Shown piece by piece: positions 1 through 64,000 of a DNA stretch of 64,000 nucleotides (positions are counted from its first letter, which is position 1; each line of letters opens with the position of its first letter). This DNA is from Tagaea sp. (GTDB lineage: Bacteria > Pseudomonadota > Alphaproteobacteria > CACIAM-22H2): the NCBI GenBank assembly GCA_965279525.1, contig CBDIIB010000002.1:64001-128000 (forward strand), in the 5' to 3' direction. The position numbers were made by a program, and so were the translations under genes. Under the pieces are notes generated by a model. That model saw nothing but the letters and a program-made list of their open reading frames with translations. It ran no database searches and was not told the DNA's origin.

Positions 1-1139
1 CCGGTGCGGCGCATGTGCAGCCACGCCGCGTGAAGCGCCACCTGGTCGATGGTCCACGTCGCCGCGCGGTTGGTGAGGAAATGCCGGCAATAGGCGGCGA
101 CGAGGTCGGCATAGCGTCGGCCGGCCGGCGTGTCGCCAAAATAGACCATCGTGGCGAGCAGCCGGTTGGCGAAATCGTAGCGGATCTTGACGTTGGCACC
201 CGCATCGCACGGGGCCAGCTCGTCGAGCCACGGCCGCGGATCGCGCGTGGGGGCAAGGTCGATGTCGCACACCAGGATCGGCCGGCGATAGTGTGCGATG
301 AGGCGGGGCAAGGCGAGGAATCGCGCGCACGAATAATAGGTCTTCGCCGCATAGAGCGGGTCGAGGCCGGGGGCGGCGAAGCAGGCGAGATCGACCGTCT
401 CGCGCGTGACGGCCATGTCGAGATGGCCTTGCGTGAGCTCGACCGCGCGCGCGACCTTCGCCTCGCTCTCCGGCGTCGGGTTCACGACATGCAGGTGCAA
501 CGCGATACCCGGTGCCCGCGCGGCAAGATTGCCCGCGAGCAGGTCGACGAAGCGCGCGGCGTAGCCGGCGTCGGCGGCGGCGAACAGCAGCGGCGTGTCG
601 CCGCCGGCGAAGGCGCCGTCCAGTTCGGGGCCGGGTGACGTGTCGAGGCTTTCGAAGAACGCGTCGTCGAGCCGGATCTGGCGCGCGATGGCCCCGAAAC
701 TCAGATGCGGATCCACGCCGGCGGGCGTGGGCAGCTGCCCCCAGGCGTCGAAGGTGGCGGCGGCACCGGCGACGTCGTCGCGCTCGGCAAGGGCGGTGCC
801 CAGCCCGTAGAGCGAGCCCGAATCCCGCGAATTGAGGGCCGATGCGCGCCGGAAGGCGGCGGCGGCTTCCTCGGCGCGTTCAAGATCGAGCAACGCATTG
901 CCAAGGCGGCGCTCGGCGTCGGCGTCGCGCGGATCGAGCGTCAGCGCCGCGCGGTAGGCCTCGACCGCCCCCGCGGCATCGCCCAGCCCGTGGCGCGCCC
1001 GCCCGAGCAGCGAATGGGCGGGGCCAAGGGCCGGCAGCAGGGAAACGGCCTGTTCGAGGGCGGCGCGCGCCGGTGCGAACGCGCGCTTCTTCAGATGCGC
1101 TTCGCCCTCGCGCAGCAGTCTGGATGCATCGCCGCTCAA
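1..1139 (-). CDS. TPR-repeat protein with a C-terminal GT-A-like (DxD) domain; runs off the left edge of the window
   Basis: Absent from the ORF track because there is no stop in the window. Manual translation from TTG at 1139 (TTGA overlap with the upstream stop) gives [16 protein letters not shown]..., then TPR helices (AHSLLGRARHGLGDAAGAVEAYRAALTLDP; AERRLGNALLDLERAEEAAAAFRRA), then LHLHVVNP, YYSCARFLALP, ILVCDID and WTIDQVAL. Confidence 0.75.
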   Translation of the reverse strand, partial: MSGDASRLLREGEAHLKKRAFAPARAALEQAVSLLPALGPAHSLLGRARHGLGDAAGAVEAYRAALTLDPRDADAERRLGNALLDLERAEEAAAAFRRASALNSRDSGSLYGLGTALAERDDVAGAAATFDAWGQLPTPAGVDPHLSFGAIARQIRLDDAFFESLDTSPGPELDGAFAGGDTPLLFAAADAGYAARFVDLLAGNLAARAPGIALHLHVVNPTPESEAKVARAVELTQGHLDMAVTRETVDLACFAAPGLDPLYAAKTYYSCARFLALPRLIAHYRRPILVCDIDLAPTRDPRPWLDELAPCDAGANVKIRYDFANRLLATMVYFGDTPAGRRYADLVAAYCRHFLTNRAATWTIDQVALHAAWLHMRRT

Positions 1140-2368
1140 GCCTTCGCCGCCTCGAGGATCGCGTGCAGCAGCACGTCGCAGCCCGCCGCGATGTCGGACT
1201 GTTTGGCGTCCTCGATCTCGTTGTGCGAAATGCCGTCGGCGCACGGCACGAAGATCATCGCGGTGGGGGCGACACGCGCCATGTAGACCGCGTCGTGACC
1301 CGCACCCGACACGATCTCCATCGCGCTGTGGCCATGCAGGGCGGCGCCTTGGCGCACCGCATCGACCAGCGAAGACGCGAACGGTGTGGGCGGAAAATAC
1401 CAGAAGTCCTTGATCTCCAGTTCGAGGCCCGCGTCGGTCGCGATCTTCGCGAAGCGTTCCTTCATCGCCTTGTCCATGCCCGACAGGCGCGAGTCGTCGG
1501 GATGGCGGAAATCGATCGTGAAGAACACGCGCCCCGGGATCGTGTTGCGGCTGTTGGGGCTCGACTGGATGAAGCCCACCGTGGCGCACGCACCGGGCTG
1601 GAACTCGTGGCCGATGCGGTTGACCGCGTCGATCATCCGTGCGGCCCCCACGAGTGCATCCTTGCGCCGCGCCATCGGCGTGGGGCCGGCATGCGCCTCC
1701 TGGCCCACGACCGTCACCTCGTACCAGCGTTGGCCTTGGGCACCCGTGACGATGCCGATGGTCTTGCCTTCGGCCTCCAGGATCGGGCCCTGCTCGATAT
1801 GCGCTTCGAAATACGCCGCCGTCGGCCGTCCGCCGACCGGGGCGGGGCCGCGATAGCCGATCTTCGCCAGCGCATCGGCGAACGAAATGCCGTCGATGTC
1901 CTGCTTGGCGTCGATCTCGTCGGCCGGGAACACACCGGCATAGGCGCCCGACCCCATCATCGCGGGCGAGAAGCGCGAGCCTTCCTCGTTGGTCCAGACC
2001 GCAACCTCGACCGCGCGGTCGGTCTCGATCTTGGCATCCGCCAGCGTGCGCAGCACTTCGAGGCCCGCAAGCACGCCGTAGACGCCGTCGAAGCGGCCGC
2101 CGGTGGGCTGGGTGTCGAGATGGCTGCCGGTCATCACGGCGGGAAGCGTGGGGTCACGCCCCTCGCGCCTTGCGAACATGTTGCCCATCCGGTCGACCGT
2201 GACGGTGCACCACAGCGCCTTCGCCCAGCTTGCGAACAGGTCGCGCCCCTGCCGGTCGAGATCGGTGAGTGCGAGCCGGCACACCCCGCCCTTGGGCGTG
2301 GCGCCGATCTTCGCCATTTCCATCAGGCTGTCCCACAGCCGGTCGCCGTCGACGCGCAGATTCCGCAT
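1136..2368 (-). CDS. M20-family Zn-dependent hydrolase (N-carbamoyl-L-amino acid amidohydrolase / beta-ureidopropionase / allantoate amidohydrolase family)
   Basis: Motifs [56 protein letters not shown]. Confidence 0.92.
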
Positions 2369-2407
2369 GTCCGATACCCCTTCCGGTAAATCCTTTTACC
2401 CGAACGA

Positions 2408-2436
2408 TTGACGCGGCGGGAAGCCCGACGCATTCT
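2408..2436 (+). promoter_or_regulatory. Putative sigma70 promoter of the dehydratase/TRAP operon
   Basis: TTGACG (2408-2413), 17-bp spacer, CATTCT (2431-2436), about 30 nt before ATG 2467. Palindrome GGTAAA-TCCT-TTTACC lies just upstream (2385-2400). Confidence 0.5.
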
Positions 2437-2466
2437 GCGGGCCATAAATTTCCGGGGGAAACATCC

Positions 2467-4191
2467 ATGCGTCGCAAGAAGCCTGAAGAACTGCGCAGCC
2501 ACCGCTGGTACGGCGCGCAGGACATGCGCTCGTTCGGCCACCGTTCGCGCACCAAGCAGATGGGCTTCTCGGCCGAGGACTACGCCGGCAAGCCGGTGAT
2601 CGCGATCATCAACACGTTCTCCGACGCCAACCCCTGCCACCATCATTTCAAGTCGCGCGTTGAAGACGTCAAGCGCGGCATCTACCAGGCCGGCGGCTTC
2701 CCGCTGGAAATGCCCGCGATGTCGCTGGGCGAGCCCTTCATGAAGCCGACCACGATGATCTACCGCAACCTCTTGTCGATCGACGTGGAGGAGCTGCTGC
2801 GCGCCAATCCGGTCGATGGGGCCGTGCTGATGGGCGGGTGCGACAAGACGGTGCCCGCGATGATCATGGGGGCGGCGTCGATGAACCTGCCCGCGATCTT
2901 CATGCCGGCGGGGCCGATGCTGCGCGGCAACTGGCACGGCAAGACGCTGGGCTCGGGTTCCGACGTGTGGAAGTACTGGGCCGAGAAGCGTGCGGGCAAC
3001 ATCGACGACAAGGCGTGGGTCGAGATCGAGGACGGCATCGCGCGTTCCTTCGGCACCTGCATGACGATGGGGACTGCCTCGACGATGGCCTCGGCGGTCG
3101 AGGCGCTCGGCATGACGCTGCCGATGGCGGGCTCGATCCCGGCGGCGGACTCGGGCCACCCGCGCATGGCGGCGGCGTGCGGCCGACGCATCGTCGACAT
3201 GGTGTGGGAGGACCTCAAGCCCCGCGACATCATGACGACCAAGGCCTTCGAGAACGCCGTGATGGCCGCGATGGCGCTCGCCGGCTCGACCAACTCGATC
3301 ATCCACCTGATCGCGATGGCGGGACGTGTGGGTGCCGATCTCGATCTCGACAAGTTCGACAAGCTCTCCAAGCGCGTGCCCGTGCTCGGCAACATCCGGC
3401 CGAGCGGCAAGTACCTGATGGAGGATTTCTTCTATGCCGGCGGCCTGCCGGGCCTGCTCGACCGCATCCGCGACGTGCTGAACGTCGACTGCGTCACCGC
3501 CAACGGCCAGACGCTGGGCGAGAACATCAAGGGGGCGGGCGTCTACAACGACGACGTCATCCGCACGCGCGACAACCCGGTCGCCAAGGAAGGCGGCGTG
3601 GCCGTGCTGCGCGGCAATCTGTGTCCGGACGGTGCCGTCATCAAGCCGACGGCGGCCGAGCCGCATCTCCTGAAGCATCGCGGGCCGGCGATCGTGTTCG
3701 ACGACTACAACGACATGGCCGCGCGCATCGACGACCCCAAGCTGGGGGCGACGAAGGATTCGGTGCTGATCTTGCGCAGTGCCGGTCCGCTGGGCGCACC
3801 CGGCATGCCGGAATGGGGCCAGCTGCCGATCCCCAAGCGGCTGCTCGAAGAAGGCGTGCGCGACATGGTGCGCATCTCCGACGCGCGCATGAGCGGCACG
3901 TCCTATGGTGCGTGCGTGCTGCATGTGGCGCCGGAATCAGCACTGGGCGGGCCCCTGGCGCTGGTGCGCACGGGCGACATCGTGGCGCTCGATGTCGGGG
4001 GCCGCACGCTGTCGGTCGAGATTTCGGATGCCGAGATGGCCAAGCGCAAGGCGGCCTGGAAGGCACCCAAGCCGCACTACGAGCGCGGCTTCGGCCTCCT
4101 GCATCTCCAGCACGTGACGCAGGCAAACGAGGGTTGCGACTTCGATTTCCTGCGCGGAACGGCGGCGATCGCGGACCCGGAGATTCATTGA
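2467..4191 (+). CDS. araD: IlvD/Edd-family sugar-acid dehydratase (L-arabinonate dehydratase-like)
   Basis: [45 protein letters not shown]. The N-terminus ELRSHRWYG...SFGHRSR is typical of the sugar-acid subgroup. Exact substrate not established. Confidence 0.8.
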
Positions 4192-4266
4192 CGGGCAGGG
4201 GGCGGCCCATGCTCTAATCCCTCGTCAGCCCCGTCCAGAGGGCGTCGAATTCGAGGGAGAGAACGC

Positions 4267-5214
4267 ATGATCCGCCGGTTGATTCCCGTCCTCCTTGCGT
4301 CGGCCGTCGTAGCCGCCGCAGGGCCTGCCCTTGCACAGGGCAACACCTACCGCCTGATGTCCGGCCCGCAGGGCGGCGTCTGGGTGCCGCTGTCCGGCGC
4401 CCTCAAGAACCTTTGGGAAAATGCCATCCCGGGCCTCTCGGTGCAGACGCTGCCGGGGGCCGGCATCGCCAACGTGCGCGGCATCGACGAGGACAAGGCC
4501 GAGGTCGGCTTCGGCAACTCGATCTCGACCGTCGACGGCGTCAACGGGGCGGCCCCGTTCCCGCGCAAGGCGGCGAACGTGTGCCAGATGGCCTCGCTCT
4601 ATCCGCAGTATTTCCAGATCGTCGTGAACGAGGATTCGGGCATCAACTCGGTCAAGGACCTCAAGGGCAAGGCGATCGCCGTGCAGTCGCGCGGCAACAC
4701 GGCCGAAGTCGTCACGCAGCACATCCTGCAGACGGCCGGTCTCAGCTACTCCGACATGAAGACCAACTTCCTCGCCTCTTACAACGATGCGGTCTCGATG
4801 CTGAAGGACGGCCAGGCGCAGGCCTTCACGCTCGGCACGACCATCCCGTCGGGTGCGGTGATGGATCTTGCCACGTCGCGCAAGATCCGCGTGCTCGACC
4901 TCAAGGACTCGGTCGACGCGATGAAGAAGATCAACACCGGCTATGTCGGCGTCACGATGCCGGCGAACACCTACCCGAACCAGCCGGCGGCCCTGACCAA
5001 GATCGGCTATGCCGCACACCTGATCGTGTCGTGCAAGCTGCCCGAGGACCGCGTCTACACGATGCTCAAGACGGTCGCGAACAACATCAAGGACCTGTCG
5101 GCCGTCAACAAGGCGATGGAACGCATGACGCCCAAGGAAATGGGCGAAGATATCGGCGTGCCGTTCCACCCGGGCGCCAAGCGCTTCTACAACGAAGTCG
5201 GCGTGAAGATGTGA
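4267..5214 (+). CDS. TAXI-family TRAP transporter solute-binding protein
   Basis: Signal peptide, SGPQGGVWVPL, SLYPQYFQIVV, SVKDLKGK, C-terminal VPFHPGAKRFY. Confidence 0.9.
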   Translation: MIRRLIPVLLASAVVAAAGPALAQGNTYRLMSGPQGGVWVPLSGALKNLWENAIPGLSVQTLPGAGIANVRGIDEDKAEVGFGNSISTVDGVNGAAPFPRKAANVCQMASLYPQYFQIVVNEDSGINSVKDLKGKAIAVQSRGNTAEVVTQHILQTAGLSYSDMKTNFLASYNDAVSMLKDGQAQAFTLGTTIPSGAVMDLATSRKIRVLDLKDSVDAMKKINTGYVGVTMPANTYPNQPAALTKIGYAAHLIVSCKLPEDRVYTMLKTVANNIKDLSAVNKAMERMTPKEMGEDIGVPFHPGAKRFYNEVGVKM

Positions 5215-5221
5215 GGGTACG

Positions 5222-5248
5222 GGCGGGCGGCCTTCGGGGCCGCCCGCC
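5222..5248 (+). terminator. GC-rich stem-loop after the binding-protein gene (mRNA-stabilising element or weak terminator)
   Basis: GGCGGGCGGCC-TTCGG-GGCCGCCCGCC, 11-bp stem, no long U tract. Confidence 0.55.
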
Positions 5249-5270
5249 TTCGTTCCGGGATCCGGGAAAA

Positions 5271-5300
5271 CGGGGCCGGGGGAAATCGGGGCCGGGGGAA
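5271..5300 (+). repeat. Direct repeat CGGGGCCGGGGGAA x2, forming four G tracts
   Basis: Copies at 5271-5284 and 5287-5300, just before the GGAG Shine-Dalgarno (5304-5307). Confidence 0.7.
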
Positions 5301-5308
5301 TTCGGAGA

Positions 5309-7162
5309 ATGACGGATACGACGGGTTACCGGCGCGCGGTCGCCTATTTCATCGGCGCCGTCGGCGCCGCGATGTCGCTCTGGCACATGTGGATCATCGC
5401 GGTGGCGCCGCCCGAGGTGCTCTATTTCCGCGGCGGACACCTGATGTTCGCGATGACGCTGGTGTTCCTCGTCTACCCGTTCGCGACGTCGGACGATCCG
5501 AAGATGCCGCGCCTGGTCGACTGGCTGTGCGTCGCCGGCTCGATCGGCTTCATCGGCTATCTGTGGGTCAACCACGACTATCTGATCAACCGCATCCAGT
5601 ACATCGACGAGCCGACGACGGTCGACCAGATCATGGCGGTGGTCGCGATCGCGCTGGTTTTCGAAGGCACGCGGCGATGCATCGGCTGGGCGTTGCCGAT
5701 CACCTCGATGGTGTTCGTCGGCTACTGCCTCGTCTTCACCAACATCTCGCTGAGCTCGCTGCTCGACCAGACGTATCTGACGACCGAGGGCATCTTCGGT
5801 TCCACGCTCGGCGTCTCGGCGTCCTTCGTGCTGATCTTCGTGCTGTTCGGCTCGTTCATGGAGCGCACGGGTACGGGCCAGCTCTTCATGGATTTCGCGC
5901 TCGCGCTGACCGGCAGCCAGGCGGGCGGACCGGGCAAGGTCTCGGTCATCTCCTCGTCGCTGTTCGGCACGATCTCGGGCTCGGCCGTCGCCAACGTGAT
6001 GGTCGACGGGCCGATCACGATCCCGCTGATGAAGCGCACCGGCTTCAGGCCCCATTTCGCCGCGGCGGTCGAGGCGGTCGCGTCGACCGGCGGCCAGATC
6101 ATGCCGCCGATCATGGGGGCGGCCGCCTTCGTGATGGCGGAATTCCTGCAGACGACCTACCTGCAGGTGACGCTGTGGGCGATCATTCCGTCGCTGCTCT
6201 ATTACGTCGCGTGTTTCGGCGCCGTGCATTTCGAGGCCAAGCGCCAGGGTCTGCTCGGCGTGCCGAAGGCGGAATGCCCGCGCCTCGGGCAGGTCCTGCG
6301 CGAGCGCGGGCACCTGTTCATCCCGATCCTGATGATCCTGGGCGGCATGATCGCGGGCTATTCCGCCCCGCTCTCGGCGCTGTTCGGCACGATCGCGTGC
6401 TTCCCGGTGGCGCTGATGCGCAAGAACACGCGCGCCGGCATCACCTGGTGGACGGTGCTTGATGCACTCATCGACGGGGCCAAGAACGCGCTCGCGGTGG
6501 CGATGGCGTGTGCGTGTGCCGGCATCGTCATCGGCGTGATCTCGCTCACCGGCATCGGCATCCAGTTCACGCAGTGGGTGCTCTATCTCGCCCAGAACAC
6601 GCTGCTGCTTGCCCTGCTCGTGACCGCCATCGCCGGCATCGTGCTGGGCATGGGCATGCCGACCACGCCGGCCTACATCATCATGGTCTCGCTGCTTGTC
6701 CCTGCCCTGATGAAGCTCGGCGTCATCGAGCCGGCGGCACATATGTTCGCGTTCTACTTCGCAATCCTGTCGGCGATCACGCCGCCGGTGGCGCTTGCGG
6801 TGTTCGCGGCGGCGAGCCTAGCCAAGGCCGATCTGTGGGCGTCGGGATGGGCGGCGGTCAAGGTGGGGGCGGCCGGCTTCATCGTGCCGTTCATGTTCGT
6901 CTACCAGCCGGCGATCCTGCTGATCGGCGACTGGCAGTCGATCGCCTACGCCATCGTCACGTCGTCGTGCGGCATCCTGCTGCTGGCCGCCGGCCTGCAC
7001 GGCTATCTGCTGCGGCGTGCGACGAATTTCGAGCGGGCGCTGCTTGTCGCGGCGGCCTTCGCGCTGGTCTATCCCGATTTTGTGGCCGACATCGTCGGCG
7101 TCGGACTCGCCGCACTGGTCGTGGCGATGCACAAGCTCCGGCCCGCCCCGCAGGCGGCTTAG
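5309..7162 (+). CDS. TRAP transporter fused permease (4TM/12TM)
   Basis: Highly hydrophobic. GGPGKVSV, GTISGSAVANV, EAVASTGGQIMPPIMGAAAF, LGMGMPTTPAYI, ITPPVALA. Confidence 0.92.
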   Translation: MTDTTGYRRAVAYFIGAVGAAMSLWHMWIIAVAPPEVLYFRGGHLMFAMTLVFLVYPFATSDDPKMPRLVDWLCVAGSIGFIGYLWVNHDYLINRIQYIDEPTTVDQIMAVVAIALVFEGTRRCIGWALPITSMVFVGYCLVFTNISLSSLLDQTYLTTEGIFGSTLGVSASFVLIFVLFGSFMERTGTGQLFMDFALALTGSQAGGPGKVSVISSSLFGTISGSAVANVMVDGPITIPLMKRTGFRPHFAAAVEAVASTGGQIMPPIMGAAAFVMAEFLQTTYLQVTLWAIIPSLLYYVACFGAVHFEAKRQGLLGVPKAECPRLGQVLRERGHLFIPILMILGGMIAGYSAPLSALFGTIACFPVALMRKNTRAGITWWTVLDALIDGAKNALAVAMACACAGIVIGVISLTGIGIQFTQWVLYLAQNTLLLALLVTAIAGIVLGMGMPTTPAYIIMVSLLVPALMKLGVIEPAAHMFAFYFAILSAITPPVALAVFAAASLAKADLWASGWAAVKVGAAGFIVPFMFVYQPAILLIGDWQSIAYAIVTSSCGILLLAAGLHGYLLRRATNFERALLVAAAFALVYPDFVADIVGVGLAALVVAMHKLRPAPQAA

Positions 7163-7164
7163 GG

Positions 7165-7590
7165 CTAGAAGTCGGTCTTCGCCCCCGGCAACGCCGCAAG
7201 ACCGGCCTTCGCGACCTCGAGATCCTGGTCGCCCGTGCCCGAGCCCACGCCGATGCCGCCGATCGTGTGGCCGTCGACGACGATGGGCGTGCCGCCCTTG
7301 ACGTTGAGGAGCTTGCCTTGCGTGGCGATCGCAAGGCGGATGTCGAGCCCTTCGGCCATGCCGCCGGTGGGCACGCGGCTCGAGGCCGCCGTCATCGCCT
7401 TGCGGGTCGCGGAATCGACCGACAGGATCTTGGCCCCGTCCATGCGCGCGAAGGCGAGCAGGTTCGCCCCGTCGTCGACGATGGCGATGCATTGCGGCAC
7501 GCCCATCGCTTTCGCCTTGGCGACGGCAGCGGCGAGCATCTTGTGCGCGCCTTCGTAGGTCAGCTTCAGCGAGGGCAACGTGTCGGGCAT
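7165..7590 (-). CDS. GlcG/HbpS-family heme-binding protein
   Basis: IAIVDDGANLLAFARMDGA, RKAMTA, GGTPIVVDGHTIGGIGVGSGTGDQD. Confidence 0.88.
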   Translation of the reverse strand: MPDTLPSLKLTYEGAHKMLAAAVAKAKAMGVPQCIAIVDDGANLLAFARMDGAKILSVDSATRKAMTAASSRVPTGGMAEGLDIRLAIATQGKLLNVKGGTPIVVDGHTIGGIGVGSGTGDQDLEVAKAGLAALPGAKTDF

Positions 7591-7772
7591 GTCTGATCCG
7601 TCCGGTTCGATTGCAAGGGCCGGCAGGATGCCAACAAAACGGCCCGCGACGCCAGCTTCGCAGGATTAACCATTTCCGCCGCCATTCCGCGAATGGCCGC
7701 CATGCGGCTTCGTGCTGGAAACCGGACGCGCGCGTCCTATCTCCGCCGGTCCCGGCCTTTCCGGCCGAACCA

Positions 7773-8756
7773 ATGGGAGCGCTGGTCCAACAGATGCGGC
7801 TCGATTTCGAACACCCTGCTTTCGGCCGGGCCGGCGCGCATTTCGCGGTCAGCACGTATCGCGAGATCGTGTTCCGCGTCGAGCTCGGCGAGCTGAACGC
7901 CAGCATCGATCTCGACCAGGTCGCGGGAACGTTCGGCCTGCCGCAGGGTGCGCGCGACCGGCGGCTGCTGAAGCTCGTGCCGGCGGCGATCCGCTACCGC
8001 CGGCGCATCTGCAGCGGCGACGTGCTGCCGAGCGAGACGATCGATGGCAGCCCGTCCTGGGCACCCAAGCCGCATCTGCTGATCCGCGCGGTCCGGCGCA
8101 TCGGCCATGCATTGGGAGCGCCGGGCCTGCTTTCCGACAATTCGCCGCCGGCCGACGGCATCGCGCGCGAGGCGCTGGAGAACCTGGCGCGCGTGGTGCG
8201 CGACCGCTGCAATCCGCGCGAGCTCGATCTTGCCGCCGCCGACATCGCGCAGGTCGCGATGGATACGGCAAGGGTCGACTGGCTGTGCCGTGCCGTGATC
8301 GGACTGCAGCAGGACGTGGGCGCCGTGGCGCGCCTGGCCGCCGGCCGGCAGAACGCGCCGCGGGGCGAGAGTGCGCGCGCGATCGCGCACGGGATGCGCG
8401 ATGCGGTCGTCTGGGCGTCGACGCTTGCCATGCGCCTCGACGCCGTCGTCGCCGATCCGCTGCGCGCTTTCGGTAACATCGACGATTTCAGGCGGCGCCT
8501 GTGGCCGGGACTCGCATCCTTGCGCGCCTTCGCGCTCGACATCGAGCCGTTCGCCGCCGCGTGGGGCGAAGCGCGCGACCGGCGCGGCGGGCCGACCGAC
8601 CCCGATCTCGAGGCGCTTTACCGCCTTGTCGCCGCCCGCTACCAGCCTTTCGACGCCCGCGCGTTCGAGTGGCGCCGCATCCAGCCCGAACTTCTCGTCC
8701 CGACCGGCGCATCGACGCCGACCGACGATGCCAGGGGAGCAAATGTCGATGAGTGA
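7773..8756 (+). CDS. Hypothetical protein
   Basis: Long ORF with normal high-GC codon bias and protein-like sequence (FEHPAF...ELGELNASIDL...DGSPSW). Overlaps the next gene. Start uncertain. Confidence 0.65.
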   Translation: MGALVQQMRLDFEHPAFGRAGAHFAVSTYREIVFRVELGELNASIDLDQVAGTFGLPQGARDRRLLKLVPAAIRYRRRICSGDVLPSETIDGSPSWAPKPHLLIRAVRRIGHALGAPGLLSDNSPPADGIAREALENLARVVRDRCNPRELDLAAADIAQVAMDTARVDWLCRAVIGLQQDVGAVARLAAGRQNAPRGESARAIAHGMRDAVVWASTLAMRLDAVVADPLRAFGNIDDFRRRLWPGLASLRAFALDIEPFAAAWGEARDRRGGPTDPDLEALYRLVAARYQPFDARAFEWRRIQPELLVPTGASTPTDDARGANVDE

Positions 8757-9246
8757 GGACAAGCCGATGCTCGAACTCTGCCGGTACGAGGAGCTGGATC
8801 TTTCCGGCCTCGCCGGCTTTCCGATGCTGGCAAGGTGCCATGCGGCGTGGCTGGCGGCGTGCACTGCAGGCGCGCTGCCGGCATCGATCGACATCGCCGA
8901 CATACCGGCCGACACGCTGCCCTATACGATGCTGCTCGATTTCCTGCCGGAGATCCGCGACGTGCGCGTGCGCATCGCGGGCAACTATGTCGGCGAGCGG
9001 TCCGCCTTCGGCGACAGCGGCCGGGGCCTGCGCGGGTTCTTCAACGAGACCGACGCCGGCATCGTCTTCGAAAGCCTCGTGCGCATCGCGCAGCTGCGGC
9101 TGCCGAGTCTTGCCCGGCGCGACTACGTGTCGATCGAGGGACGGCGCTACGGCTACACGCGCCTGATCATGCCGCTGTCCGCCGACGGGCGCACCGTCTC
9201 GGGCTTTTTCAAGACGATCGAGCCCGCGTCGTTGCTCATCGTTTAG
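8749..9246 (+). CDS. Stand-alone PAS-domain protein (PAS_5-like)
   Basis: Pattern W...GALP..IDIADIP..LPYTMLLD...VRIAG...YTRLIMPLSADGRTVSGF. GGGGAG RBS at about 8734-8739. Confidence 0.72.
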   Translation: MSEDKPMLELCRYEELDLSGLAGFPMLARCHAAWLAACTAGALPASIDIADIPADTLPYTMLLDFLPEIRDVRVRIAGNYVGERSAFGDSGRGLRGFFNETDAGIVFESLVRIAQLRLPSLARRDYVSIEGRRYGYTRLIMPLSADGRTVSGFFKTIEPASLLIV

Positions 9247-9257
9247 GCGCCGGCGCC

Positions 9258-9290
9258 AAAGAAAAAGGCCGCGCCCGGAGGCAGCGGCCC
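9258..9290 (-). terminator. Rho-independent terminator
   Basis: GGCCGC...GCGGCC stem followed by TTTTTCTTT on the minus strand (AAAGAAAAA at 9258-9266 on plus). Confidence 0.8.
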
Positions 9291-9341
9291 GAAGTTGGGG
9301 AGAAACCTGTCCACCAGGGCGAAACGCCCCGCGCGACATGG
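9258..9341 (-). ncRNA. Putative trans-acting small RNA, suhB/alpha-r8 (MmgR)-like
   Basis: The minus strand reads: 5' hairpin (GGGGCG-UUU-CGCCCU, with an outer UGUC/GACA stem), single-stranded UUUCUCCCCAACUUC, then the terminator GGCCGC-U-GCC(UCCG)GGC-GCGGCC-UUUUUCUUU. A sigma54 promoter lies directly upstream. Confidence 0.65.
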
Positions 9342-9350
9342 CTTATCCAA

Positions 9351-9367
9351 AGCATGTTCCGTGCCAA
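9351..9367 (-). promoter_or_regulatory. sigma54 (RpoN) -24/-12 promoter
   Basis: Minus strand TTGGCACGGAACATGCT: full TGGCACG, GG-N10-GC spacing, one mismatch to TTGC. Predicts +1 near 9340. Confidence 0.7.
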
Positions 9368-9368
9368 T

Positions 9369-11447
9369 TCAGGCCGGGCGGATCCAGATCGCGGTGTCGT
9401 GGAACACCGCACCGCCGGCCGGGAAACCCGGATCGGCGGAGACCAGCACGTTGATGCCGATCCCTTCCTCGAACGCGTCGTTGGGCCAGATGCTCTCGAC
9501 CACGATCGTCCCGCGCAGCAGCCCGTCGAAGGCCTTGGCCGAGATCACCAGCGAGCCGCGCTCGTTGCCAAGGCGCAGGCGCATGCCGTCGGTGGCGCCG
9601 ATGGCGGCCAGATCTTCGGGATGCATCATCGCGGCCGGCCCGACCTCGCGCGCGATCGAGCCGGGCGTCTCGGTGAAGGTGGAGTTGAGGTAGCTGCGCG
9701 CCGGTGCCGCGACCAGCCGGAACGGCTTTTCGGGCGTGGCGGCATCGAAGTTCGTCATCTGCGTGGGCAAGGCCGGCATGCCCTGCCAGGCCACGCCGAT
9801 CTTCGACCAGTCGGCCTTGAAGTGCCAGCGCCGGTCTTCGTGGCCGAACCCTTCGAGGAAATGCGCCTTCTCGAACGGCAGCGCCCGGTCGTGCCAGCGC
9901 CCGGCATGGACCGCGTCGGCCGACGGATAGCCCGAGGCCTTCAGCGTCCAGTCGATCAGCTCCCACTCGGTCATGGCGAAACCGGGATGCTTGGCACCCA
10001 GCCGGTGCGCCAGCTCGCGATGAACCTGGTGGTTGGTCCGGCATTCGCCCAGCGGCTCCACGACCTTCTTGGTGACCTGGAGATAGGTGTGGCCGCCCGC
10101 CTGATAGATGTCGTCATGCTCGAGGAACGTCGTCGCCGGCAGCACGATATCGGCCATGCGCGCGGTGTCGGTCAGGAACTGCTCGTGCACGCACACGAAC
10201 AGGTCGTCGCGCAGGAAGCCCGCGCGCACCTTGGCAAGCTCGGGCGCCACGTTCATCGGGTTGGTGTTCTGGATGAACAGCGCGTTGACCGGCGGCCCGT
10301 CGCCAAGGTCGCGCCTGTCGCCGGTCAGGATCGGGCCGATGCGGCTCTGATCCAGACGGCGCACGCGCGCGTCCATCACGTCCGAGCCTTCGATCATCGT
10401 CTTGTCGAGGCCGTAGATCGACGACTGCGCGTAGAGCGCCCCGCCGCCTTCGTGCTGCCAGGCCCCCGTGATCGCGGCAAGCGACGCGGCGGCGTGCATT
10501 GACGAAGCGCCGTTGCGATGGCGCGCGAAGCCGTAGCCCAGCCGCAGGTAGCTGCGCTTCGTCGAACCATAGAGCCGGGCGAATTCGCGGATCGTCGCGG
10601 CTGGCACGCCGCAGATCGCCTCGGCCCATTCGGGCGTCTTGTCGGCGACATGCGCTTCGAGCTCGTCCGTGCCGGCGGCATACTTCGCCATGTAGGCGCG
10701 GTCGGCGAAGCCTTCGGCGAACAGCACGTGCATGACGCCCAGCGCCAGGGCCGCGTCCGTGCCCGGCTTCAGCATCAGATGGAGGTCGGCCTGCTCGGCC
10801 GTCGGCGTGCGGTAGGGATCAACGACGACGAGCTTGGCGCCACGCGCCTTCCGGGCGCGCGCGATATGCGTCATCACGTTGACCTGCGTGGAGACGGGAT
10901 TGCCGCCCCACACGACGACGAGATCGCTCTGCGCAATCTCGCGCGCGTCGGTGCCGCGCTTGACGCCGGCCCCGGCGAGCCAGCCCGCGTCGGCCAGCGT
11001 GATGCAGATCGTCGAATACTGGCGCGACCAGCCCATCGCGTGGCGCAGCCGTTCGATCCCGTCGCGCTGCACCAGCCCCATCGTGCCGGCGTAGAAATAG
11101 GGCCACACCGCCTCGGCGCCGTCTTTGGCGGCGACCTGTTTCAGCCGGTGGGCGACCTCGTCGAGCGCTTCGTCCCACGAAATCGGGGCGAAACCGTCGC
11201 GCTTGCACCCCTTCGGGCCGACACGGCGCAAGGGCTGCGTCAGGCGGTCGGGATGGTGCTGGCGCTCGGCATAGCGGGCGACCTTCGCGCACACCACGCC
11301 GGCCGTATAATCGTTGTCGCGGGCCCCCCGGACCTTGCCGATCCGGTGCGCGTCCAGACGCTCGACCTCCAGCGCGCAGACGCTCGGGCAGTCGTGCGGG
11401 CAGGTCGAGTTGCGCCAGTCGGGCAAAACGGTGCTTGAATCGGGCAT
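9369..11447 (-). CDS. Molybdopterin (bis-MGD) oxidoreductase, uncharacterised cytoplasmic subfamily
   Basis: N-terminal CPHDCPSVC...CAK 4Fe-4S motif, HPDRLTQPL, ISWDEAL, PGTDAALA, TDTARMADIVLPATTFLE, C-terminal LNSTF domain. No Tat signal. Confidence 0.9.
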   Translation of the reverse strand: MPDSSTVLPDWRNSTCPHDCPSVCALEVERLDAHRIGKVRGARDNDYTAGVVCAKVARYAERQHHPDRLTQPLRRVGPKGCKRDGFAPISWDEALDEVAHRLKQVAAKDGAEAVWPYFYAGTMGLVQRDGIERLRHAMGWSRQYSTICITLADAGWLAGAGVKRGTDAREIAQSDLVVVWGGNPVSTQVNVMTHIARARKARGAKLVVVDPYRTPTAEQADLHLMLKPGTDAALALGVMHVLFAEGFADRAYMAKYAAGTDELEAHVADKTPEWAEAICGVPAATIREFARLYGSTKRSYLRLGYGFARHRNGASSMHAAASLAAITGAWQHEGGGALYAQSSIYGLDKTMIEGSDVMDARVRRLDQSRIGPILTGDRRDLGDGPPVNALFIQNTNPMNVAPELAKVRAGFLRDDLFVCVHEQFLTDTARMADIVLPATTFLEHDDIYQAGGHTYLQVTKKVVEPLGECRTNHQVHRELAHRLGAKHPGFAMTEWELIDWTLKASGYPSADAVHAGRWHDRALPFEKAHFLEGFGHEDRRWHFKADWSKIGVAWQGMPALPTQMTNFDAATPEKPFRLVAAPARSYLNSTFTETPGSIAREVGPAAMMHPEDLAAIGATDGMRLRLGNERGSLVISAKAFDGLLRGTIVVESIWPNDAFEEGIGINVLVSADPGFPAGGAVFHDTAIWIRPA

Positions 11448-11535
11448 GGCCGGACGGTACGGGAACGGGGCCGGACGAGGCAAGCCCCCGCCCGCCATCC
11501 AACTTGTCTGCCGACAACTTCGAGGTTCGTCCCCA

Positions 11536-12948
11536 ATGTCCGAGTCCTGGATCGTCAGCCTGTCCGCCCGCGAGATCGCCGCGCGCGTGAAGTCCCGCGA
11601 GATCACCGCCACCCAGGTGCTGGACGCGCACCTCGCGCGCATCGCCGCCGAGAACCCGAAGGTCAACGCGATCTGCACGCTGGCCGAGGACAAGGCGCGC
11701 GGCTGGGCGGCGGAACTGGACGCGAAGGTCGCCGCCGGCGGCGATCCGGGCCTGCTCGCCGGCGTGCCGGTCGGCATCAAGGACGTGAACGCGACGGCCG
11801 GCATCCTCACCACCTACGGCTCGACCACGATGGCCGACAACGTGCCGACCGAGGACGCCGCCGTCGTGGCGCGCATCAAGGCGGCCGGCGGCATCGTCAT
11901 CGGCAAGACCAACACGCCGGAGTTCGCGGCCGGGGCCAACACCTACAACGACCTGTTCGGCGCAACGCGCAATCCGTGGGACCTGCGCATGTCTGCCTCC
12001 GGCTCGACCGGCGGCGGGGCGGCCGCCCTTGCCGCGCGCATGGTGGGGCTTGCCGACGGCTCGGACCTCGGCGGCAGCCTGCGCACCCCGGCCGCGTTCT
12101 GCGGCGTGGTGGGCCTGCGGCCAACACCGGGTCTGGTACCCATCCATTCGCCCAACAAGCCGTTCGATGCGCTCGCGGTCGCGGGCCCCATGGCGCGCGA
12201 CGTGGAAGACTGCGCGCTGTTCCTTGCGGCCATCGCCGGCCCCAGCCCGCTCGATCCGCGCGGCTTTTCCATCGCCGGGCGCGACTTCGTCGCCGCGGCG
12301 AACGCGCCGCTTGCAGGCCTGCGCATCGCCTATGTGTCCGACATCGCGCGCATCGGCGTGGACAGCGAGATCGACACGATCTGCCGGGCGGCCACCTACC
12401 AGCTCGGCACGTGGGGGGCCACGGTCGAGGAGATCGAGCTCGATCTTTCCTTCGCGCGCGAGGCGTTCCTGCAGCTGCGCGGGCAGTGGATGGTGCAGTC
12501 GCATCTCGAGCGCCTCCACCTTGTCGACCGCTTCAATCCCAATCTTTCGGGCAATATCCGCCGCGGTCTCGCCCAGGGGCCGATCGATATCGCCAAGGGC
12601 GAGCACGCGCGTGCGGCCCTCGTGCAGCGCTGGGCGGCGATCTTCGAGACCTACGATGCCGTGTGCTGCCCGTGCGCGCCCGTCTCGCCCTTCCCGGTCG
12701 AGCAGAACTATCCCGAGACGATCGACGGCAAGAAGATGTCGAGCTACATCGACTGGGTGGCGCCGACGTTCCTCGTCACGATGGCGGCGTTGCCCGCGAT
12801 CTCGGTGCCGTGCGGCCTGACGGCGGCGAAGCTGCCCGTGGGCCTCCAGATCGTGGCCCCGCGCCACGGCGAGGAGACGACGCTGGCGGCCGCGCGCGGC
12901 GTGGAGCGCATGCGTCCGATCGGTATTGCGCCGTCACACGGCGGCTGA
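11536..12948 (+). CDS. Amidase-signature family amidase
   Basis: GVPVGIKD (catalytic Lys), GKTNTPEF, TRNPWD, SGSTGGGAAALA, GSDLGGSLRTPAAFCGVVGLRPT. Confidence 0.9.
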   Translation: MSESWIVSLSAREIAARVKSREITATQVLDAHLARIAAENPKVNAICTLAEDKARGWAAELDAKVAAGGDPGLLAGVPVGIKDVNATAGILTTYGSTTMADNVPTEDAAVVARIKAAGGIVIGKTNTPEFAAGANTYNDLFGATRNPWDLRMSASGSTGGGAAALAARMVGLADGSDLGGSLRTPAAFCGVVGLRPTPGLVPIHSPNKPFDALAVAGPMARDVEDCALFLAAIAGPSPLDPRGFSIAGRDFVAAANAPLAGLRIAYVSDIARIGVDSEIDTICRAATYQLGTWGATVEEIELDLSFAREAFLQLRGQWMVQSHLERLHLVDRFNPNLSGNIRRGLAQGPIDIAKGEHARAALVQRWAAIFETYDAVCCPCAPVSPFPVEQNYPETIDGKKMSSYIDWVAPTFLVTMAALPAISVPCGLTAAKLPVGLQIVAPRHGEETTLAAARGVERMRPIGIAPSHGG

Positions 12949-13932
12949 ACGGCCCAGCACCCAGCGCGCATAGAGGATCTGCACGGCGAACGGCACGGCG
13001 ATCGCGAAGCCCGCACTCGCGTCGAGCCACAGTGCGGCGCTGCCCTGGAAGGCGGCCATCGCGGCGAGGAACGCCGCGACCTTGCCGTGCGCGAAACCGG
13101 CCTGGTTGAGGCGCTGGTAGAGATGCGTGCGGTGGGCGGCGAACACGTTCTCGCCTGCCATCAGCCGGCGCATGGCCGTGACGATCGTGTCGAACAGGAA
13201 ATGCATCAGCACGAGGGGCACGAGCCAGACGAGCTTGCCGTCGGTCGTGGCCCCGGCCGCGAACACGCCAAGCCCGGCGAACGCGAACCCCAGGAACTGC
13301 GAGCCGACATCGCCCATGAACACGCGCGCGGGCGGCAGGTTGAGCGCCAGGAACCCCGCGCACGCGGCTGCCAGCACGAAGGCGAGGCCGGCCAGCAGGT
13401 CGGCTCCCGCCAGCAGCAGGGCAAGGCCGAGGAAGATCGCCGCGACGACGCCCGTGGCACCGGCAAGCGCGTCGAGCCCGTCCATGAAGTTGTAGGCGTT
13501 GGTGAGGCCCACGAACCACAGGAAGGTGAGGGCGGGGCCGAACGCGCCAAGCTCGACCGGCCCGTAGCCGGGCACGTAGAGCCGTTCGATGATCGCCCCG
13601 CCGCCGATGGCGACGAACGCGGCCAGGAACTGCGCGCCGAACTTGATCGCGGCTCCCTGCGGGCGCGCGTCGTCGGCAAGGCCCGCAAGGGCGGCGATGG
13701 TGGCGCCAGCCGCGACGGGGGCGGCGACCGGCATGCCGGCCGCGAGAAGCCAGCCGCCGGCGAGCGTGCCCAGCACCAGCCCGATGCCGCCGCCGCGCGG
13801 CGTGGGCGTCTTGTGCGACGAGCGCGCGTTCGGCCGATCGACGAGAAGGCGCAGACGCGCCATCGCGAAAGCGCCGGCAAAACCGGCCAGCAGGGCCAGC
13901 AACAGGGCTGGCAGGAGGAAGTCGGGACCCAT
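12934..13932 (-). CDS. MraY/WecA/WbpL-family polyprenyl-phosphate HexNAc-1-phosphate transferase
   Basis: DRPNARSSHKTPTPRGGG, GLADD, NAYNFMDGLDAL, VFMGDVGS, AHRTHLYQRL. Confidence 0.9.
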   Translation of the reverse strand: MGPDFLLPALLLALLAGFAGAFAMARLRLLVDRPNARSSHKTPTPRGGGIGLVLGTLAGGWLLAAGMPVAAPVAAGATIAALAGLADDARPQGAAIKFGAQFLAAFVAIGGGAIIERLYVPGYGPVELGAFGPALTFLWFVGLTNAYNFMDGLDALAGATGVVAAIFLGLALLLAGADLLAGLAFVLAAACAGFLALNLPPARVFMGDVGSQFLGFAFAGLGVFAAGATTDGKLVWLVPLVLMHFLFDTIVTAMRRLMAGENVFAAHRTHLYQRLNQAGFAHGKVAAFLAAMAAFQGSAALWLDASAGFAIAVPFAVQILYARWVLGRSAAV

Positions 13933-14112
13933 CTCCCCTTGCTAGCCCGTCGGCACGGCCCTTATCAACCTGCTTGCGCCGCCCCGGGGCGAATGCCTAA
14001 ACTTTGGGCGATCAATCCGGAAATTGACGGAACGTCAAAGGGTTACCGCCGTAGCCGGACTGGAATGGGCGTTGCATCGTCCGATGCTCGGCACAGGCAA
14101 GGCGAGAGAGCG

Positions 14113-14886
14113 ATGAACAAGGACCACATGATCGTCTACGTCACCCCGGTCGCGACCGTGGTCGGCATGTTCGTGTTCTGGGAAATCGCGTGCGTCGCCT
14201 TCAACATCCCGGTCTTCATCCTGCCGCGCCCGAGCGTGATCTACGAAACGCTGATCCAGCGCTGGGGGCCGATCTGGCACAACGCGCTGTTCACGCTGGC
14301 GACCACGCTTGGCGGCTTCGCGCTTGCCGTCGTCGTCGGGCTTTTCACCGGCCTTGCCATCGGCGCCTCGCGCGTCGTCTATGCCGGCCTCTATCCCGTG
14401 CTGATCGGCTTCAACTCGATCCCGAAGGTCGCGGTCGTTCCCGTCCTCGTCATCTGGTTCGGCATCGGTGCGGTTCCCGCGGTCCTCACCGCGTTCATGA
14501 TCGCCTTCCTGCCCATTGCCGTGAACGTCGCCACCGGCCTTGCCACGATCGAGCCCGAGATGCGCGACGTGCTGCGCTCGCTGGGCGCTCGCAAGACGCA
14601 GATCCTCTGGAAGGTCGGCATCCCGCGCTCGCTGCCCTATTTCTTCGCCTCGCTGAAGGTCGCCATCACGCTCGCCTTCGTGGGCTCGGTCGTGGCCGAG
14701 ACGGTCGCGTCCAACGAGGGCATCGGCTACCTGATGATCGCGGCGTCCTCGCGCTTCGATGTTCCCCTAGTTTTTGCCGGGCTACTCGTCATCGCGGTGA
14801 TGGGCGTCATCATGTACGCCATCACGGTCGCGATGGAGCAGCATTTCACCGGCTGGGCGACGCGCGGGCAGGAAGGTTCCACGTAA
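14113..14886 (+). CDS. ABC transporter permease, NitT/TauT (SsuC-like) family
   Basis: ILPRPS, NSIPKVAVVPVLVIWFGIG, EAA-like loop LRSLGA..QILWKV, GSVVAET, GIGYLM. Confidence 0.88.
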   Translation: MNKDHMIVYVTPVATVVGMFVFWEIACVAFNIPVFILPRPSVIYETLIQRWGPIWHNALFTLATTLGGFALAVVVGLFTGLAIGASRVVYAGLYPVLIGFNSIPKVAVVPVLVIWFGIGAVPAVLTAFMIAFLPIAVNVATGLATIEPEMRDVLRSLGARKTQILWKVGIPRSLPYFFASLKVAITLAFVGSVVAETVASNEGIGYLMIAASSRFDVPLVFAGLLVIAVMGVIMYAITVAMEQHFTGWATRGQEGST

Positions 14887-14953
14887 GGCTTGTATCGCGG
14901 GCGGGATTCGTCGTAACGCCACCTTTCCGTTTCCTTCGAAAGGTGGCCCTGCC

Positions 14954-15301
14954 ATGTCGATCAAGTACATCAATCCCGGCCCGCGCATGAGCGCTGGCAC
15001 CGTCCACGGCTCGACCGTCTATCTCGCCGGCCAGGTCGCCGACGATCCGGTGCCGGACGCCAAGAAACAGACGGCCCAGATCCTCGCGAAGATCGACGAG
15101 CTGCTCAAGCAGGCAGGCACCGACAAGACGAAGCTCCTGTCGGCCAACATCTGGCTTTCCGACATCCGCTATTTCCCCGACATGAATTCGGTGTGGGACG
15201 GCTGGGTCGCCAAGGGTCACACGCCCGCGCGCGCGACCGTCGAAGCCAAGCTCGCCGGCCCGCAGTTCTGGGTCGAGATCATGGTCGTCGCCGCGATCTG
15301 A
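14954..15301 (+). CDS. RidA/YjgF family protein (YoaB-like)
   Basis: VYLAGQV, QTAQILAKID, MNSVWDGW, PARATV, VEIMVVAA. Confidence 0.9.
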   Translation: MSIKYINPGPRMSAGTVHGSTVYLAGQVADDPVPDAKKQTAQILAKIDELLKQAGTDKTKLLSANIWLSDIRYFPDMNSVWDGWVAKGHTPARATVEAKLAGPQFWVEIMVVAAI

Positions 15302-16074
15302 GAACGCACGGCAAGCAGCTGGGCGGCGGTCGCGATGGCGATCGCGTGCGGGTGCTTGTCGGATATGCCGGGGATGCCGACCGGGCACACGAGTGCCCCG
15401 GTCGGCACACCCTTGGCCGCAAGGCGTGCTTCGAACCGCGCGCGCTTGCTGGCCGAACCGATCAGCCCGACATAGGCAAGGTCGCCGCGCCGCAAAAGCC
15501 GCTCGACGAGGACGAGGTCGAGATCGTGGCTGTGCGTCATCACCAGTGCCATCGCACCCGGCGGCACGTCGCGCACGCGGTCTTCGGGGAACGGCTCGAC
15601 ATGCTTCGTCGCGTTCGCCGGCAGTACCGACGGGAATTGCGCTTCGCGCGCATCGACGAGGGCGACTTTCGCGGGCAGCCCGGCTAGCTGGTGGACGAGG
15701 GCGAGGCCCACATGGCCCGCCCCGAAGATCCAGACGTTCCATGGCTGCACGACGAACGGCTCGACCAGCAGCGACACGGTCCCGCCGCAACACTGGCCAA
15801 GTGCTGGCCCCAGCGCGAACTTCTCGATCCGGGGTGCCGTCTCGCCGGCTTCGAGCATCGCGCGCGCGATCCCGATTGCCTTCATTTCCAGATGCCCGCC
15901 GCCGACCGAGCCGGTCTGGCCCGTCGCCGCGACGACCATCTTGGTGCCGCCTTCGCGCGGACTCGAGCCTTCGACCGCGACGATGGTGACAAGCGCGCAG
16001 GATTCGCCCGCGTTGCGGTGGCGCTGCAATGCCGCCAGCCAGTCGTCGGACGCGACGGGATGCAGCACGGTCAT
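15217..16074 (-). CDS. xdhC: Xanthine dehydrogenase accessory protein XdhC
   Basis: GSSPREGGTKM, GSVGGGHLE, LGQCCGG, FGAGHVG, MTHSHDLD, GLIGSASKR. ATGA overlap with xdhB. Confidence 0.92.
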   Translation of the reverse strand: MTVLHPVASDDWLAALQRHRNAGESCALVTIVAVEGSSPREGGTKMVVAATGQTGSVGGGHLEMKAIGIARAMLEAGETAPRIEKFALGPALGQCCGGTVSLLVEPFVVQPWNVWIFGAGHVGLALVHQLAGLPAKVALVDAREAQFPSVLPANATKHVEPFPEDRVRDVPPGAMALVMTHSHDLDLVLVERLLRRGDLAYVGLIGSASKRARFEARLAAKGVPTGALVCPVGIPGISDKHPHAIAIATAAQLLAVRSQIAATTMISTQNCGPASLASTVARAGV

Positions 16075-18356
16075 TTCGCGGCCTCGATCGCCATCAGCAC
16101 GCGTTCGGGTGTCGCGGGCGCATCGAGACGGGCTTTGGGGGCGGCCGCACTCGCCGCATCCTGCAACGCGAGAAACACGGTCGTCGCCAGCATCAGCGGC
16201 GGCTCGCCGACCGCTTTCGAGCGGTGGACCGTTTCCTCGCGGTTCCGCCCGCCTTCCCACAGGCGCGTGCGGAAGGCGCGCGGCAGGTCGCGCGCGACCG
16301 GGATCTTGTAGGTGGAGGGAGCGTGCGTGCGCAGCCGGCCGTCCGCGTCGAAGACGATTTCCTCGGTCGTCAGCCAGCCCATGCCCTGAATGAAGCCGCC
16401 CTCGATCTGGCCGATGTCGATGGCGGGGTTCAGCGACCTGCCGGCATCGTGCAGCAGCTCGGCGCGGTCGATGGCGTATTCGCCGGTCAGCGTGTCGATG
16501 GTCGCTTCGACATAGGCCGCCCCGTAGGCGAAATAGTAATAGGGCCGGCCCTTGGCCGTCGCGCGGTCGAAATGGATCTTCGGCGTGCGGTAGAAGCCGG
16601 TCGCCGAAAGCTGGATGCGCGCGTTGTAGGCCTGCTGCACCGCCTCGCGGAAGGTGAGCCACTTGTCGCCCGCCTTCACCTGACCGGCCTCGAAGCGCAC
16701 GTCGCTTTCGCTGACGCGATGCAGGCCGGCGATGAACCCGGCGATGCGCGCCTTGATCGCCTGCGCCGCGCGCTGGGCCGCCTTGCCGTTGAGATCGGAG
16801 CCGGCCGACGCCGCCGTGGCCGAGGTGTTGGGCACCTTCGACGTGTTGGTCGCCGCGATGCGCACGCTTTCGAGCGGAACGGCAAACTCGTCGGCGACAA
16901 CTTGGCAGATCTTGGTGTGCAGGCCCTGGCCCATCTCGGTGCCGGCATGGTTGAGCGCGATCGATCCGTCGGTATAGACGTGGACGAGGGCGCCGGCCTG
17001 GTTGAACTGGAGCGCGGTGAACGACACGCCGAACATCACCGGCGAAAGGGCGATGCCTTTTTTCAGGATCGGGCTTGATGCGTTGAACGCGTCGACCGCC
17101 TGCCGGCGCGCGGCATAGCCGACATCGCCGGAAAGCTCCGCGACGATGCGGTCGGCGGCGAAATCCTCGACCCGCTGGCCGTAATGCGTGAGGTCGCGTG
17201 GCGCCGCCCCGAAGAAATTGAGCGTACGCACGTCGAGCGGATCGCGGCCCAGCTCGCGTGCCACGCGGTCGATGACGTGTTCGGCCGCCAGCACCCCCTG
17301 CGGCCCGCCGAACCCGCGGAAGGCGGTGTTGGATTGCGTGTGCGTCTTGCAGGCATGGCCCGTCGCGCGCACATGCGGCACGTAATAGCAGTTGGTCGTG
17401 TGGAACAGCGCCCGGTCGACGATGGAGGTCGAGAGGTCGGCCACGTGCCCGGCGCGTGCTGCGAACATGATGTCGAGGGCGAGCAGCCGGCCCTGGCCGT
17501 CGAAGCCCACGTCGTAGCGCACGAGGAAATCGTGGCGCTTGCCGGTGATCATGAAATCGTCGTCGCGGTCGAGCCGGTACTTGACCGCGCGCCCGGCCTT
17601 GCGTGCCAGAACGGCCGCGATGCATGCGATGATCGCGGGCTGCGTTTCCTTGCCGCCGAACCCGCCGCCCATGCGCCGCACCTCGCAGGTCACCGCACTT
17701 GCCGGCAGATCCAGGGCGCGCGCCACCATCTTCTGCACTTCGGTCGGATGCTGGGTCGACGACCACACGGTCATCTCGTCCGCTTCCTGCGGGACGGCCA
17801 GCGCGATTTGCCCTTCGAGATAGAAATGGTCCTGCGCGCCGTTGCGGAACTCGCCCTTCAGCCGGTGCGGGGCTTTCTCCAATGCCGCGGGCGCATCGCC
17901 CTGCTGCATCACATAGGATTTGGCGACGAATGACTGTTTCTCGAGTGCCTCCTCGATGGTCAGGATCGCCGGAAGGTCCTCGTAGACGATCTTCACGAGC
18001 TTTCCCGCCGCGCGTGCCGCCTTGATCGACGTGGCGGCGATGGCGACGACCGGCTGGCCGATATATTCGACGATGCCGTCGGCAAGGAACGGCTCGCCCT
18101 TGTAGATCGGCCCGACGTCGTTGCGCCCGGGCACGTCGGCCGCCGCGATGACGGCCTGCACGCCGGGAGCCGCACGGGCGGCCGAAAGATCGACCGATAC
18201 GATGCGCGCATGCGCCTTCGGGCTTTGCACGCACCAGGCATGCAGCGTGCCTTCGGGGCAGGGCAGGTCGTCGATATAGAGCGCTTCGCCGGCCACATGC
18301 TTGGCCGCACTGTCGTGCGCGACGGATTTGCCGGTACTCGCGAATGTCTCAGCCAT
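16071..18356 (-). CDS. xdhB: Xanthine dehydrogenase molybdopterin-binding subunit
   Basis: HDSAAKHVAGEALYIDD, QDHFYLEGQ, RRMGGGFGGKETQ, SNTAFRGFGGPQG, GTEMGQGL, SKAVGEPPL. Confidence 0.96.
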   Translation of the reverse strand: MAETFASTGKSVAHDSAAKHVAGEALYIDDLPCPEGTLHAWCVQSPKAHARIVSVDLSAARAAPGVQAVIAAADVPGRNDVGPIYKGEPFLADGIVEYIGQPVVAIAATSIKAARAAGKLVKIVYEDLPAILTIEEALEKQSFVAKSYVMQQGDAPAALEKAPHRLKGEFRNGAQDHFYLEGQIALAVPQEADEMTVWSSTQHPTEVQKMVARALDLPASAVTCEVRRMGGGFGGKETQPAIIACIAAVLARKAGRAVKYRLDRDDDFMITGKRHDFLVRYDVGFDGQGRLLALDIMFAARAGHVADLSTSIVDRALFHTTNCYYVPHVRATGHACKTHTQSNTAFRGFGGPQGVLAAEHVIDRVARELGRDPLDVRTLNFFGAAPRDLTHYGQRVEDFAADRIVAELSGDVGYAARRQAVDAFNASSPILKKGIALSPVMFGVSFTALQFNQAGALVHVYTDGSIALNHAGTEMGQGLHTKICQVVADEFAVPLESVRIAATNTSKVPNTSATAASAGSDLNGKAAQRAAQAIKARIAGFIAGLHRVSESDVRFEAGQVKAGDKWLTFREAVQQAYNARIQLSATGFYRTPKIHFDRATAKGRPYYYFAYGAAYVEATIDTLTGEYAIDRAELLHDAGRSLNPAIDIGQIEGGFIQGMGWLTTEEIVFDADGRLRTHAPSTYKIPVARDLPRAFRTRLWEGGRNREETVHRSKAVGEPPLMLATTVFLALQDAASAAAPKARLDAPATPERVLMAIEAAK

Positions 18357-19800
18357 ACGAAACCGCCCGTACGGAAACACCGCTGCCGGTACTCTCGTGC
18401 CAGAAGCGCAAGACCAGATTTGCCGCCACCTTCGCGCGATAGGCGGCCGACGCGCGCATGTCGCCGATGGGGGCAAAGTCCGCCGCCAGCGCATGCGCCG
18501 CCGCTTCGGCCGTCGCGAGCGTCCAGGGCTGGCCGGCGAGTGCGGCCTCGCAAGCGGCTGCCCGCTTCGGAATCGCCGCCATGCCGCCGAAGGCGACACG
18601 CGCGTCGACGACAATGTCGCCGTCGAACGTCAGGGCGAACACCGCGCAGACGGCCGAGATGTCATCGTCGAGCCGCTTGGAAACCTTGTAGGCCGCAAGC
18701 TTCAGGCCGGGACCAGGCAGGGGAATGCGGATCTTCGCGACGATCTCGCCGGGGGAAAGGGCGGTCTTGCGATAGTCGAGGAAGAAATCGGCGAGCTTCA
18801 GCCGGCGCGATCCGTCGGGCCCTGCAAGCTCCACGTCGGCATCGAGTGCAATGAACACCGGCGGCGAATCCCCGATGGGCGAGGCGTTGGCGATGTTGCC
18901 GCCGACGGTGCCGGCATTGCGCACCGGCGGGCCGGCGAAGCGCGCGAAAAGCTCGTCGAGGGCCGGCCATGTCGCGACCAGCGGGCCGGTCGCCTCGCTC
19001 CACGTGACGGCGGCACCAAGCTCGAGATGCGTGTCGGTCTTCGCGACCGTGCGCAGCTCGGCCACGCGCCCGAGATAGACGATCTTGTCGATGCTCCGGT
19101 GCGCCTTGGTCACTTCGAGGCCCAGATCGGTGCCGCCCGACAGGATGCGCGCGTCGGGATGGGCCTTCAGCACCGCGACCAGCTCGGCCATGTCGTGCGG
19201 TGCGAAGAAGCGGCCGGCATAGGCGAGGCCCTGCGGGCGCGCGAGCTTCGCGAGTTCGGCCACGGTCTCGTCCGTTCGTGCATCGAACGCGTCGGGCCGC
19301 GGATGCTCGAACATCTTCACCGCCGCTTCGAGGATCGGCCGGTAGCCCGTGCAGCGGCACAAATTGCCGCCAAGTGCGCGGTCGAGCGTCTCGCGCGAGG
19401 GCGGTCGCGCGCCGTCATGCGTCCGGTAGAGCTGGAACAGGCTCATCACGAAGCCCGGCGTGCAGAAGCCGCATTGCGAGGCGTGGGTGTCGACCATCGC
19501 CTGCTGCACGGCATGCGGGCGCCCGTCGCTCGCCAGATCCTCGACGGTCAAGAGCTGCGTGCCGTCGAGCGTGCCGACGAACTGGATGCAGGAATTGACC
19601 GACCGGTAGACAAGCTTGCCGGCACCGTCGGGCTCGGCCAGCACCACGGTGCACGCCCCGCAGTCGCCTTCCGCACAGCCTTCCTTGGTGCCGGTGCGCC
19701 CGCAGGGGCCGCGCAGCCAGTCGAGCACCGTCGTCGTCGGGTCGATCCCGGCGATCTCGACCGGCTGGTCGCCCAGAAGAAGTCGTATCCTGTCGCTCAA
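18349..19800 (-). CDS. xdhA: Xanthine dehydrogenase small (2Fe-2S + FAD) subunit
   Basis: [71 protein letters not shown] start inferred. Confidence 0.95.
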
Positions 19801-19849
19801 CTCGGACGCCCCGCTGTCGGATCGCGTTATTTGTGCGAGAATCCCACCG

Positions 19850-20976
19850 ATGACACGCCCGATGCAAGCCCCGCACCCGAAAGACGCCATACGTGCTCAG
19901 GCCCTCGGCCTCGGTTTCGATGCCGTCGGCTTCGCACCGGCGGCCGCGTCGGCGCAGGCCAAGGCCGGGCTCGAAGCGTTCCTGGCGGCGGGCATGCAGG
20001 GCGATATGGGCTGGATGGCCGCCAATGCCGACCGGCGGGCCGACCCGCAGACGCTGTGGCCCGAGGCGCGCAGCGTGATCGTGCTCGCGGTCAACTACGG
20101 CCCCGACCGCGATCCGCGGGCGGATCTGGCGCGAACCGAGACCGGCAATCTTTCGGTCTATGCGCGCAACCGCGACTATCACGACACGATCAAGAAGCGG
20201 CTGAAAGCACTCGGGCGCTGGATGTGCGCGTCGCTCGGCGGCGACTGCAAGGTATTCGTCGACACGGCCCCGGTCATGGAAAAGCCGCTCGCGCAGCGCG
20301 CCGGGCTCGGCTGGCAGGGCAAGCACACGAACCTCGTGTCGCGCGACCACGGCTCGTGGCTGTTCCTGGGCGCGGTGTTCACCACGCTCGATCTCGCCCC
20401 CGATGCGGCCGAGGGCGACCATTGCGGGGCGTGCCGCGCGTGTCTCGACGCCTGCCCGACGGCGGCGTTTCCCGCCCCCTACCGGCTCGACGCACGGCGC
20501 TGCATTTCGTATCTGACGATCGAGCACAAGGGCCACATCCCGGCCGAGTTCCGCGCCCCCATGGGCAACCGCATCTATGGCTGCGACGACTGCCTTGCGG
20601 TCTGTCCGTGGAACAAGTTCGCGTCCGCCACGCGCGAGGCCGATTTCGTGGCGCGCGCCGACCTGACCGCACCGCTGCTGGCCGAACTCGTCCGGCTCGA
20701 CGATGCCGGCTTCCGCGCGAAATTCGCCGGCTCGCCGGTCAAGCGCATCGGGCGCGACCGGTTCGTGCGCAACGTGCTGGTGGCGATCGGCAATGCCGGG
20801 GCACCGGATCTCGCGGCCGAAGCGAAGGCGCTGGCCGATGATCCGTCGCCGCTCGTGCGCGCGATGGCGGCCTGGGCGCTGCGCCGGCTGCTGCCGGCAG
20901 GGGAATTCGCGGCACTTGCGCATGGCCGCACATCCTGCGAAACCGACGCCGCCGTCGCCGCCGAGTGGAGCCTTTC

Positions 20977-20980
<4 letters not shown>
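19850..20980 (+). CDS. queG: Epoxyqueuosine reductase
   Basis: [59 protein letters not shown]. Alternative start at 19862. Confidence 0.95.
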
Positions 20981-23592
<2,612 letters not shown>

Positions 23593-23600
23593 AGTTAGCG

Positions 23601-24692
23601 CTAAGGCTGGGGCTGGCGGCTCGCCGGCCGCGGCACCATCGGCCCCGGCGGATTGAGATCGATCACGTCGACGGCAAGGCGGAGCGTCTGGCCGTCGCGG
23701 CGCACTTCGAGCGTGGCCCGGTTGCCCACGCCCGCACGGCCCAGCGCCACGGCAAGATCGGGCACGTTGCGCACGCGCATGCCGTCGATCGACGCGATGA
23801 CGTCGCCCAGCTTCCTCGTTTCCGGATCGACGGGCCGCAGTCCGGCACGCGCCGCCGGCGTGTTCGGGGCGATCTGCAGGACGACGGCGCCGTCCACGCC
23901 GAGCCGCTCGGCCTCGTCCTCGCTTGCGATGATGACGCCGATCCCGGGGCGCGGCACGCGGCCGTCGCGGATCAGGGCCGGCACGATGCGGTTGACCGTG
24001 TCGACGGGGACCGAAAAGCCGACGCCGGCCGACGTGCCGCTGCGGGACAGGATGGCGGTGTTGACGCCGATCAGTCGGCCGCGCGCGTCGAGCAGCGGGC
24101 CGCCGGAATTGCCGGGATTGATCGCGGCATCGGTCTGGATCACGCCGGCGACCTCGCGTCCGGCGACGGTCGGCAGCTTGCGGTCGAGTGCCGAGATGAT
24201 CCCCTGCGTCAGCGACCGGTCGAGGCCGAACGGATTGCCGATCGCGAAGACGAGCTGGCCCACGCGCAGGTCGGTCGACGTGCCGCGCGCGATGGGGCGC
24301 AGCGGCTCGTCGGCCCGGTCGAGCCGGATGACCGCGAGGTCCACTTCCGGCGCCATGCCCACGACACTCGCCGGCAAGCGCTTGACCCCGTCGAAGGTGA
24401 CCGACAGCACGCGCCCTTCCGAGAGCCCCTCGAGAACATGCGCGTTGGTGACGATGTGACCGGCCGTGTCCCAGACGATCCCCGAACCCGCCCCGTCGCC
24501 CGAGCGCATCCGGTCGCCGATGCGCGCGGCCGCGTTGTCCCGGCGCAGCGAGATCGCCACGACCGAGGGGGCGGCGCGTTCGAACAGGCCGACGATCTCG
24601 CGCTCCAGCGCCTCAAGCGACTGGGCGCCGGCCGGCGGCGGGGCGAGAAGGGCGATCGCGAGGGCGAGGAAGATGGCGGTGCGTAGGATCAT
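23601..24692 (-). CDS. HtrA/Deg-family serine protease with one PDZ domain
   Basis: Signal peptide, GSGIVWD, TNAHV, DLAV, IGNPFGL, IQTDAAINPGNSGGPL, C-terminal PDZ (GDVI). Confidence 0.92.
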   Translation of the reverse strand: MILRTAIFLALAIALLAPPPAGAQSLEALEREIVGLFERAAPSVVAISLRRDNAAARIGDRMRSGDGAGSGIVWDTAGHIVTNAHVLEGLSEGRVLSVTFDGVKRLPASVVGMAPEVDLAVIRLDRADEPLRPIARGTSTDLRVGQLVFAIGNPFGLDRSLTQGIISALDRKLPTVAGREVAGVIQTDAAINPGNSGGPLLDARGRLIGVNTAILSRSGTSAGVGFSVPVDTVNRIVPALIRDGRVPRPGIGVIIASEDEAERLGVDGAVVLQIAPNTPAARAGLRPVDPETRKLGDVIASIDGMRVRNVPDLAVALGRAGVGNRATLEVRRDGQTLRLAVDVIDLNPPGPMVPRPASRQPQP

Positions 24693-24790
24693 TCCCGAAA
24701 AGATAGGGCAATGGTCCAGCCCCGACCAGCGGTGCCGCACTTTGACAGGCCCCGCCCGGTTGTGGACAGATAGGGCCAAGCCCAGTATCG

Positions 24791-24806
24791 TTGACCGCAC
24801 GGTCAA
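24791..24806. promoter_or_regulatory. Palindromic operator, TetR-like
   Basis: TTGACCG-CA-CGGTCAA (perfect 7-bp arms), 25 bp before the ABC operon start. Confidence 0.6.
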
Positions 24807-24831
24807 TGAAAATAAAACAGGGGAGGCGGAG

Positions 24832-26001
24832 ATGATGGCCTTGTTCACGCGACGCGCAGCACTCGGCGCTGCGGCAGCGACGGCAATCCTTGCGACGACC
24901 TTCGGTGCGGCGGCCCAGCAGCCGCCGATCCGCGTGGGAGCGATCCTGGCCGTCACCGGGGGTGCCTCGTTCCTCGGCGACCCGGCGGCCAAGACGCTGC
25001 GGCTCTATGTCGAGCAGATCAACAAGGCCGGTGGCGTCCTCGGCCGCCAACTCGAGCTCAAGCTCTATGACAGTGCCGGCGATCCGCGCCAGGCCGTGAC
25101 CTTCACCCGCCGCCTGATCGAGGACGACAAGGTCGACTTCATCCTGGGGGCGTCGACCACCGGCGAGACGATGGCGATGGTCGAACTGGTCGAAGAAGCG
25201 AAGATCCCGCTCGTCAGCCTTGCCGGCGCCACGCCCATCGTCGAGCCGGTCAAGCGCTTCGTCTTCAAGACCCCGCATTCCGACCGCATGGCGGTCGAGA
25301 AGATGTACGACGACATGCGCCGCGACAACATGACCAAGGCAGCGATCCTCGCCGGCTCGGGCGGGTTCGACCAGTCCTGCCGGGCGGAGGCCAAGGCGCT
25401 GGCGCCGCGCTACAACATCCAGCTCGTCGCCGACGAGACCTATGCCGCGACCGACACCGACATGACCCCGCAGCTCACCCGCATCCGCAACACCGCGGGC
25501 GTGCAGGCGATCATCGGCTGCGGCTTCGGCTCGCCCACCGTCATCACGGCGCGCAACTACCGCCAGCTCGGCATGCAGAACGTGCGCTTCTACTTCAACC
25601 ACGGCGTCGCTTCCCAGCAGTTCATCGACCAGAGCCAGGGTGCGGCCGAAGGCATGCGCATGCCGGTCGCGGCCCTGCTCGTCGCGGCACAGCTGCCGGC
25701 GAACGATCCGCAGAAGAAGGTCACGACGGAGTACACGGCCGCCTACAAGGCGGCCTACAACAACGAGGCGGTCTCGGGTTTCGGCGGCCACGCCTACGAC
25801 GCGCTGATGATCACCGTGGAGGCGATCAAGCGCGCAGGCTCGCTCGACAAGGCCAAGGTGCGCGACGAGATCGAGAAGACGACCAACTTCATCGGCGCCG
25901 ACGGCATCTTCAACATGAAGCCGACCGACCACATGGGGCTCGACATCCGCTCGTTCAAGATGGTCGAGGTGCGCGGCGGCACCTGGCACCTGCTGTACTG
26001 A
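24832..26001 (+). CDS. Branched-chain-type ABC transporter substrate-binding protein (resembles the aromatic-acid-binding RPA1789/CouP-like group)
   Basis: TRRAAL signal, IRVGAILAVTGGASFLG, INKAGGVLGRQ, FVFKTPHSD, NHGVAS, FGGHAYDA, DHMGLD. Confidence 0.88.
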   Translation: MMALFTRRAALGAAAATAILATTFGAAAQQPPIRVGAILAVTGGASFLGDPAAKTLRLYVEQINKAGGVLGRQLELKLYDSAGDPRQAVTFTRRLIEDDKVDFILGASTTGETMAMVELVEEAKIPLVSLAGATPIVEPVKRFVFKTPHSDRMAVEKMYDDMRRDNMTKAAILAGSGGFDQSCRAEAKALAPRYNIQLVADETYAATDTDMTPQLTRIRNTAGVQAIIGCGFGSPTVITARNYRQLGMQNVRFYFNHGVASQQFIDQSQGAAEGMRMPVAALLVAAQLPANDPQKKVTTEYTAAYKAAYNNEAVSGFGGHAYDALMITVEAIKRAGSLDKAKVRDEIEKTTNFIGADGIFNMKPTDHMGLDIRSFKMVEVRGGTWHLLY

Positions 26002-26016
26002 GGGGGATCCATCGAC

Positions 26017-26051
26017 GCTGCCCGCCCCTGCATCGGTCCGGGGCGGGCAGC
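26017..26051 (+). terminator. Intercistronic stem-loop after the binding-protein gene
   Basis: GCTGCCCGCCCC (26017-26028) pairs with GGGGCGGGCAGC (26040-26051), followed by TTCATTT. Confidence 0.6.
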
Positions 26052-26071
26052 TTCATTTCCGGGGTGCGCGT

Positions 26072-26947
26072 TTGGACGAGTTCCTGCAGTTCCTGTTCTC
26101 CGGACTGACGCGCGGCTCGATCTACGCGCTGGTCGGGATCGGCTTCGCGATCATCTACAACGCCAGCCACGTCATCAATTTCGCGCAAGGCGAGTTCGTG
26201 ATGATCGGCGGCATGGCGGCCGTCTATCTCACGACGAAGCTGGGCCTGCCGCTGCTGGCCGCGATCCCGCTGGCACTCGCACTCGCCGCGATCGTCGGCG
26301 TCGCACTCCACAAGTTCGCTGTCGAGCCGGCGCGCGGGGCGTCGGTCGTCGCACTCATCATCATCACGATCGGGGCCTCGATCTTCATCAGGGGGGCGGT
26401 CGAGGTCGCGATCGGCAAGCGCGATCATTCGCTGCCGGCCTTCTCGGGCGAGGTGCCCATCGCCATCGCCGGGGCCACGCTGCAGCCGCAGAGCCTGTGG
26501 GTGATGGGCTCGCTCGTCGCGGTGGTGGCGTTCCTCAAATGGTTCTTCGATTCCACACGGCTGGGCAAGGCGATGCTCGCCACGTCGCACAACCGGCTGG
26601 CCGCCCAGCTCGTCGGCATCGAGGTGCGCCACATCCTGCTGGCGAGCTTCGCGCTGTCGGCGGCCCTTGGCGCGCTTGCCGGCATCCTGACTGCCCCCAT
26701 CACGCTGACGCGCTACGACATCGGCGTGATGCTGGGCCTGAAAGGCTTCTGCGCGGCGATCCTGGGCGGATTGGGGAGCCCCTACGGCGCCATCGCGGGC
26801 GGGCTGGCGCTGGGCCTCGCCGAGGCGATGACCGGCGGCTATGTCAGCTCCGGCTACCAGGACGCCGTCGCCTTCGCCGTCATCCTCGCCGTGCTGTTCG
26901 TGCGCCCGCAGGGGCTGTTCGGGCGTGCGGCCACGGAGCGCGTCTGA
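26072..26947 (+). CDS. Branched-chain amino acid ABC permease (LivH-like)
   Basis: GSIYALVGIGF, INFAQGEF, TRLGKAM, KGFCAAILGGLGS. Confidence 0.92.
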   Translation: MDEFLQFLFSGLTRGSIYALVGIGFAIIYNASHVINFAQGEFVMIGGMAAVYLTTKLGLPLLAAIPLALALAAIVGVALHKFAVEPARGASVVALIIITIGASIFIRGAVEVAIGKRDHSLPAFSGEVPIAIAGATLQPQSLWVMGSLVAVVAFLKWFFDSTRLGKAMLATSHNRLAAQLVGIEVRHILLASFALSAALGALAGILTAPITLTRYDIGVMLGLKGFCAAILGGLGSPYGAIAGGLALGLAEAMTGGYVSSGYQDAVAFAVILAVLFVRPQGLFGRAATERV

Positions 26948-26948
26948 C

Positions 26949-27893
26949 ATGGCGGACCTGATCCGGCGCAATTCAGGGCTGCTGGCGCTGGCGCTGGTCG
27001 TGCTTCTGCTGCCGCTCGTCCTTCCCAACCGCTTCTATTTCGACGTCGCGACCAAGGTGTGGCTCAACGCCATCGTGTGCGTCGGTCTCAACCTGCTGAT
27101 CGGCTATGCCGGCCAGATCAGCCTCGGGCATGCCGGCTTCTTCGCGCTGGGTGCCTATGCCTCGGCGATCCTCACGCGCCGCTACGAACTCAACGGCTTC
27201 CTCGCGATGGCGCTGGGCGCGGCAGGCACCGCACTCATCGCCTTCGCGGTGTCGCGCCCGATCCTGCGCCTCAAGGGCCACTATCTGGCGATGGCCACGC
27301 TGGGCCTCGGCATCATCATCTTCATCGTCATCAACCGCGAGATCTGGCTGACCGGCGGACCGGACGGCACGCGGGTCCTCGCCCTGTCGCTGGGCGACTG
27401 GCGCATAACGCGCATCGAGGACTGGTACTGGGCGACGGGCGGCGTGCTGCTCGTCGCCGTCTGGCTGTCGCGCAACCTGATCGATTCGGGCGTCGGGCGG
27501 GCGTTGCGTGCACTCAACGGCTCGGAAGTCGCCGCCGCGACCGCCGGCATCGACACGGCCCGCTACAAGGCGATGGTGTTCGTGGTTTCCGCGGTCTTCG
27601 CGTCGCTCGCCGGCTCGCTGTTCGCGCATGTCGAAAGGTTCGTCACGCCGGCCGAAGCGGGCTTCCTGCGCTCGATCGAGTTCGTCACGATGGTGGTGCT
27701 GGGCGGCATGGCGTCGACGTTCGGTGCCGTCGTGGGTGCCGCCCTGCTGACCGTGCTGCCGCAGGCGGTCGCCGACTTCCAGGATTACAAGCACCTCGCC
27801 TTCGGCGCCGTGCTGATCGCGACGATGGTCTTCCTGCCCAAAGGTCTCGTGCCCAGCCTTGCCGACCTGATCCGCCGCCGGAGGCCGCGATGA
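26949..27893 (+). CDS. Branched-chain amino acid ABC permease (LivM-like)
   Basis: GLNLLIGYAGQISLGHAGF, LRLKGHYLAMATL, TGGPDG, MVVLGGM. Confidence 0.92.
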   Translation: MADLIRRNSGLLALALVVLLLPLVLPNRFYFDVATKVWLNAIVCVGLNLLIGYAGQISLGHAGFFALGAYASAILTRRYELNGFLAMALGAAGTALIAFAVSRPILRLKGHYLAMATLGLGIIIFIVINREIWLTGGPDGTRVLALSLGDWRITRIEDWYWATGGVLLVAVWLSRNLIDSGVGRALRALNGSEVAAATAGIDTARYKAMVFVVSAVFASLAGSLFAHVERFVTPAEAGFLRSIEFVTMVVLGGMASTFGAVVGAALLTVLPQAVADFQDYKHLAFGAVLIATMVFLPKGLVPSLADLIRRRRPR

Positions 27894-28663
27894 GCCTGCT
27901 GCGCGTCGAGAACCTGTCGAAGAGCTTCGGCGGCGTGAAAGCGGTCGCCGACGTGTCGTTCGCGGTCGAGGCGGGGGCCATCCATTCGCTGATCGGGCCG
28001 AACGGGGCGGGCAAGACGACGCTGTTCAACCTCGTCACCGGCGTCTACGCGCCCACGGCGGGGCGCATCTTCGTCGCCGACCGCGACGTGACCGGGCTGC
28101 CGACCGCCGCACGCGCCGCGATGGGCGTGCAGCGCACCTTCCAGAACCTGCAGATATTCTTCAACATGACGGCGATCGAGAACGTGATGGTCGGCCGGCA
28201 CCTGCATGTCGGCACCGGCCTCGTCGCCTCGCTGCTCGGCCTGCCCGGGATCGTGCACCAGACGCGCGACGCGCGCGAACGTGCCGAAGCGCTGCTTGAC
28301 CATGTCGGCCTTGCCGACTGGCGCCATGCCGACGCCGACGCGATGCCCTATGGCGCCTTGAAGCGGCTCGAGATCGCGCGTGCGCTGGCCGCAGAGCCGC
28401 GCCTGCTGCTGCTCGACGAGCCGGCCGCCGGCCTCAACCCGAAGGAAACGCAGGAGATCGAGCATCTGATCCGGCGCATCGCGGCCTCGGGCATCACGGT
28501 CGTGCTCGTCGAGCACGACATGAAGCTCGTCATGAACGTGTCGGACCACATCCTCGTGCTCGATTATGGCCGCATGCTCGCGCAAGGCACGGCCGCCGAA
28601 GTGCGCCGCAACCCCGACGTCATCAAGGCGTATCTGGGCGAAGCCGGGGGCATCGTCGCATGA
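27890..28663 (+). CDS. ABC transporter ATP-binding protein (LivG-like)
   Basis: GPNGAGKTT, RTFQN, LLLLDEPAAGL, VEHDM. Confidence 0.93.
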   Translation: MSLLRVENLSKSFGGVKAVADVSFAVEAGAIHSLIGPNGAGKTTLFNLVTGVYAPTAGRIFVADRDVTGLPTAARAAMGVQRTFQNLQIFFNMTAIENVMVGRHLHVGTGLVASLLGLPGIVHQTRDARERAEALLDHVGLADWRHADADAMPYGALKRLEIARALAAEPRLLLLDEPAAGLNPKETQEIEHLIRRIAASGITVVLVEHDMKLVMNVSDHILVLDYGRMLAQGTAAEVRRNPDVIKAYLGEAGGIVA

Positions 28664-29373
28664 CGGCGCCGCTGCTCGAGATTTCCGGCCTCGTCTCGCA
28701 TTACGGGCGCATCGAGGCGCTGAAGGGCATCGATCTTGTCGTGGACGAGGGCGAACTCCTCGCTCTCGTCGGCGGCAACGGGGCGGGCAAGACGACGCTG
28801 CTGCGCGCGATCTCGGGCGTGCAGCCGGCCACGTCCGGCCGCATCCGGTTCGCCGGCCGGGACATCTCGACGCTGCCGGCCGCCGGCCGCGTGCGGCTCG
28901 GCATCGCGCAGGTTCCGGAAGGCCGGCAGGTCTTCGGCCCGATGAGTGTCGTCGACAATCTCGAACTCGGCGGCCATACCCGCCCGCAGGCCGAGATCGC
29001 CGAGGGGATCGCGCGCGCCTATGCGATGTTCCCGATCCTTGCCGAGCGGCGAAAGCAGCCCGCCGGCACGCTGTCGGGCGGCCAGCAACAGATGCTGGCG
29101 ATCGCGCGCGCCCTGATGTCGCGCCCGCGCCTGCTGCTGCTCGACGAGCCGTCGATGGGCCTTGCCCCGCTGCTGGTGCAGGAGATATTCGCGACCGTGA
29201 AGCGGCTGAAGGGCGACGGCGTCACGATCTTCCTCGTCGAGCAGAACGCGGCGGCGGCACTTGCCATCGCCGATCGCGGCTATGTGATCGAGACCGGCCG
29301 CATTACCATGCAGGACAGCGGCCCCGCCTTGCTCGCCGACGAGCGCGTCAAGGCCGCGTATCTGGGAATATGA
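28660..29373 (+). CDS. ABC transporter ATP-binding protein (LivF-like)
   Basis: GGNGAGKTT, VPEGRQVF, LSGGQQQM, LLLDEPSMGL, VEQN. Confidence 0.93.
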   Translation: MTAPLLEISGLVSHYGRIEALKGIDLVVDEGELLALVGGNGAGKTTLLRAISGVQPATSGRIRFAGRDISTLPAAGRVRLGIAQVPEGRQVFGPMSVVDNLELGGHTRPQAEIAEGIARAYAMFPILAERRKQPAGTLSGGQQQMLAIARALMSRPRLLLLDEPSMGLAPLLVQEIFATVKRLKGDGVTIFLVEQNAAAALAIADRGYVIETGRITMQDSGPALLADERVKAAYLGI

Positions 29374-29385
29374 GGAGCTGACACC

Positions 29386-30339
29386 ATGGCAAAGGCTTTC
29401 GCGTCGACCGCCGATCTCGAGGAGAAGAAGGAGAAGTTCGTCCGCCTCGCCGACGGCGCTTATTGCCTGACGGCCGAGGGCGATCCGAACTCCGGCGTGG
29501 TCGTCGGCGACGATTGCTGCATGGTGATCGACGCGCGCGCCACGCCCGTGATGGCACGCGAGTTGGTGCGTCACATCCGCAAGGTGACCGACAAGCCGGT
29601 CAAATACGTGGTGCTGACGCACTATCACGCGGTGCGCGTGCTGGGGGCGAGCGGCTACAGGGCCGAACACGTCATCGCCTCGCGCCCGACCTTCGAGATG
29701 ATCAAGGAGCGCGGCCGGCAGGATTGGAAATCGGAAGTCGGCCGCTTCCCGCGCCTGTTCCGCGCGGCCGGCACGGTCCCGGGCCTGACCTGGCCCACCA
29801 TCGTGTTCGACAGGTCGATGACTCTATGGCTCGGCACCAAGCGGGTCGACATCCTGCAGCCCGGCGGCGGCGGGCACACGCGTGGCGACAGCGTGGTGTG
29901 GCTGCCGAAAGAGAAGGTGCTGTTCTCCGGCGATCTGGTCGAGGAAGGGGCCACACCCTATTGCGGCGATGCGCAACTTGCCGAATGGCCGGCCACGCTC
30001 GATGCACTTCTGGCACTGAAGCCGCAGAAACTCGTCCCCGGTCGCGGCGAGGCGATGCTGAATGCCGCCGCCTCGCGCCGCGCCATCGAGGGTACACGCG
30101 CTTTCGTGCAGGAACTTCTCGCCCACGCGAAGAAAGGCGTGAAGGCGAAGAAAGACCTGAAGACGGTCTATGCCGACACCTACCGCGCGATGGCGCCCAA
30201 ATACGGCAAGTGGGTGATCTTCGACCACTGCATGCCGTTCTGCGTGTCCCGCGCCTACGACGAGGCGAAGGGCATCGCGCATCCGCGCATCTGGACCGCC
30301 GCGCGCGACAAGGAAATGTGGCGCAGTTTGCAGGGATGA
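29386..30339 (+). CDS. MBL-fold metallo-hydrolase with a non-canonical metal motif
   Basis: GDPNSGVVVG, VIDARAT, THYHAVR in place of HxHxDH, GHTRGD, FSGDL, VPGRG. GAGGAG RBS. Confidence 0.85.
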   Translation: MAKAFASTADLEEKKEKFVRLADGAYCLTAEGDPNSGVVVGDDCCMVIDARATPVMARELVRHIRKVTDKPVKYVVLTHYHAVRVLGASGYRAEHVIASRPTFEMIKERGRQDWKSEVGRFPRLFRAAGTVPGLTWPTIVFDRSMTLWLGTKRVDILQPGGGGHTRGDSVVWLPKEKVLFSGDLVEEGATPYCGDAQLAEWPATLDALLALKPQKLVPGRGEAMLNAAASRRAIEGTRAFVQELLAHAKKGVKAKKDLKTVYADTYRAMAPKYGKWVIFDHCMPFCVSRAYDEAKGIAHPRIWTAARDKEMWRSLQG

Positions 30340-30343
30340 GTCG

Positions 30344-31576
30344 TCAGCGCCGCCTTGCGAGCGTCGCAGGGTCCGGCGACTTGCCGGCGTGGCGATAGGC
30401 GGCGAGCAGCGTTTCCTCGAACAGATCGCGCTGCGCGCGACTGCCGCCCAGCCGCTCGTGGTCGGGCAGCATGGCGCCGAACGCGTCGATGGCACCCTGC
30501 CAGTCCCTCTTCACGAAGGCCGTGAAGCCCTTGGCCGCCAGCGCGACGACCGGCTGGGCGGGCCCGCGCGTGCCCGCCGCACGGGCCTCGACCTCGGCGC
30601 CGTCGTCGGTCATCGCGGCGGCGAGGGCGGCGTGCACGTCGACGAAGGCGAGGCCGGGGCGTGGAAATTCGCGCTTGGCATAGGAGGCGACCTGGTCCCA
30701 TTCGCCGGCCGGGGGTTTGGCACCCATCAGTTCGGCCCGCCACAGGAACGAGGCGGCGTCGGTCAGTACGTTGAGCGCCGGGCCCCAGATCGAATCCGGC
30801 GCCACGCTTTCGTTGTAGAGCTTCCACGCCTCGGTCGTGTCGCCCGCGACCAGCGCCCACAGCGCCCGGTGCCAGTTGATGTGGCAGTGCAGGAGGCCCG
30901 CGCGCGGATAGCCCACGATGAAGTCGGCGAGCCGGCGCCGCCCTTCGGCGACTTCGCCGGCCTCGTAGTGGACATGGGCAAGGATATGCATGCCGTGCGC
31001 GTCGCGCGGATTCTTCGCCAGCGCCTTGACGATCTTCTCGCGCCCGCTGTCGACCGCCCCGGTCTCGACATGCGCGAAAGCCTGCATGGCCAGGAACCAC
31101 CAGTCCTCGCCGTACTGGGGCGACAGGCCGTCGAGCAGGGCGCGCAGGCTCGTCGCCCGGTTCGACAGGCCGCTGAAACCGTAGAGACCGAACACGCCCA
31201 CGCACGGGCTGAGCGCCATCGCGTCGCGCGGCCATTCGCGCAGGTGCGTGCGGATCGCGTCCAGCGCCAGCGGCCCCTGTCCGTCGAGCACGAGGCCGAG
31301 GGCCGCCACATGGTTCGCCTCGCGCCCCGAGAGTTTCGGTGCGAGGGCGCGCGCACTTGCCATCGCCGATTTGGCCGGGCCGCGATTGCCGAACACCTGA
31401 TGCGTGCGCGCGAGGGCCGCGTGCGCCAGCGCGAAATCCGCGTCGGCGGCGATCGCGCGCTCGAACGCCTCGACCGCGCCGACGTCGGCGGCGAACAGCG
31501 CGTCGACGCCCGCGACATAGGCGGCCGCGGCGGCGGCGTTCGTCGACAGCGCGTTGCCGTAGCGGTCGGCGATCAC
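30344..31576 (-). CDS. TPR protein, TTC38-like
   Basis: DRYGNALST start, HLREWPRDA, AHGMHILAHVHYE, HCHINWHRAL, DAASFLWR, RLGGSRAQRDLF. GTGA overlap with nudC. Confidence 0.8.
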   Translation of the reverse strand: MIADRYGNALSTNAAAAAAYVAGVDALFAADVGAVEAFERAIAADADFALAHAALARTHQVFGNRGPAKSAMASARALAPKLSGREANHVAALGLVLDGQGPLALDAIRTHLREWPRDAMALSPCVGVFGLYGFSGLSNRATSLRALLDGLSPQYGEDWWFLAMQAFAHVETGAVDSGREKIVKALAKNPRDAHGMHILAHVHYEAGEVAEGRRRLADFIVGYPRAGLLHCHINWHRALWALVAGDTTEAWKLYNESVAPDSIWGPALNVLTDAASFLWRAELMGAKPPAGEWDQVASYAKREFPRPGLAFVDVHAALAAAMTDDGAEVEARAAGTRGPAQPVVALAAKGFTAFVKRDWQGAIDAFGAMLPDHERLGGSRAQRDLFEETLLAAYRHAGKSPDPATLARRR

Positions 31577-32490
31577 AGGCCGGCCTTTCCGTCCATCCAG
31601 TCCTCGATCAGCCGGCGCGCGATCGAATCGGCGCGGGGCAGGCGGAATTTCTCCGGGTCGTGGGGTCCGCGCAGGAATTCGCGGGTGACCCACATGGCGT
31701 CGACCAGTTCTTCGGGATCGATCGTCAGTTCCGTCGTCAGCGCCTCGCCGTAGAAACCCAGCATGATCGACGCGGGGAACGGCCAGGGCTGCGAGGAATG
31801 GTAGGTGACGCGGCCCACGCGCACGCCGGCTTCCTCGAAGATCTCGCGCCGCACGCAGTCTTCCAGGCTCTCGCCCGGCTCGACGAACCCGGCGAGTGTG
31901 GAATACATCGCCGCCTGGAAGCGTCCGGAGCGGCCGAGCAGGCATCTGTCGCCCGACACGATCAGCATGATCGTCGCCGGATCGCTGCGCGGGAAATGTT
32001 CGGCCCCGCACACCGTGCTCGTGCATTTGAGCACGTGGCCGGCGGCTTCCGGGGCTGTCGGCGCGCCGCACACGCCGCAATGCCGGTGGCGCGCATGCCA
32101 CCAGGCGAGCCCGCGCGCATAGGCGAGCAGCCCGCCCTCGTCGCGCGGCAGGAAGGCGCCGATGCTGCGCAGGTCGACGAAGCTGGTGGCCGGGTCATCG
32201 ACATGGCGGGGCAGGTCGGCTTCTTCGAGGGCGCTCACGTCGAGTGCGAAATAGGGCGTGCCGTCGAGATCGCCAAGGTAGATGCGCGGGCCATCGAGAT
32301 GGGCAAGCCGGCCGGTTTCGAGGAACCGGGCTCCCGGCGTGTCTCCCGCCCGGACCAGATTGCGCGTGCGCCAGACCACGACAAGGCGTGCCGCCGGGTG
32401 GGCAAGGCGTTCGGAAACGAAGTCCGCGTCGCGGCGGCGTTCGGATCGCCGGTCGACCGGCAGGCGGGCGTAGAAGTTGGGCTTTTCCAT
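31573..32490 (-). CDS. nudC: NAD(H) diphosphatase
   Basis: Zinc ribbon CGVCG...C...C, HFPRSDPA, Nudix box GFVEPGESLEDCVRREIFEEAG, signature SQPWPFPAS. Confidence 0.94.
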   Translation of the reverse strand: MEKPNFYARLPVDRRSERRRDADFVSERLAHPAARLVVVWRTRNLVRAGDTPGARFLETGRLAHLDGPRIYLGDLDGTPYFALDVSALEEADLPRHVDDPATSFVDLRSIGAFLPRDEGGLLAYARGLAWWHARHRHCGVCGAPTAPEAAGHVLKCTSTVCGAEHFPRSDPATIMLIVSGDRCLLGRSGRFQAAMYSTLAGFVEPGESLEDCVRREIFEEAGVRVGRVTYHSSQPWPFPASIMLGFYGEALTTELTIDPEELVDAMWVTREFLRGPHDPEKFRLPRADSIARRLIEDWMDGKAGL

Positions 32491-32553
32491 GTCGGCGTCA
32501 GGATATACCGGAGTGCGGCGCGCCCGTCGTGCACTTCGTGGCGGGCGGAACCG

Positions 32554-34290
32554 TCATGGCGCGTTCCCGATCCGGTTCAGGTCGATCTCGGCGAGCGACT
32601 GTGTTCGCTCGCGGTCGATGCGCGCGGCGATCGCCTCGGCGGTGCCGCCGGCGATCTCGAGCGTGCGTGCCGCGATCTGCAGGCTGGCTTCCAGCGTCTC
32701 GGGAATCGCCGACGCGGCCCCGGCCGCGCGCAGGCGTCCGGCGTGGACGGCATCGCGCGCGCGGGCAAGCACGGGCAGGTCCGGCCAGTCGCGCCTTGCG
32801 GCGGCGATCGCGCGTTCGGCGGCGGCCGGGGAATCGAGCGTGACGACAAGGGCGAGCGCTTCGCCGGCACCGAGCCTGGCGAGGGCTTCGGCATTGATCG
32901 CGTCGCCGAAATGGACGGGCATTCCTTCGGCGCGCGCGCGTGTGACCGCCTGCGCGTCGGCGTCGAGTGCCACGTACGGCACGTTCTCGGCGTCGAGGAT
33001 GCTGGCAAGCTGCCGGCCAACGCGTCCGAAGCCCAGGATCACGACGTGGCGTTCGCGCGGGCCGCCGCCGTCCGCACCCGGCGCTTCGGCCGGTGCCCTT
33101 GCCGCGATCCGGCCGCCCAGGCGGGCGAGAAGCGGGACCGCGAGCATGGACAACCCGACGACCAGCAGCATGAACTGCGCGGTCGCACCGGGCAGCAGGC
33201 CGGCGGCAAGCGCCATGCCGACGACGAGGAACGCGAACTCGCCGCCATGGCCGAGCAGGAGCCCCATCTGCGCGGCGGCGTGCGAGGTGAATCCGAAGCC
33301 GCGCGCCAGGGCGAAGACGATGGTGCCCTTGACCGCCAGCAGGCCGGCTGCCGACGCGAGGATCCAGGCCGCATTGCCGGCGATGGCGCCGGCATCGATG
33401 TCGAGGCCGACGGACAGGAAGAACAGCGCCAGCAGCAGTCCCTTGAATGGTTCGAGCAGGATCTCGATCTCGTGCCGGTACTCGCTTTCGGCGAGCATGG
33501 CGCCGGCAAGAAAGGCTCCCAGCGCCATCGACAGACCAGCCGCCCCCGTCACCGCCGCCGTGCCGACGACGACGAGCAGGCACACGCCCATGAACAGCTC
33601 CGGGCGCCGTGCGATGGCCGCTTCGCGCAGTAGCGGGCGCATCGCATAGCGCCCGGCCACGAGGATCGCCGCGACCGCGGCTGCCGCCTTCAGGAAGGCG
33701 ATGGCGAGTGCGCCACCCGTATCCGATCCGTCGTCTGTGGCGATGCCGAGCGCGAACAGGATCGGCACGACCGCGAGGTCCTGGAACAGCAGGACCGCGA
33801 ACGCGCCGCGCCCCATGCGCGTCCCGGTCTCCCGCCGTTCGGCCAGGACCTGAAGCACGATGGCGGTCGAGGACAGGCTGAGGCACGCCCCCAGTAGCAG
33901 GGCCGCCGGGGCCGGGTTCCCGAACGCGTATGCGAACGCGCCGATGGCAGCCGTGGAGATCGCCACCTGCGCGGCACCCAGCCCGAAGACCAGACGGCGC
34001 AGCGCCATCAGGCGTTCGGGCGACAGTTCGAGGCCGATCATGAAAAGGAGAAAGACGACACCCAGTTCGGCAAGTGCGGAGACCGCCGCGGTGTCGCCGA
34101 CCACGAGCCAGCCCAGCGCCGAGCCGGGCGGTGCGATCTGCGCCAGCCCGTGCGGCCCCAGCGCCATGCCGGCCAGCAGGTAGCCGAGGATCGGACTGAA
34201 GCGCAGGCGCGCGGCGACCGGCTGCACGACCGCGACGACGCCCAGAAAAACGAGCGCCGGCTGCACCCAGTCAGAGGTTCCTTCGACCAT
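32554..34290 (-). CDS. CPA2 cation:proton antiporter with TrkA-N domain (KefB/KefC-like)
   Basis: GVVFLLFMIGLEL, LSSTAIV, LLFQDLAV, GAFLAG, EPFKGLLL, GGEFAF, GFGRVG. Confidence 0.9.
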   Translation of the reverse strand: MVEGTSDWVQPALVFLGVVAVVQPVAARLRFSPILGYLLAGMALGPHGLAQIAPPGSALGWLVVGDTAAVSALAELGVVFLLFMIGLELSPERLMALRRLVFGLGAAQVAISTAAIGAFAYAFGNPAPAALLLGACLSLSSTAIVLQVLAERRETGTRMGRGAFAVLLFQDLAVVPILFALGIATDDGSDTGGALAIAFLKAAAAVAAILVAGRYAMRPLLREAAIARRPELFMGVCLLVVVGTAAVTGAAGLSMALGAFLAGAMLAESEYRHEIEILLEPFKGLLLALFFLSVGLDIDAGAIAGNAAWILASAAGLLAVKGTIVFALARGFGFTSHAAAQMGLLLGHGGEFAFLVVGMALAAGLLPGATAQFMLLVVGLSMLAVPLLARLGGRIAARAPAEAPGADGGGPRERHVVILGFGRVGRQLASILDAENVPYVALDADAQAVTRARAEGMPVHFGDAINAEALARLGAGEALALVVTLDSPAAAERAIAAARRDWPDLPVLARARDAVHAGRLRAAGAASAIPETLEASLQIAARTLEIAGGTAEAIAARIDRERTQSLAEIDLNRIGNAP

Positions 34291-34405
34291 CCCGAATCTA
34301 GCCCTTTCCCTCTGGAATCACTGTGCGTTCGGGCTGCCCGAAACGCAATCTCCGTCGCCGGCCTTGAGGCTGGCGGCGGGGCCGGCGAACGGCTATATAC
34401 GGGGC

Positions 34406-34501
34406 GGGAGGTTGGCGGCGGACGAGCGCCTCGCCAACCCGGTCAGGTCCGGAAGGAAGCAGCCGTAACGAGTCTCCGCCCGGGTCGACGTCCAGCCTCC
34501 C
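34406..34501 (+). ncRNA. ffs: Signal recognition particle 4.5S RNA
   Basis: Conserved domain IV GGTCAGGTCCGGAAGGAAGCAGCC, closing helix GGGAGGTTGG / CCAGCCTCCC, canonical position before dnaX. Confidence 0.95.
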
Positions 34502-34535
34502 ACCCTTTTCCCGTCCCTTCCGACCAAGCGTGCGA

Positions 34536-36314
34536 ATGGCCGATTCCGAGACCGTCCCCTACCAGGTCCTGGCTCGGAAATACCGGCCCGCGCGCCTGTC
34601 CGACCTTGTCGGACAGGAAGCCCTGGTCCGCACGCTCGCCAGCGCCATCGAGACCGGCCGCATCGCGCACGCGTTCATGCTGACCGGCGTGCGCGGCGTC
34701 GGCAAGACGACGACCGCGCGCATCGTGGCCCGCGCGCTCAACTGCATCGGTACGGATGGCAAGGGCGGCCCGACGATCGACCCGTGCGGCGTGTGCGAGC
34801 ATTGCGTGGCCATCGCCGAGGACAAGCATCTCGACGTGATCGAGATCGACGCCGCCTCCAACAACGGCGTCGACGACGTGCGCGAACTGATCGAGGCGGT
34901 GCGCTACCGCCCGGTCTCGGCGCGCTACAAGATCTACATCGTGGACGAAGTCCACATGCTGACCAAGAACGCGTGGAACGCGCTGCTGAAGACGCTGGAA
35001 GAGCCGCCCGCGCACGCCAAGTTCCTGTTCGCGACGACCGAGATCCGCAAGGTGCCGGTCACGGTGCTGTCGCGCTGCCAGCGCTTCGACCTGCGCCGTT
35101 TCGACCAGCCCACGCTCGCCCGCCATCTTGCCGGCATCGCGGTCAAGGAGAAGCGCAGCATCTCGGCCAGCGCCGCCGCCCTGCTGGCGCGCGCGGCCGA
35201 TGGCTCCGCGCGCGACGGCCTGTCGCTGCTCGACCGCGCGCTTGCGGCCGTCGAAGGCGAGGTCGACGAAGCGCAGGTGCAGGCCCTGCTCGGTCTCGTC
35301 GACCGCGCGCAGGTCTTCGACCTGTTCGAGGAAATACTGAAGGGCGACGCGGCCGCCGCACTCGCGCGCGTGGCCGAGCTTTACGCGAATGGGGCCGAGC
35401 CCAAGGTCGTCGTCGAGGACCTGCTCGAGGTCACCAACCTGCTCACGCGCCTGAAAGTGGCTCCGACGCTGATCGACGAGGCGGGCCTGCCGGAAACCGA
35501 GCGCGTGCGCGGACGCGCGATGGCCGAGAAACTCGCCATCCCCGTGCTCGCGCGTACCTGGCAGATCCTGCTGAAGGGTCTGGGCGAGGTGCAGCACGCC
35601 CCGCAGCCGCTCGCCGCCCTTGAAATGCTGATCGTGCGGCTTGCGTATGCTGCGAACCTGCCGGCCCCCGGCGATCTGGTCGAGAAGCTGACGCGTGCCG
35701 AAGGCCCGGGGACAGGCGCGCCGCGTGGCGGCAATGGCGGCGGGGGTGGACCTCGCGCCATCGCCGGCGGTCTTGCGGCAACGGCGATGGCGCCATCGCC
35801 GGTCGCGGCCGTGGCCCAGGCCGGCCCGGTGCCGCAGAGCTATGCCGAACTGGTCGCCCTCGTGCAGGAAAAGCGCGAAGGGCTGCTCTACGGCCAGCTC
35901 TACAGTTCCGCGCGTCTGGTCGCCTACGAGCCGGGCCGCATCGAGATCGCCTATCCCAACGCACCCAAGAACCTGACGCTGCCCACCGAGCTTGCCGAGA
36001 AGCTGCGCGCCTGGACCGGGCGCGTGTGGCTGATCACGCTCAGCAGCGACAAGCCGGGCGCCCCGACGCTTGCCGAACAGGCGCTGGAAACGCGCGAAGC
36101 GCGCAAGCGGGCCGCCGCCGAACATCCGCTCGTCGCCGCCGTGCTGTCCGCCTTCCCGGGTGCGACGATCGAGGCTGTGCGCGGCGCCGACCAGCCGGCC
36201 GTCGCCGGCCCCGAATTCGTGTCGCCGCCGGTCGAAGCAGGCGACGATGCGGCGGGCGACGGCGAGGACACCTGGATCGTTCCCGACAGTTTCGAACCGG
36301 AGTACGAGGCATGA
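34536..36314 (+). CDS. dnaX: DNA polymerase III subunit gamma/tau
   Basis: YQVLARKYRP, GVRGVGKTT, IEIDAASN, IVDEVHML, LLKTLEEPP, SRCQRF, GSARD. Confidence 0.97.
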   Translation: MADSETVPYQVLARKYRPARLSDLVGQEALVRTLASAIETGRIAHAFMLTGVRGVGKTTTARIVARALNCIGTDGKGGPTIDPCGVCEHCVAIAEDKHLDVIEIDAASNNGVDDVRELIEAVRYRPVSARYKIYIVDEVHMLTKNAWNALLKTLEEPPAHAKFLFATTEIRKVPVTVLSRCQRFDLRRFDQPTLARHLAGIAVKEKRSISASAAALLARAADGSARDGLSLLDRALAAVEGEVDEAQVQALLGLVDRAQVFDLFEEILKGDAAAALARVAELYANGAEPKVVVEDLLEVTNLLTRLKVAPTLIDEAGLPETERVRGRAMAEKLAIPVLARTWQILLKGLGEVQHAPQPLAALEMLIVRLAYAANLPAPGDLVEKLTRAEGPGTGAPRGGNGGGGGPRAIAGGLAATAMAPSPVAAVAQAGPVPQSYAELVALVQEKREGLLYGQLYSSARLVAYEPGRIEIAYPNAPKNLTLPTELAEKLRAWTGRVWLITLSSDKPGAPTLAEQALETREARKRAAAEHPLVAAVLSAFPGATIEAVRGADQPAVAGPEFVSPPVEAGDDAAGDGEDTWIVPDSFEPEYEA

Positions 36315-36634
36315 AGAATCTCGGCGCGCTGATGAAGCAGGCGCAGCAGATGCAGTCCAAGATGGCCGAGATGCAGGAAAAGCTCGCGGCCATGGAAGTG
36401 ACCGGGCGCGCGGGCGGCGGTATGGTCGAGACGACGATGTCGGGCAAGGGCGAGGTCAAGCGCATCAAGATCGACAAGACGCTCGTCAGTCCCGACGAAG
36501 TCGAGGTGCTGGAGGACCTGCTGGTCGCGGCCTTGAACGACGCGCGCGCCAAGGTCGACGCGGAATCGGCCGAGCAGATGAAGGCGATGACCGGCGGGCT
36601 CAACCTGCCGCCGGGCATGAAGCTGCCGTTCTGA
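36311..36634 (+). CDS. ybaB: YbaB/EbfC nucleoid-associated protein
   Basis: [28 protein letters not shown]. Located between dnaX and recR. Confidence 0.95.
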
Positions 36635-36638
36635 CGCG

Positions 36639-37232
36639 ATGAACGGTCCGGAAATCGAGCAGCTCGTCAAGCTGCTGGCGAAACTGCCGGGGCTGGGGCC
36701 GCGCTCGGCGCGGCGTGCCGCCCTGCAGCTCCTGAAAAAGAAGGACCAGCTGCTGCGCCCGCTCGCCGAGGCGTTGACCAACGCGGCCGAGAACGTCGTG
36801 TCGTGCCATGTGTGCGGCAATCTCGACACGACCGACCCGTGCGCGGTGTGCGCCGACACAAGGCGCGACCACGGTCTCGTGTGCGTGGTCGAGGAGGTCG
36901 CCGACCTGTGGGCGATCGAACGCACCGCCGGCTTCAAGGGCGTCTATCATGTCGTCGGCGGCACGCTGTCGGCCCTCGACGGGCGCGGGCCCCAGGACCT
37001 CAACTTCGCAAGCCTCGTCCAACGCTGTGCGGGCAACCAGGTGCGCGAAGTGGTGCTCGCACTCAACGCCACGGTCGAGGGCCAGACGACCTCGCATTAC
37101 ATCGCCGACCGGCTCAAGGAATCGCCCGTCCAGGTCACGCGGCTCGCGCACGGCGTGCCGGTGGGCGGCGAACTCGATTATCTCGACGACGGCACGCTGG
37201 TCGCGGCCCTCAAGGCCCGCCGCGCGGTCTAG
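36639..37232 (+). CDS. recR: Recombination mediator RecR
   Basis: [17 protein letters not shown]...[32 protein letters not shown]. Confidence 0.97.
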
Positions 37233-37264
37233 CGGCGACTCGGGGCTTCGGAGTAGCTTCGGAC

Positions 37265-38644
37265 ATGGACATTCTTCTCCCCTTGGTTGCCGGACTCCTG
37301 CTCGGGGCCGCCGCCATCTTCTTCCTGCGCCGCGGTCCCGCCGATGCCGGTGCGGCCGAGGCGATCTACAAGGAAAAGCTCGTCGCCGCGTCCGCCGTCG
37401 AGGCCGACCTGCGCCAGCGCCTCGATGCCGCCACGCGGGCCCTCGGCTCGGCCGAAGGGGAACTCAAGCGCCTGTCGCCGCTGGTCGACGACCTCGCGCG
37501 CGTGCAGGGCGATTTCTCCGCTATGCGGGCCGAAAACGCGCGTCTGGCAGCCGAGCTCGAGGCCGAACGCGCGCAGTCGGCCGACAAGCTCAAGCTGCTG
37601 ACCGAGGCGCGCGCCCAGCTCTCCGACCATTTCAAGGCGCTGACGGCCGATGCACTTGCCGCTGAGCGCGAGCGTCTGAAGGAAGAGCAGACGATCCGCG
37701 AGACCGCGATCAAGGGCCTTGTCTCGCCGTTGACCGAGACGCTGGCGAAGTTCGACAAGCGCGTCGAGGAGATGGGCAAGGACCGCGCGGAGAAGGACGG
37801 CGCGTTCGTCAAGCAGATCGGCGACCTGGGCCGCGAGACGCGTGCCCTCGTCCACGCGCTGAAGACGCCGCATGTGAAGGGTCGCTGGGGCGAGCGCACG
37901 CTGCGCCGCACGGTCGAGCTCGCCGGCATGGTCGAGTACTGCGATTTCGTCGAGCAGGCGACGGCCGAAGGCGAGAAGCGCCTGCGCCCCGATCTCGTCG
38001 TGCGCATGCCGGCCGGCCGCGTCGTCGTGGTCGACGCGAAAGCACCCACGCTCGCGTTTCTCGCGGCCGTCGAAGCCGGCGACGAGGAAAGCCGCCTGCG
38101 CCATCTCGCCGACCATGCGCGCCAGGTGCGCGAGCATTTCCAGCGTCTGTCGCAGAAGGCCTACTGGGAGCAGTTCTCCGACGCGCCCGAGTTCGTCGTG
38201 ATGTTCGTGCCGGGCGAGTCGTTCTTCTCGGCGGCCGTGCAGGCTGATTCGAGCCTGCTCGACGATGCTGCCAACGACCGCGTGCTGATCGCCACGCCGA
38301 CGACGCTGGTGTCGCTGCTGTGGGCGGTCGAGCGCGGCTGGCGGCAGGAGAAGCTTGCCGAGAACGCGCGCGCGATTTCCGATCAGGGGCGCGAGCTTTT
38401 CAAGCGCATGACCGACATGGCCGGGCACTTCGCCAATGTCGGCGACGGGCTCAAGAAGGCGGTCGATTCCTACAACCGTTCGGTCGGCTCGCTCGAATCG
38501 CGCGTCTTCCCGGCGGCGCGCAAGCTCAAGGAGCTGGGAGCGGGTCCCGAGGACGCGGAGTTCCGCGAGATACCGACGGTCGAGAGTGCCGTGAAGCCGA
38601 TCACCAAGCCCGAGCTGCTCGGGCCCGGCGACATCAAGCACTGA
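37265..38644 (+). CDS. rmuC: DNA recombination protein RmuC
   Basis: N-terminal TM segment and coiled coil, KGRWGE, RPDLVV, VDAKAP, FVVMFVPGE, ATPTTL. Confidence 0.93.
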   Translation: MDILLPLVAGLLLGAAAIFFLRRGPADAGAAEAIYKEKLVAASAVEADLRQRLDAATRALGSAEGELKRLSPLVDDLARVQGDFSAMRAENARLAAELEAERAQSADKLKLLTEARAQLSDHFKALTADALAAERERLKEEQTIRETAIKGLVSPLTETLAKFDKRVEEMGKDRAEKDGAFVKQIGDLGRETRALVHALKTPHVKGRWGERTLRRTVELAGMVEYCDFVEQATAEGEKRLRPDLVVRMPAGRVVVVDAKAPTLAFLAAVEAGDEESRLRHLADHARQVREHFQRLSQKAYWEQFSDAPEFVVMFVPGESFFSAAVQADSSLLDDAANDRVLIATPTTLVSLLWAVERGWRQEKLAENARAISDQGRELFKRMTDMAGHFANVGDGLKKAVDSYNRSVGSLESRVFPAARKLKELGAGPEDAEFREIPTVESAVKPITKPELLGPGDIKH

Positions 38645-38653
38645 GCGCCGCGC

Positions 38654-39238
38654 TCAGGAATCCTGCCAGCGGATCTCGAGGATGTTCCGGCGTCCGAAAT
38701 GGGCCGCCCGGCCGTGCCACGCGTTCGGGCGGCAGCGGAAGGCCGCGAGCGTGCCGGCGACCGGCAGGATTTCGGCGACGAAATCGTCGAGGGAGTCCGG
38801 CCCGCGCGTGAACCGCACGCAGGAGTCGCTGTCGGACTCGGTGCCCGACGAGACGTTCGGATAGAAGAGGACCTTCGCGATGTTCGGCGGTGCCTCGACA
38901 TGGATCGGACCGGGACCCCGGCAGCGGTCGTAGAGCTTGATGACCCGCCTTTTGCCAGCCAGATCGACCCCGAGCTTGGTCGCGACCGCATCCCGGAACT
39001 CCTCGGACTCGAAAGATTCGAGGACGGTGCGCATCACCTGGTTGAGCGGTATGGACTCGACGGGGACTCCGCCGGACCTGCCGAGGTCCGGCCAGTTGCT
39101 CGCGATCCATTCGACGGTCCTGCCAGGCGCGAACTTCGGAACGATGACGAACTCGAACGGCTCGCGGACGAGCGGCGCAAAGCCGATCGCCTGCATATCA
39201 AGTGGTATCAGAGACTGTTTCGTCTGGACTTCTTCCAT
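38654..39238 (-). CDS. Diverged 2OG-Fe(II) oxygenase paralogue (HxE)
   Basis: Colinear with the adjacent oxygenase: REPF, DRCR, IHVE, VLFY, RGP, FRC..NAWHG. Confidence 0.72.
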   Translation of the reverse strand: MEEVQTKQSLIPLDMQAIGFAPLVREPFEFVIVPKFAPGRTVEWIASNWPDLGRSGGVPVESIPLNQVMRTVLESFESEEFRDAVATKLGVDLAGKRRVIKLYDRCRGPGPIHVEAPPNIAKVLFYPNVSSGTESDSDSCVRFTRGPDSLDDFVAEILPVAGTLAAFRCRPNAWHGRAAHFGRRNILEIRWQDS

Positions 39239-39315
39239 GCGCGCGAAATAGCACGCGCAAGATTTCTCTTCAATGACGAGTACAACTATACAATAGTATT
39301 ATAGAATACGATCGT

Positions 39316-39966
39316 TCAGCCGAATGGATTGAGCTTCTTCAGGAACGCCGACACTTTGTGCCGACCTTCTTCGCGCTGCTTCGTGGCCTCGTCGACCATC
39401 CAGTTCAACTGCAGCACGTGGCGCGGGCCTTCATACGAATGGTGTCCGTGCCAGGCGTTGCGCGTGCAGCGGAACATCAGCATCGTGCCGTCGACCGGCG
39501 GGATCTCGGTAATGTAGTCCTCGAGATTGCCGGGTCCGCGCAGGATGCGCAGCTTGCCGCCGTCGTCCTGCCAGCCGCCGGTGCGCTTGTTGAGGTAGAA
39601 AAGCACCGTGACGACTTTGGTGACGGAATCGGTGTGGATCTGCCCGTCACGCGCGCGGCAGCGGTCGCGGAACGTGATCATCGTCGGGCGGCCGGAAAGA
39701 TCGATCTCGAGCTTCGCCTCGACCGCCTTGCGGAACTCGGCACCCTCGAGCGTCTCGACGAGCGCGCGCGTCGCAGGCCCGAGCTTCACCGACGAAACCG
39801 GAAAGGCACCGGGCTTGCCGATCTGCGGCCAGTCGCGGTCGATCCGGTCGACCGTGCCGGCCGGGACGAAATGCGGCACGACGGCGTAGGGGAACGGCTC
39901 GCGCGCGAGCGGTGTGCGCGCAAGGGCGGCATAGTCGAACGGGAGCGTGGCGATCGTGTCGGTCAT
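39316..39966 (-). CDS. 2OG-Fe(II) oxygenase superfamily protein
   Basis: IHTDS (HxD), VLFYLN, GGKL, AWHGH, R in GPRHVLQLNW. Confidence 0.87.
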   Translation of the reverse strand: MTDTIATLPFDYAALARTPLAREPFPYAVVPHFVPAGTVDRIDRDWPQIGKPGAFPVSSVKLGPATRALVETLEGAEFRKAVEAKLEIDLSGRPTMITFRDRCRARDGQIHTDSVTKVVTVLFYLNKRTGGWQDDGGKLRILRGPGNLEDYITEIPPVDGTMLMFRCTRNAWHGHHSYEGPRHVLQLNWMVDEATKQREEGRHKVSAFLKKLNPFG

Positions 39967-39998
39967 GGCGGATTTCCGATTAGCAGGCCCGGCCCCGG

Positions 39999-40835
39999 TC
40001 AGTCGAGCCTGAAGCCGATCTTCCGGACATATGCGCCGAAGTCGGCCCGTTCGGGCGTGGCGTATTGTCGCGCCTTCTCCTCCGACCAGCCATAGGAAGG
40101 TGCCGTGCCGAAGCGCGCCGAATCGCGCTGCTTGGCGAAGGGCCGCGTACGGTTGCGCCGTTCGTCGTAGGCGGCGATGGCGGCGTCCAGATCGCCCTCG
40201 TCGTAGCGGTTCTCGTGCACGCGCAAGGCCGTGGGCAGACGCGGCGAAATGCCGCCGGGATGCGCGGGCCAGCCCACGCACAGGCCGGCCACCGGAAACA
40301 CCCGGTCCGGCAGGCCGAGCAGGGCCGACACGTCGGCGGCCCGGTTGCGGATCGCGGAGATCGGGCAGGTGCCAAGCCCCGCCGCCTCCGCCGCGGTCAC
40401 GAACGCCGACAGTGCGATGCCTGCATCGACCGCGGCGTTGAAGAACGCGTCGAGATGGTCGTTGGCGAATTCGTGGCCGCGCAGTTCGTGCACGCGCATC
40501 TGCCGGCGGTTGTTGGCGCAGAAGACGAGGAAGACGGGGGCCGCCTTCACCCAAGGATTCTCGCCGCACCATTCGTCGATCTTCGCGCGCACGCCCGCGT
40601 CCGAAACGACCACGATGTCGGCCTGCTGCAGGTCACTCTTGGTCGGGGCGGAGAGGGCGACCGCACAAAGCGTGCGGACGAGTTCGCGCGGCACGTCGCG
40701 CGGCGCATAGGCGCGCATCGTGCGGTGGTCGGCCATGCGGGCGAGCGTGTCGAGCCCGGCGGTGTCGGGTGCTTCGAACGTCTCGCCGAAGCGTTCGGCG
40801 AGGGCGGCGGCGAGTCTGGCTTTCGGATCGGTCAT
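39999..40835 (-). CDS. NfsA/Frp-family nitroreductase (NADPH-flavin reductase)
   Basis: HRTMRAY, SAPTKSDLQ, APVFLVFCA, VDAGIA, AEAAGLGTCPISAIRN, PRLP, VHENRY. Confidence 0.9.
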   Translation of the reverse strand: MTDPKARLAAALAERFGETFEAPDTAGLDTLARMADHRTMRAYAPRDVPRELVRTLCAVALSAPTKSDLQQADIVVVSDAGVRAKIDEWCGENPWVKAAPVFLVFCANNRRQMRVHELRGHEFANDHLDAFFNAAVDAGIALSAFVTAAEAAGLGTCPISAIRNRAADVSALLGLPDRVFPVAGLCVGWPAHPGGISPRLPTALRVHENRYDEGDLDAAIAAYDERRNRTRPFAKQRDSARFGTAPSYGWSEEKARQYATPERADFGAYVRKIGFRLD

Positions 40836-40871
40836 GGAACGAGAATAGCATCGATTTTCGAAATCCAGATA

Positions 40872-40887
40872 TCTGATCTTAATCAGA
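40872..40887. promoter_or_regulatory. Palindrome with Crp/Fnr-type geometry in an AT-rich divergent promoter region
   Basis: TCTGAT-CTTA-ATCAGA. Confidence 0.45.
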
Positions 40888-40970
40888 AGCTTAAGACGGT
40901 TTTTCTGGTTTTGTTGCAAATAGGTGTGCGGCAGGTTTCACTCGCCCCGCCGCCGAAAAGGACCCCGCCG

Positions 40971-42389
40971 ATGACCGTCGATTCGCTGCTCAACGTGCCC
41001 TTGCGTGTCGTCAATCTGGGGCTCGAGAGTTTCGCGCGCGACCTGCAGGCGGCCGGCGTGCCGGTCGTCGACATCGACTGGCAGCCGCCCGCGCGCGGCG
41101 ATGCCGCCCGGGCGAGCCTGCTCGCCAAACTCGACCGGCTGCCGGCGATCGAGACGGCCAATGCCGCTGCCCTCGAGAAATTCCTCAAGGCCGACCCGGT
41201 CCTGATCGACGTGCGCCCGGCGGGCGACGTGCTGAAGGGCCTTGGCGACCGGATGATCCTGCATGCCGGCCCGCCGATCGGGTGGGACCGCATGTGCGGG
41301 CCGCTGCGCGGCGCCATCCAGGGCGCCATCGTGCTCGAAGGCTGGGCACCGGATCTTGACGCCGCCGACAAGCTCGCCGCGTCGGGCGGCATCCGCTTCG
41401 AGCCCAACCACCATTTCGATGCCGTCGGCCCGATGACCGGCATGATCACGCGCTCGATGCCGGTGATGATCGTCGAGAACCGCGCTTTCGGGAACCGCGC
41501 CTACTGCACGCTCAACGAGGGGCTGGGCAAGGTCATGCGCTTCGGCGGCAACGATGCCGACGTGCTGAAGCGCCTGCGCTGGCTCGCGAGCGATCTCGCC
41601 CCGGCAATCGCGGCGGCGCTGAAACTGTCGGGTGGCCTCGCGCTCAAGAACGTCATCGCGCGCGGCCTCACGATGGGCGACGAGATGCACCAGCGCAACG
41701 TCGCGTGCACCAGCCTGTTCGTGCGCGCGATGGCGCCGTGGCTGGCGCGTGCCGTGCCGGACAGCGCGAAGCTCGCCGGCGTCTACGAGTTCATCGGTGG
41801 CAACGACCAGTTCTTCCTCAACGTCGCGATGGCGATGGGCAAGTCGATCGCCGATCCGGCCAAGGGCCTCGCGAACTCGACGATCGTCACGGCGATGTGC
41901 CGCAACGGCACCGATTTCGGCATCCGCGTGGCGGCCACGGGCGACCGCTGGTATGTCGCCCCGGTCGAACAGCCCACCGGTCTCTATTTCCCGGGCTACA
42001 CCGCGGCCGACGCCAACCCCGACATCGGCGACAGCGCCATCGTCGAGACCGTCGGCCTCGGCGGATTCGCGATGGCGGCCTCGCCGGCCGTGGCGGGTTT
42101 CGTGGGCGCAGGGTCGGCAGCCGACGCGCTCGACATCACGCGTGCGATGTACGACATCGCGGTCGGCCGCAACCCCGACTGGACGATCCCCGGCCTCGAT
42201 TTCGCCGGCGTGCCGGTCGGCATCGACGTGCGCAAGGTCGTCGAGACAGGGATCGCGCCCACGATCAATACCGGCATCGCGCACTGCAAGCCCGGCATCG
42301 GCCAGGTCGGGGCCGGCACCGTCAAGGCGCCCTTGCGCTGCTTCGAGGAAGCACTCGCCGCCATCGCCAAGTCGATGGGGGTGGCGTGA
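40971..42389 (+). CDS. DUF1116 protein (YlbE/AllG-YahG family, oxamate carbamoyltransferase-like subunit)
   Basis: ILHAGPPI, VGPMTG, NEGLGKVMRFG, MGDEMHQRN, NDQFFLN, RNGTDFG, DIGDSAIVET, INTGIAH, GQVGAG. Confidence 0.87.
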   Translation: MTVDSLLNVPLRVVNLGLESFARDLQAAGVPVVDIDWQPPARGDAARASLLAKLDRLPAIETANAAALEKFLKADPVLIDVRPAGDVLKGLGDRMILHAGPPIGWDRMCGPLRGAIQGAIVLEGWAPDLDAADKLAASGGIRFEPNHHFDAVGPMTGMITRSMPVMIVENRAFGNRAYCTLNEGLGKVMRFGGNDADVLKRLRWLASDLAPAIAAALKLSGGLALKNVIARGLTMGDEMHQRNVACTSLFVRAMAPWLARAVPDSAKLAGVYEFIGGNDQFFLNVAMAMGKSIADPAKGLANSTIVTAMCRNGTDFGIRVAATGDRWYVAPVEQPTGLYFPGYTAADANPDIGDSAIVETVGLGGFAMAASPAVAGFVGAGSAADALDITRAMYDIAVGRNPDWTIPGLDFAGVPVGIDVRKVVETGIAPTINTGIAHCKPGIGQVGAGTVKAPLRCFEEALAAIAKSMGVA

Positions 42390-43891
42390 TGTCGAACGTC
42401 GCCAACCGCGTCCGCAAGGGCTTCTATCTCGACTCTGTCGCGTTGATGCGCCTGTCGCAGACGCTGTCCGCACTTCCGGGCGTGACGTCGGCGGCACTGA
42501 TGATCGGCACGCCGACCAACGTGCGCATCATGGACGATGCGGGCCTGCTCGACGACACGGGCCGCAAGGCAGGCGCCAACGACCTGATCGTCGCGGTCAA
42601 GGCGGCGGACGCTGCCAGTGCCGCGGCCGCCCTCGACGAGGCGGATGCGCTGCTCGCGCGCCCGAACGTGGCGCAGCGGAGTACTGGCGAGCGTCGGCCG
42701 CGTTCGCTCGATGCGGCCATCGCGGGTCTGGGTGGGGCGAGCCTCGCCCTCATCTCGGTGCCGGGCGCGTTCGCGGCGGCCGAGGCGCGCAAGGCGCTGA
42801 CGCGCGGGCTGCATGCGATGATCTTCTCCGACAATGTCAGTTACGAGGACGAGCTTGCGCTGAAGCTCGAGGCGCGCGCGCGCGGGCTCCTGGTGATGGG
42901 GCCGGACTGCGGCACGGCGATGATCGCCGGCACGCCGCTCGCCTTCGCCAACCAGGTGCCCAAGGGCGACATCGGCATCATCGCGGCGGCTGGAACGGGC
43001 CTGCAGGAGGTCGCCTGCCTGATCGCGCGCGGCGGGGCGGGCGTGTCGCACGGCATCGGCACCGGCGGGCGCGACCTTTCGGAAAAGATCGGCGGCCTCA
43101 CGACCCTTTCGGCGATCGACGCGCTCGAAGCCGACCCCGCCACACGCCATATCGTCATCGTCTCGAAACCGCCGGCCAAGGCGGTCGCCGACGCCGTCCT
43201 CGCGCGCGTGGGCCGCAGCCCCAAGCGCTTCACGATCTGCTTCCTGGGTGCCGACGGCACGGGCATGCCGGCCAACGCGCGCTTCGCTCCCACGCTCGCC
43301 GCGGCCGCCGCCGACGCGCTCGGCGGGACAGGCGTGGATTCGAGCTACGATGTGGATGCGCGCGCGGCCGAGGCGCGCGAGCAGCTTGCACCTGCGCGCC
43401 GCTGGGTGCGCGGCATCTACAGCGGCGGCACGCTGTGCGCCGAGGCCCAGCTCGTCATGCGCGGGGCCGACGAGGCCTTCTGGTCGAACGCGCCCGTTCC
43501 TGGCGCACTTCCTCAGCGGCCGGCGTCGGGCCACAGTTTCATCGACTATGGTGCCGACGAATACACGGTCGGCCGCCCGCATCCGATGATCGATCCCACG
43601 GTGCGCGATGCCGCGATGGCGCAGGCACTGGAAGAATCGGGCGTGGCGGTCGTGCTGATCGACATCGTCATCGGCTTCGGCGCGCACGCCGATCCGGCAG
43701 GTGCTGCCGCCCGCGTCGTGGGCGGGGCAGGCGAGAGCCGGCCGGCGGTCGTCGCCTCGGTCGTCGGCACCGATTTCGATCCCCAGCACCGGGCAAGCCA
43801 GGTCCGCAAGCTCGAACAGGCGGGCATCCTCGTTGCCCCCTCCAACGCGCGCGCGGCGGAACTGGCGCTGGCGATCTCACGCCTGCGCTAG
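42389..43891 (+). CDS. fdrA: FdrA-family protein (AllF/YahF-like, acyl-CoA synthetase-like)
   Basis: YLDSVALM, LISVPG, FSDNV, MGPDCGT, GTGLQEV, GTGGRDL, SKPP, SGGTLCAE, YTVGRPHPMIDP. Confidence 0.9.
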   Translation: MSNVANRVRKGFYLDSVALMRLSQTLSALPGVTSAALMIGTPTNVRIMDDAGLLDDTGRKAGANDLIVAVKAADAASAAAALDEADALLARPNVAQRSTGERRPRSLDAAIAGLGGASLALISVPGAFAAAEARKALTRGLHAMIFSDNVSYEDELALKLEARARGLLVMGPDCGTAMIAGTPLAFANQVPKGDIGIIAAAGTGLQEVACLIARGGAGVSHGIGTGGRDLSEKIGGLTTLSAIDALEADPATRHIVIVSKPPAKAVADAVLARVGRSPKRFTICFLGADGTGMPANARFAPTLAAAAADALGGTGVDSSYDVDARAAEAREQLAPARRWVRGIYSGGTLCAEAQLVMRGADEAFWSNAPVPGALPQRPASGHSFIDYGADEYTVGRPHPMIDPTVRDAAMAQALEESGVAVVLIDIVIGFGAHADPAGAAARVVGGAGESRPAVVASVVGTDFDPQHRASQVRKLEQAGILVAPSNARAAELALAISRLR

Positions 43892-44668
43892 GACCGCGAC
43901 GGCGCCTGCAAGCGCGTCCCAGCCCGAGCTGTGGCCGATCGCGTCGATCGCGGCGAGATCGGGTATTGCGCCTTGCGCCAGTGCCGCAAGGGCGGCGTGC
44001 AGGGCGGCCGATCCTTCGCCGCGCGCCGCCGCGCGCAGATGCGCCCAGGCGATTTCACCGGTCGCCGAAGGTGCCGCCGTTTCGAGCCAGACGGCGAGCC
44101 GGTCAGCTTGTTCCGTGCGTCCGATCGCGCGCAGTGCTATCGCGGCCCCGCCCAGCGCGTCGTCGCCGGCAGGCGTCAGGCCCGGGCCGAGCCCGATCAA
44201 TTGCGCGAGTGCCGGTGGCGGCGGTCCGCCGATCCAGTCGCGCAAGGCCAGCAGCGGGCCGATGGATGCCGCGATGAACGGATCGGGACTGTCGTAAGGC
44301 GAGCCGAGGATCGCCGGGATGGCGCTCGCTAGGCCGCGCGGGCCGGCTGCGGCGATCGCGGCCAGTCGCGCCCGCAGCCCTTCCCGGCGCCACGGCCCGG
44401 CTGGTGGCGGGCGCCAGCGGACCAGCCGTTTCCGGTCGAAACGCCCGGGATCCAGCGTTGTTCCGATAGACGGGATCGTGGGCGGGCGCTCACCAAGCGC
44501 GTTCAGCGGGCCGTCGCCAAGGCCCCGGCCGCCGATGCAGGCGAGCTGGCCTGCTCCGTCGCGGACATAGAAGCTCCGCGCGAAGGCGGCGACGACCGTC
44601 AGCGGCCCGCCGCCGGACAGCGCCGTTTCAGCATCGCGCCCGGCGCTGACGAGGTGGATCGGCTCCAT
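43877..44668 (-). CDS. DUF2877 protein (YlbF/AllH-YahE family)
   Basis: GPLN, LIGLGPGLTPAGDD, IGHSSGWDALAG. Confidence 0.85.
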   Translation of the reverse strand: MEPIHLVSAGRDAETALSGGGPLTVVAAFARSFYVRDGAGQLACIGGRGLGDGPLNALGERPPTIPSIGTTLDPGRFDRKRLVRWRPPPAGPWRREGLRARLAAIAAAGPRGLASAIPAILGSPYDSPDPFIAASIGPLLALRDWIGGPPPPALAQLIGLGPGLTPAGDDALGGAAIALRAIGRTEQADRLAVWLETAAPSATGEIAWAHLRAAARGEGSAALHAALAALAQGAIPDLAAIDAIGHSSGWDALAGAVAVLAQA

Positions 44669-44748
44669 GCGGCGGGCATTCTAGTCCGATTGCGCCCGGC
44701 CGCACGATTTGCCAGAGTCCGGGTCCGAGTTTCCAAGGGGTGCCAAAG

Positions 44749-47070
44749 ATGAGTCATTTCGGCAAGGCCCAGACGCCGCGTCGCGTGGAAGATGCCCGCC
44801 TTCTGAAGGGGGCCGGCCGCTATCTCGACGATTTCGTCCTTGCCCGGCAGACCTACGCCGCGTTCGTGCGCAGTCCGCACGGCCATGCCGACATCCGCTC
44901 GATCGACACCGCCGCTGCCATGGCGATGCCCGGCGTGTTCGGCGTGTTCACCGGCGACGATCTCGCCAAGGCCGGCGTGGGCAACGTGCCCTGCATGGCG
45001 CCCCTCAAGAACCGCGACGGCACCACGGTCAAGACACCCGACCGGCCCGCACTTGCACGCGGCCGCGTGCGGTTCGCCGGCGAGGCGGTCGCCCTCGTCG
45101 TCGCCGACACCCCGGAAAACGCGCGCGATGCGGCCGAAGCCGTCGCGATCGACTATGCCCCGCTGCCCGCATCGGGCGACCTGCGCGCCGCGATCCAGCC
45201 CGGCGCCCCGCAGGTGTGGGACCACGTCAAGGGCAACGTCGCGTTCGACTGGGTCATCGGCGACGAGGCCAAGACCAAGGCGCTGTTCGCCAAGGCCGCG
45301 CATGTCGTCGAACTCGACATCGTCAATAACCGCCTCGTGCCCAACTCGATGGAGCCGCGCGGCGCCATCGCCGACTATGCGCGCGGCGAAGACCGCCTGA
45401 CGCTCTATTGCAGCACGCAGGGCGGTTACGGCATGCGCAAGGTGATCGCCGGCGAGATCTTCAAGATCCCCGAGAGCAAGCTGCGCGTCGTCACCGGCGA
45501 TGTCGGCGGCGGTTTCGGCATGAAGATCTTCGTCTTTCCGGAATACGTCGCGTGCCTGCATGCCGCGCGCGTGCTCGAGCGTCCGGTGCGCTGGATTTCC
45601 GACCGCAGCGAGGCGTTCCTTGCCGACACGCACGGGCGCGACAACATCGCCAAGGCGCGCGTCGCGGTCGACGCGAACGGCAAGATGTCGGCAATCCACG
45701 TGTCGACCTACGCCAATCTCGGCGCCTATTGCTCGCAGTACAGCACCTTCGTGGCGACCGGTGCCGGCAATTCGATGCTGGTCGGCGTCTACGCGTTCGA
45801 GGCGGCGATCGCCGAGGTAAAGGGCGTCTATTCGAACACCGCACCCGTTGACGCGTTCCGCGGCGCCGGTCGCCCCGAGGCAAACTATGTCGTCGAGCGG
45901 ATGATCGACGCGGTCGGCAAGAAGCTGGGGATCGCCCCCGACGAGATCCGCCGGCGCAACTTCATCCCGCCCTCGGCGATGCCGTACAAGACGGCGCTGG
46001 GCAACACCTACGACAGCGGCCATTACGTGCAGAATCTCGACGATGCGGTCGCGCGCGCCGACGTGAAGGGCTTCGAGGCGCGCCGCGAGGCGTCCAAGAA
46101 GGCCGGCAAGCTGCGCGGGCTTGGCATCGCGATGTACACCGAGATCTGCGGCGGCGGCGGCGACGAGACGGCGAACATCCAGTTCGACCCGTCGGGCGGG
46201 GCCATCGTCAAGGTCGGCAACCAGTCGAACGGGCAGGGCCACGAGACGGCCTATGCCCAGCTCGTCGCCGAGCATCTCGGCATCCCGATGGACAAGGTGC
46301 GCGTCATCCAGGGCGACACCGACGTGACGATCTACAGCGGCATGACCGGCGGCAGCCGCGCGCTTGCGGTGACGGGTTCGGCCGTGACGCTCGCGGTCAA
46401 GGACGTGATCGCGCGCGGGCGCAAGCTTGCCGCCCACCTGATGGAGGCTGCCGAAGCCGACATCGAGTTCGCCGACGGCACGTTCAAGGTAGCCGGAACC
46501 GACAAGCAGCTGACGGTCAAGGATCTGGCCTACAACGCGCACAACAAGGCCAAGCTGCCGGCCGACCAGCCGGTGGGCCTCCAGGGCGACGGCACGTTCC
46601 TGCCGCCGGGCGCCACGTTCCCGAACGGCTGTCACATCGCCGAGATCGAGATCGATCCGGATACTGGTGCCGTCAGTTTCCAGCGCTACACGATCGTCGA
46701 CGATTTCGGCAACGTGATGAATCCGATGATGCTCGAAGGCCAGGTGCACGGCGGCACGATCCAGGGCATCGGCCAAGCGCTCTACGAGAACTGCGCCTAC
46801 GATCCCGAGACAGGCCAGCTGCTGTCGGGCTCGTACATGGACTATGCGATGCCGCGCGCCGACCGGATGCCGACGATCGACTTCTCGTACAACGAGGTGC
46901 CGTGCAAGAACAACCCGCTGGGCGTCAAGGGTGCGGGCGAAGCGGGCACGATCGGCGCACCGCCGGCGGTCATCCATGCGGTGCTCGACGCGCTGAAGCC
47001 ATATGGTGTGGCGCATATCGACATGCCGGCCACGCCGCAGAAGATCTGGTCGCTGATCCACAAGGCCTGA
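44749..47070 (+). CDS. Xanthine-dehydrogenase-family Mo-binding large subunit (CoxL form II-like)
   Basis: [59 protein letters not shown]. Confidence 0.9.
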
Positions 47071-47074
47071 TCCC

Positions 47075-47989
47075 ATGGCAGCACCGCCCGACCTCGCGGT
47101 TTCGCCGGAGGTCGCGGCGGCGCTGGCGGCGAGCGCTCCGGTGGTGGCGCTCGAATCCACCATCGTCGCGCACGGCATGCCGTGGCCGCGAAATCTGGAA
47201 ACCGCACGGGCGCTGGAGTCCGAAGTGCGCGCGCAAGGTGCCGTCCCGGCGACCATCGCGGTCCTCGACGGGCGGCTATGCGTGGGGCTGGACGCCGCCG
47301 CCCTCGAACGGCTCGCGACCGACAAGGAAATCTCGAAGGTCTCGCGGCGCGATCTCGCGGCCCTCGTCGCGGGGCGCGGCAGCGGTGCCACGACCGTCGC
47401 GGCGACGATGGCGATCGCGGCGATGGCGGGGATCCGGATCTTCGCCACCGGCGGGATTGGCGGCGTGCATCGCGGCGTCGAGGCCACGATGGATGTATCG
47501 GCCGATCTCTACGAGCTTGGCCGCACGCCTGTGGCAGTGGTGTGCGCGGGTGCCAAATCCATCCTCGACATCCCCCGGACACTCGAACTTCTCGAAAGCC
47601 TCGGCGTTCCGGTCCTCGGCTACCGGACTGGCGATTTCCCTGCCTTCTATGCGCGCAGCAGCGGCCGGCCGGTCGACCGGCGCTGCGAGTCCGCCGGCGA
47701 GATCGCCGCATTGCTGGATGCGCAATTCCGCCTGGGTCTCGGTGGCGTATTGGTCGCCAACCCGATCCCGCCCGAACACGCCCTCGACGCGGCTACGATG
47801 GAAGGCACGATCGCCGAGGCGATCCGCGCGGCCGAGGCCGGGGGAATCGGCGGGCAGGCGCTGACGCCTTATCTGCTGGACCGCCTCAATGCGGTCACCA
47901 AAGGCGCAAGTCTTGCGGCGAACATCGCGCTTGCCCGGAACAATGCGCGGCTGGCGGGCGAGATTGCCGCCGCCTTCGCCCGGCTCTAG
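47075..47989 (+). CDS. psuG: Pseudouridine-5'-phosphate glycosidase
   Basis: PVVALESTIVAHGMP, KVSRRD, ATTVA, FATGGIGGVHRG, DVSADL, GAKSILD, TPYLL. Confidence 0.95.
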   Translation: MAAPPDLAVSPEVAAALAASAPVVALESTIVAHGMPWPRNLETARALESEVRAQGAVPATIAVLDGRLCVGLDAAALERLATDKEISKVSRRDLAALVAGRGSGATTVAATMAIAAMAGIRIFATGGIGGVHRGVEATMDVSADLYELGRTPVAVVCAGAKSILDIPRTLELLESLGVPVLGYRTGDFPAFYARSSGRPVDRRCESAGEIAALLDAQFRLGLGGVLVANPIPPEHALDAATMEGTIAEAIRAAEAGGIGGQALTPYLLDRLNAVTKGASLAANIALARNNARLAGEIAAAFARL

Positions 47990-48402
47990 TCGATCTCGAT
48001 CGCACCGCGATTGGCCTTGATCGTCGAGCGGGCTGCCTTCGACGCGAGGCGCCGGCGCTTCGATCCCTTGGACGGACGGGTCGGCTTGCGGGCTTTGGGC
48101 CGGTGCAGGGCCATGCGCAGCAGCGTGGCGAGCTTTTCGAGCGCGTCCTTGCGGTTCATTTCCTGTGTGCGGTGGCGCGAGGCGTCGATCAGCAGCAGGC
48201 TTGCCCCCGACACGCGCCGGCCGGCGATGGTCCGCAGGCGCTCGATGAACTCGGGCGCCACGCGCAGGCGGCCCAGATCGATGCGCAGCTCGACGGCGGT
48301 CGAGACCTTGTTCACGTTCTGGCCACCCGGCCCGCTGGCGCGCACGAAGCGCCAGTCGAGATCGCGGTCGTCAAGGTCGAGTTCGGGAATCACGCGCGGC
48401 AT
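47986..48402 (-). CDS. arfB: Alternative ribosome-rescue peptidyl-tRNA hydrolase
   Basis: RASGPGGQNVNKVSTAV, RTQEMN, basic C-terminal tail RKPTRPSKGSKRRRL. Confidence 0.93.
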   Translation of the reverse strand: MPRVIPELDLDDRDLDWRFVRASGPGGQNVNKVSTAVELRIDLGRLRVAPEFIERLRTIAGRRVSGASLLLIDASRHRTQEMNRKDALEKLATLLRMALHRPKARKPTRPSKGSKRRRLASKAARSTIKANRGAIEID

Positions 48403-48462
48403 GGCTGGCGGCACAGTCGCCCGACTTGCGCCTGCGGGCAAGCGGGTTTAGGAGTGCGGCCC

Positions 48463-49410
48463 ATGTCCGGGGTCTCGTTCGTCTGCACGGTCTACAACAA
48501 GGAGAAGTTCCTGCCCGCGGTGATCGCCGCGATCTGGCGGCAGGTTCCCGACCGTCCGCGCGAATTCATCTTCGTCGACGACGGCAGCCGCGATGGCTCG
48601 GTCGCCATCGTGCGCGAGCTGACGAAGGACTGGCCCAACTGCCGGATCGTCGAGCAGCCCAACGGCGGCCCGTCGTCGTCGACGAACACCGGGATCGGCC
48701 TTGCCACGCAGACCTGGCTGAAGCTCGTCGGCTCGGACGACGTGCTCGCCCCCTACGCCACGCGCCGGCTGATCGAGGTCGCCGAAGCGACGGGTGCCGG
48801 CGGCGTGTTCGCGAAGATCGGCTTCTACCGCGATGAATCCGAAATCCGCTTCGACGAAGCGGCCGCCGACGCGACACAAGCCGTCGTGCCCACCGATGCG
48901 GTCTGCGAAGTGATCCGCCACGGCGTATCGGGCACCTCGCCCACGCTGTTCCTTACCGAAACGGTCAAGCGGGCCGGCGGCTGCGATCCCGACGTGTTCG
49001 TCGAGGATTTTGCACTTGCGCTGCGCGTGGCGCGGCTTGCCCCGATCGCACGCTTCGACCATGTCGTCACGTGGGGACCGGCAGCCGACGAAACGCGCAT
49101 CATGGTCGGCCAGGGCCATCAGGCGCACCACGATTTCGCGCTGGCACTCGTGCATTTCCTGCGTGCACACCCAGAAATGGCGGCGCGTTACGGCCATCTC
49201 GCCTTCCGCCGTGCGGCCGGGCGGGCGTGGAAATACGCGCGCCGGGCGGCGGGGCTCGGCTGGACCTCGCGCTATCCGTGGCTTAACCTGCGCGCCTATT
49301 TCGGTCCGCCCGGCCATCCGGCCGACGCCATCGCGCGCACGATGGATGTCTATGCCCGCGGTGCCGGACCTGCCGCCAAGCCGATCATCCGCGTGGGAGC
49401 CAGGCGTTGA
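48463..49410 (+). CDS. GT2-family glycosyltransferase
   Basis: VSFVCTVYN, FVDDGSRDGS, NGGPSSSTNTG, GSDD, VEDF. AGGAG RBS. Confidence 0.88.
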   Translation: MSGVSFVCTVYNKEKFLPAVIAAIWRQVPDRPREFIFVDDGSRDGSVAIVRELTKDWPNCRIVEQPNGGPSSSTNTGIGLATQTWLKLVGSDDVLAPYATRRLIEVAEATGAGGVFAKIGFYRDESEIRFDEAAADATQAVVPTDAVCEVIRHGVSGTSPTLFLTETVKRAGGCDPDVFVEDFALALRVARLAPIARFDHVVTWGPAADETRIMVGQGHQAHHDFALALVHFLRAHPEMAARYGHLAFRRAAGRAWKYARRAAGLGWTSRYPWLNLRAYFGPPGHPADAIARTMDVYARGAGPAAKPIIRVGARR

Positions 49411-51023
49411 AGCCGCGTTCGCGCCGGGCTCCCGGCATCTTCGCGATCCTGCTGGCGATGGCGTTCGTCAACCAGCTCTTCTCGTCGGGCGATTTCGTCG
49501 AGCAGCGGCTCCAGCTCCTGCCGTCGGCGGTGTCGCTGGAGCTTGTCCTGCTGCTGGTCCTTTTCGCCGTCGTCGCGCGCGAGCCGCGCCCGCCGGAATT
49601 CGCACTCTGGCTTGGCGCGATCGTCGGCCTTGCGGTCTTCGTCCTGCGCGCGCTCGGCATCGCGATCCCGTGGTTCTTCGGCCGCGATCTCAACGTGGCG
49701 GTGGATTCGCGCTTCGTGCCGGTGTTCGTGAAGCTGCTCTACGAGGCGACGCCGCCGGTCGAATTCGGCCTGCTCGTTGCCGGCATGGCGCTCGCACTCC
49801 TGCTGGCGCTGGCTGGCGTACGCGTGGCCCTTGGCACGCTGTGGCGGGCCATGGCGCTGCGCGGCTGGGCGGGACTTGCGCTCGGATTCGCCGCCCTCGT
49901 CGCCGGCTGGTGGACGATGCCGAAGGCGCCGTCCTCGCCCGATCCGCGCCCGCCCGTTTCGGTCGATGCGGGCAGGGCCGTTTTCGCGGCAGCCGATTCG
50001 GTCCTCCGCGCCGAGGGCCTGCGCGGCGAGCATCGGGCCCGGATCGATGCCGCACAGGCAGCATTGCCGGCGCGCAGCGACTTCGCACCACTTGCCGGGC
50101 GCAGCGTCGTGCTGGTCTTCATCGAATCTTACGGGGCCGTGACCGCACGCGAAGCGACCTTTGCCGCAGCGCTCGATCCGCTGCGTGCGCGCCTCGATGC
50201 GAGTCTCGAAACCGCCGGCTTCGCGCGCGCGACCGGCCTGCTGCGCTCGCCGATCACCGGCGGCGGTTCGTGGATGGCACACGGAACGATGCTGGCGGGC
50301 GTACGGCTTGCCGCACAGGACGCCTATGAAGTGATGCTCGTTTCCGACGTGCGCACGCTCGCCCACCGATTCGCGCAGGCCGGCTACCGCACGCTGGCAT
50401 TGATGCCGCGCATCGACCAGCCTTGGCCCGAGGGCAGGCTCCTCGGCTTCGGTACGATCCGCATCCAGCCTGATCTCGAATATCGCGGCCCCCGGTTCGC
50501 GTGGGAGTCGCTGCCCGACCAGTGGGTTCTCGACCGTTTCGCGCGCACCGAGCTGAAGCCGGCCCCGCTCTTTGCCAAGATCGTTCTCGCCTCCAGCCAT
50601 ACGCCGTTCGAACGCATCCCCGCGTTCGTCGAGGACTGGTCGAAGCTCGCTTCGGAACGGGCCTATGACGGCCTGCCGGTCAAGGAATTCCCGGTCCGTC
50701 GCGGACAGGTGTTCGAGCAGGACGAAGCCTATGTCGCCGCCGTCGCCTATTCGCTCGAATCGGCCATCCGCTTCGCCACCGACCGCACCGATGACGACAC
50801 GCTGTTCATCGTGGTGGGCGACCACCAGCCGCCGCTGACGACCGCACGGCGGACAGGCGACTTCTCGGTGCCGATCCATGTATTCTCGCGCGCGTCCGAA
50901 CTGATCGCGCCGTTCATGCGGCGCGGCTATTTGCCGGGCCTGCAACCACCGCCCGGCATCGCCGCACGCGGCATGGAGGACTTCCTGAAGGACTTTCTCG
51001 CGGATTTCGGCGGCGTGCCATGA
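49407..51023 (+). CDS. Membrane-anchored alkaline-phosphatase/sulfatase-superfamily transferase (LtaS/EptA-like)
   Basis: About 5 N-terminal TM segments, then VLVFIESYG, SPITGGGSWMAH, SSHTPF, VVGDHQP, VPIH. Confidence 0.8.
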   Translation: MKPRSRRAPGIFAILLAMAFVNQLFSSGDFVEQRLQLLPSAVSLELVLLLVLFAVVAREPRPPEFALWLGAIVGLAVFVLRALGIAIPWFFGRDLNVAVDSRFVPVFVKLLYEATPPVEFGLLVAGMALALLLALAGVRVALGTLWRAMALRGWAGLALGFAALVAGWWTMPKAPSSPDPRPPVSVDAGRAVFAAADSVLRAEGLRGEHRARIDAAQAALPARSDFAPLAGRSVVLVFIESYGAVTAREATFAAALDPLRARLDASLETAGFARATGLLRSPITGGGSWMAHGTMLAGVRLAAQDAYEVMLVSDVRTLAHRFAQAGYRTLALMPRIDQPWPEGRLLGFGTIRIQPDLEYRGPRFAWESLPDQWVLDRFARTELKPAPLFAKIVLASSHTPFERIPAFVEDWSKLASERAYDGLPVKEFPVRRGQVFEQDEAYVAAVAYSLESAIRFATDRTDDDTLFIVVGDHQPPLTTARRTGDFSVPIHVFSRASELIAPFMRRGYLPGLQPPPGIAARGMEDFLKDFLADFGGVP

Positions 51024-52492
51024 ACCGGGCCACCGGCCACTCGCAGACCACGCTGGTCAGCGGCGCGCTTCTTGTCACGGCGCAGGCTATCCTCAATCTC
51101 GACATGGCGGGTTCGGTCGTCGCGTTCGCGGCCTTCCTGCTCCTGTGGTTCGCCGTCCGCTTCGGTCTTGCCGACCATCCGCACGACCGCTTCGGTGCCG
51201 CGAACGCGCTGACCTACGCCCGCGCGACATTCGTGTGCCTGCTCGCCGGCATCGCCTGCGGGCAGGTGCCCGACGCGCAAGGCCGGTGGATCCTGGTCAC
51301 GGCGGGCGTCGTTGTCCTGGCGCTCGACGGCGTCGACGGGCTGCTCGCTCGACGGCAGGGTCTGGCCTCGCGCTTCGGTGCCCGGTTCGACATGGAAGCG
51401 GACGCCGCCTTCATGCTCGTCCTGTCGATCCTTGCCGCCCGCGTCGGCGACGCGGGGCTCTGGGTCCTGGCGCTCGGCCTGCCGCGCTATCTCTTTGTCG
51501 CCGCCGGCTGGCGCTATCCCTTTCTTGCCGCGGCCCTGCCGCACAGCGAACGGCGGCGCATCGTCTGCGTCGTGCAGGGTCTGGCCTTGCTGGCGGCACT
51601 TGCCCCGTTCGAAGGTGCCGGCATCGCCGCCGCGACGGGGCTTGCCGCCCTGCTCTGGTCGTTCGCGGTCGACTGCCTCTGGCTCTGGCGCAATGCCGCA
51701 AGCCGCGAACCCGAGCCGGTCGCCGGCCGGATCGCCGGCCTGTTCGGCCTGGCTCGCTCGCTCGCCGTCTATTACGGCATCCCGGGCCGGGCGGCACAGC
51801 TCGACCGGTTCTATGGCGCGTTCGTGCACGAAGGCGGGTTGGCCTTCGATGTCGGCGCCCATGTCGGCAACCGGGTCGCGAGCTGGCGGCGGCTCGGCAG
51901 CCGCGTCGTCGCCATCGAACCGCAACCGCGATATGCCGATCTGCTGCGCCGGATATTCGTCGATGATCCGGCCGTGCGCGTGGATGAAGTGCTGCTCGAC
52001 GCCACGCAAGGCACCGTCGCCCTGCACCTGAGCGACCGCCATCCCACGCTGGCGACCGCGAGCGCCGATTTCATGCGCGACGTGCGCGGGGCCCGCGCGT
52101 TCGATTCCGTCGCCTGGAACCGGTCGATCCCGGTCGCGGCGACGACGCTCGACGCGCTGATCGCGCGCGAAGGCCTGCCCGATTTCGTCAAGATCGACGT
52201 CGAAGGTGCCGAGGCGCGCGTGCTTGCCGGCCTGAGCCAGCCGGTTCCGGCCCTGTCGTTCGAGTATGTGCCGGCGGCGAAGTCGGCGGCACTTGCCTGC
52301 ATCGACCGGATCGCGGCACTGGGCGACTACCGTTTCAACCGCTCGACCGGTGAAAGCCACCGTCTGGAACTCGACGAATGGGCCGACGCGCGCACGATGC
52401 GCGCGTGGCTGGCCGCCCTCACGCCGGATGAGGCGTCGGGCGACGTCTATGCCGAATGGCAAGCACGTCGCGATGGCCCACGCGCAAGCTGA
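51020..52492 (+). CDS. Fusion of CDP-alcohol phosphatidyltransferase and FkbM-family methyltransferase
   Basis: N-half: ANALT and DGVDGLLARRQGLASRFGARFDMEAD. C-half: FDVGAHVG, VAIEPQP, TTLD, KIDVEGAE. Confidence 0.85.
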   Translation: MNRATGHSQTTLVSGALLVTAQAILNLDMAGSVVAFAAFLLLWFAVRFGLADHPHDRFGAANALTYARATFVCLLAGIACGQVPDAQGRWILVTAGVVVLALDGVDGLLARRQGLASRFGARFDMEADAAFMLVLSILAARVGDAGLWVLALGLPRYLFVAAGWRYPFLAAALPHSERRRIVCVVQGLALLAALAPFEGAGIAAATGLAALLWSFAVDCLWLWRNAASREPEPVAGRIAGLFGLARSLAVYYGIPGRAAQLDRFYGAFVHEGGLAFDVGAHVGNRVASWRRLGSRVVAIEPQPRYADLLRRIFVDDPAVRVDEVLLDATQGTVALHLSDRHPTLATASADFMRDVRGARAFDSVAWNRSIPVAATTLDALIAREGLPDFVKIDVEGAEARVLAGLSQPVPALSFEYVPAAKSAALACIDRIAALGDYRFNRSTGESHRLELDEWADARTMRAWLAALTPDEASGDVYAEWQARRDGPRAS

Positions 52493-53183
52493 GCCCGCCG
52501 CGCGCGATCTGCGACCGGCGCGCACGTAGCCAGGCATCCAGGTCGAGCGACGGTTCCTGCTCGACGGCAGCCTGCGCGATGCCCTCGACGAGGGCCGCCA
52601 GCAATTCACGATCGCCGACAAGCCAGTCGGATCGCTCGATCGTCACGCGATAGCCGGCACGCGCGGCGATCCGCGCGAATGCGAACGGCGCCTGTGCGCC
52701 GAGTGCGGGGCCGAGGCCCTTTACCCGGCGCTGGTGTCGCGCGAACGCGCCGAGGACCGCGCCGTCCAGCGCATGCGGCACGGAGAATTCGTGGCGGCCA
52801 TCCACGGCCAGATGCATCAGCAGCGGCCGGCCACGCGCATGGCGCACGAGCCGGGCAAGCCACGCGAGGCCCGCAAGATCGATGAGGGCCGTCGAGACAT
52901 AGGCGTCCGCCTGCGGGAACCGGCCGCCGAGCGAGCGGCGGCATTTGCGCACGCGGGGGGCGAGCGACAGGAGGCGCGCATCGCCGTCGACAAGTGTCCA
53001 GTGCATGCCCTTGGGCAGCAGCGGACCGAGCCAGCCGGTCAACGCACCGCGTCCGGCACCTAGATCGACGACGTGCGCACGCGGCTTCAGGGTGCCGGCA
53101 AATCGCATCGCAAGCCTGCGGCTACGCGCGGCTGCATCCGCACCGGCCCGCAAGGCCAGCCAGTCGGCGGAGAAGCCGGTCAT
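52419..53183 (-). CDS. Class I SAM-dependent methyltransferase-like protein
   Basis: FSADWLALRAGADAAARS, VVDLGAGRG, WTLVDGD, ALIDL, HQRR..GLGPALG. ATGA overlap with the GT4 gene. Confidence 0.8.
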   Translation of the reverse strand: MTGFSADWLALRAGADAAARSRRLAMRFAGTLKPRAHVVDLGAGRGALTGWLGPLLPKGMHWTLVDGDARLLSLAPRVRKCRRSLGGRFPQADAYVSTALIDLAGLAWLARLVRHARGRPLLMHLAVDGRHEFSVPHALDGAVLGAFARHQRRVKGLGPALGAQAPFAFARIAARAGYRVTIERSDWLVGDRELLAALVEGIAQAAVEQEPSLDLDAWLRARRSQIARGGLSLRVGHRDVLAIRHRRRPTPHPA

Positions 53184-54199
53184 GGTGCGAACTCTTCGAT
53201 CGCCGCCCAGAGCCGGTTTGCTTGCATGCGCCAGTCGGGGAAGCGGAGTGCCGAGGCATTGCGGGCATATAGTCGTCCGGCCGGACCGAGCAGCCGGCGC
53301 AGCGCCCGGGCGAGTGCTGCCGGATCGGCGGGCCGTACCAGCAGCCCGGCGCGCGGCGGAACGACGAGCGGGACCGCACCGGCGCGCACGCCCGCGACGG
53401 GCAGTCCGTGGGCAAGTGCTTCGGCGAATGCCATCCCGTAGCCTTCGTGACGTGAGGCAAGCGCGAACACCGATGCCGCGCGGTAGTAGCTGGCGAGGCC
53501 CGCCATGTCGGTCTCGCCGGCAAGCCGGACGCGCCGGCCAAGGCCGAGGCCGCGGATGTCGGCGCGCACGCCGGCAGCACAGTGCGGGTCGCGGGTCGTC
53601 GAGCCGACGCACAGGCTTGTCCAGCGCAAGTCGCGCAGTCGGGCGAGCGCGCGCAGCAGCGTCCGGTGGTCCTTGCGTGGCGTCAGCGTGGCGACCGTCA
53701 GGATCGTCGGCGGGCGCCGGCGCGCTCTGGGGCGGCGGGCCGCATCGGTACCGGGATCGACCGCGCGGATGCGGGCGGCATCGAGACCCATGGCACCTAG
53801 ATCCTGCACGGTCGCAAGGCTCGTGGCGACGATACCGTCGAGCCGGCGCAGCATCGTTGCCTCGCGCGCGAGAAGGGTGCGCGAAGCGGCTAGTGCCAGC
53901 CCGGTTTCGAGGCCAAGCGGGTGGTGGACGAGGGCGATCGAATTTGCGACCGGCAGCAGATCGGCGAAGGCCGGCAGGGCGAGACCATCGATTAGCAGCG
54001 TCTCGCCCGACCTGCGTCGGGCAAGGCACGCGCGCGCGGCGGCGCTTGCGGCGTCATCGGCATCTGGGTAGCGGCCGGGAAGTTCCTCGAGCGCCACGTC
54101 ATGGCCCGCGGCCCGCCACTCGCCGAGCATGCGCGCGGCGTAGCGGTAGCCGCCGGTCGCCTGATCGATGCGCCCGGGCACGATCAGGCGCAACTTCAC
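53180..54199 (-). CDS. GT4-family glycosyltransferase
   Basis: ATGGYRY, IDGLA, LVHHPL, VATLTPRKDH, EGYGMAFAEALAHGLPV (Ex7E). GTGA overlap with the PTPS-family gene. Confidence 0.9.
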   Translation of the reverse strand: MKLRLIVPGRIDQATGGYRYAARMLGEWRAAGHDVALEELPGRYPDADDAASAAARACLARRRSGETLLIDGLALPAFADLLPVANSIALVHHPLGLETGLALAASRTLLAREATMLRRLDGIVATSLATVQDLGAMGLDAARIRAVDPGTDAARRPRARRRPPTILTVATLTPRKDHRTLLRALARLRDLRWTSLCVGSTTRDPHCAAGVRADIRGLGLGRRVRLAGETDMAGLASYYRAASVFALASRHEGYGMAFAEALAHGLPVAGVRAGAVPLVVPPRAGLLVRPADPAALARALRRLLGPAGRLYARNASALRFPDWRMQANRLWAAIEEFAP

Positions 54200-54600
54200 G
54201 GCAGGTCGGCCTCGTAGGCAGCCCAGGCGACGGGTGACTCGCGCAAGAGGACCTTCATGCTCGCGTAGACGCTTGCGGTCGCGGGCCCGAGCGAGTCCGC
54301 GGCGACCTTCCCCTTCAGCAGCTCGAAGATCAGCCCGGCGAGGAACTCGGTCGTCGTGTTGGTTCCCTTGAGTGGCTCGACATCGTCGAGATTGCGGTAG
54401 TCGAGCTCGTCGAGTGCTGCGCGCAGCGTGCGGCGCATCAGCCCGATATCGACGATCAGACCGTCGGCGTCGAGGCGCTTGCGGCGCAGTTCCCACTCGA
54501 CCACGAATGTGGCGCCGTGAACGCGCTGGGCCGGCCCGAAGATCTCGCCCTTGAAGGAATGGGCGACCATGATGTGGTCCTGGACGGTAAGGCTGTACAT
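54196..54600 (-). CDS. 6-pyruvoyl-tetrahydropterin synthase (COG0720) family protein, non-QueD subfamily
   Basis: HIMVAHSF, FGPAQRVHGATF, VDIG, YRNLDD, NTTTEFLA, LRESP. No CxxxHGH or ExxHGH motif. Confidence 0.88.
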   Translation of the reverse strand: MYSLTVQDHIMVAHSFKGEIFGPAQRVHGATFVVEWELRRKRLDADGLIVDIGLMRRTLRAALDELDYRNLDDVEPLKGTNTTTEFLAGLIFELLKGKVAADSLGPATASVYASMKVLLRESPVAWAAYEADLP

Positions 54601-54604
54601 TTTT

Positions 54605-55561
54605 CTATCCGTACGAAACGAGGGGAAGGGGCGAAGCGTCGGGTGCCGCGAGCAATCCGGCGTAGCGCTGCGGCAACTCGGCGAACGGCACCGGCGTGCC
54701 GAGGTCGATGCGGTTGGCCGGATCGGCAAGCAGGCGGAGTGCGAGAGCCAGCCGTGCCGAATGGCTGCGCGTGGCGCGCCGGGCCGGGCTGACCGATCCC
54801 ACCTGCGATGCCGAAAGCGTGAGACGGCGCGAATGGAACGCGCCGCCGAGCGCGACGGGCACTTCGCGCGTCCCGTACCAGGAAAGCTCGACGACCGTCG
54901 CCTCGAAACCTGCAAGGCCAATCGCGCGCTCGAGACCGGCCGCCGTGCCCGAGCAATGGAATACGAGATCGCAGTCGCCCGCACTTTCCGCCGCGACGTT
55001 CGCGCGCGCGCGCGCGGCGGGCGAGGGATCGATCCCGGCAAGCTCGATCCCCGGTGTTGCGGCAAGAAGGCGGGTCAGGCACAGGCCGACCGCACCCAAG
55101 CCGACGACGGCGACACGGTCGCCGACGCGCGGCGGATGGTCCCACAGCGCGTTGATCGCCGTCTCGAAATGGGCCGCGAGCGGAACGGCCGTGTCGGGGA
55201 CGCCGTCGGATACGGGCATCGCCGCTGCCGCAGGAACATCGAACAGGTCCTGGTGCGGGTGGAGCGCGAACACGCGCGTGCCCGCCGCATGCCCTTCACC
55301 GGCCACAACGATGCCGGAAGCGCAGTAGCCGTACTTGACCGGGAAGGCGAAGGAGCCGTTCTGGAACGGGGCGCGCATGCGGGCATGCTCGCCCGGCGGG
55401 ACGGCGCCCTCGAACACCAGCCGCTCGGTGCCGCGGCTGATGCCGGAGTATCGCGTCCGGATGCGGACATGGCCCGGTGCAAGCGGTCCCAGCTCGGTCT
55501 CGCGCAGTTCGCAGCGCCCGGCTCCCGAGATCCAGAAGGCGTGCGCGCGGTCAGTCGCCAA
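54605..55561 (-). CDS. MDR-family dehydrogenase lacking the usual catalytic-Zn ligands
   Basis: SGISRGTE, FPVKYGY, HPHQ, ETAINALWD, VVGLGAVG, ELSWYG, FHSRRL, SQVG. TTG start inferred. Confidence 0.85.
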   Translation of the reverse strand: MATDRAHAFWISGAGRCELRETELGPLAPGHVRIRTRYSGISRGTERLVFEGAVPPGEHARMRAPFQNGSFAFPVKYGYCASGIVVAGEGHAAGTRVFALHPHQDLFDVPAAAAMPVSDGVPDTAVPLAAHFETAINALWDHPPRVGDRVAVVGLGAVGLCLTRLLAATPGIELAGIDPSPAARARANVAAESAGDCDLVFHCSGTAAGLERAIGLAGFEATVVELSWYGTREVPVALGGAFHSRRLTLSASQVGSVSPARRATRSHSARLALALRLLADPANRIDLGTPVPFAELPQRYAGLLAAPDASPLPLVSYG

Positions 55562-56414
55562 GGCGGCACTCGAACAGCGTGTCGGCGCCCAGCGCGAAAC
55601 GGCGCGTGGGCGGGCGCAGGGCATCGTCGAGCCGGTCGATCGGCGGCAATGCGATCGACGGCCGGCCGGAGCCGATCACCATCGGTGCCACGGCGAGCTG
55701 CAGGCGGTCGACGCGCCCGGACGTCATGAAATGCGACACCGTCCGTCCGCCGCCTTCGACGAGTGCCAGGCGCACGCCGCGCGCATAGAGGGCGTCGAGA
55801 AGGGCGTCGAGATCCATCGCATCGCCCTTGCGCGGGACGAGCAGAGTTTCGGCGCCGTCCACCAAATCGCCGGCCTGACAGCGCGCCAGCAGCGTGGGGG
55901 CCCGGCCGTCGGTAAAGACCTTGCGCCCGGCGGGTGCACGCGCGTCGGGATCGACGACGACGCGAAGACGCGTCGTGCCCTCGCAGCGCCGCACGGTGAG
56001 CTGCGGATCGTCGAGGGCGACCGTACCGGCCCCCACGATCACCGCATCGGCGAGGGCGCGCACGCGATGCAGATGGAGGAGGGCGGCCTCGCAGTTGACG
56101 TAGTGCGAATGACCCGAGAGCGTGGCGATACGCCCGTCGAGGCTCTGGCCAAGCAGGGCCACGACCATCGTGCGCTTCGCACTCGCGCGCGCCGCGACGA
56201 GCGGCAGGAAAATCTCGAAAACGCTTTCGGCGTCGGGCGTGTACTTGCCTGCGCATTGCCAGCCGCCATCCTTCGCCAGCGCCAGCGGGCCGGCGCGGCC
56301 ATCGGGCGTTCCGGCAGCAAGCAGCTGACGCACGAGATTCCACGCATCCGTCCCGTCGATCGTTCGCGGGGCCGAGCGGATCGTGACCTGTGTCGGGGCA
56401 GAGCCGTCTTGCAT
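55551..56414 (-). CDS. Stand-alone RibD C-terminal (pyrimidine reductase) domain protein
   Basis: GQSLDGRIAT, HRVRALADAVIVGAGTV..DDPQLTVR, LVEGGG, APMVIGSG. No HAE/PCxxC deaminase domain. Start uncertain. Confidence 0.87.
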   Translation of the reverse strand: MQDGSAPTQVTIRSAPRTIDGTDAWNLVRQLLAAGTPDGRAGPLALAKDGGWQCAGKYTPDAESVFEIFLPLVAARASAKRTMVVALLGQSLDGRIATLSGHSHYVNCEAALLHLHRVRALADAVIVGAGTVALDDPQLTVRRCEGTTRLRVVVDPDARAPAGRKVFTDGRAPTLLARCQAGDLVDGAETLLVPRKGDAMDLDALLDALYARGVRLALVEGGGRTVSHFMTSGRVDRLQLAVAPMVIGSGRPSIALPPIDRLDDALRPPTRRFALGADTLFECRLGD

Positions 56415-56430
56415 GGGATGGGTCAATCTA

Positions 56431-56628
56431 TCACAACGGGCCGCCGGCCCCCCAGCGCAGCAGCCGGCCGGCCGGCGGGACCCACGCGATGCCCGCCACC
56501 AGATAGAAGACAAGATCGATTGCCCAGTGACCGGGCAGCATCCCGCCGAGCGTGACCGCCAGCGCGACATAGGCGGCCAGGAACGCGAGGATGGCGAGAA
56601 AACCGAGTGCCGATCGGGTGCTTGGCAT
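56431..56628 (-). CDS. Small two-TM membrane protein (DUF2842-like)
   Basis: R..LG..AIL.FL..Y, HWAIDLVFYLVAGIAWVPP. Confidence 0.65.
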   Translation of the reverse strand: MPSTRSALGFLAILAFLAAYVALAVTLGGMLPGHWAIDLVFYLVAGIAWVPPAGRLLRWGAGGPL

Positions 56629-56657
56629 GGCGCATATAAATGTTACGAATGCTGGAA

Positions 56658-57488
56658 ATGTCCAGCCCGAACGGTCCCCTTTCCGTCTACTACGACCGGC
56701 TTTCGCGTTACGGCGCGTGGGCGCGCCTGTTCGGGGGCGATGGCGGCTATGCCCGGGCGACGGTTCACCGTCTGTTGCGCAGCGACGACCCCGAAGTGGT
56801 GCCGGCCGAAGTCATACATTCACGCATTGCCGCACATGTTGCGGCTGCTCCGTCGGCCCGCGTCCTCGATGCCGGCTGTGGCCTTGGCGGCACCTGCTTC
56901 CATTTCGCCCGCAGGTTCGGGTCCGTCTGCGAAGGTCTGACCTTGTCGCCGACCCAGGCCGCACGCGCGACCCGGATGGCCGAGGCTCTGGGACTCTCGG
57001 CAAGCTGCCGATTCCGGGTGGCGAGCTACGACGATCCGCTGCCGGATGGTGCCTACGACCTGATTGTCGCGATCGAATCGCTGGCCCATTCGCCCGACCC
57101 GGCCCGCAGTCTTGCCAACCTCGCGCGCAGCCTTGCGCCCGGCGGTCGTGTCGTCGTCGTCGACGACGTACGCGAGATCGGGGCGGACATCGGCGATGCG
57201 GCGCGCTTCATGGCCGGCTGGCAGGCACCTGGATTCATCGACCATGCGCGGTGGCTGGCTGCCTTCGAAGCGGCTGGATTGCGCGTGGCCGCTGAGGAAG
57301 ACCTCACCGCGCGCGTCCCTGTCCGGCCGGTCGCCGCGCGCGAGACGCTGCTGGCGCTCAACCGGATCGTCTCACTGGTTCCGCATTCGGGCCTGCGCGG
57401 CGTGCTTGCCTCGCATCAAGGCGGACTGGCACTCGAACGGCTCTATTCGGCGGGCGGGGCCTCCTACCGCCTGTTCGTGGCGGTATAG
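56658..57488 (+). CDS. Class I SAM-dependent methyltransferase (sterol/tocopherol/CFA-like)
   Basis: VYYD, RVLDAGCGLGGT, GLTLSPTQ, YDLIVAIESLAH, LAPGG. Confidence 0.85.
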   Translation: MSSPNGPLSVYYDRLSRYGAWARLFGGDGGYARATVHRLLRSDDPEVVPAEVIHSRIAAHVAAAPSARVLDAGCGLGGTCFHFARRFGSVCEGLTLSPTQAARATRMAEALGLSASCRFRVASYDDPLPDGAYDLIVAIESLAHSPDPARSLANLARSLAPGGRVVVVDDVREIGADIGDAARFMAGWQAPGFIDHARWLAAFEAAGLRVAAEEDLTARVPVRPVAARETLLALNRIVSLVPHSGLRGVLASHQGGLALERLYSAGGASYRLFVAV

Positions 57489-57495
57489 TGCGGCC

Positions 57496-57789
57496 ATGCC
57501 GATTCGCGAGTCCCGCCCGCAGATGCAGTCCGCCGAGACGGTCGCGATCCAGGCGCTCGGCTGGATTGCCGGCGACGAAGAACGGCTGGGCCGCTTCATG
57601 GGGCTTGCCGGCCTTTCGGTCGACGAGCTGCGCGCGCGCGCCGGCGATCCGGAGTTCCTCGGCGGCGTGCTCGACTTCGTGCTGGAGAACGAGGCGCTGC
57701 TGGTCGAGTTCGCCGAAAGCGCCGGATTGAAGCCCGAGGCCGTGCTGCGCCTGCGCCGGCAACTGCCGGGCGCGCCCGTGTGGGAATGA
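57496..57789 (+). CDS. DUF3572-like protein
   Basis: AETVAIQALGWIA, RFMGLAGL, FLGGVLDFVL, LPG. Confidence 0.8.
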   Translation: MPIRESRPQMQSAETVAIQALGWIAGDEERLGRFMGLAGLSVDELRARAGDPEFLGGVLDFVLENEALLVEFAESAGLKPEAVLRLRRQLPGAPVWE

Positions 57790-60275
57790 ACGCGCCGCTG
57801 CCCATCGACGCGGTCCTCGGCGAGCTTTGTGCCGCACTCGCAAAGCGGCCCAACGCGGTTCTCGAAGCCCCGCCCGGGGCGGGCAAGACGACCAAGGTGC
57901 CGCTGGCGCTGCTCGACGCCGAATGGACGAAGGGGCGCAAGATCCTGGTGCTCGAGCCGCGGCGCATCGCCGCGCGCGCGGCGGCCCGGCGCATGGCGCA
58001 GATGCTGGGCGAGAATGTCGGCGAGACGGTGGGCTATCGCGTGCGCCTCGACAGCCGCGTGGGGCCTTCGACACGCATCGAGGCGGTGACCGACGGAATC
58101 TTCGCGCGCCGCATCCAGCGCGATCCCGCACTCGAGGATGTTGCGGTCGTGGTGTTCGACGAGTTCCACGAGCGTGGCCTTGAAAGCGATCTGGGGCTGG
58201 CGCTGGCGCTCGACTCGCAGGCCAATCTGCGGCCCGACCTGCGCCTTCTCGTGATGTCGGCGACACTCGACGGTATCGCGGTCGCGAGGCTATTGGGCGA
58301 TGCGGCCGTCGTGTCGTCGCAGGGGCGTGCCTTTCCCGTGGGCGTCGAATGGCAGGAGCGGCCGGAATTGCGCGACGTCGTCGATGCGACCGCACGCACG
58401 GTCCGCCGCGCACTTGCTGCAGGGCCCGGCGACGCGCTCGTCTTCCTGCCCGGCGTGGCCGAGATCCGGCGCACGGCAGAACGCCTTGACGGCCTTGGCG
58501 GCGATGTCGACGTGATGCCGCTCTATGGCGACCTGCCGGCCGAGGTGCAGGACCGCGCAATCCGGCCGAGCGTGCCGGGCCGGCGCAAGATCGTGCTCGC
58601 GACGTCGATCGCCGAGACGTCGCTGACGATCGACGGTGTCACGATCGTCGTCGATAGCGGCCTGAAGCGTGCACCGCGCTTCGATCCGCGCAGCGGCATG
58701 TCGCGGCTGGAGACAGTCCGCGTGAGCCAGGCTTCCGCCGAGCAGCGCCGCGGGCGCGCGGGCCGGTTGGGACCGGGCACGTGCTGGCGCCTGTGGGGCG
58801 AAGCCGAGCACCGCCAGCTTGCCCTTTTCGACCGGCCGGAGATCGCCGAAGCGGATCTGGCACCGCTCGCCCTCGAACTAGCGGCCTGGGGGATCGCCGA
58901 TCCCGCGACGCTCGCACTGCTGGATCCGCCGCCGGCCGCTTCCTTCGCGCAGGCGCGCTCCCTGCTTGCCGATCTGGGCGCCATCGATGTCGGTGCGCGC
59001 ATCACGCCGCACGGACGCGCGATGGCCGATCTTGCCGCCCATCCGCGCCTAGCCCACATGATGCTGGCGGCGAAGGCACAGGGCCGGGCCGGTCTCGCGG
59101 CCGACATTGCCGCCCTCGTCGAAGAGCGCGACATCCTGCGCGGCTGCCGCGAGGCGGACATGCGCCTGCGTCTCGAGATCCTGCGGCGCGATTCCGAGAG
59201 CCGCCTTCCGCCGGGCGCGAGCATTGACCGGGGTGCCGTCGCACGCGTGCGCGAGGCGGCGCGCGTCTGGCGCCGGCGGCTCGACGTCAAGGGCGAGGAT
59301 GGGCTTTCGGCCGCCGGCTCGGTGCTCGCTTTCGCCTATCCCGATCGCATCGGCAGGCGACGGTCGGGTACCAATGCCAGCTTTCTGCTGTCGAACGGGC
59401 GGGGCGCCTTCTTCGCGGCACCCGAACCGATCGCGGCGGAAGACTGGATCGTCGCCGCGGAACTCGACGGCGGCGCACGCGAGGCGCGCATCTTCTCGGC
59501 ACTGCCGGTGACGCGCGCGGAAATCGAAGCCGACTTCGCCGATCGCATCGTGCGCGAACGGATCGTCGAGTGGGACGCGCGTACCGAGGCGATCGTCGCG
59601 GTCGAGCGCCGGCGGCTCGGCGCCCTGCTGATCGAGGAACGCCCGGCAAAGGATCTCGGTAACGACGAACGACAGGCCGCGATGATCGCCGGCATCCGCG
59701 CGATGGGCCTCGCCTGCCTGCCCTGGACGAAGGCCGGCGAGATGCTGCGCCAGCGCGTGTCGCTGCTGCGCCGCGTCGCGGGCGAATCCTGGCCCGACTG
59801 GTCGGACGAAGCCCTGCTGGCAACGCTCGGGACGTGGCTGGCCCCGTTCCTCGGCAAGGCATCGCGCCGCGCGCATCTTGCCGATCTCGACATCGGCGAC
59901 GCGTTGCTTGCAAGCCTCGACTGGGCGCAGCGAAAGGCGCTCGACACGCTTGCCCCCACGCATGTCGAAGTGCCGACTGGCAACCGCATCGCGCTCGATT
60001 ATTCCGTCGATCCGCCGGTGCTCGCCGTCCGCTTGCAGGAGATGTTCGGATGCCGCGACACGCCGGCACTTGCAGGCGGCAAGGTACGGGTAGTCCTGCA
60101 TCTGCTCAGTCCCGCCCGCCGGCCCGTGCAGGTGACGCAGGATCTGGCCGGATTCTGGCGCGGCACCTACAAGGACGTGAAGCGCGACCTCAAGGGCCAG
60201 TATCCAAGGCATGTCTGGCCCGACGATCCGCTTGTCGCGACACCGACGGCGCGCGCCAAGCCGCGGGGGACGTGA
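57786..60275 (+). CDS. hrpB: ATP-dependent RNA helicase HrpB
   Basis: APPGAGKTT, EPRRIAA, DEFHER, MSAT, ATSIAETSLTIDG, QRRGRAGR, C-terminal LLSPARRPVQVTQDLAGFW...YPRHVWPDDP. Confidence 0.96.
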   Translation: MNAPLPIDAVLGELCAALAKRPNAVLEAPPGAGKTTKVPLALLDAEWTKGRKILVLEPRRIAARAAARRMAQMLGENVGETVGYRVRLDSRVGPSTRIEAVTDGIFARRIQRDPALEDVAVVVFDEFHERGLESDLGLALALDSQANLRPDLRLLVMSATLDGIAVARLLGDAAVVSSQGRAFPVGVEWQERPELRDVVDATARTVRRALAAGPGDALVFLPGVAEIRRTAERLDGLGGDVDVMPLYGDLPAEVQDRAIRPSVPGRRKIVLATSIAETSLTIDGVTIVVDSGLKRAPRFDPRSGMSRLETVRVSQASAEQRRGRAGRLGPGTCWRLWGEAEHRQLALFDRPEIAEADLAPLALELAAWGIADPATLALLDPPPAASFAQARSLLADLGAIDVGARITPHGRAMADLAAHPRLAHMMLAAKAQGRAGLAADIAALVEERDILRGCREADMRLRLEILRRDSESRLPPGASIDRGAVARVREAARVWRRRLDVKGEDGLSAAGSVLAFAYPDRIGRRRSGTNASFLLSNGRGAFFAAPEPIAAEDWIVAAELDGGAREARIFSALPVTRAEIEADFADRIVRERIVEWDARTEAIVAVERRRLGALLIEERPAKDLGNDERQAAMIAGIRAMGLACLPWTKAGEMLRQRVSLLRRVAGESWPDWSDEALLATLGTWLAPFLGKASRRAHLADLDIGDALLASLDWAQRKALDTLAPTHVEVPTGNRIALDYSVDPPVLAVRLQEMFGCRDTPALAGGKVRVVLHLLSPARRPVQVTQDLAGFWRGTYKDVKRDLKGQYPRHVWPDDPLVATPTARAKPRGT

Positions 60276-61075
60276 TGCTGGCCGAGATGCTGCTCTACCG
60301 GCTCACGCGCGCGGAACCTTGGGCCGATGCGCTTGGATATCGCGAGGGTGCCGTGCGGCTCTGGTCGCGCCATGGCCGCTGCAAGCGGGCATGGGCGCCG
60401 CACCTTGAGAACACGCGGCGGATTGTCGCCGAAGCCGCGCACGCGGCACCCGGCAGGCGGACCGCTTTGGTCTTCGGCTCGGGCCTGCTTGCCGACCTGC
60501 CGCTCGATGTCCTGGTCGCGAAATTCGAGAGGATCGTTCTGGTCGATGTCGTGCACTTGCCGACGGTGCGCTGGCGCACGCGGCGGCTGGCGAATGTCGA
60601 GCATGTCGTCGCCGACCTGTCGGGCGTTGCACGCGGGCTTGCGGCCGGGCCTTCCGGCATGCCGCCCGACCCGGGAAGCGATTTCGGACTCGACGACGGT
60701 TCTGTCGATTTCGTCGTTTCGCTCAATCTCGCCTCCCAACTACCGATCGCCCCTGTCGACTGGCTGGAGCATCGCCGTGGCTGGACCGAGGCGGCGGCAG
60801 CGGCCTATGGCGGCCGGATCGTTGCCGCGCATTTCGCGCATCTGCAGGGCTTTCGGGCACCGGTCTGCGTGATCGCGGACCGGTCGCGCATCTATCTCGA
60901 CCGGGACGGCCGGACAATCGAGACCGACGACGCGCTTTGCGGGTTCGTGCCGCCCCCGGCCGACGCCAATTGGGACTGGGACCTGGCGCCGCTGGGCGAG
61001 CACGACCGGAACTATGCGATCCGCAACCGCGTGTTTGCCATTCGAGAGCTGCGCGATCTCCATACAATCGTGTAA
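60275..61075 (+). CDS. Hypothetical protein with SAM-methyltransferase-like motifs
   Basis: TGATG coupling to hrpB. ALVFGSG (motif I-like), IVLVD, ADLSG, DFVVSLNLASQL. Confidence 0.7.
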   Translation: MLAEMLLYRLTRAEPWADALGYREGAVRLWSRHGRCKRAWAPHLENTRRIVAEAAHAAPGRRTALVFGSGLLADLPLDVLVAKFERIVLVDVVHLPTVRWRTRRLANVEHVVADLSGVARGLAAGPSGMPPDPGSDFGLDDGSVDFVVSLNLASQLPIAPVDWLEHRRGWTEAAAAAYGGRIVAAHFAHLQGFRAPVCVIADRSRIYLDRDGRTIETDDALCGFVPPPADANWDWDLAPLGEHDRNYAIRNRVFAIRELRDLHTIV

Positions 61076-61131
61076 ATTCACCGAGTCGCTTCGATTCGGC
61101 GGTCGTCATGTCCGCCTCCGGGAGATTCGGG

Positions 61132-61752
61132 ATGTCGCGCTTGAAGATCGCCGTCTTGACGATCGTGCTGTCGATCTGGGCCGTCGGCGCGGCAGCGCAG
61201 GACCTGCGGTCGGGTCTCGATGCGATCAAACGTGGAAACTGGGCCGCCGCATTGCAGGAACTTGGCCCACTTGCCGAATCCGGAAGTGCTCCGGCGCAAT
61301 ACGCGCTCGGCACGATGTACGCCAACGGCGACGGCGTGGGCGTCGATCTTCCGCGCGCCGAGAGACTGCTGCGTCAGGCCGCCCAGGGCGGCGAGTGGCG
61401 CGCGCGCGCACATCTCGAATTCATGCGGGTCTCGGGCCAGCTCTCGCCGACGACGCCCGGCGGTACGATGTCTGCGGCCGCAGCGACCGGTATCGGCGGC
61501 GACGCCTGGCGGGTGCAGCTAGCGACCGTTCCGACGCCGGATCTGGCACAGCGCGAGTTCCGCCGCCTGTCGCGGCAGTTCGGCGAGCTTCTGGCCGGCA
61601 CGGATCTTCTTGCGCCGCCGTTCACGATGCCTGACGGCGCGCAGGTCGTGCGCGTGCAGGCGGGCCCGCTCAGCGAGACGCGCGCGCGCGACATCTGCGC
61701 CAGACTGCGCGATCTCAATGCCGGTTGCCGGGTCATCCGGCCCGAAGGCTGA
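61132..61752 (+). CDS. Secreted Sel1-repeat + SPOR domain protein
   Basis: Signal peptide, AQYALGTMYANGDGVGVD..AE....AA.GG (Sel1), WRVQLA...RVQAGP...A..IC..L......C (SPOR). Confidence 0.85.
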   Translation: MSRLKIAVLTIVLSIWAVGAAAQDLRSGLDAIKRGNWAAALQELGPLAESGSAPAQYALGTMYANGDGVGVDLPRAERLLRQAAQGGEWRARAHLEFMRVSGQLSPTTPGGTMSAAAATGIGGDAWRVQLATVPTPDLAQREFRRLSRQFGELLAGTDLLAPPFTMPDGAQVVRVQAGPLSETRARDICARLRDLNAGCRVIRPEG

Positions 61753-61755
61753 AAC

Positions 61756-61983
61756 TCAGGCGCCGGTCGCCGCGACTTCACTGCGCCGGAACATGTCCGG
61801 ATTCATCAGGGCCGCGAACGAGAACGTGCGCTGGATCGACGCATTGTCGAGCCTGCGCAGGCGCGCATGCGGGATCTTGTTGGGGTCCTGGAACACCAAC
61901 TCGATCTCCCAACTGATCGATTCACGCCCGATCGCGACGAAACGGTCGCCGATCTTGAATCCGTCATTCTTGTTGCGAAACAT
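61756..61983 (-). CDS. Small hypothetical protein (75 aa)
   Basis: Fits between neighbours without overlap, GGAAAT before the ATG, beta-rich protein-like sequence (GDRF...WEI...PHARL). Confidence 0.55.
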   Translation of the reverse strand: MFRNKNDGFKIGDRFVAIGRESISWEIELVFQDPNKIPHARLRRLDNASIQRTFSFAALMNPDMFRRSEVAATGA

Positions 61984-62223
61984 CGATTTCCGTCACTTCA
62001 AGTAGAGCTGTCTATCGAAACGGAATCTAGTCGCTCGCCGGCGCGACGTAAAGGCCCGCACGTCCTCCAACCGCATTCCTGTCGCATGTCGGATCTTGCC
62101 GGAAAAACCGCCGAGGGATTTTAAATCAAGTCGGTCGAGCATCGTCGATTGCCTTCATTGATCTATTTCCATGCGACGTGTCGAATTGGCCGCCGCTGAT
62201 ATGGCGACAAAAGCCGGATGGTT

Positions 62224-62276
62224 TGCAAAATGCAAAACGAATGTCCGTGCCGAAGTGCAGGATGTGCAAAATGCAA
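62224..62276 (+). repeat. Direct repeat TGCAAAATGCAA x2 in the pel-like promoter region
   Basis: Exact 12-mers at 62224-62235 and 62265-62276, each preceded by GGATG within 0-3 nt. Confidence 0.65.
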
Positions 62277-62378
62277 TATTCGCGAGGCATGCATTTGCGC
62301 GCGAGTCCATGGACTTAGTGCTAAACTTCCATCCGATTCGCGGCCCGATCGAACGCGATCCACACCAAGATACGGAAC

Positions 62379-63245
62379 ATGACCGCTTTGCGCATCCTTC
62401 CCCGCGCATCGACGCCGATTCTGGGAGCCCTGCTCGTGCTATCTGCGCTCTTCGGGTTCGCGCGTGCGAATGACGTGCCTTTCCGATGGGCCGTCTACTA
62501 CGGTGCGAATGCGCCGCCGGAAGCGTTCGCCGAGCATCGCATGGTCGTTTTCGATTCCGACCGGCATCCCGACATCGAGCCGATCGCGGCGCGCCGCACG
62601 CAGGTTCTGGGCTATCTCAGCATCGGCGAAGTGCATCGCACGCGCAGCTATTTCGCCGAAGTCGAACGCGAAGGGCTGCTCGTCTACGAGAATCCGACAT
62701 GGCCCGGCGCATTCGCCGTCGATGTGCGCGATGCGCGCTGGCGCAAGCGCATCGTAGATGAGCTCGTGCCGGCGATTCTGGCGCGCGGCTTTCAGGGCGT
62801 TTTCCTGGATACGGCAGACACCGCGATCGATCTCGAGCGGCGCGACCGAACGAAATTTGCCGGAGCGACGCTGGCGACGATCGAGCTGGTCAAGGCGATC
62901 CGCAATCGCCACCCGCGGATCGCGATCGTCCTCAACCGCGGCTACGAGATATTGCCCGCCGTGGAGACCGCGATCGACATGGTACTTGCCGAATCGCTCG
63001 TCACGGCGTGGGATTTTCCGAACAAGATGCCGCGTATGGCACCTGCCGGCGAACGCGCGGCGCAGGTCGCCCAGCTTGTCGACGCGCGCCGACGCACGCC
63101 CAAGCTGCGCGTGCTGGCACTCGAGTACTGGACGCCGGACGACGCCGCCAAGATCAAGGAGATCTACGCACAGGTTCGAGCACTCGGCTTCGCGCCCTAT
63201 GTCGCGACGGTCGCTCTTGATCGCGTGGTGCCGGAACCGCGATGA
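62379..63245 (+). CDS. PelA-type glycoside hydrolase (endo-alpha-1,4-(N-acetyl)galactosaminidase, GH166/GH114-like)
   Basis: Signal peptide, YLSIGE, W....DV...W, GFQGVFLDT, NRGYEIL, VLAES, LEY, GFAPYV...LD. Confidence 0.85.
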   Translation: MTALRILPRASTPILGALLVLSALFGFARANDVPFRWAVYYGANAPPEAFAEHRMVVFDSDRHPDIEPIAARRTQVLGYLSIGEVHRTRSYFAEVEREGLLVYENPTWPGAFAVDVRDARWRKRIVDELVPAILARGFQGVFLDTADTAIDLERRDRTKFAGATLATIELVKAIRNRHPRIAIVLNRGYEILPAVETAIDMVLAESLVTAWDFPNKMPRMAPAGERAAQVAQLVDARRRTPKLRVLALEYWTPDDAAKIKEIYAQVRALGFAPYVATVALDRVVPEPR

Positions 63246-64000
63246 AGCGTTTTGCGATTCTGATTCTATGCATGGCCGGTCTGCTTGCGCCGGCGCGGGT
63301 CGACGCCCAGGTCCAGCCGCGCCGTGTTTTCGTTCTCTGGGATTCGTCGGTAACGACGCGCTGGCGCGAGACATTCGCCCACCTGATGCTCGAGATGCCG
63401 CTCAACCGGCTGGGCTATGTGGTCGAGCCTGTCGATGTCGCCGGACCGCTGCCCGACGCTTCCGCGTTCGACGGCGTCCATGCGGTGATTTCTTGGCTCG
63501 AGGCCGATACCGTGCCCGACGCGCGCGCCGCATTCGGCTTCATCGAGGCGGCGACGGCGCGCGGCCTGCGGTTCGTGCAGTTCGGCGATGCCGCTTTCCT
63601 GCGCGGACGCGACGGCGCTCCCAGCGTGTCGATCGCCGAGGGCAATCGCGTGTTCGCGCGCGCCGGCTTCCGGCTCAGCGAAGATTTCGTCCGGTTGACG
63701 TTCGACGTCGAGGTCCTGCGCAAGGATACGGCCCTTGTCGAATACGAGCGGCCGCTCGACCGCGTATTGCCACCTTATCCGGTGTGGCGGCCGCTCGATG
63801 CGCGGACGCGCTCGCTGCTCGTGCTGCGCCGCCGCGGCCAGCCGGACACCGAGAGCCACGTCGTGATGCTCGCACCGGGCGGCGGCCTCGCGAGTTTCGG
63901 CTACTCGCATTTCTTCGAGCCGGAGTTGCGCCGGCGCCAGTGGCGCATCGACCCGTTCGAGTTCCTGACCGCCGCGCTTGGTGCCGGGGGCGGGCCGGTA
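63242..64000 (+). CDS. PelA M-domain-like protein (probably followed by a deacetylase domain); runs off the right edge of the window
   Basis: Absent from the ORF track. Manual translation: MKRFAILILCMAGLLAPARVDA-QVQPRRVFVLWD...HLMLEMPLNRLGY...WRIDPFEFLTAAL. ATGA overlap with the hydrolase gene. Confidence 0.78.
   Translation, partial: MKRFAILILCMAGLLAPARVDAQVQPRRVFVLWDSSVTTRWRETFAHLMLEMPLNRLGYVVEPVDVAGPLPDASAFDGVHAVISWLEADTVPDARAAFGFIEAATARGLRFVQFGDAAFLRGRDGAPSVSIAEGNRVFARAGFRLSEDFVRLTFDVEVLRKDTALVEYERPLDRVLPPYPVWRPLDARTRSLLVLRRRGQPDTESHVVMLAPGGGLASFGYSHFFEPELRRRQWRIDPFEFLTAALGAGGGPV

Follow-up and report, generated by a model that had tools for sequence, protein, structure and literature searches.

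A PTPS-IV locus in a Tagaea genome and a proposed modular route from GTP to the cell envelope

Proteins of the PTPS-IV family carry the signature FGPAQ and lie among riboflavin-type enzymes, according to passages of PMC5445326. The papers searched, which lay largely outside the subscription literature, report neither a product of this family nor a pathway of the kind proposed below. In Chlamydia, RibA and TrpF yield dihydroneopterin monophosphate, a precedent for a RibA-derived dihydroneopterin phosphate (PMC4161248, in part), and GTP-derived bacterial pterins that are glycosylated or methylated include the cyanobacterial pterin glycosides and 2'-O-methylmonapterin of Agrobacterium (passages of PMC13259868). 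On the envelope side, OpgB and OpgE decorate periplasmic glucans (sections of PMC10514313).

Here we analyse a PTPS-IV locus at positions 48463..57488 of a 64,000-nucleotide stretch of Tagaea sp. DNA (the window). Its genes form a genuine instance of the PTPS-IV (SCO6650-type) pathway, which is widespread among bacteria. The family, present in 32 of 301 genomes of the class or roughly every tenth, has a solved structure (SCO6650, 3D7J) and a signature motif, with an established product not found. We infer each step of the proposed route, in which a diffusible compound X would be made from GTP, glycosylated and passed through a phospholipid relay to an envelope polymer, and we hold this reading as a whole to be slightly favoured. 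Its modular order is a good deal more secure and in our judgement quite probable, and the two-input, two-output design that underlies it is new here.

Gene content and layout of the locus

Open reading frame and domain checks found every named gene intact, in the order and on the strands listed by an earlier sequence-only reading. The plus strand encodes a soluble GT2 glycosyltransferase (48463..49410; PF00535, E 7e-23), a membrane-anchored, sulfatase-fold transferase of predicted LtaS/OpgB/GacH/EptA type (49407..51023; assigned from a structure model and invariant residues) and a CDP-alcohol phosphatidyltransferase/FkbM fusion (51020..52492; PF01066 and PF05050, both above cut-off). The minus strand encodes a RibD_C paralogue with the reductase domain only (55551..56414; PF01872, E 1.6e-35), an MDR-fold NAD(P)-dependent dehydrogenase (54605..55561; weak BchC-like match), the PTPS-IV protein (54196..54600; a COG0720 T-fold), a GT4 glycosyltransferase (53180..54199; PF00534 and PF13692) and a class I SAM-dependent methyltransferase (52419..53183; predicted fold). 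The proposed coupling and convergence of these operons were confirmed, with junctions of -4 and -4 on the plus strand, junctions of -11, +4, -4 and -4 on the minus strand, and 3' ends that overlap by 74 nt. For RibD_C, ATG 56414 is the most likely start, as the sequence ahead of it shows a non-coding codon-position GC pattern; for the MDR it is TTG 55561, given the overlap with the RibD stop. No Rfam match was obtained in 47000-59000, and a promoter and terminator scan of the locus gave signal no higher than shuffle level.

Three further components are unproven members of the pathway. We identified an overlooked gene at 56431..56628 on the minus strand, encoding a 65-aa DUF2842 small membrane protein (PF11003, E 1.4e-15) that occurs in 14 of the 16 loci of the close clade and is absent from all 36 other PTPS loci. 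The divergent class I methyltransferase (56640..57488, plus strand; PF08241, E 1.5e-16) adjoins the cluster at 14 of 16 close-clade loci, as well as at locus L017 and in genome G264, whereas the rest of the 31 PTPS loci of the class sample lack it in this position; it is a lineage-restricted accessory. A close ortholog of GT2 occurs in 15 of 16 same-genus genomes; the 25 further genomes of the family gave a single match, at 33%, and plasmids gave none. GT2 is genus-restricted and a candidate acceptor maker in this lineage. Its apparent loss together with the cluster in the same-genus genome G535 was rejected as support for membership, because the contig ends inside RibD and the loss is an assembly gap. 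GT2 and the divergent methyltransferase, which the sequence-only reading had included in the locus, are thus present and lineage-restricted, and pathway membership is unproven for both, as it is for DUF2842.

The predicted ring-building enzymes

The PTPS-IV protein matches SCO6650 (PDB 3D7J) across 131 of 134 residues (E 3.6e-38), with H14, H28, E85 and E121 conserved in 103-104 of 104 cases. The FGPAQxxHGAT-type motif attributed to it earlier is present as FGPAQRVHGAT at residues 21-31 and includes the family signature; as the single PF01242 match, it is the only PTPS-family gene found in the genome. In alignment, one of its glutamates corresponds to that of the TxE motif in PTPS and QueD, and we take this residue to be ring-binding. 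Identity as QueD or as PTPS-I, PTPS-II or PTPS-III was rejected, the segment QRVHGAT having no Cys and HGA instead of HGH, where the corresponding motifs are CxxxHGH, CxxxxxHGH or ExxHGH (passages of PMC5041015); the QueD score was likewise 46 bits against a cut-off of 89.

RibD_C lies two genes upstream of PTPS-IV and has as its best PDB matches the archaeal reductases 6P8C and 2AZN. Neither a RibA nor a flippase gene is present at the window locus, with two and three family matches, respectively, elsewhere in the genome; among the 31 other PTPS loci of the class sample, 12 contain a RibA gene. A lysine of RibD selects the deaminated substrate (PMC3631187, in part). The residue equivalent to this Lys152 is Leu in the window protein and Lys in none of 78 rows counted (Arg in 15, His in 27; the count contains a few wrong first matches), and the bifunctional RibD of the same genome keeps the Lys. 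Identity as a bifunctional bacterial RibD was rejected on this Leu and on the lack of a deaminase domain, and on sequence grounds RibD_C probably reduces an undeaminated diamino-pyrimidine (DAROPP/DARPP). Arg or His at this position might still select the deaminated substrate, which counts against the undeaminated reading.

The MDR has no catalytic zinc cysteine and retains invariant S42, G154, G156 and G159. A search with the single sequence gave no match; its profile matched general alcohol dehydrogenases in the PDB, including RspB and the enzymes for sorbitol, galactitol-1-P, idonate and xylitol, suggesting a probable polyol (ribityl) dehydrogenase. The methyltransferase at 52419..53183 has no Pfam match. 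Its class I fold (best Z 18.0, rmsd 3.4, 223 aligned), also indicated by atlas neighbours, and its invariant D40, G44 and G46 identify the enzyme class, and the fold search gave no clue to its substrate.

In the proposed route, housekeeping GTP cyclohydrolase II would provide the ring-opened diamino-pyrimidine ribotide (step 1), which RibD_C would reduce to the ribityl form with no deamination (step 2). Oxidation of a ribityl hydroxyl by the MDR, most simply at C2' (step 3), would then lead to ring closure to a dihydroneopterin-type pterin. PTPS-IV would bind the 2-amino-4-oxo ring and either close it or remodel the side chain (step 4), and the adjacent methyltransferase would complete X (step 5). 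That X is a pterin is a possibility we rate a little short of even. An alternative, which we consider unlikely, retains the modular design with an uncyclised or differently cyclised ribityl-aminopyrimidine as X, lumazine-like or azapteridine-like, the MDR providing an epimerase step or acting on the sugar. The importer discussed below, whose nearest solved relative binds a monocyclic pyrimidine, fits such a compound, as does the absence from PTPS-IV of the catalytic Cys and third His of the PTPS/QueD motif, but the T-fold retains its TxE-aligned glutamate, and reduction followed by oxidation would give an Amadori product for whose ring closure there is precedent. FolE, present in the same genome, makes a second route to plain neopterin look redundant, and its presence also speaks for the non-pterin compound.

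Lipid relay, glucan synthase and the two inputs

The model of the transferase (pLDDT 91.9; four predicted TM segments) is closest in fold to LtaS (Z 21.6, rmsd 3.8, 267 aligned), followed by LtaP (Z 21.4), GacH (20.1), EptC (19.0) and the best sulfatase (18.2). Five residues, E240, S288, H398, D472 and H473, are invariant in 84 of 84 homologues; by motif order they are putative equivalents of the LtaS metal and nucleophile set, with Ser288 the likely nucleophile. The fold, together with this putative residue set, supports the LtaS/EptA-like assignment of the sequence-only reading and the prediction of an LtaS/OpgB/GacH/EptA-type phospho-headgroup transferase. With these enzymes the protein shares an N-terminal membrane domain, an alkaline-phosphatase-fold domain and, as judged by motif order, probably the conserved Glu, hydroxyl nucleophile, His and Asp-His. 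It differs from them in sequence, with an identity of just 10-19%, and in having Ser where LtaS and EptA have a Thr nucleophile. It also has a CDP-alcohol transferase of its own as a partner, and this pairing suggests that the donor is a dedicated lipid instead of PG or PE. PDB sequence searches returned nothing significant, the sugar-transporter matches being hydrophobic noise. Formylglycine sulfatases have the nucleophile motif C/S-x-P-x-R, and this identity was rejected because the invariant Ser lies in GGGSWMAH; Pfam Sulfatase scored 20.1 bits, below its cut-off of 25.

The fusion protein, as named earlier, joins a CDP-alcohol phosphatidyltransferase (about residues 1-227; PF01066, 51.4 bits against a cut-off of 22) to an FkbM methyltransferase (about residues 235-490). 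CDP-alcohol phosphotransferases are recognised by DxxDGxxAR...GxxxDxxxD within a membrane domain, and the window protein has this motif intact and conserved as DGxDGxxAR...GxxxDxxxD. The phosphatidylglycerophosphate synthase PgsA was rejected, with no TIGR00560 match for the window protein and 43.8 against a cut-off of 109.1 for a homologue. The two domains form one protein in 19 rows, which comprise the window, the close clade and L017; at 12 other loci they are separate genes.

The distribution of these genes was assessed in 301 genomes of the same class, 269 of which do not contain PTPS-IV. The CDP-alcohol transferase subfamily occurs in 16 genomes, every one of them PTPS-IV-positive and in possession of the LtaS-fold transferase; the transferase occurs in 17 and stands alone in G054. 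OpgH-A, a special OpgH-type glucan synthase, is found in 14 genomes, all PTPS-positive and none with the CDP enzyme or the transferase. The 32 PTPS-IV genomes are thereby divided into 16 with CDP enzyme and transferase, 14 with OpgH-A, two with neither (G177 and G288) and none with both, and a complete output of either kind is absent from all 269 others. This co-distribution persists in genomes that carry the genes at distant positions (G099, G195 and G063). At genome level the two operons are linked far above chance, though frequently without adjacency: the CDP gene is near in nine of 15 other PTPS loci and the transferase in four of 15. Associated P values overstate the link because the genomes are related. 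The co-occurrence of the two operons, whose absence would have refuted the sequence-only reading, was upheld, and the outline given there of delivery from a lipid carrier to the surface is supported, although the lipid relay is just one of a pair of outputs that exclude each other.

Across 201 genomes from a single family, OpgH-A adjoins PTPS-IV in 10 of 10 PTPS-positive, transferase-negative genomes. An opgG gene is present at 14 of the 32 transferase loci there and at none of 26 OpgH-A loci. OpgH-A is also absent from all 49 transferase genomes, forms a separate clade of the OpgH family (support 100/100) and is confined, among the genomes searched, to those with PTPS-IV or an importer. Ordinary opgH also flanks many transferase loci. 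Cytochrome b561 is encoded at 23 of 32 transferase loci and 11 of 26 OpgH-A loci, and is absent from the window locus.

The same family revealed a second input. An NMT1/THI5 ABC importer is located at 18 of 24 transferase loci in PTPS-negative genomes versus one of eight in PTPS-positive genomes, and the synthesis-block methyltransferase is absent from all 24 of the former; six of the 24 have no importer either, and G373 has both inputs. The closest solved relative of its binding protein, 3IX1 (E 4e-8), binds formyl-aminopyrimidine. The importer stands in for RibD, MDR, PTPS-IV and the methyltransferase, and GT4 remains. GT4 is encoded at 13 of 18 importer loci and 26 of 26 OpgH-A loci in this family, and in the class sample every one of the 31 other PTPS loci has it; its importer-linked copies nest within the GT4 family, and three loci combine importer, GT4 and OpgH-A. 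Eight loci have RibD-MDR-PTPS with no nearby GT4 or methyltransferase. We regard GT4 as a hinge, retained with either input and either output, and the single cytoplasmic pathway of the sequence-only reading, right in outline, splits into an importer-replaceable ring-building block and this retained enzyme.

Following synthesis, or import of X in place of steps 1-5, GT4 would form an X-glycoside (step 6). The CDP-alcohol transferase would add a phosphatidyl group from CDP-diacylglycerol, FkbM would O-methylate, and a flippase would expose the lipid (step 7), from which the LtaS/OpgB-type enzyme would move phospho-glycosyl-X to a periplasmic acceptor (step 8). In OpgH-A genomes, the OpgH-type synthase would take the place of steps 7-8, probably extending the X-glycoside into glucan. 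The acceptor may be periplasmic glucan where opgGH exist, and in the window genome another glycan, possibly made by GT2. In that genome (97% complete) we found no match to OpgH, to OpgG (PF04349; the E. coli control matched) or to GH94, and glucan was rejected as its acceptor; a GH17 search matched no control and is uninformative on glucan. As 10 of 17 transferase genomes in the class sample also have no OpgH of any kind, glucan is not the universal acceptor.

We regard as improbable the alternative that a phosphatidyl-X lipid with a new head group is the end product, the LtaS-fold enzyme recycling or removing that head group with no polymer decoration. It would accommodate the lack of a known glucan system in the window genome, the distance of 70-290 kb between transferase and PTPS-IV in two Streptomyces plasmids, and sulfatases only about 3 Z units below LtaS. 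However, the CDP enzyme and transferase occur together in 16 of 16 genomes, a glucan synthase takes the place of the pair in other genomes, and opgG or opgH lies beside many transferase loci; this joint replacement and these flanking genes point to a glycan-bound product.

A role of PTPS-IV in the synthesis of F420, riboflavin or folate, with the envelope genes as incidental neighbours, appears very improbable. It draws on the riboflavin-type neighbourhood (PMC5445326, in part), on an archaeal F420 link given as an unpublished remark in PMC5041015, and on CofG in seven of 32 PTPS-IV genomes, the only genomes counted. CofG was nevertheless not found in the other 25, leading us to reject F420 as a general role; these include the window genome, for which the Fo synthase CofG search (TIGR03550) matched four of 14 controls. 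Bifunctional RibD, RibA and FolE are moreover encoded elsewhere in that genome, and a dedicated envelope output is present in 30 of 32 PTPS-IV genomes versus a complete one in none of 269 others.

Significance and comparison with known systems

The swaps between making and importing X, and between lipid and glucan, provide a pathway order without biochemistry, implying a soluble, transportable intermediate, methylation before glycosylation and an end product in the envelope. They also indicate where to look for the product: the ligand of the binding protein, importer-only strains, and the phospholipid and periplasmic glucan fractions. If the proposed route is correct, it would introduce a phospholipid head group and a glycan substituent that are both new, as well as a metabolite exchanged by cross-feeding. 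A more speculative extension, which we think doubtful, is that many bacteria tether a redox-active pterin glycoside derived from GTP to periplasmic glycans, through phosphatidyl-glycosyl-pterin as a new phospholipid and an LtaS-type relay or through a pterin-primed OpgH glucan synthase. Its soluble precursor would pass between species via the dedicated importer, and cytochrome b561 and YceI proteins encoded nearby would hold the tethered cofactor in its reduced state, resulting in a polymer-bound periplasmic redox buffer.

Among described systems, the SCO6650 neighbourhood of S. coelicolor shares with the window locus the FGPAQ signature and a RibD_C-type neighbour, RibA lying elsewhere in the window genome, and one Streptomyces plasmid has the same order CDP, MDR, PTPS, GT4, MT. 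The window locus differs in that a dedicated RibA, a creatininase-like gene and a flippase gene are all missing from it, and in its CDP-FkbM fusion, adjoining LtaS-fold transferase, GT2 and second methyltransferase. The OpgGH system is related through the opgG and ordinary opgH genes beside many transferase loci and through the OpgH family membership of the alternative output, whereas OpgH-A forms its own clade with no opgG at its loci, and the window genome has no opgG or opgH match. Cyanobacterial pterin glycosides and 2'-O-methylmonapterin are soluble and made by the FolE route (passages of PMC13259868), whereas entry here would be through RibA and RibD_C and exit into lipid or glucan. Finally, the Chlamydia RibA-TrpF route would share with the proposed pathway the formation of a pterin ring from the GTP cyclohydrolase II product, but uses a single isomerase where we propose a reductase, a dehydrogenase and a T-fold protein acting towards a non-folate product.

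The window locus and the company its genes keep

ORF calling and domain searches of the window recovered, with open reading frames, all the genes named in the sequence-only reading. The plus-strand operon encodes a GT2 glycosyltransferase (48463-49410), a membrane sulfatase-fold protein of the LtaS/OpgB/GacH/EptA type (49407-51023; here, the transferase) and a CDP-alcohol phosphatidyltransferase (CDP) fused to FkbM (51020-52492), and the minus-strand operon encodes RibD_C (55551-56414), MDR (54605-55561), PTPS-IV (54196-54600), GT4 (53180-54199) and methyltransferase (52419-53183) proteins. Intra-operon junctions span -11 to +4 nt, the 3' ends of the two operons overlap by 74 nt, and the gap separating RibD from the divergent methyltransferase (56640-57488, plus strand) holds a DUF2842 ORF. 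Most of the PTPS protein's nearest relatives, at 75-98% identity, come from records titled Tagaea or related alphaproteobacteria, and the genome is 97% complete. Judged by its sequence, the window cluster is real and intact, the lipid-relay version of a cluster that is known but unsolved, and its CDP-FkbM fusion is specific to the lineage. In one close-clade locus (L014:5946-7304) no FkbM is attached to the CDP domain, which makes the fused methyltransferase look dispensable. The GT2 is restricted to the genus and is a candidate acceptor maker in this genome; a single case of apparent GT2 co-loss was rejected as support because it reflects an assembly gap.

The PTPS protein carries the motif FGPAQRVHGAT, matches SCO6650 (3D7J; E 3.6e-38) and has neither the Cys nor the HGH found in QueD/PTPS. 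Since it is the sole PF01242 match in the genome, no QueD for de novo queuosine synthesis was found there. RibD_C has no deaminase domain, and its nearest matches are archaeal reductases. Where E. coli has Lys152 it has Leu, while the genome's bifunctional RibD has Lys; among 78 RibD_C rows counted, this position held Lys in 0, His in 27, Gln in 18, Arg in 15, Leu in 11 and other residues in 7. In yeast RIB7, the equivalent position decides whether the diamino substrate is preferred (PMC3631187). The MDR protein has Ser at the site of Cys in zinc MDRs, and its profile matches are general alcohol dehydrogenases with polyol and sugar dehydrogenases among them. The minus-operon protein without a Pfam match is, by fold, a class I methyltransferase. 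FolE is also present in the genome, so that plain neopterin would not need the RibD_C/MDR/PTPS-IV route. In the plus operon, the CDP domain of the fusion has an intact motif, and a fold search with the predicted transferase structure returned LtaS (Z 21.6), followed by LtaP, GacH and EptC, with sulfatases slightly behind (best 18.2). Residues E240, S288, H398, D472 and H473 of the transferase were invariant in 84 of 84 aligned rows, comprising the window protein and 83 of 120 listed matches.

The proposal that the two operons belong together was borne out by a class sample, a single draw of 301 genomes from the same class, this genome included. All 16 genomes with the CDP subfamily also encode PTPS-IV (32 genomes) and the transferase (17), even when long distances separate the genes; in one genome, G054, the transferase occurs without CDP or PTPS-IV, and 16 of the 32 PTPS-IV genomes have neither membrane enzyme. 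These whole-genome presence profiles cover one class, other phyla being represented by single loci. Outside the close clade, the 17 loci longer than 7 kb among 46 metagenome transferase loci contained CDP in 15 and PTPS-IV in 13 cases. Eight loci (L027, L028, L030, L031, L036, L040, L046 and L048), mostly in records titled Acetobacteraceae and several beside flagellar genes, carry a three-gene RibD-MDR-PTPS-IV block with no nearby GT4 or methyltransferase, possibly the minimal ring-building unit.

Elsewhere in the genome, L055 (G000:C4:900893-904315) holds the gene for a second and divergent protein with a GTP cyclohydrolase II domain, next to a conserved gene, a pair that we take to resemble URC1/URC4 of uracil catabolism. 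The upstream block at 40065-47989 of the window, which presumably comprises FdrA/DUF1116-like genes and a molybdoenzyme large subunit, includes an indigoidine synthase A-like gene (Pfam search); this content suggests nucleobase catabolism. Next after the block comes arfB, which is on the minus strand (NCBIfam search). Downstream of the cluster, an ORF at 60278-61072 has no Pfam or NCBIfam match, the ORF at 60937-61752 is presumably Sel1/SPOR-like, and that at 62379-63245, in lower-GC DNA, resembles, we assume, PelA-type glycoside hydrolases.

Alternative outputs and inputs

An OpgH-type GT2 lies near the PTPS locus in 9/16 PTPS-IV genomes lacking the membrane enzymes versus 0/15 others. These OpgH-type proteins form their own clade (OpgH-A; support 100/100, 20 rows), called at a score of at least 491 bits; the best match below that in the 301 genomes reached 355. 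OpgH-A occurs in exactly 14 of the 301, all PTPS-IV-positive and none with CDP or transferase. The 32 PTPS-IV genomes thus comprise 16 with the lipid relay (11 families), 14 with OpgH-A (9 families), two small genomes with neither and none with both, and OpgH-A or CDP occurs in 0/269 PTPS-IV-negative genomes. Because no family in the class sample had both output types, we made a within-family test on 201 genomes from the family of G304 (labelled Paracoccaceae), with PTPS-IV in 18, the transferase in 32 and both in eight. OpgH-A sits beside PTPS-IV in 10/10 PTPS-IV genomes without the transferase, and was found nowhere in the 49 genomes that have the transferase in the two samples combined. CDP and transferase matches were likewise absent from five further OpgH-locus genomes, of unstated completeness and searched without a positive control. 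Across all loci compared, GT4 accompanies OpgH-A at all 26 of its loci; CDP, transferase or opgG lie at none of them. The other OpgH loci make up 21 rows, in which one locus appears twice and a broken OpgH-A was placed by its score; CDP is found in 19 of these rows, the transferase in 18 and opgG in 16.

Two genomes of 1.4-1.6 Mb, G177 (L140) and G288 (L137), carry the whole synthesis block, RibA and a creatininase-like gene with neither output, and may release X, the small soluble GTP-derived compound proposed here. A cytochrome b561 recurs across all four input-output architectures, and a YceI-domain gene adjoins MDR or CDP genes at L129:6463-7083 and about 20 other loci (22 blast rows); both are absent from the window locus.

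On annotated Dinoroseobacter and Paracoccus plasmids with CDP, transferase, GT4 and cytochrome b561, an ABC transporter replaces RibD, MDR and PTPS. Its binding protein is of the NMT1/THI5 type, the nearest PDB entry being a formyl-aminopyrimidine binder. In the family sample, this importer is found at transferase loci in 18/24 PTPS-negative versus 1/8 PTPS-positive genomes (Fisher 0.003, overstated by kinship), and RibD, MDR and methyltransferase are found at 0/24 transferase loci of the PTPS-negative genomes. GT4 is present at 13/18 importer loci, four of the other five being cut off where the retrieved sequence ends, and in a quick tree importer-linked GT4s are nested among synthesis-linked ones. 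The binding-protein subfamily occurs in 24/201 genomes, 19 times at transferase loci; the five remaining genomes comprise three in which importer, GT4 and OpgH-A lie together, one with OpgH-A at another place and one with an ordinary OpgH. All four input-output combinations therefore occur, and G373 has both inputs. Neither PTPS-IV nor importer was found in G326, G370, G375, G413, G445 and G489, which have CDP and transferase, nor in G054; decayed loci and a third input are candidate readings.

A proposed pathway and its known counterparts

As input and output modules swap, we infer a fixed pathway order. RibA, RibD_C, MDR, PTPS-IV and the methyltransferase would yield soluble, importable X, on which GT4 would act next, with the envelope module last. 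Reduction by RibD_C and then oxidation at C2' would be equivalent to the Amadori step, with ring closure giving dihydroneopterin phosphate, the compound formed by RibA and TrpF in Chlamydia (PMC4161248). PTPS-IV would then close the ring or remodel the side chain. In the lipid relay, CDP-diacylglycerol would be the likely donor, since no nucleotidyltransferase was seen among the recurring neighbour genes scanned and phospholipids serve LtaS-type enzymes as substrates. At 29/32 transferase loci of the family sample there is a flippase-family gene; the window locus has none, and three lie elsewhere in the genome. By analogy with OpgB and OpgE (PMC10514313), the acceptor in genomes with opgGH is likely to be periplasmic glucan. 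Ordinary OpgH is present in 31/32 transferase genomes of the family sample; 10/17 in the class sample gave no OpgH match, among them this genome (97% complete), which also gave none for OpgG or GH94. Strict either-or outputs and make-or-import inputs would make the product directly findable.

The literature searched, mostly at listing level, yielded no PTPS-IV product and no account of a modular input-output design, and the accessible part of PMC8305020 contains nothing on PTPS-IV. PTPS-IV is a named subfamily, with FGPAQ as its signature and RibA/RibD among its gene neighbours (PMC5445326). An unpublished remark in a review assigns it to archaeal F420 synthesis (PMC5041015); a search of the 32 PTPS-IV genomes for CofG found none in 25, among them the present genome. 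According to a 2026 review (PMC13151069), the third RibA of S. coelicolor serves a new role that has nothing to do with making flavins. Another 2026 review states that no pterin efflux system is known, and the compounds it lists include a methylated monapterin and pterin glycosides that are soluble (PMC13259868).
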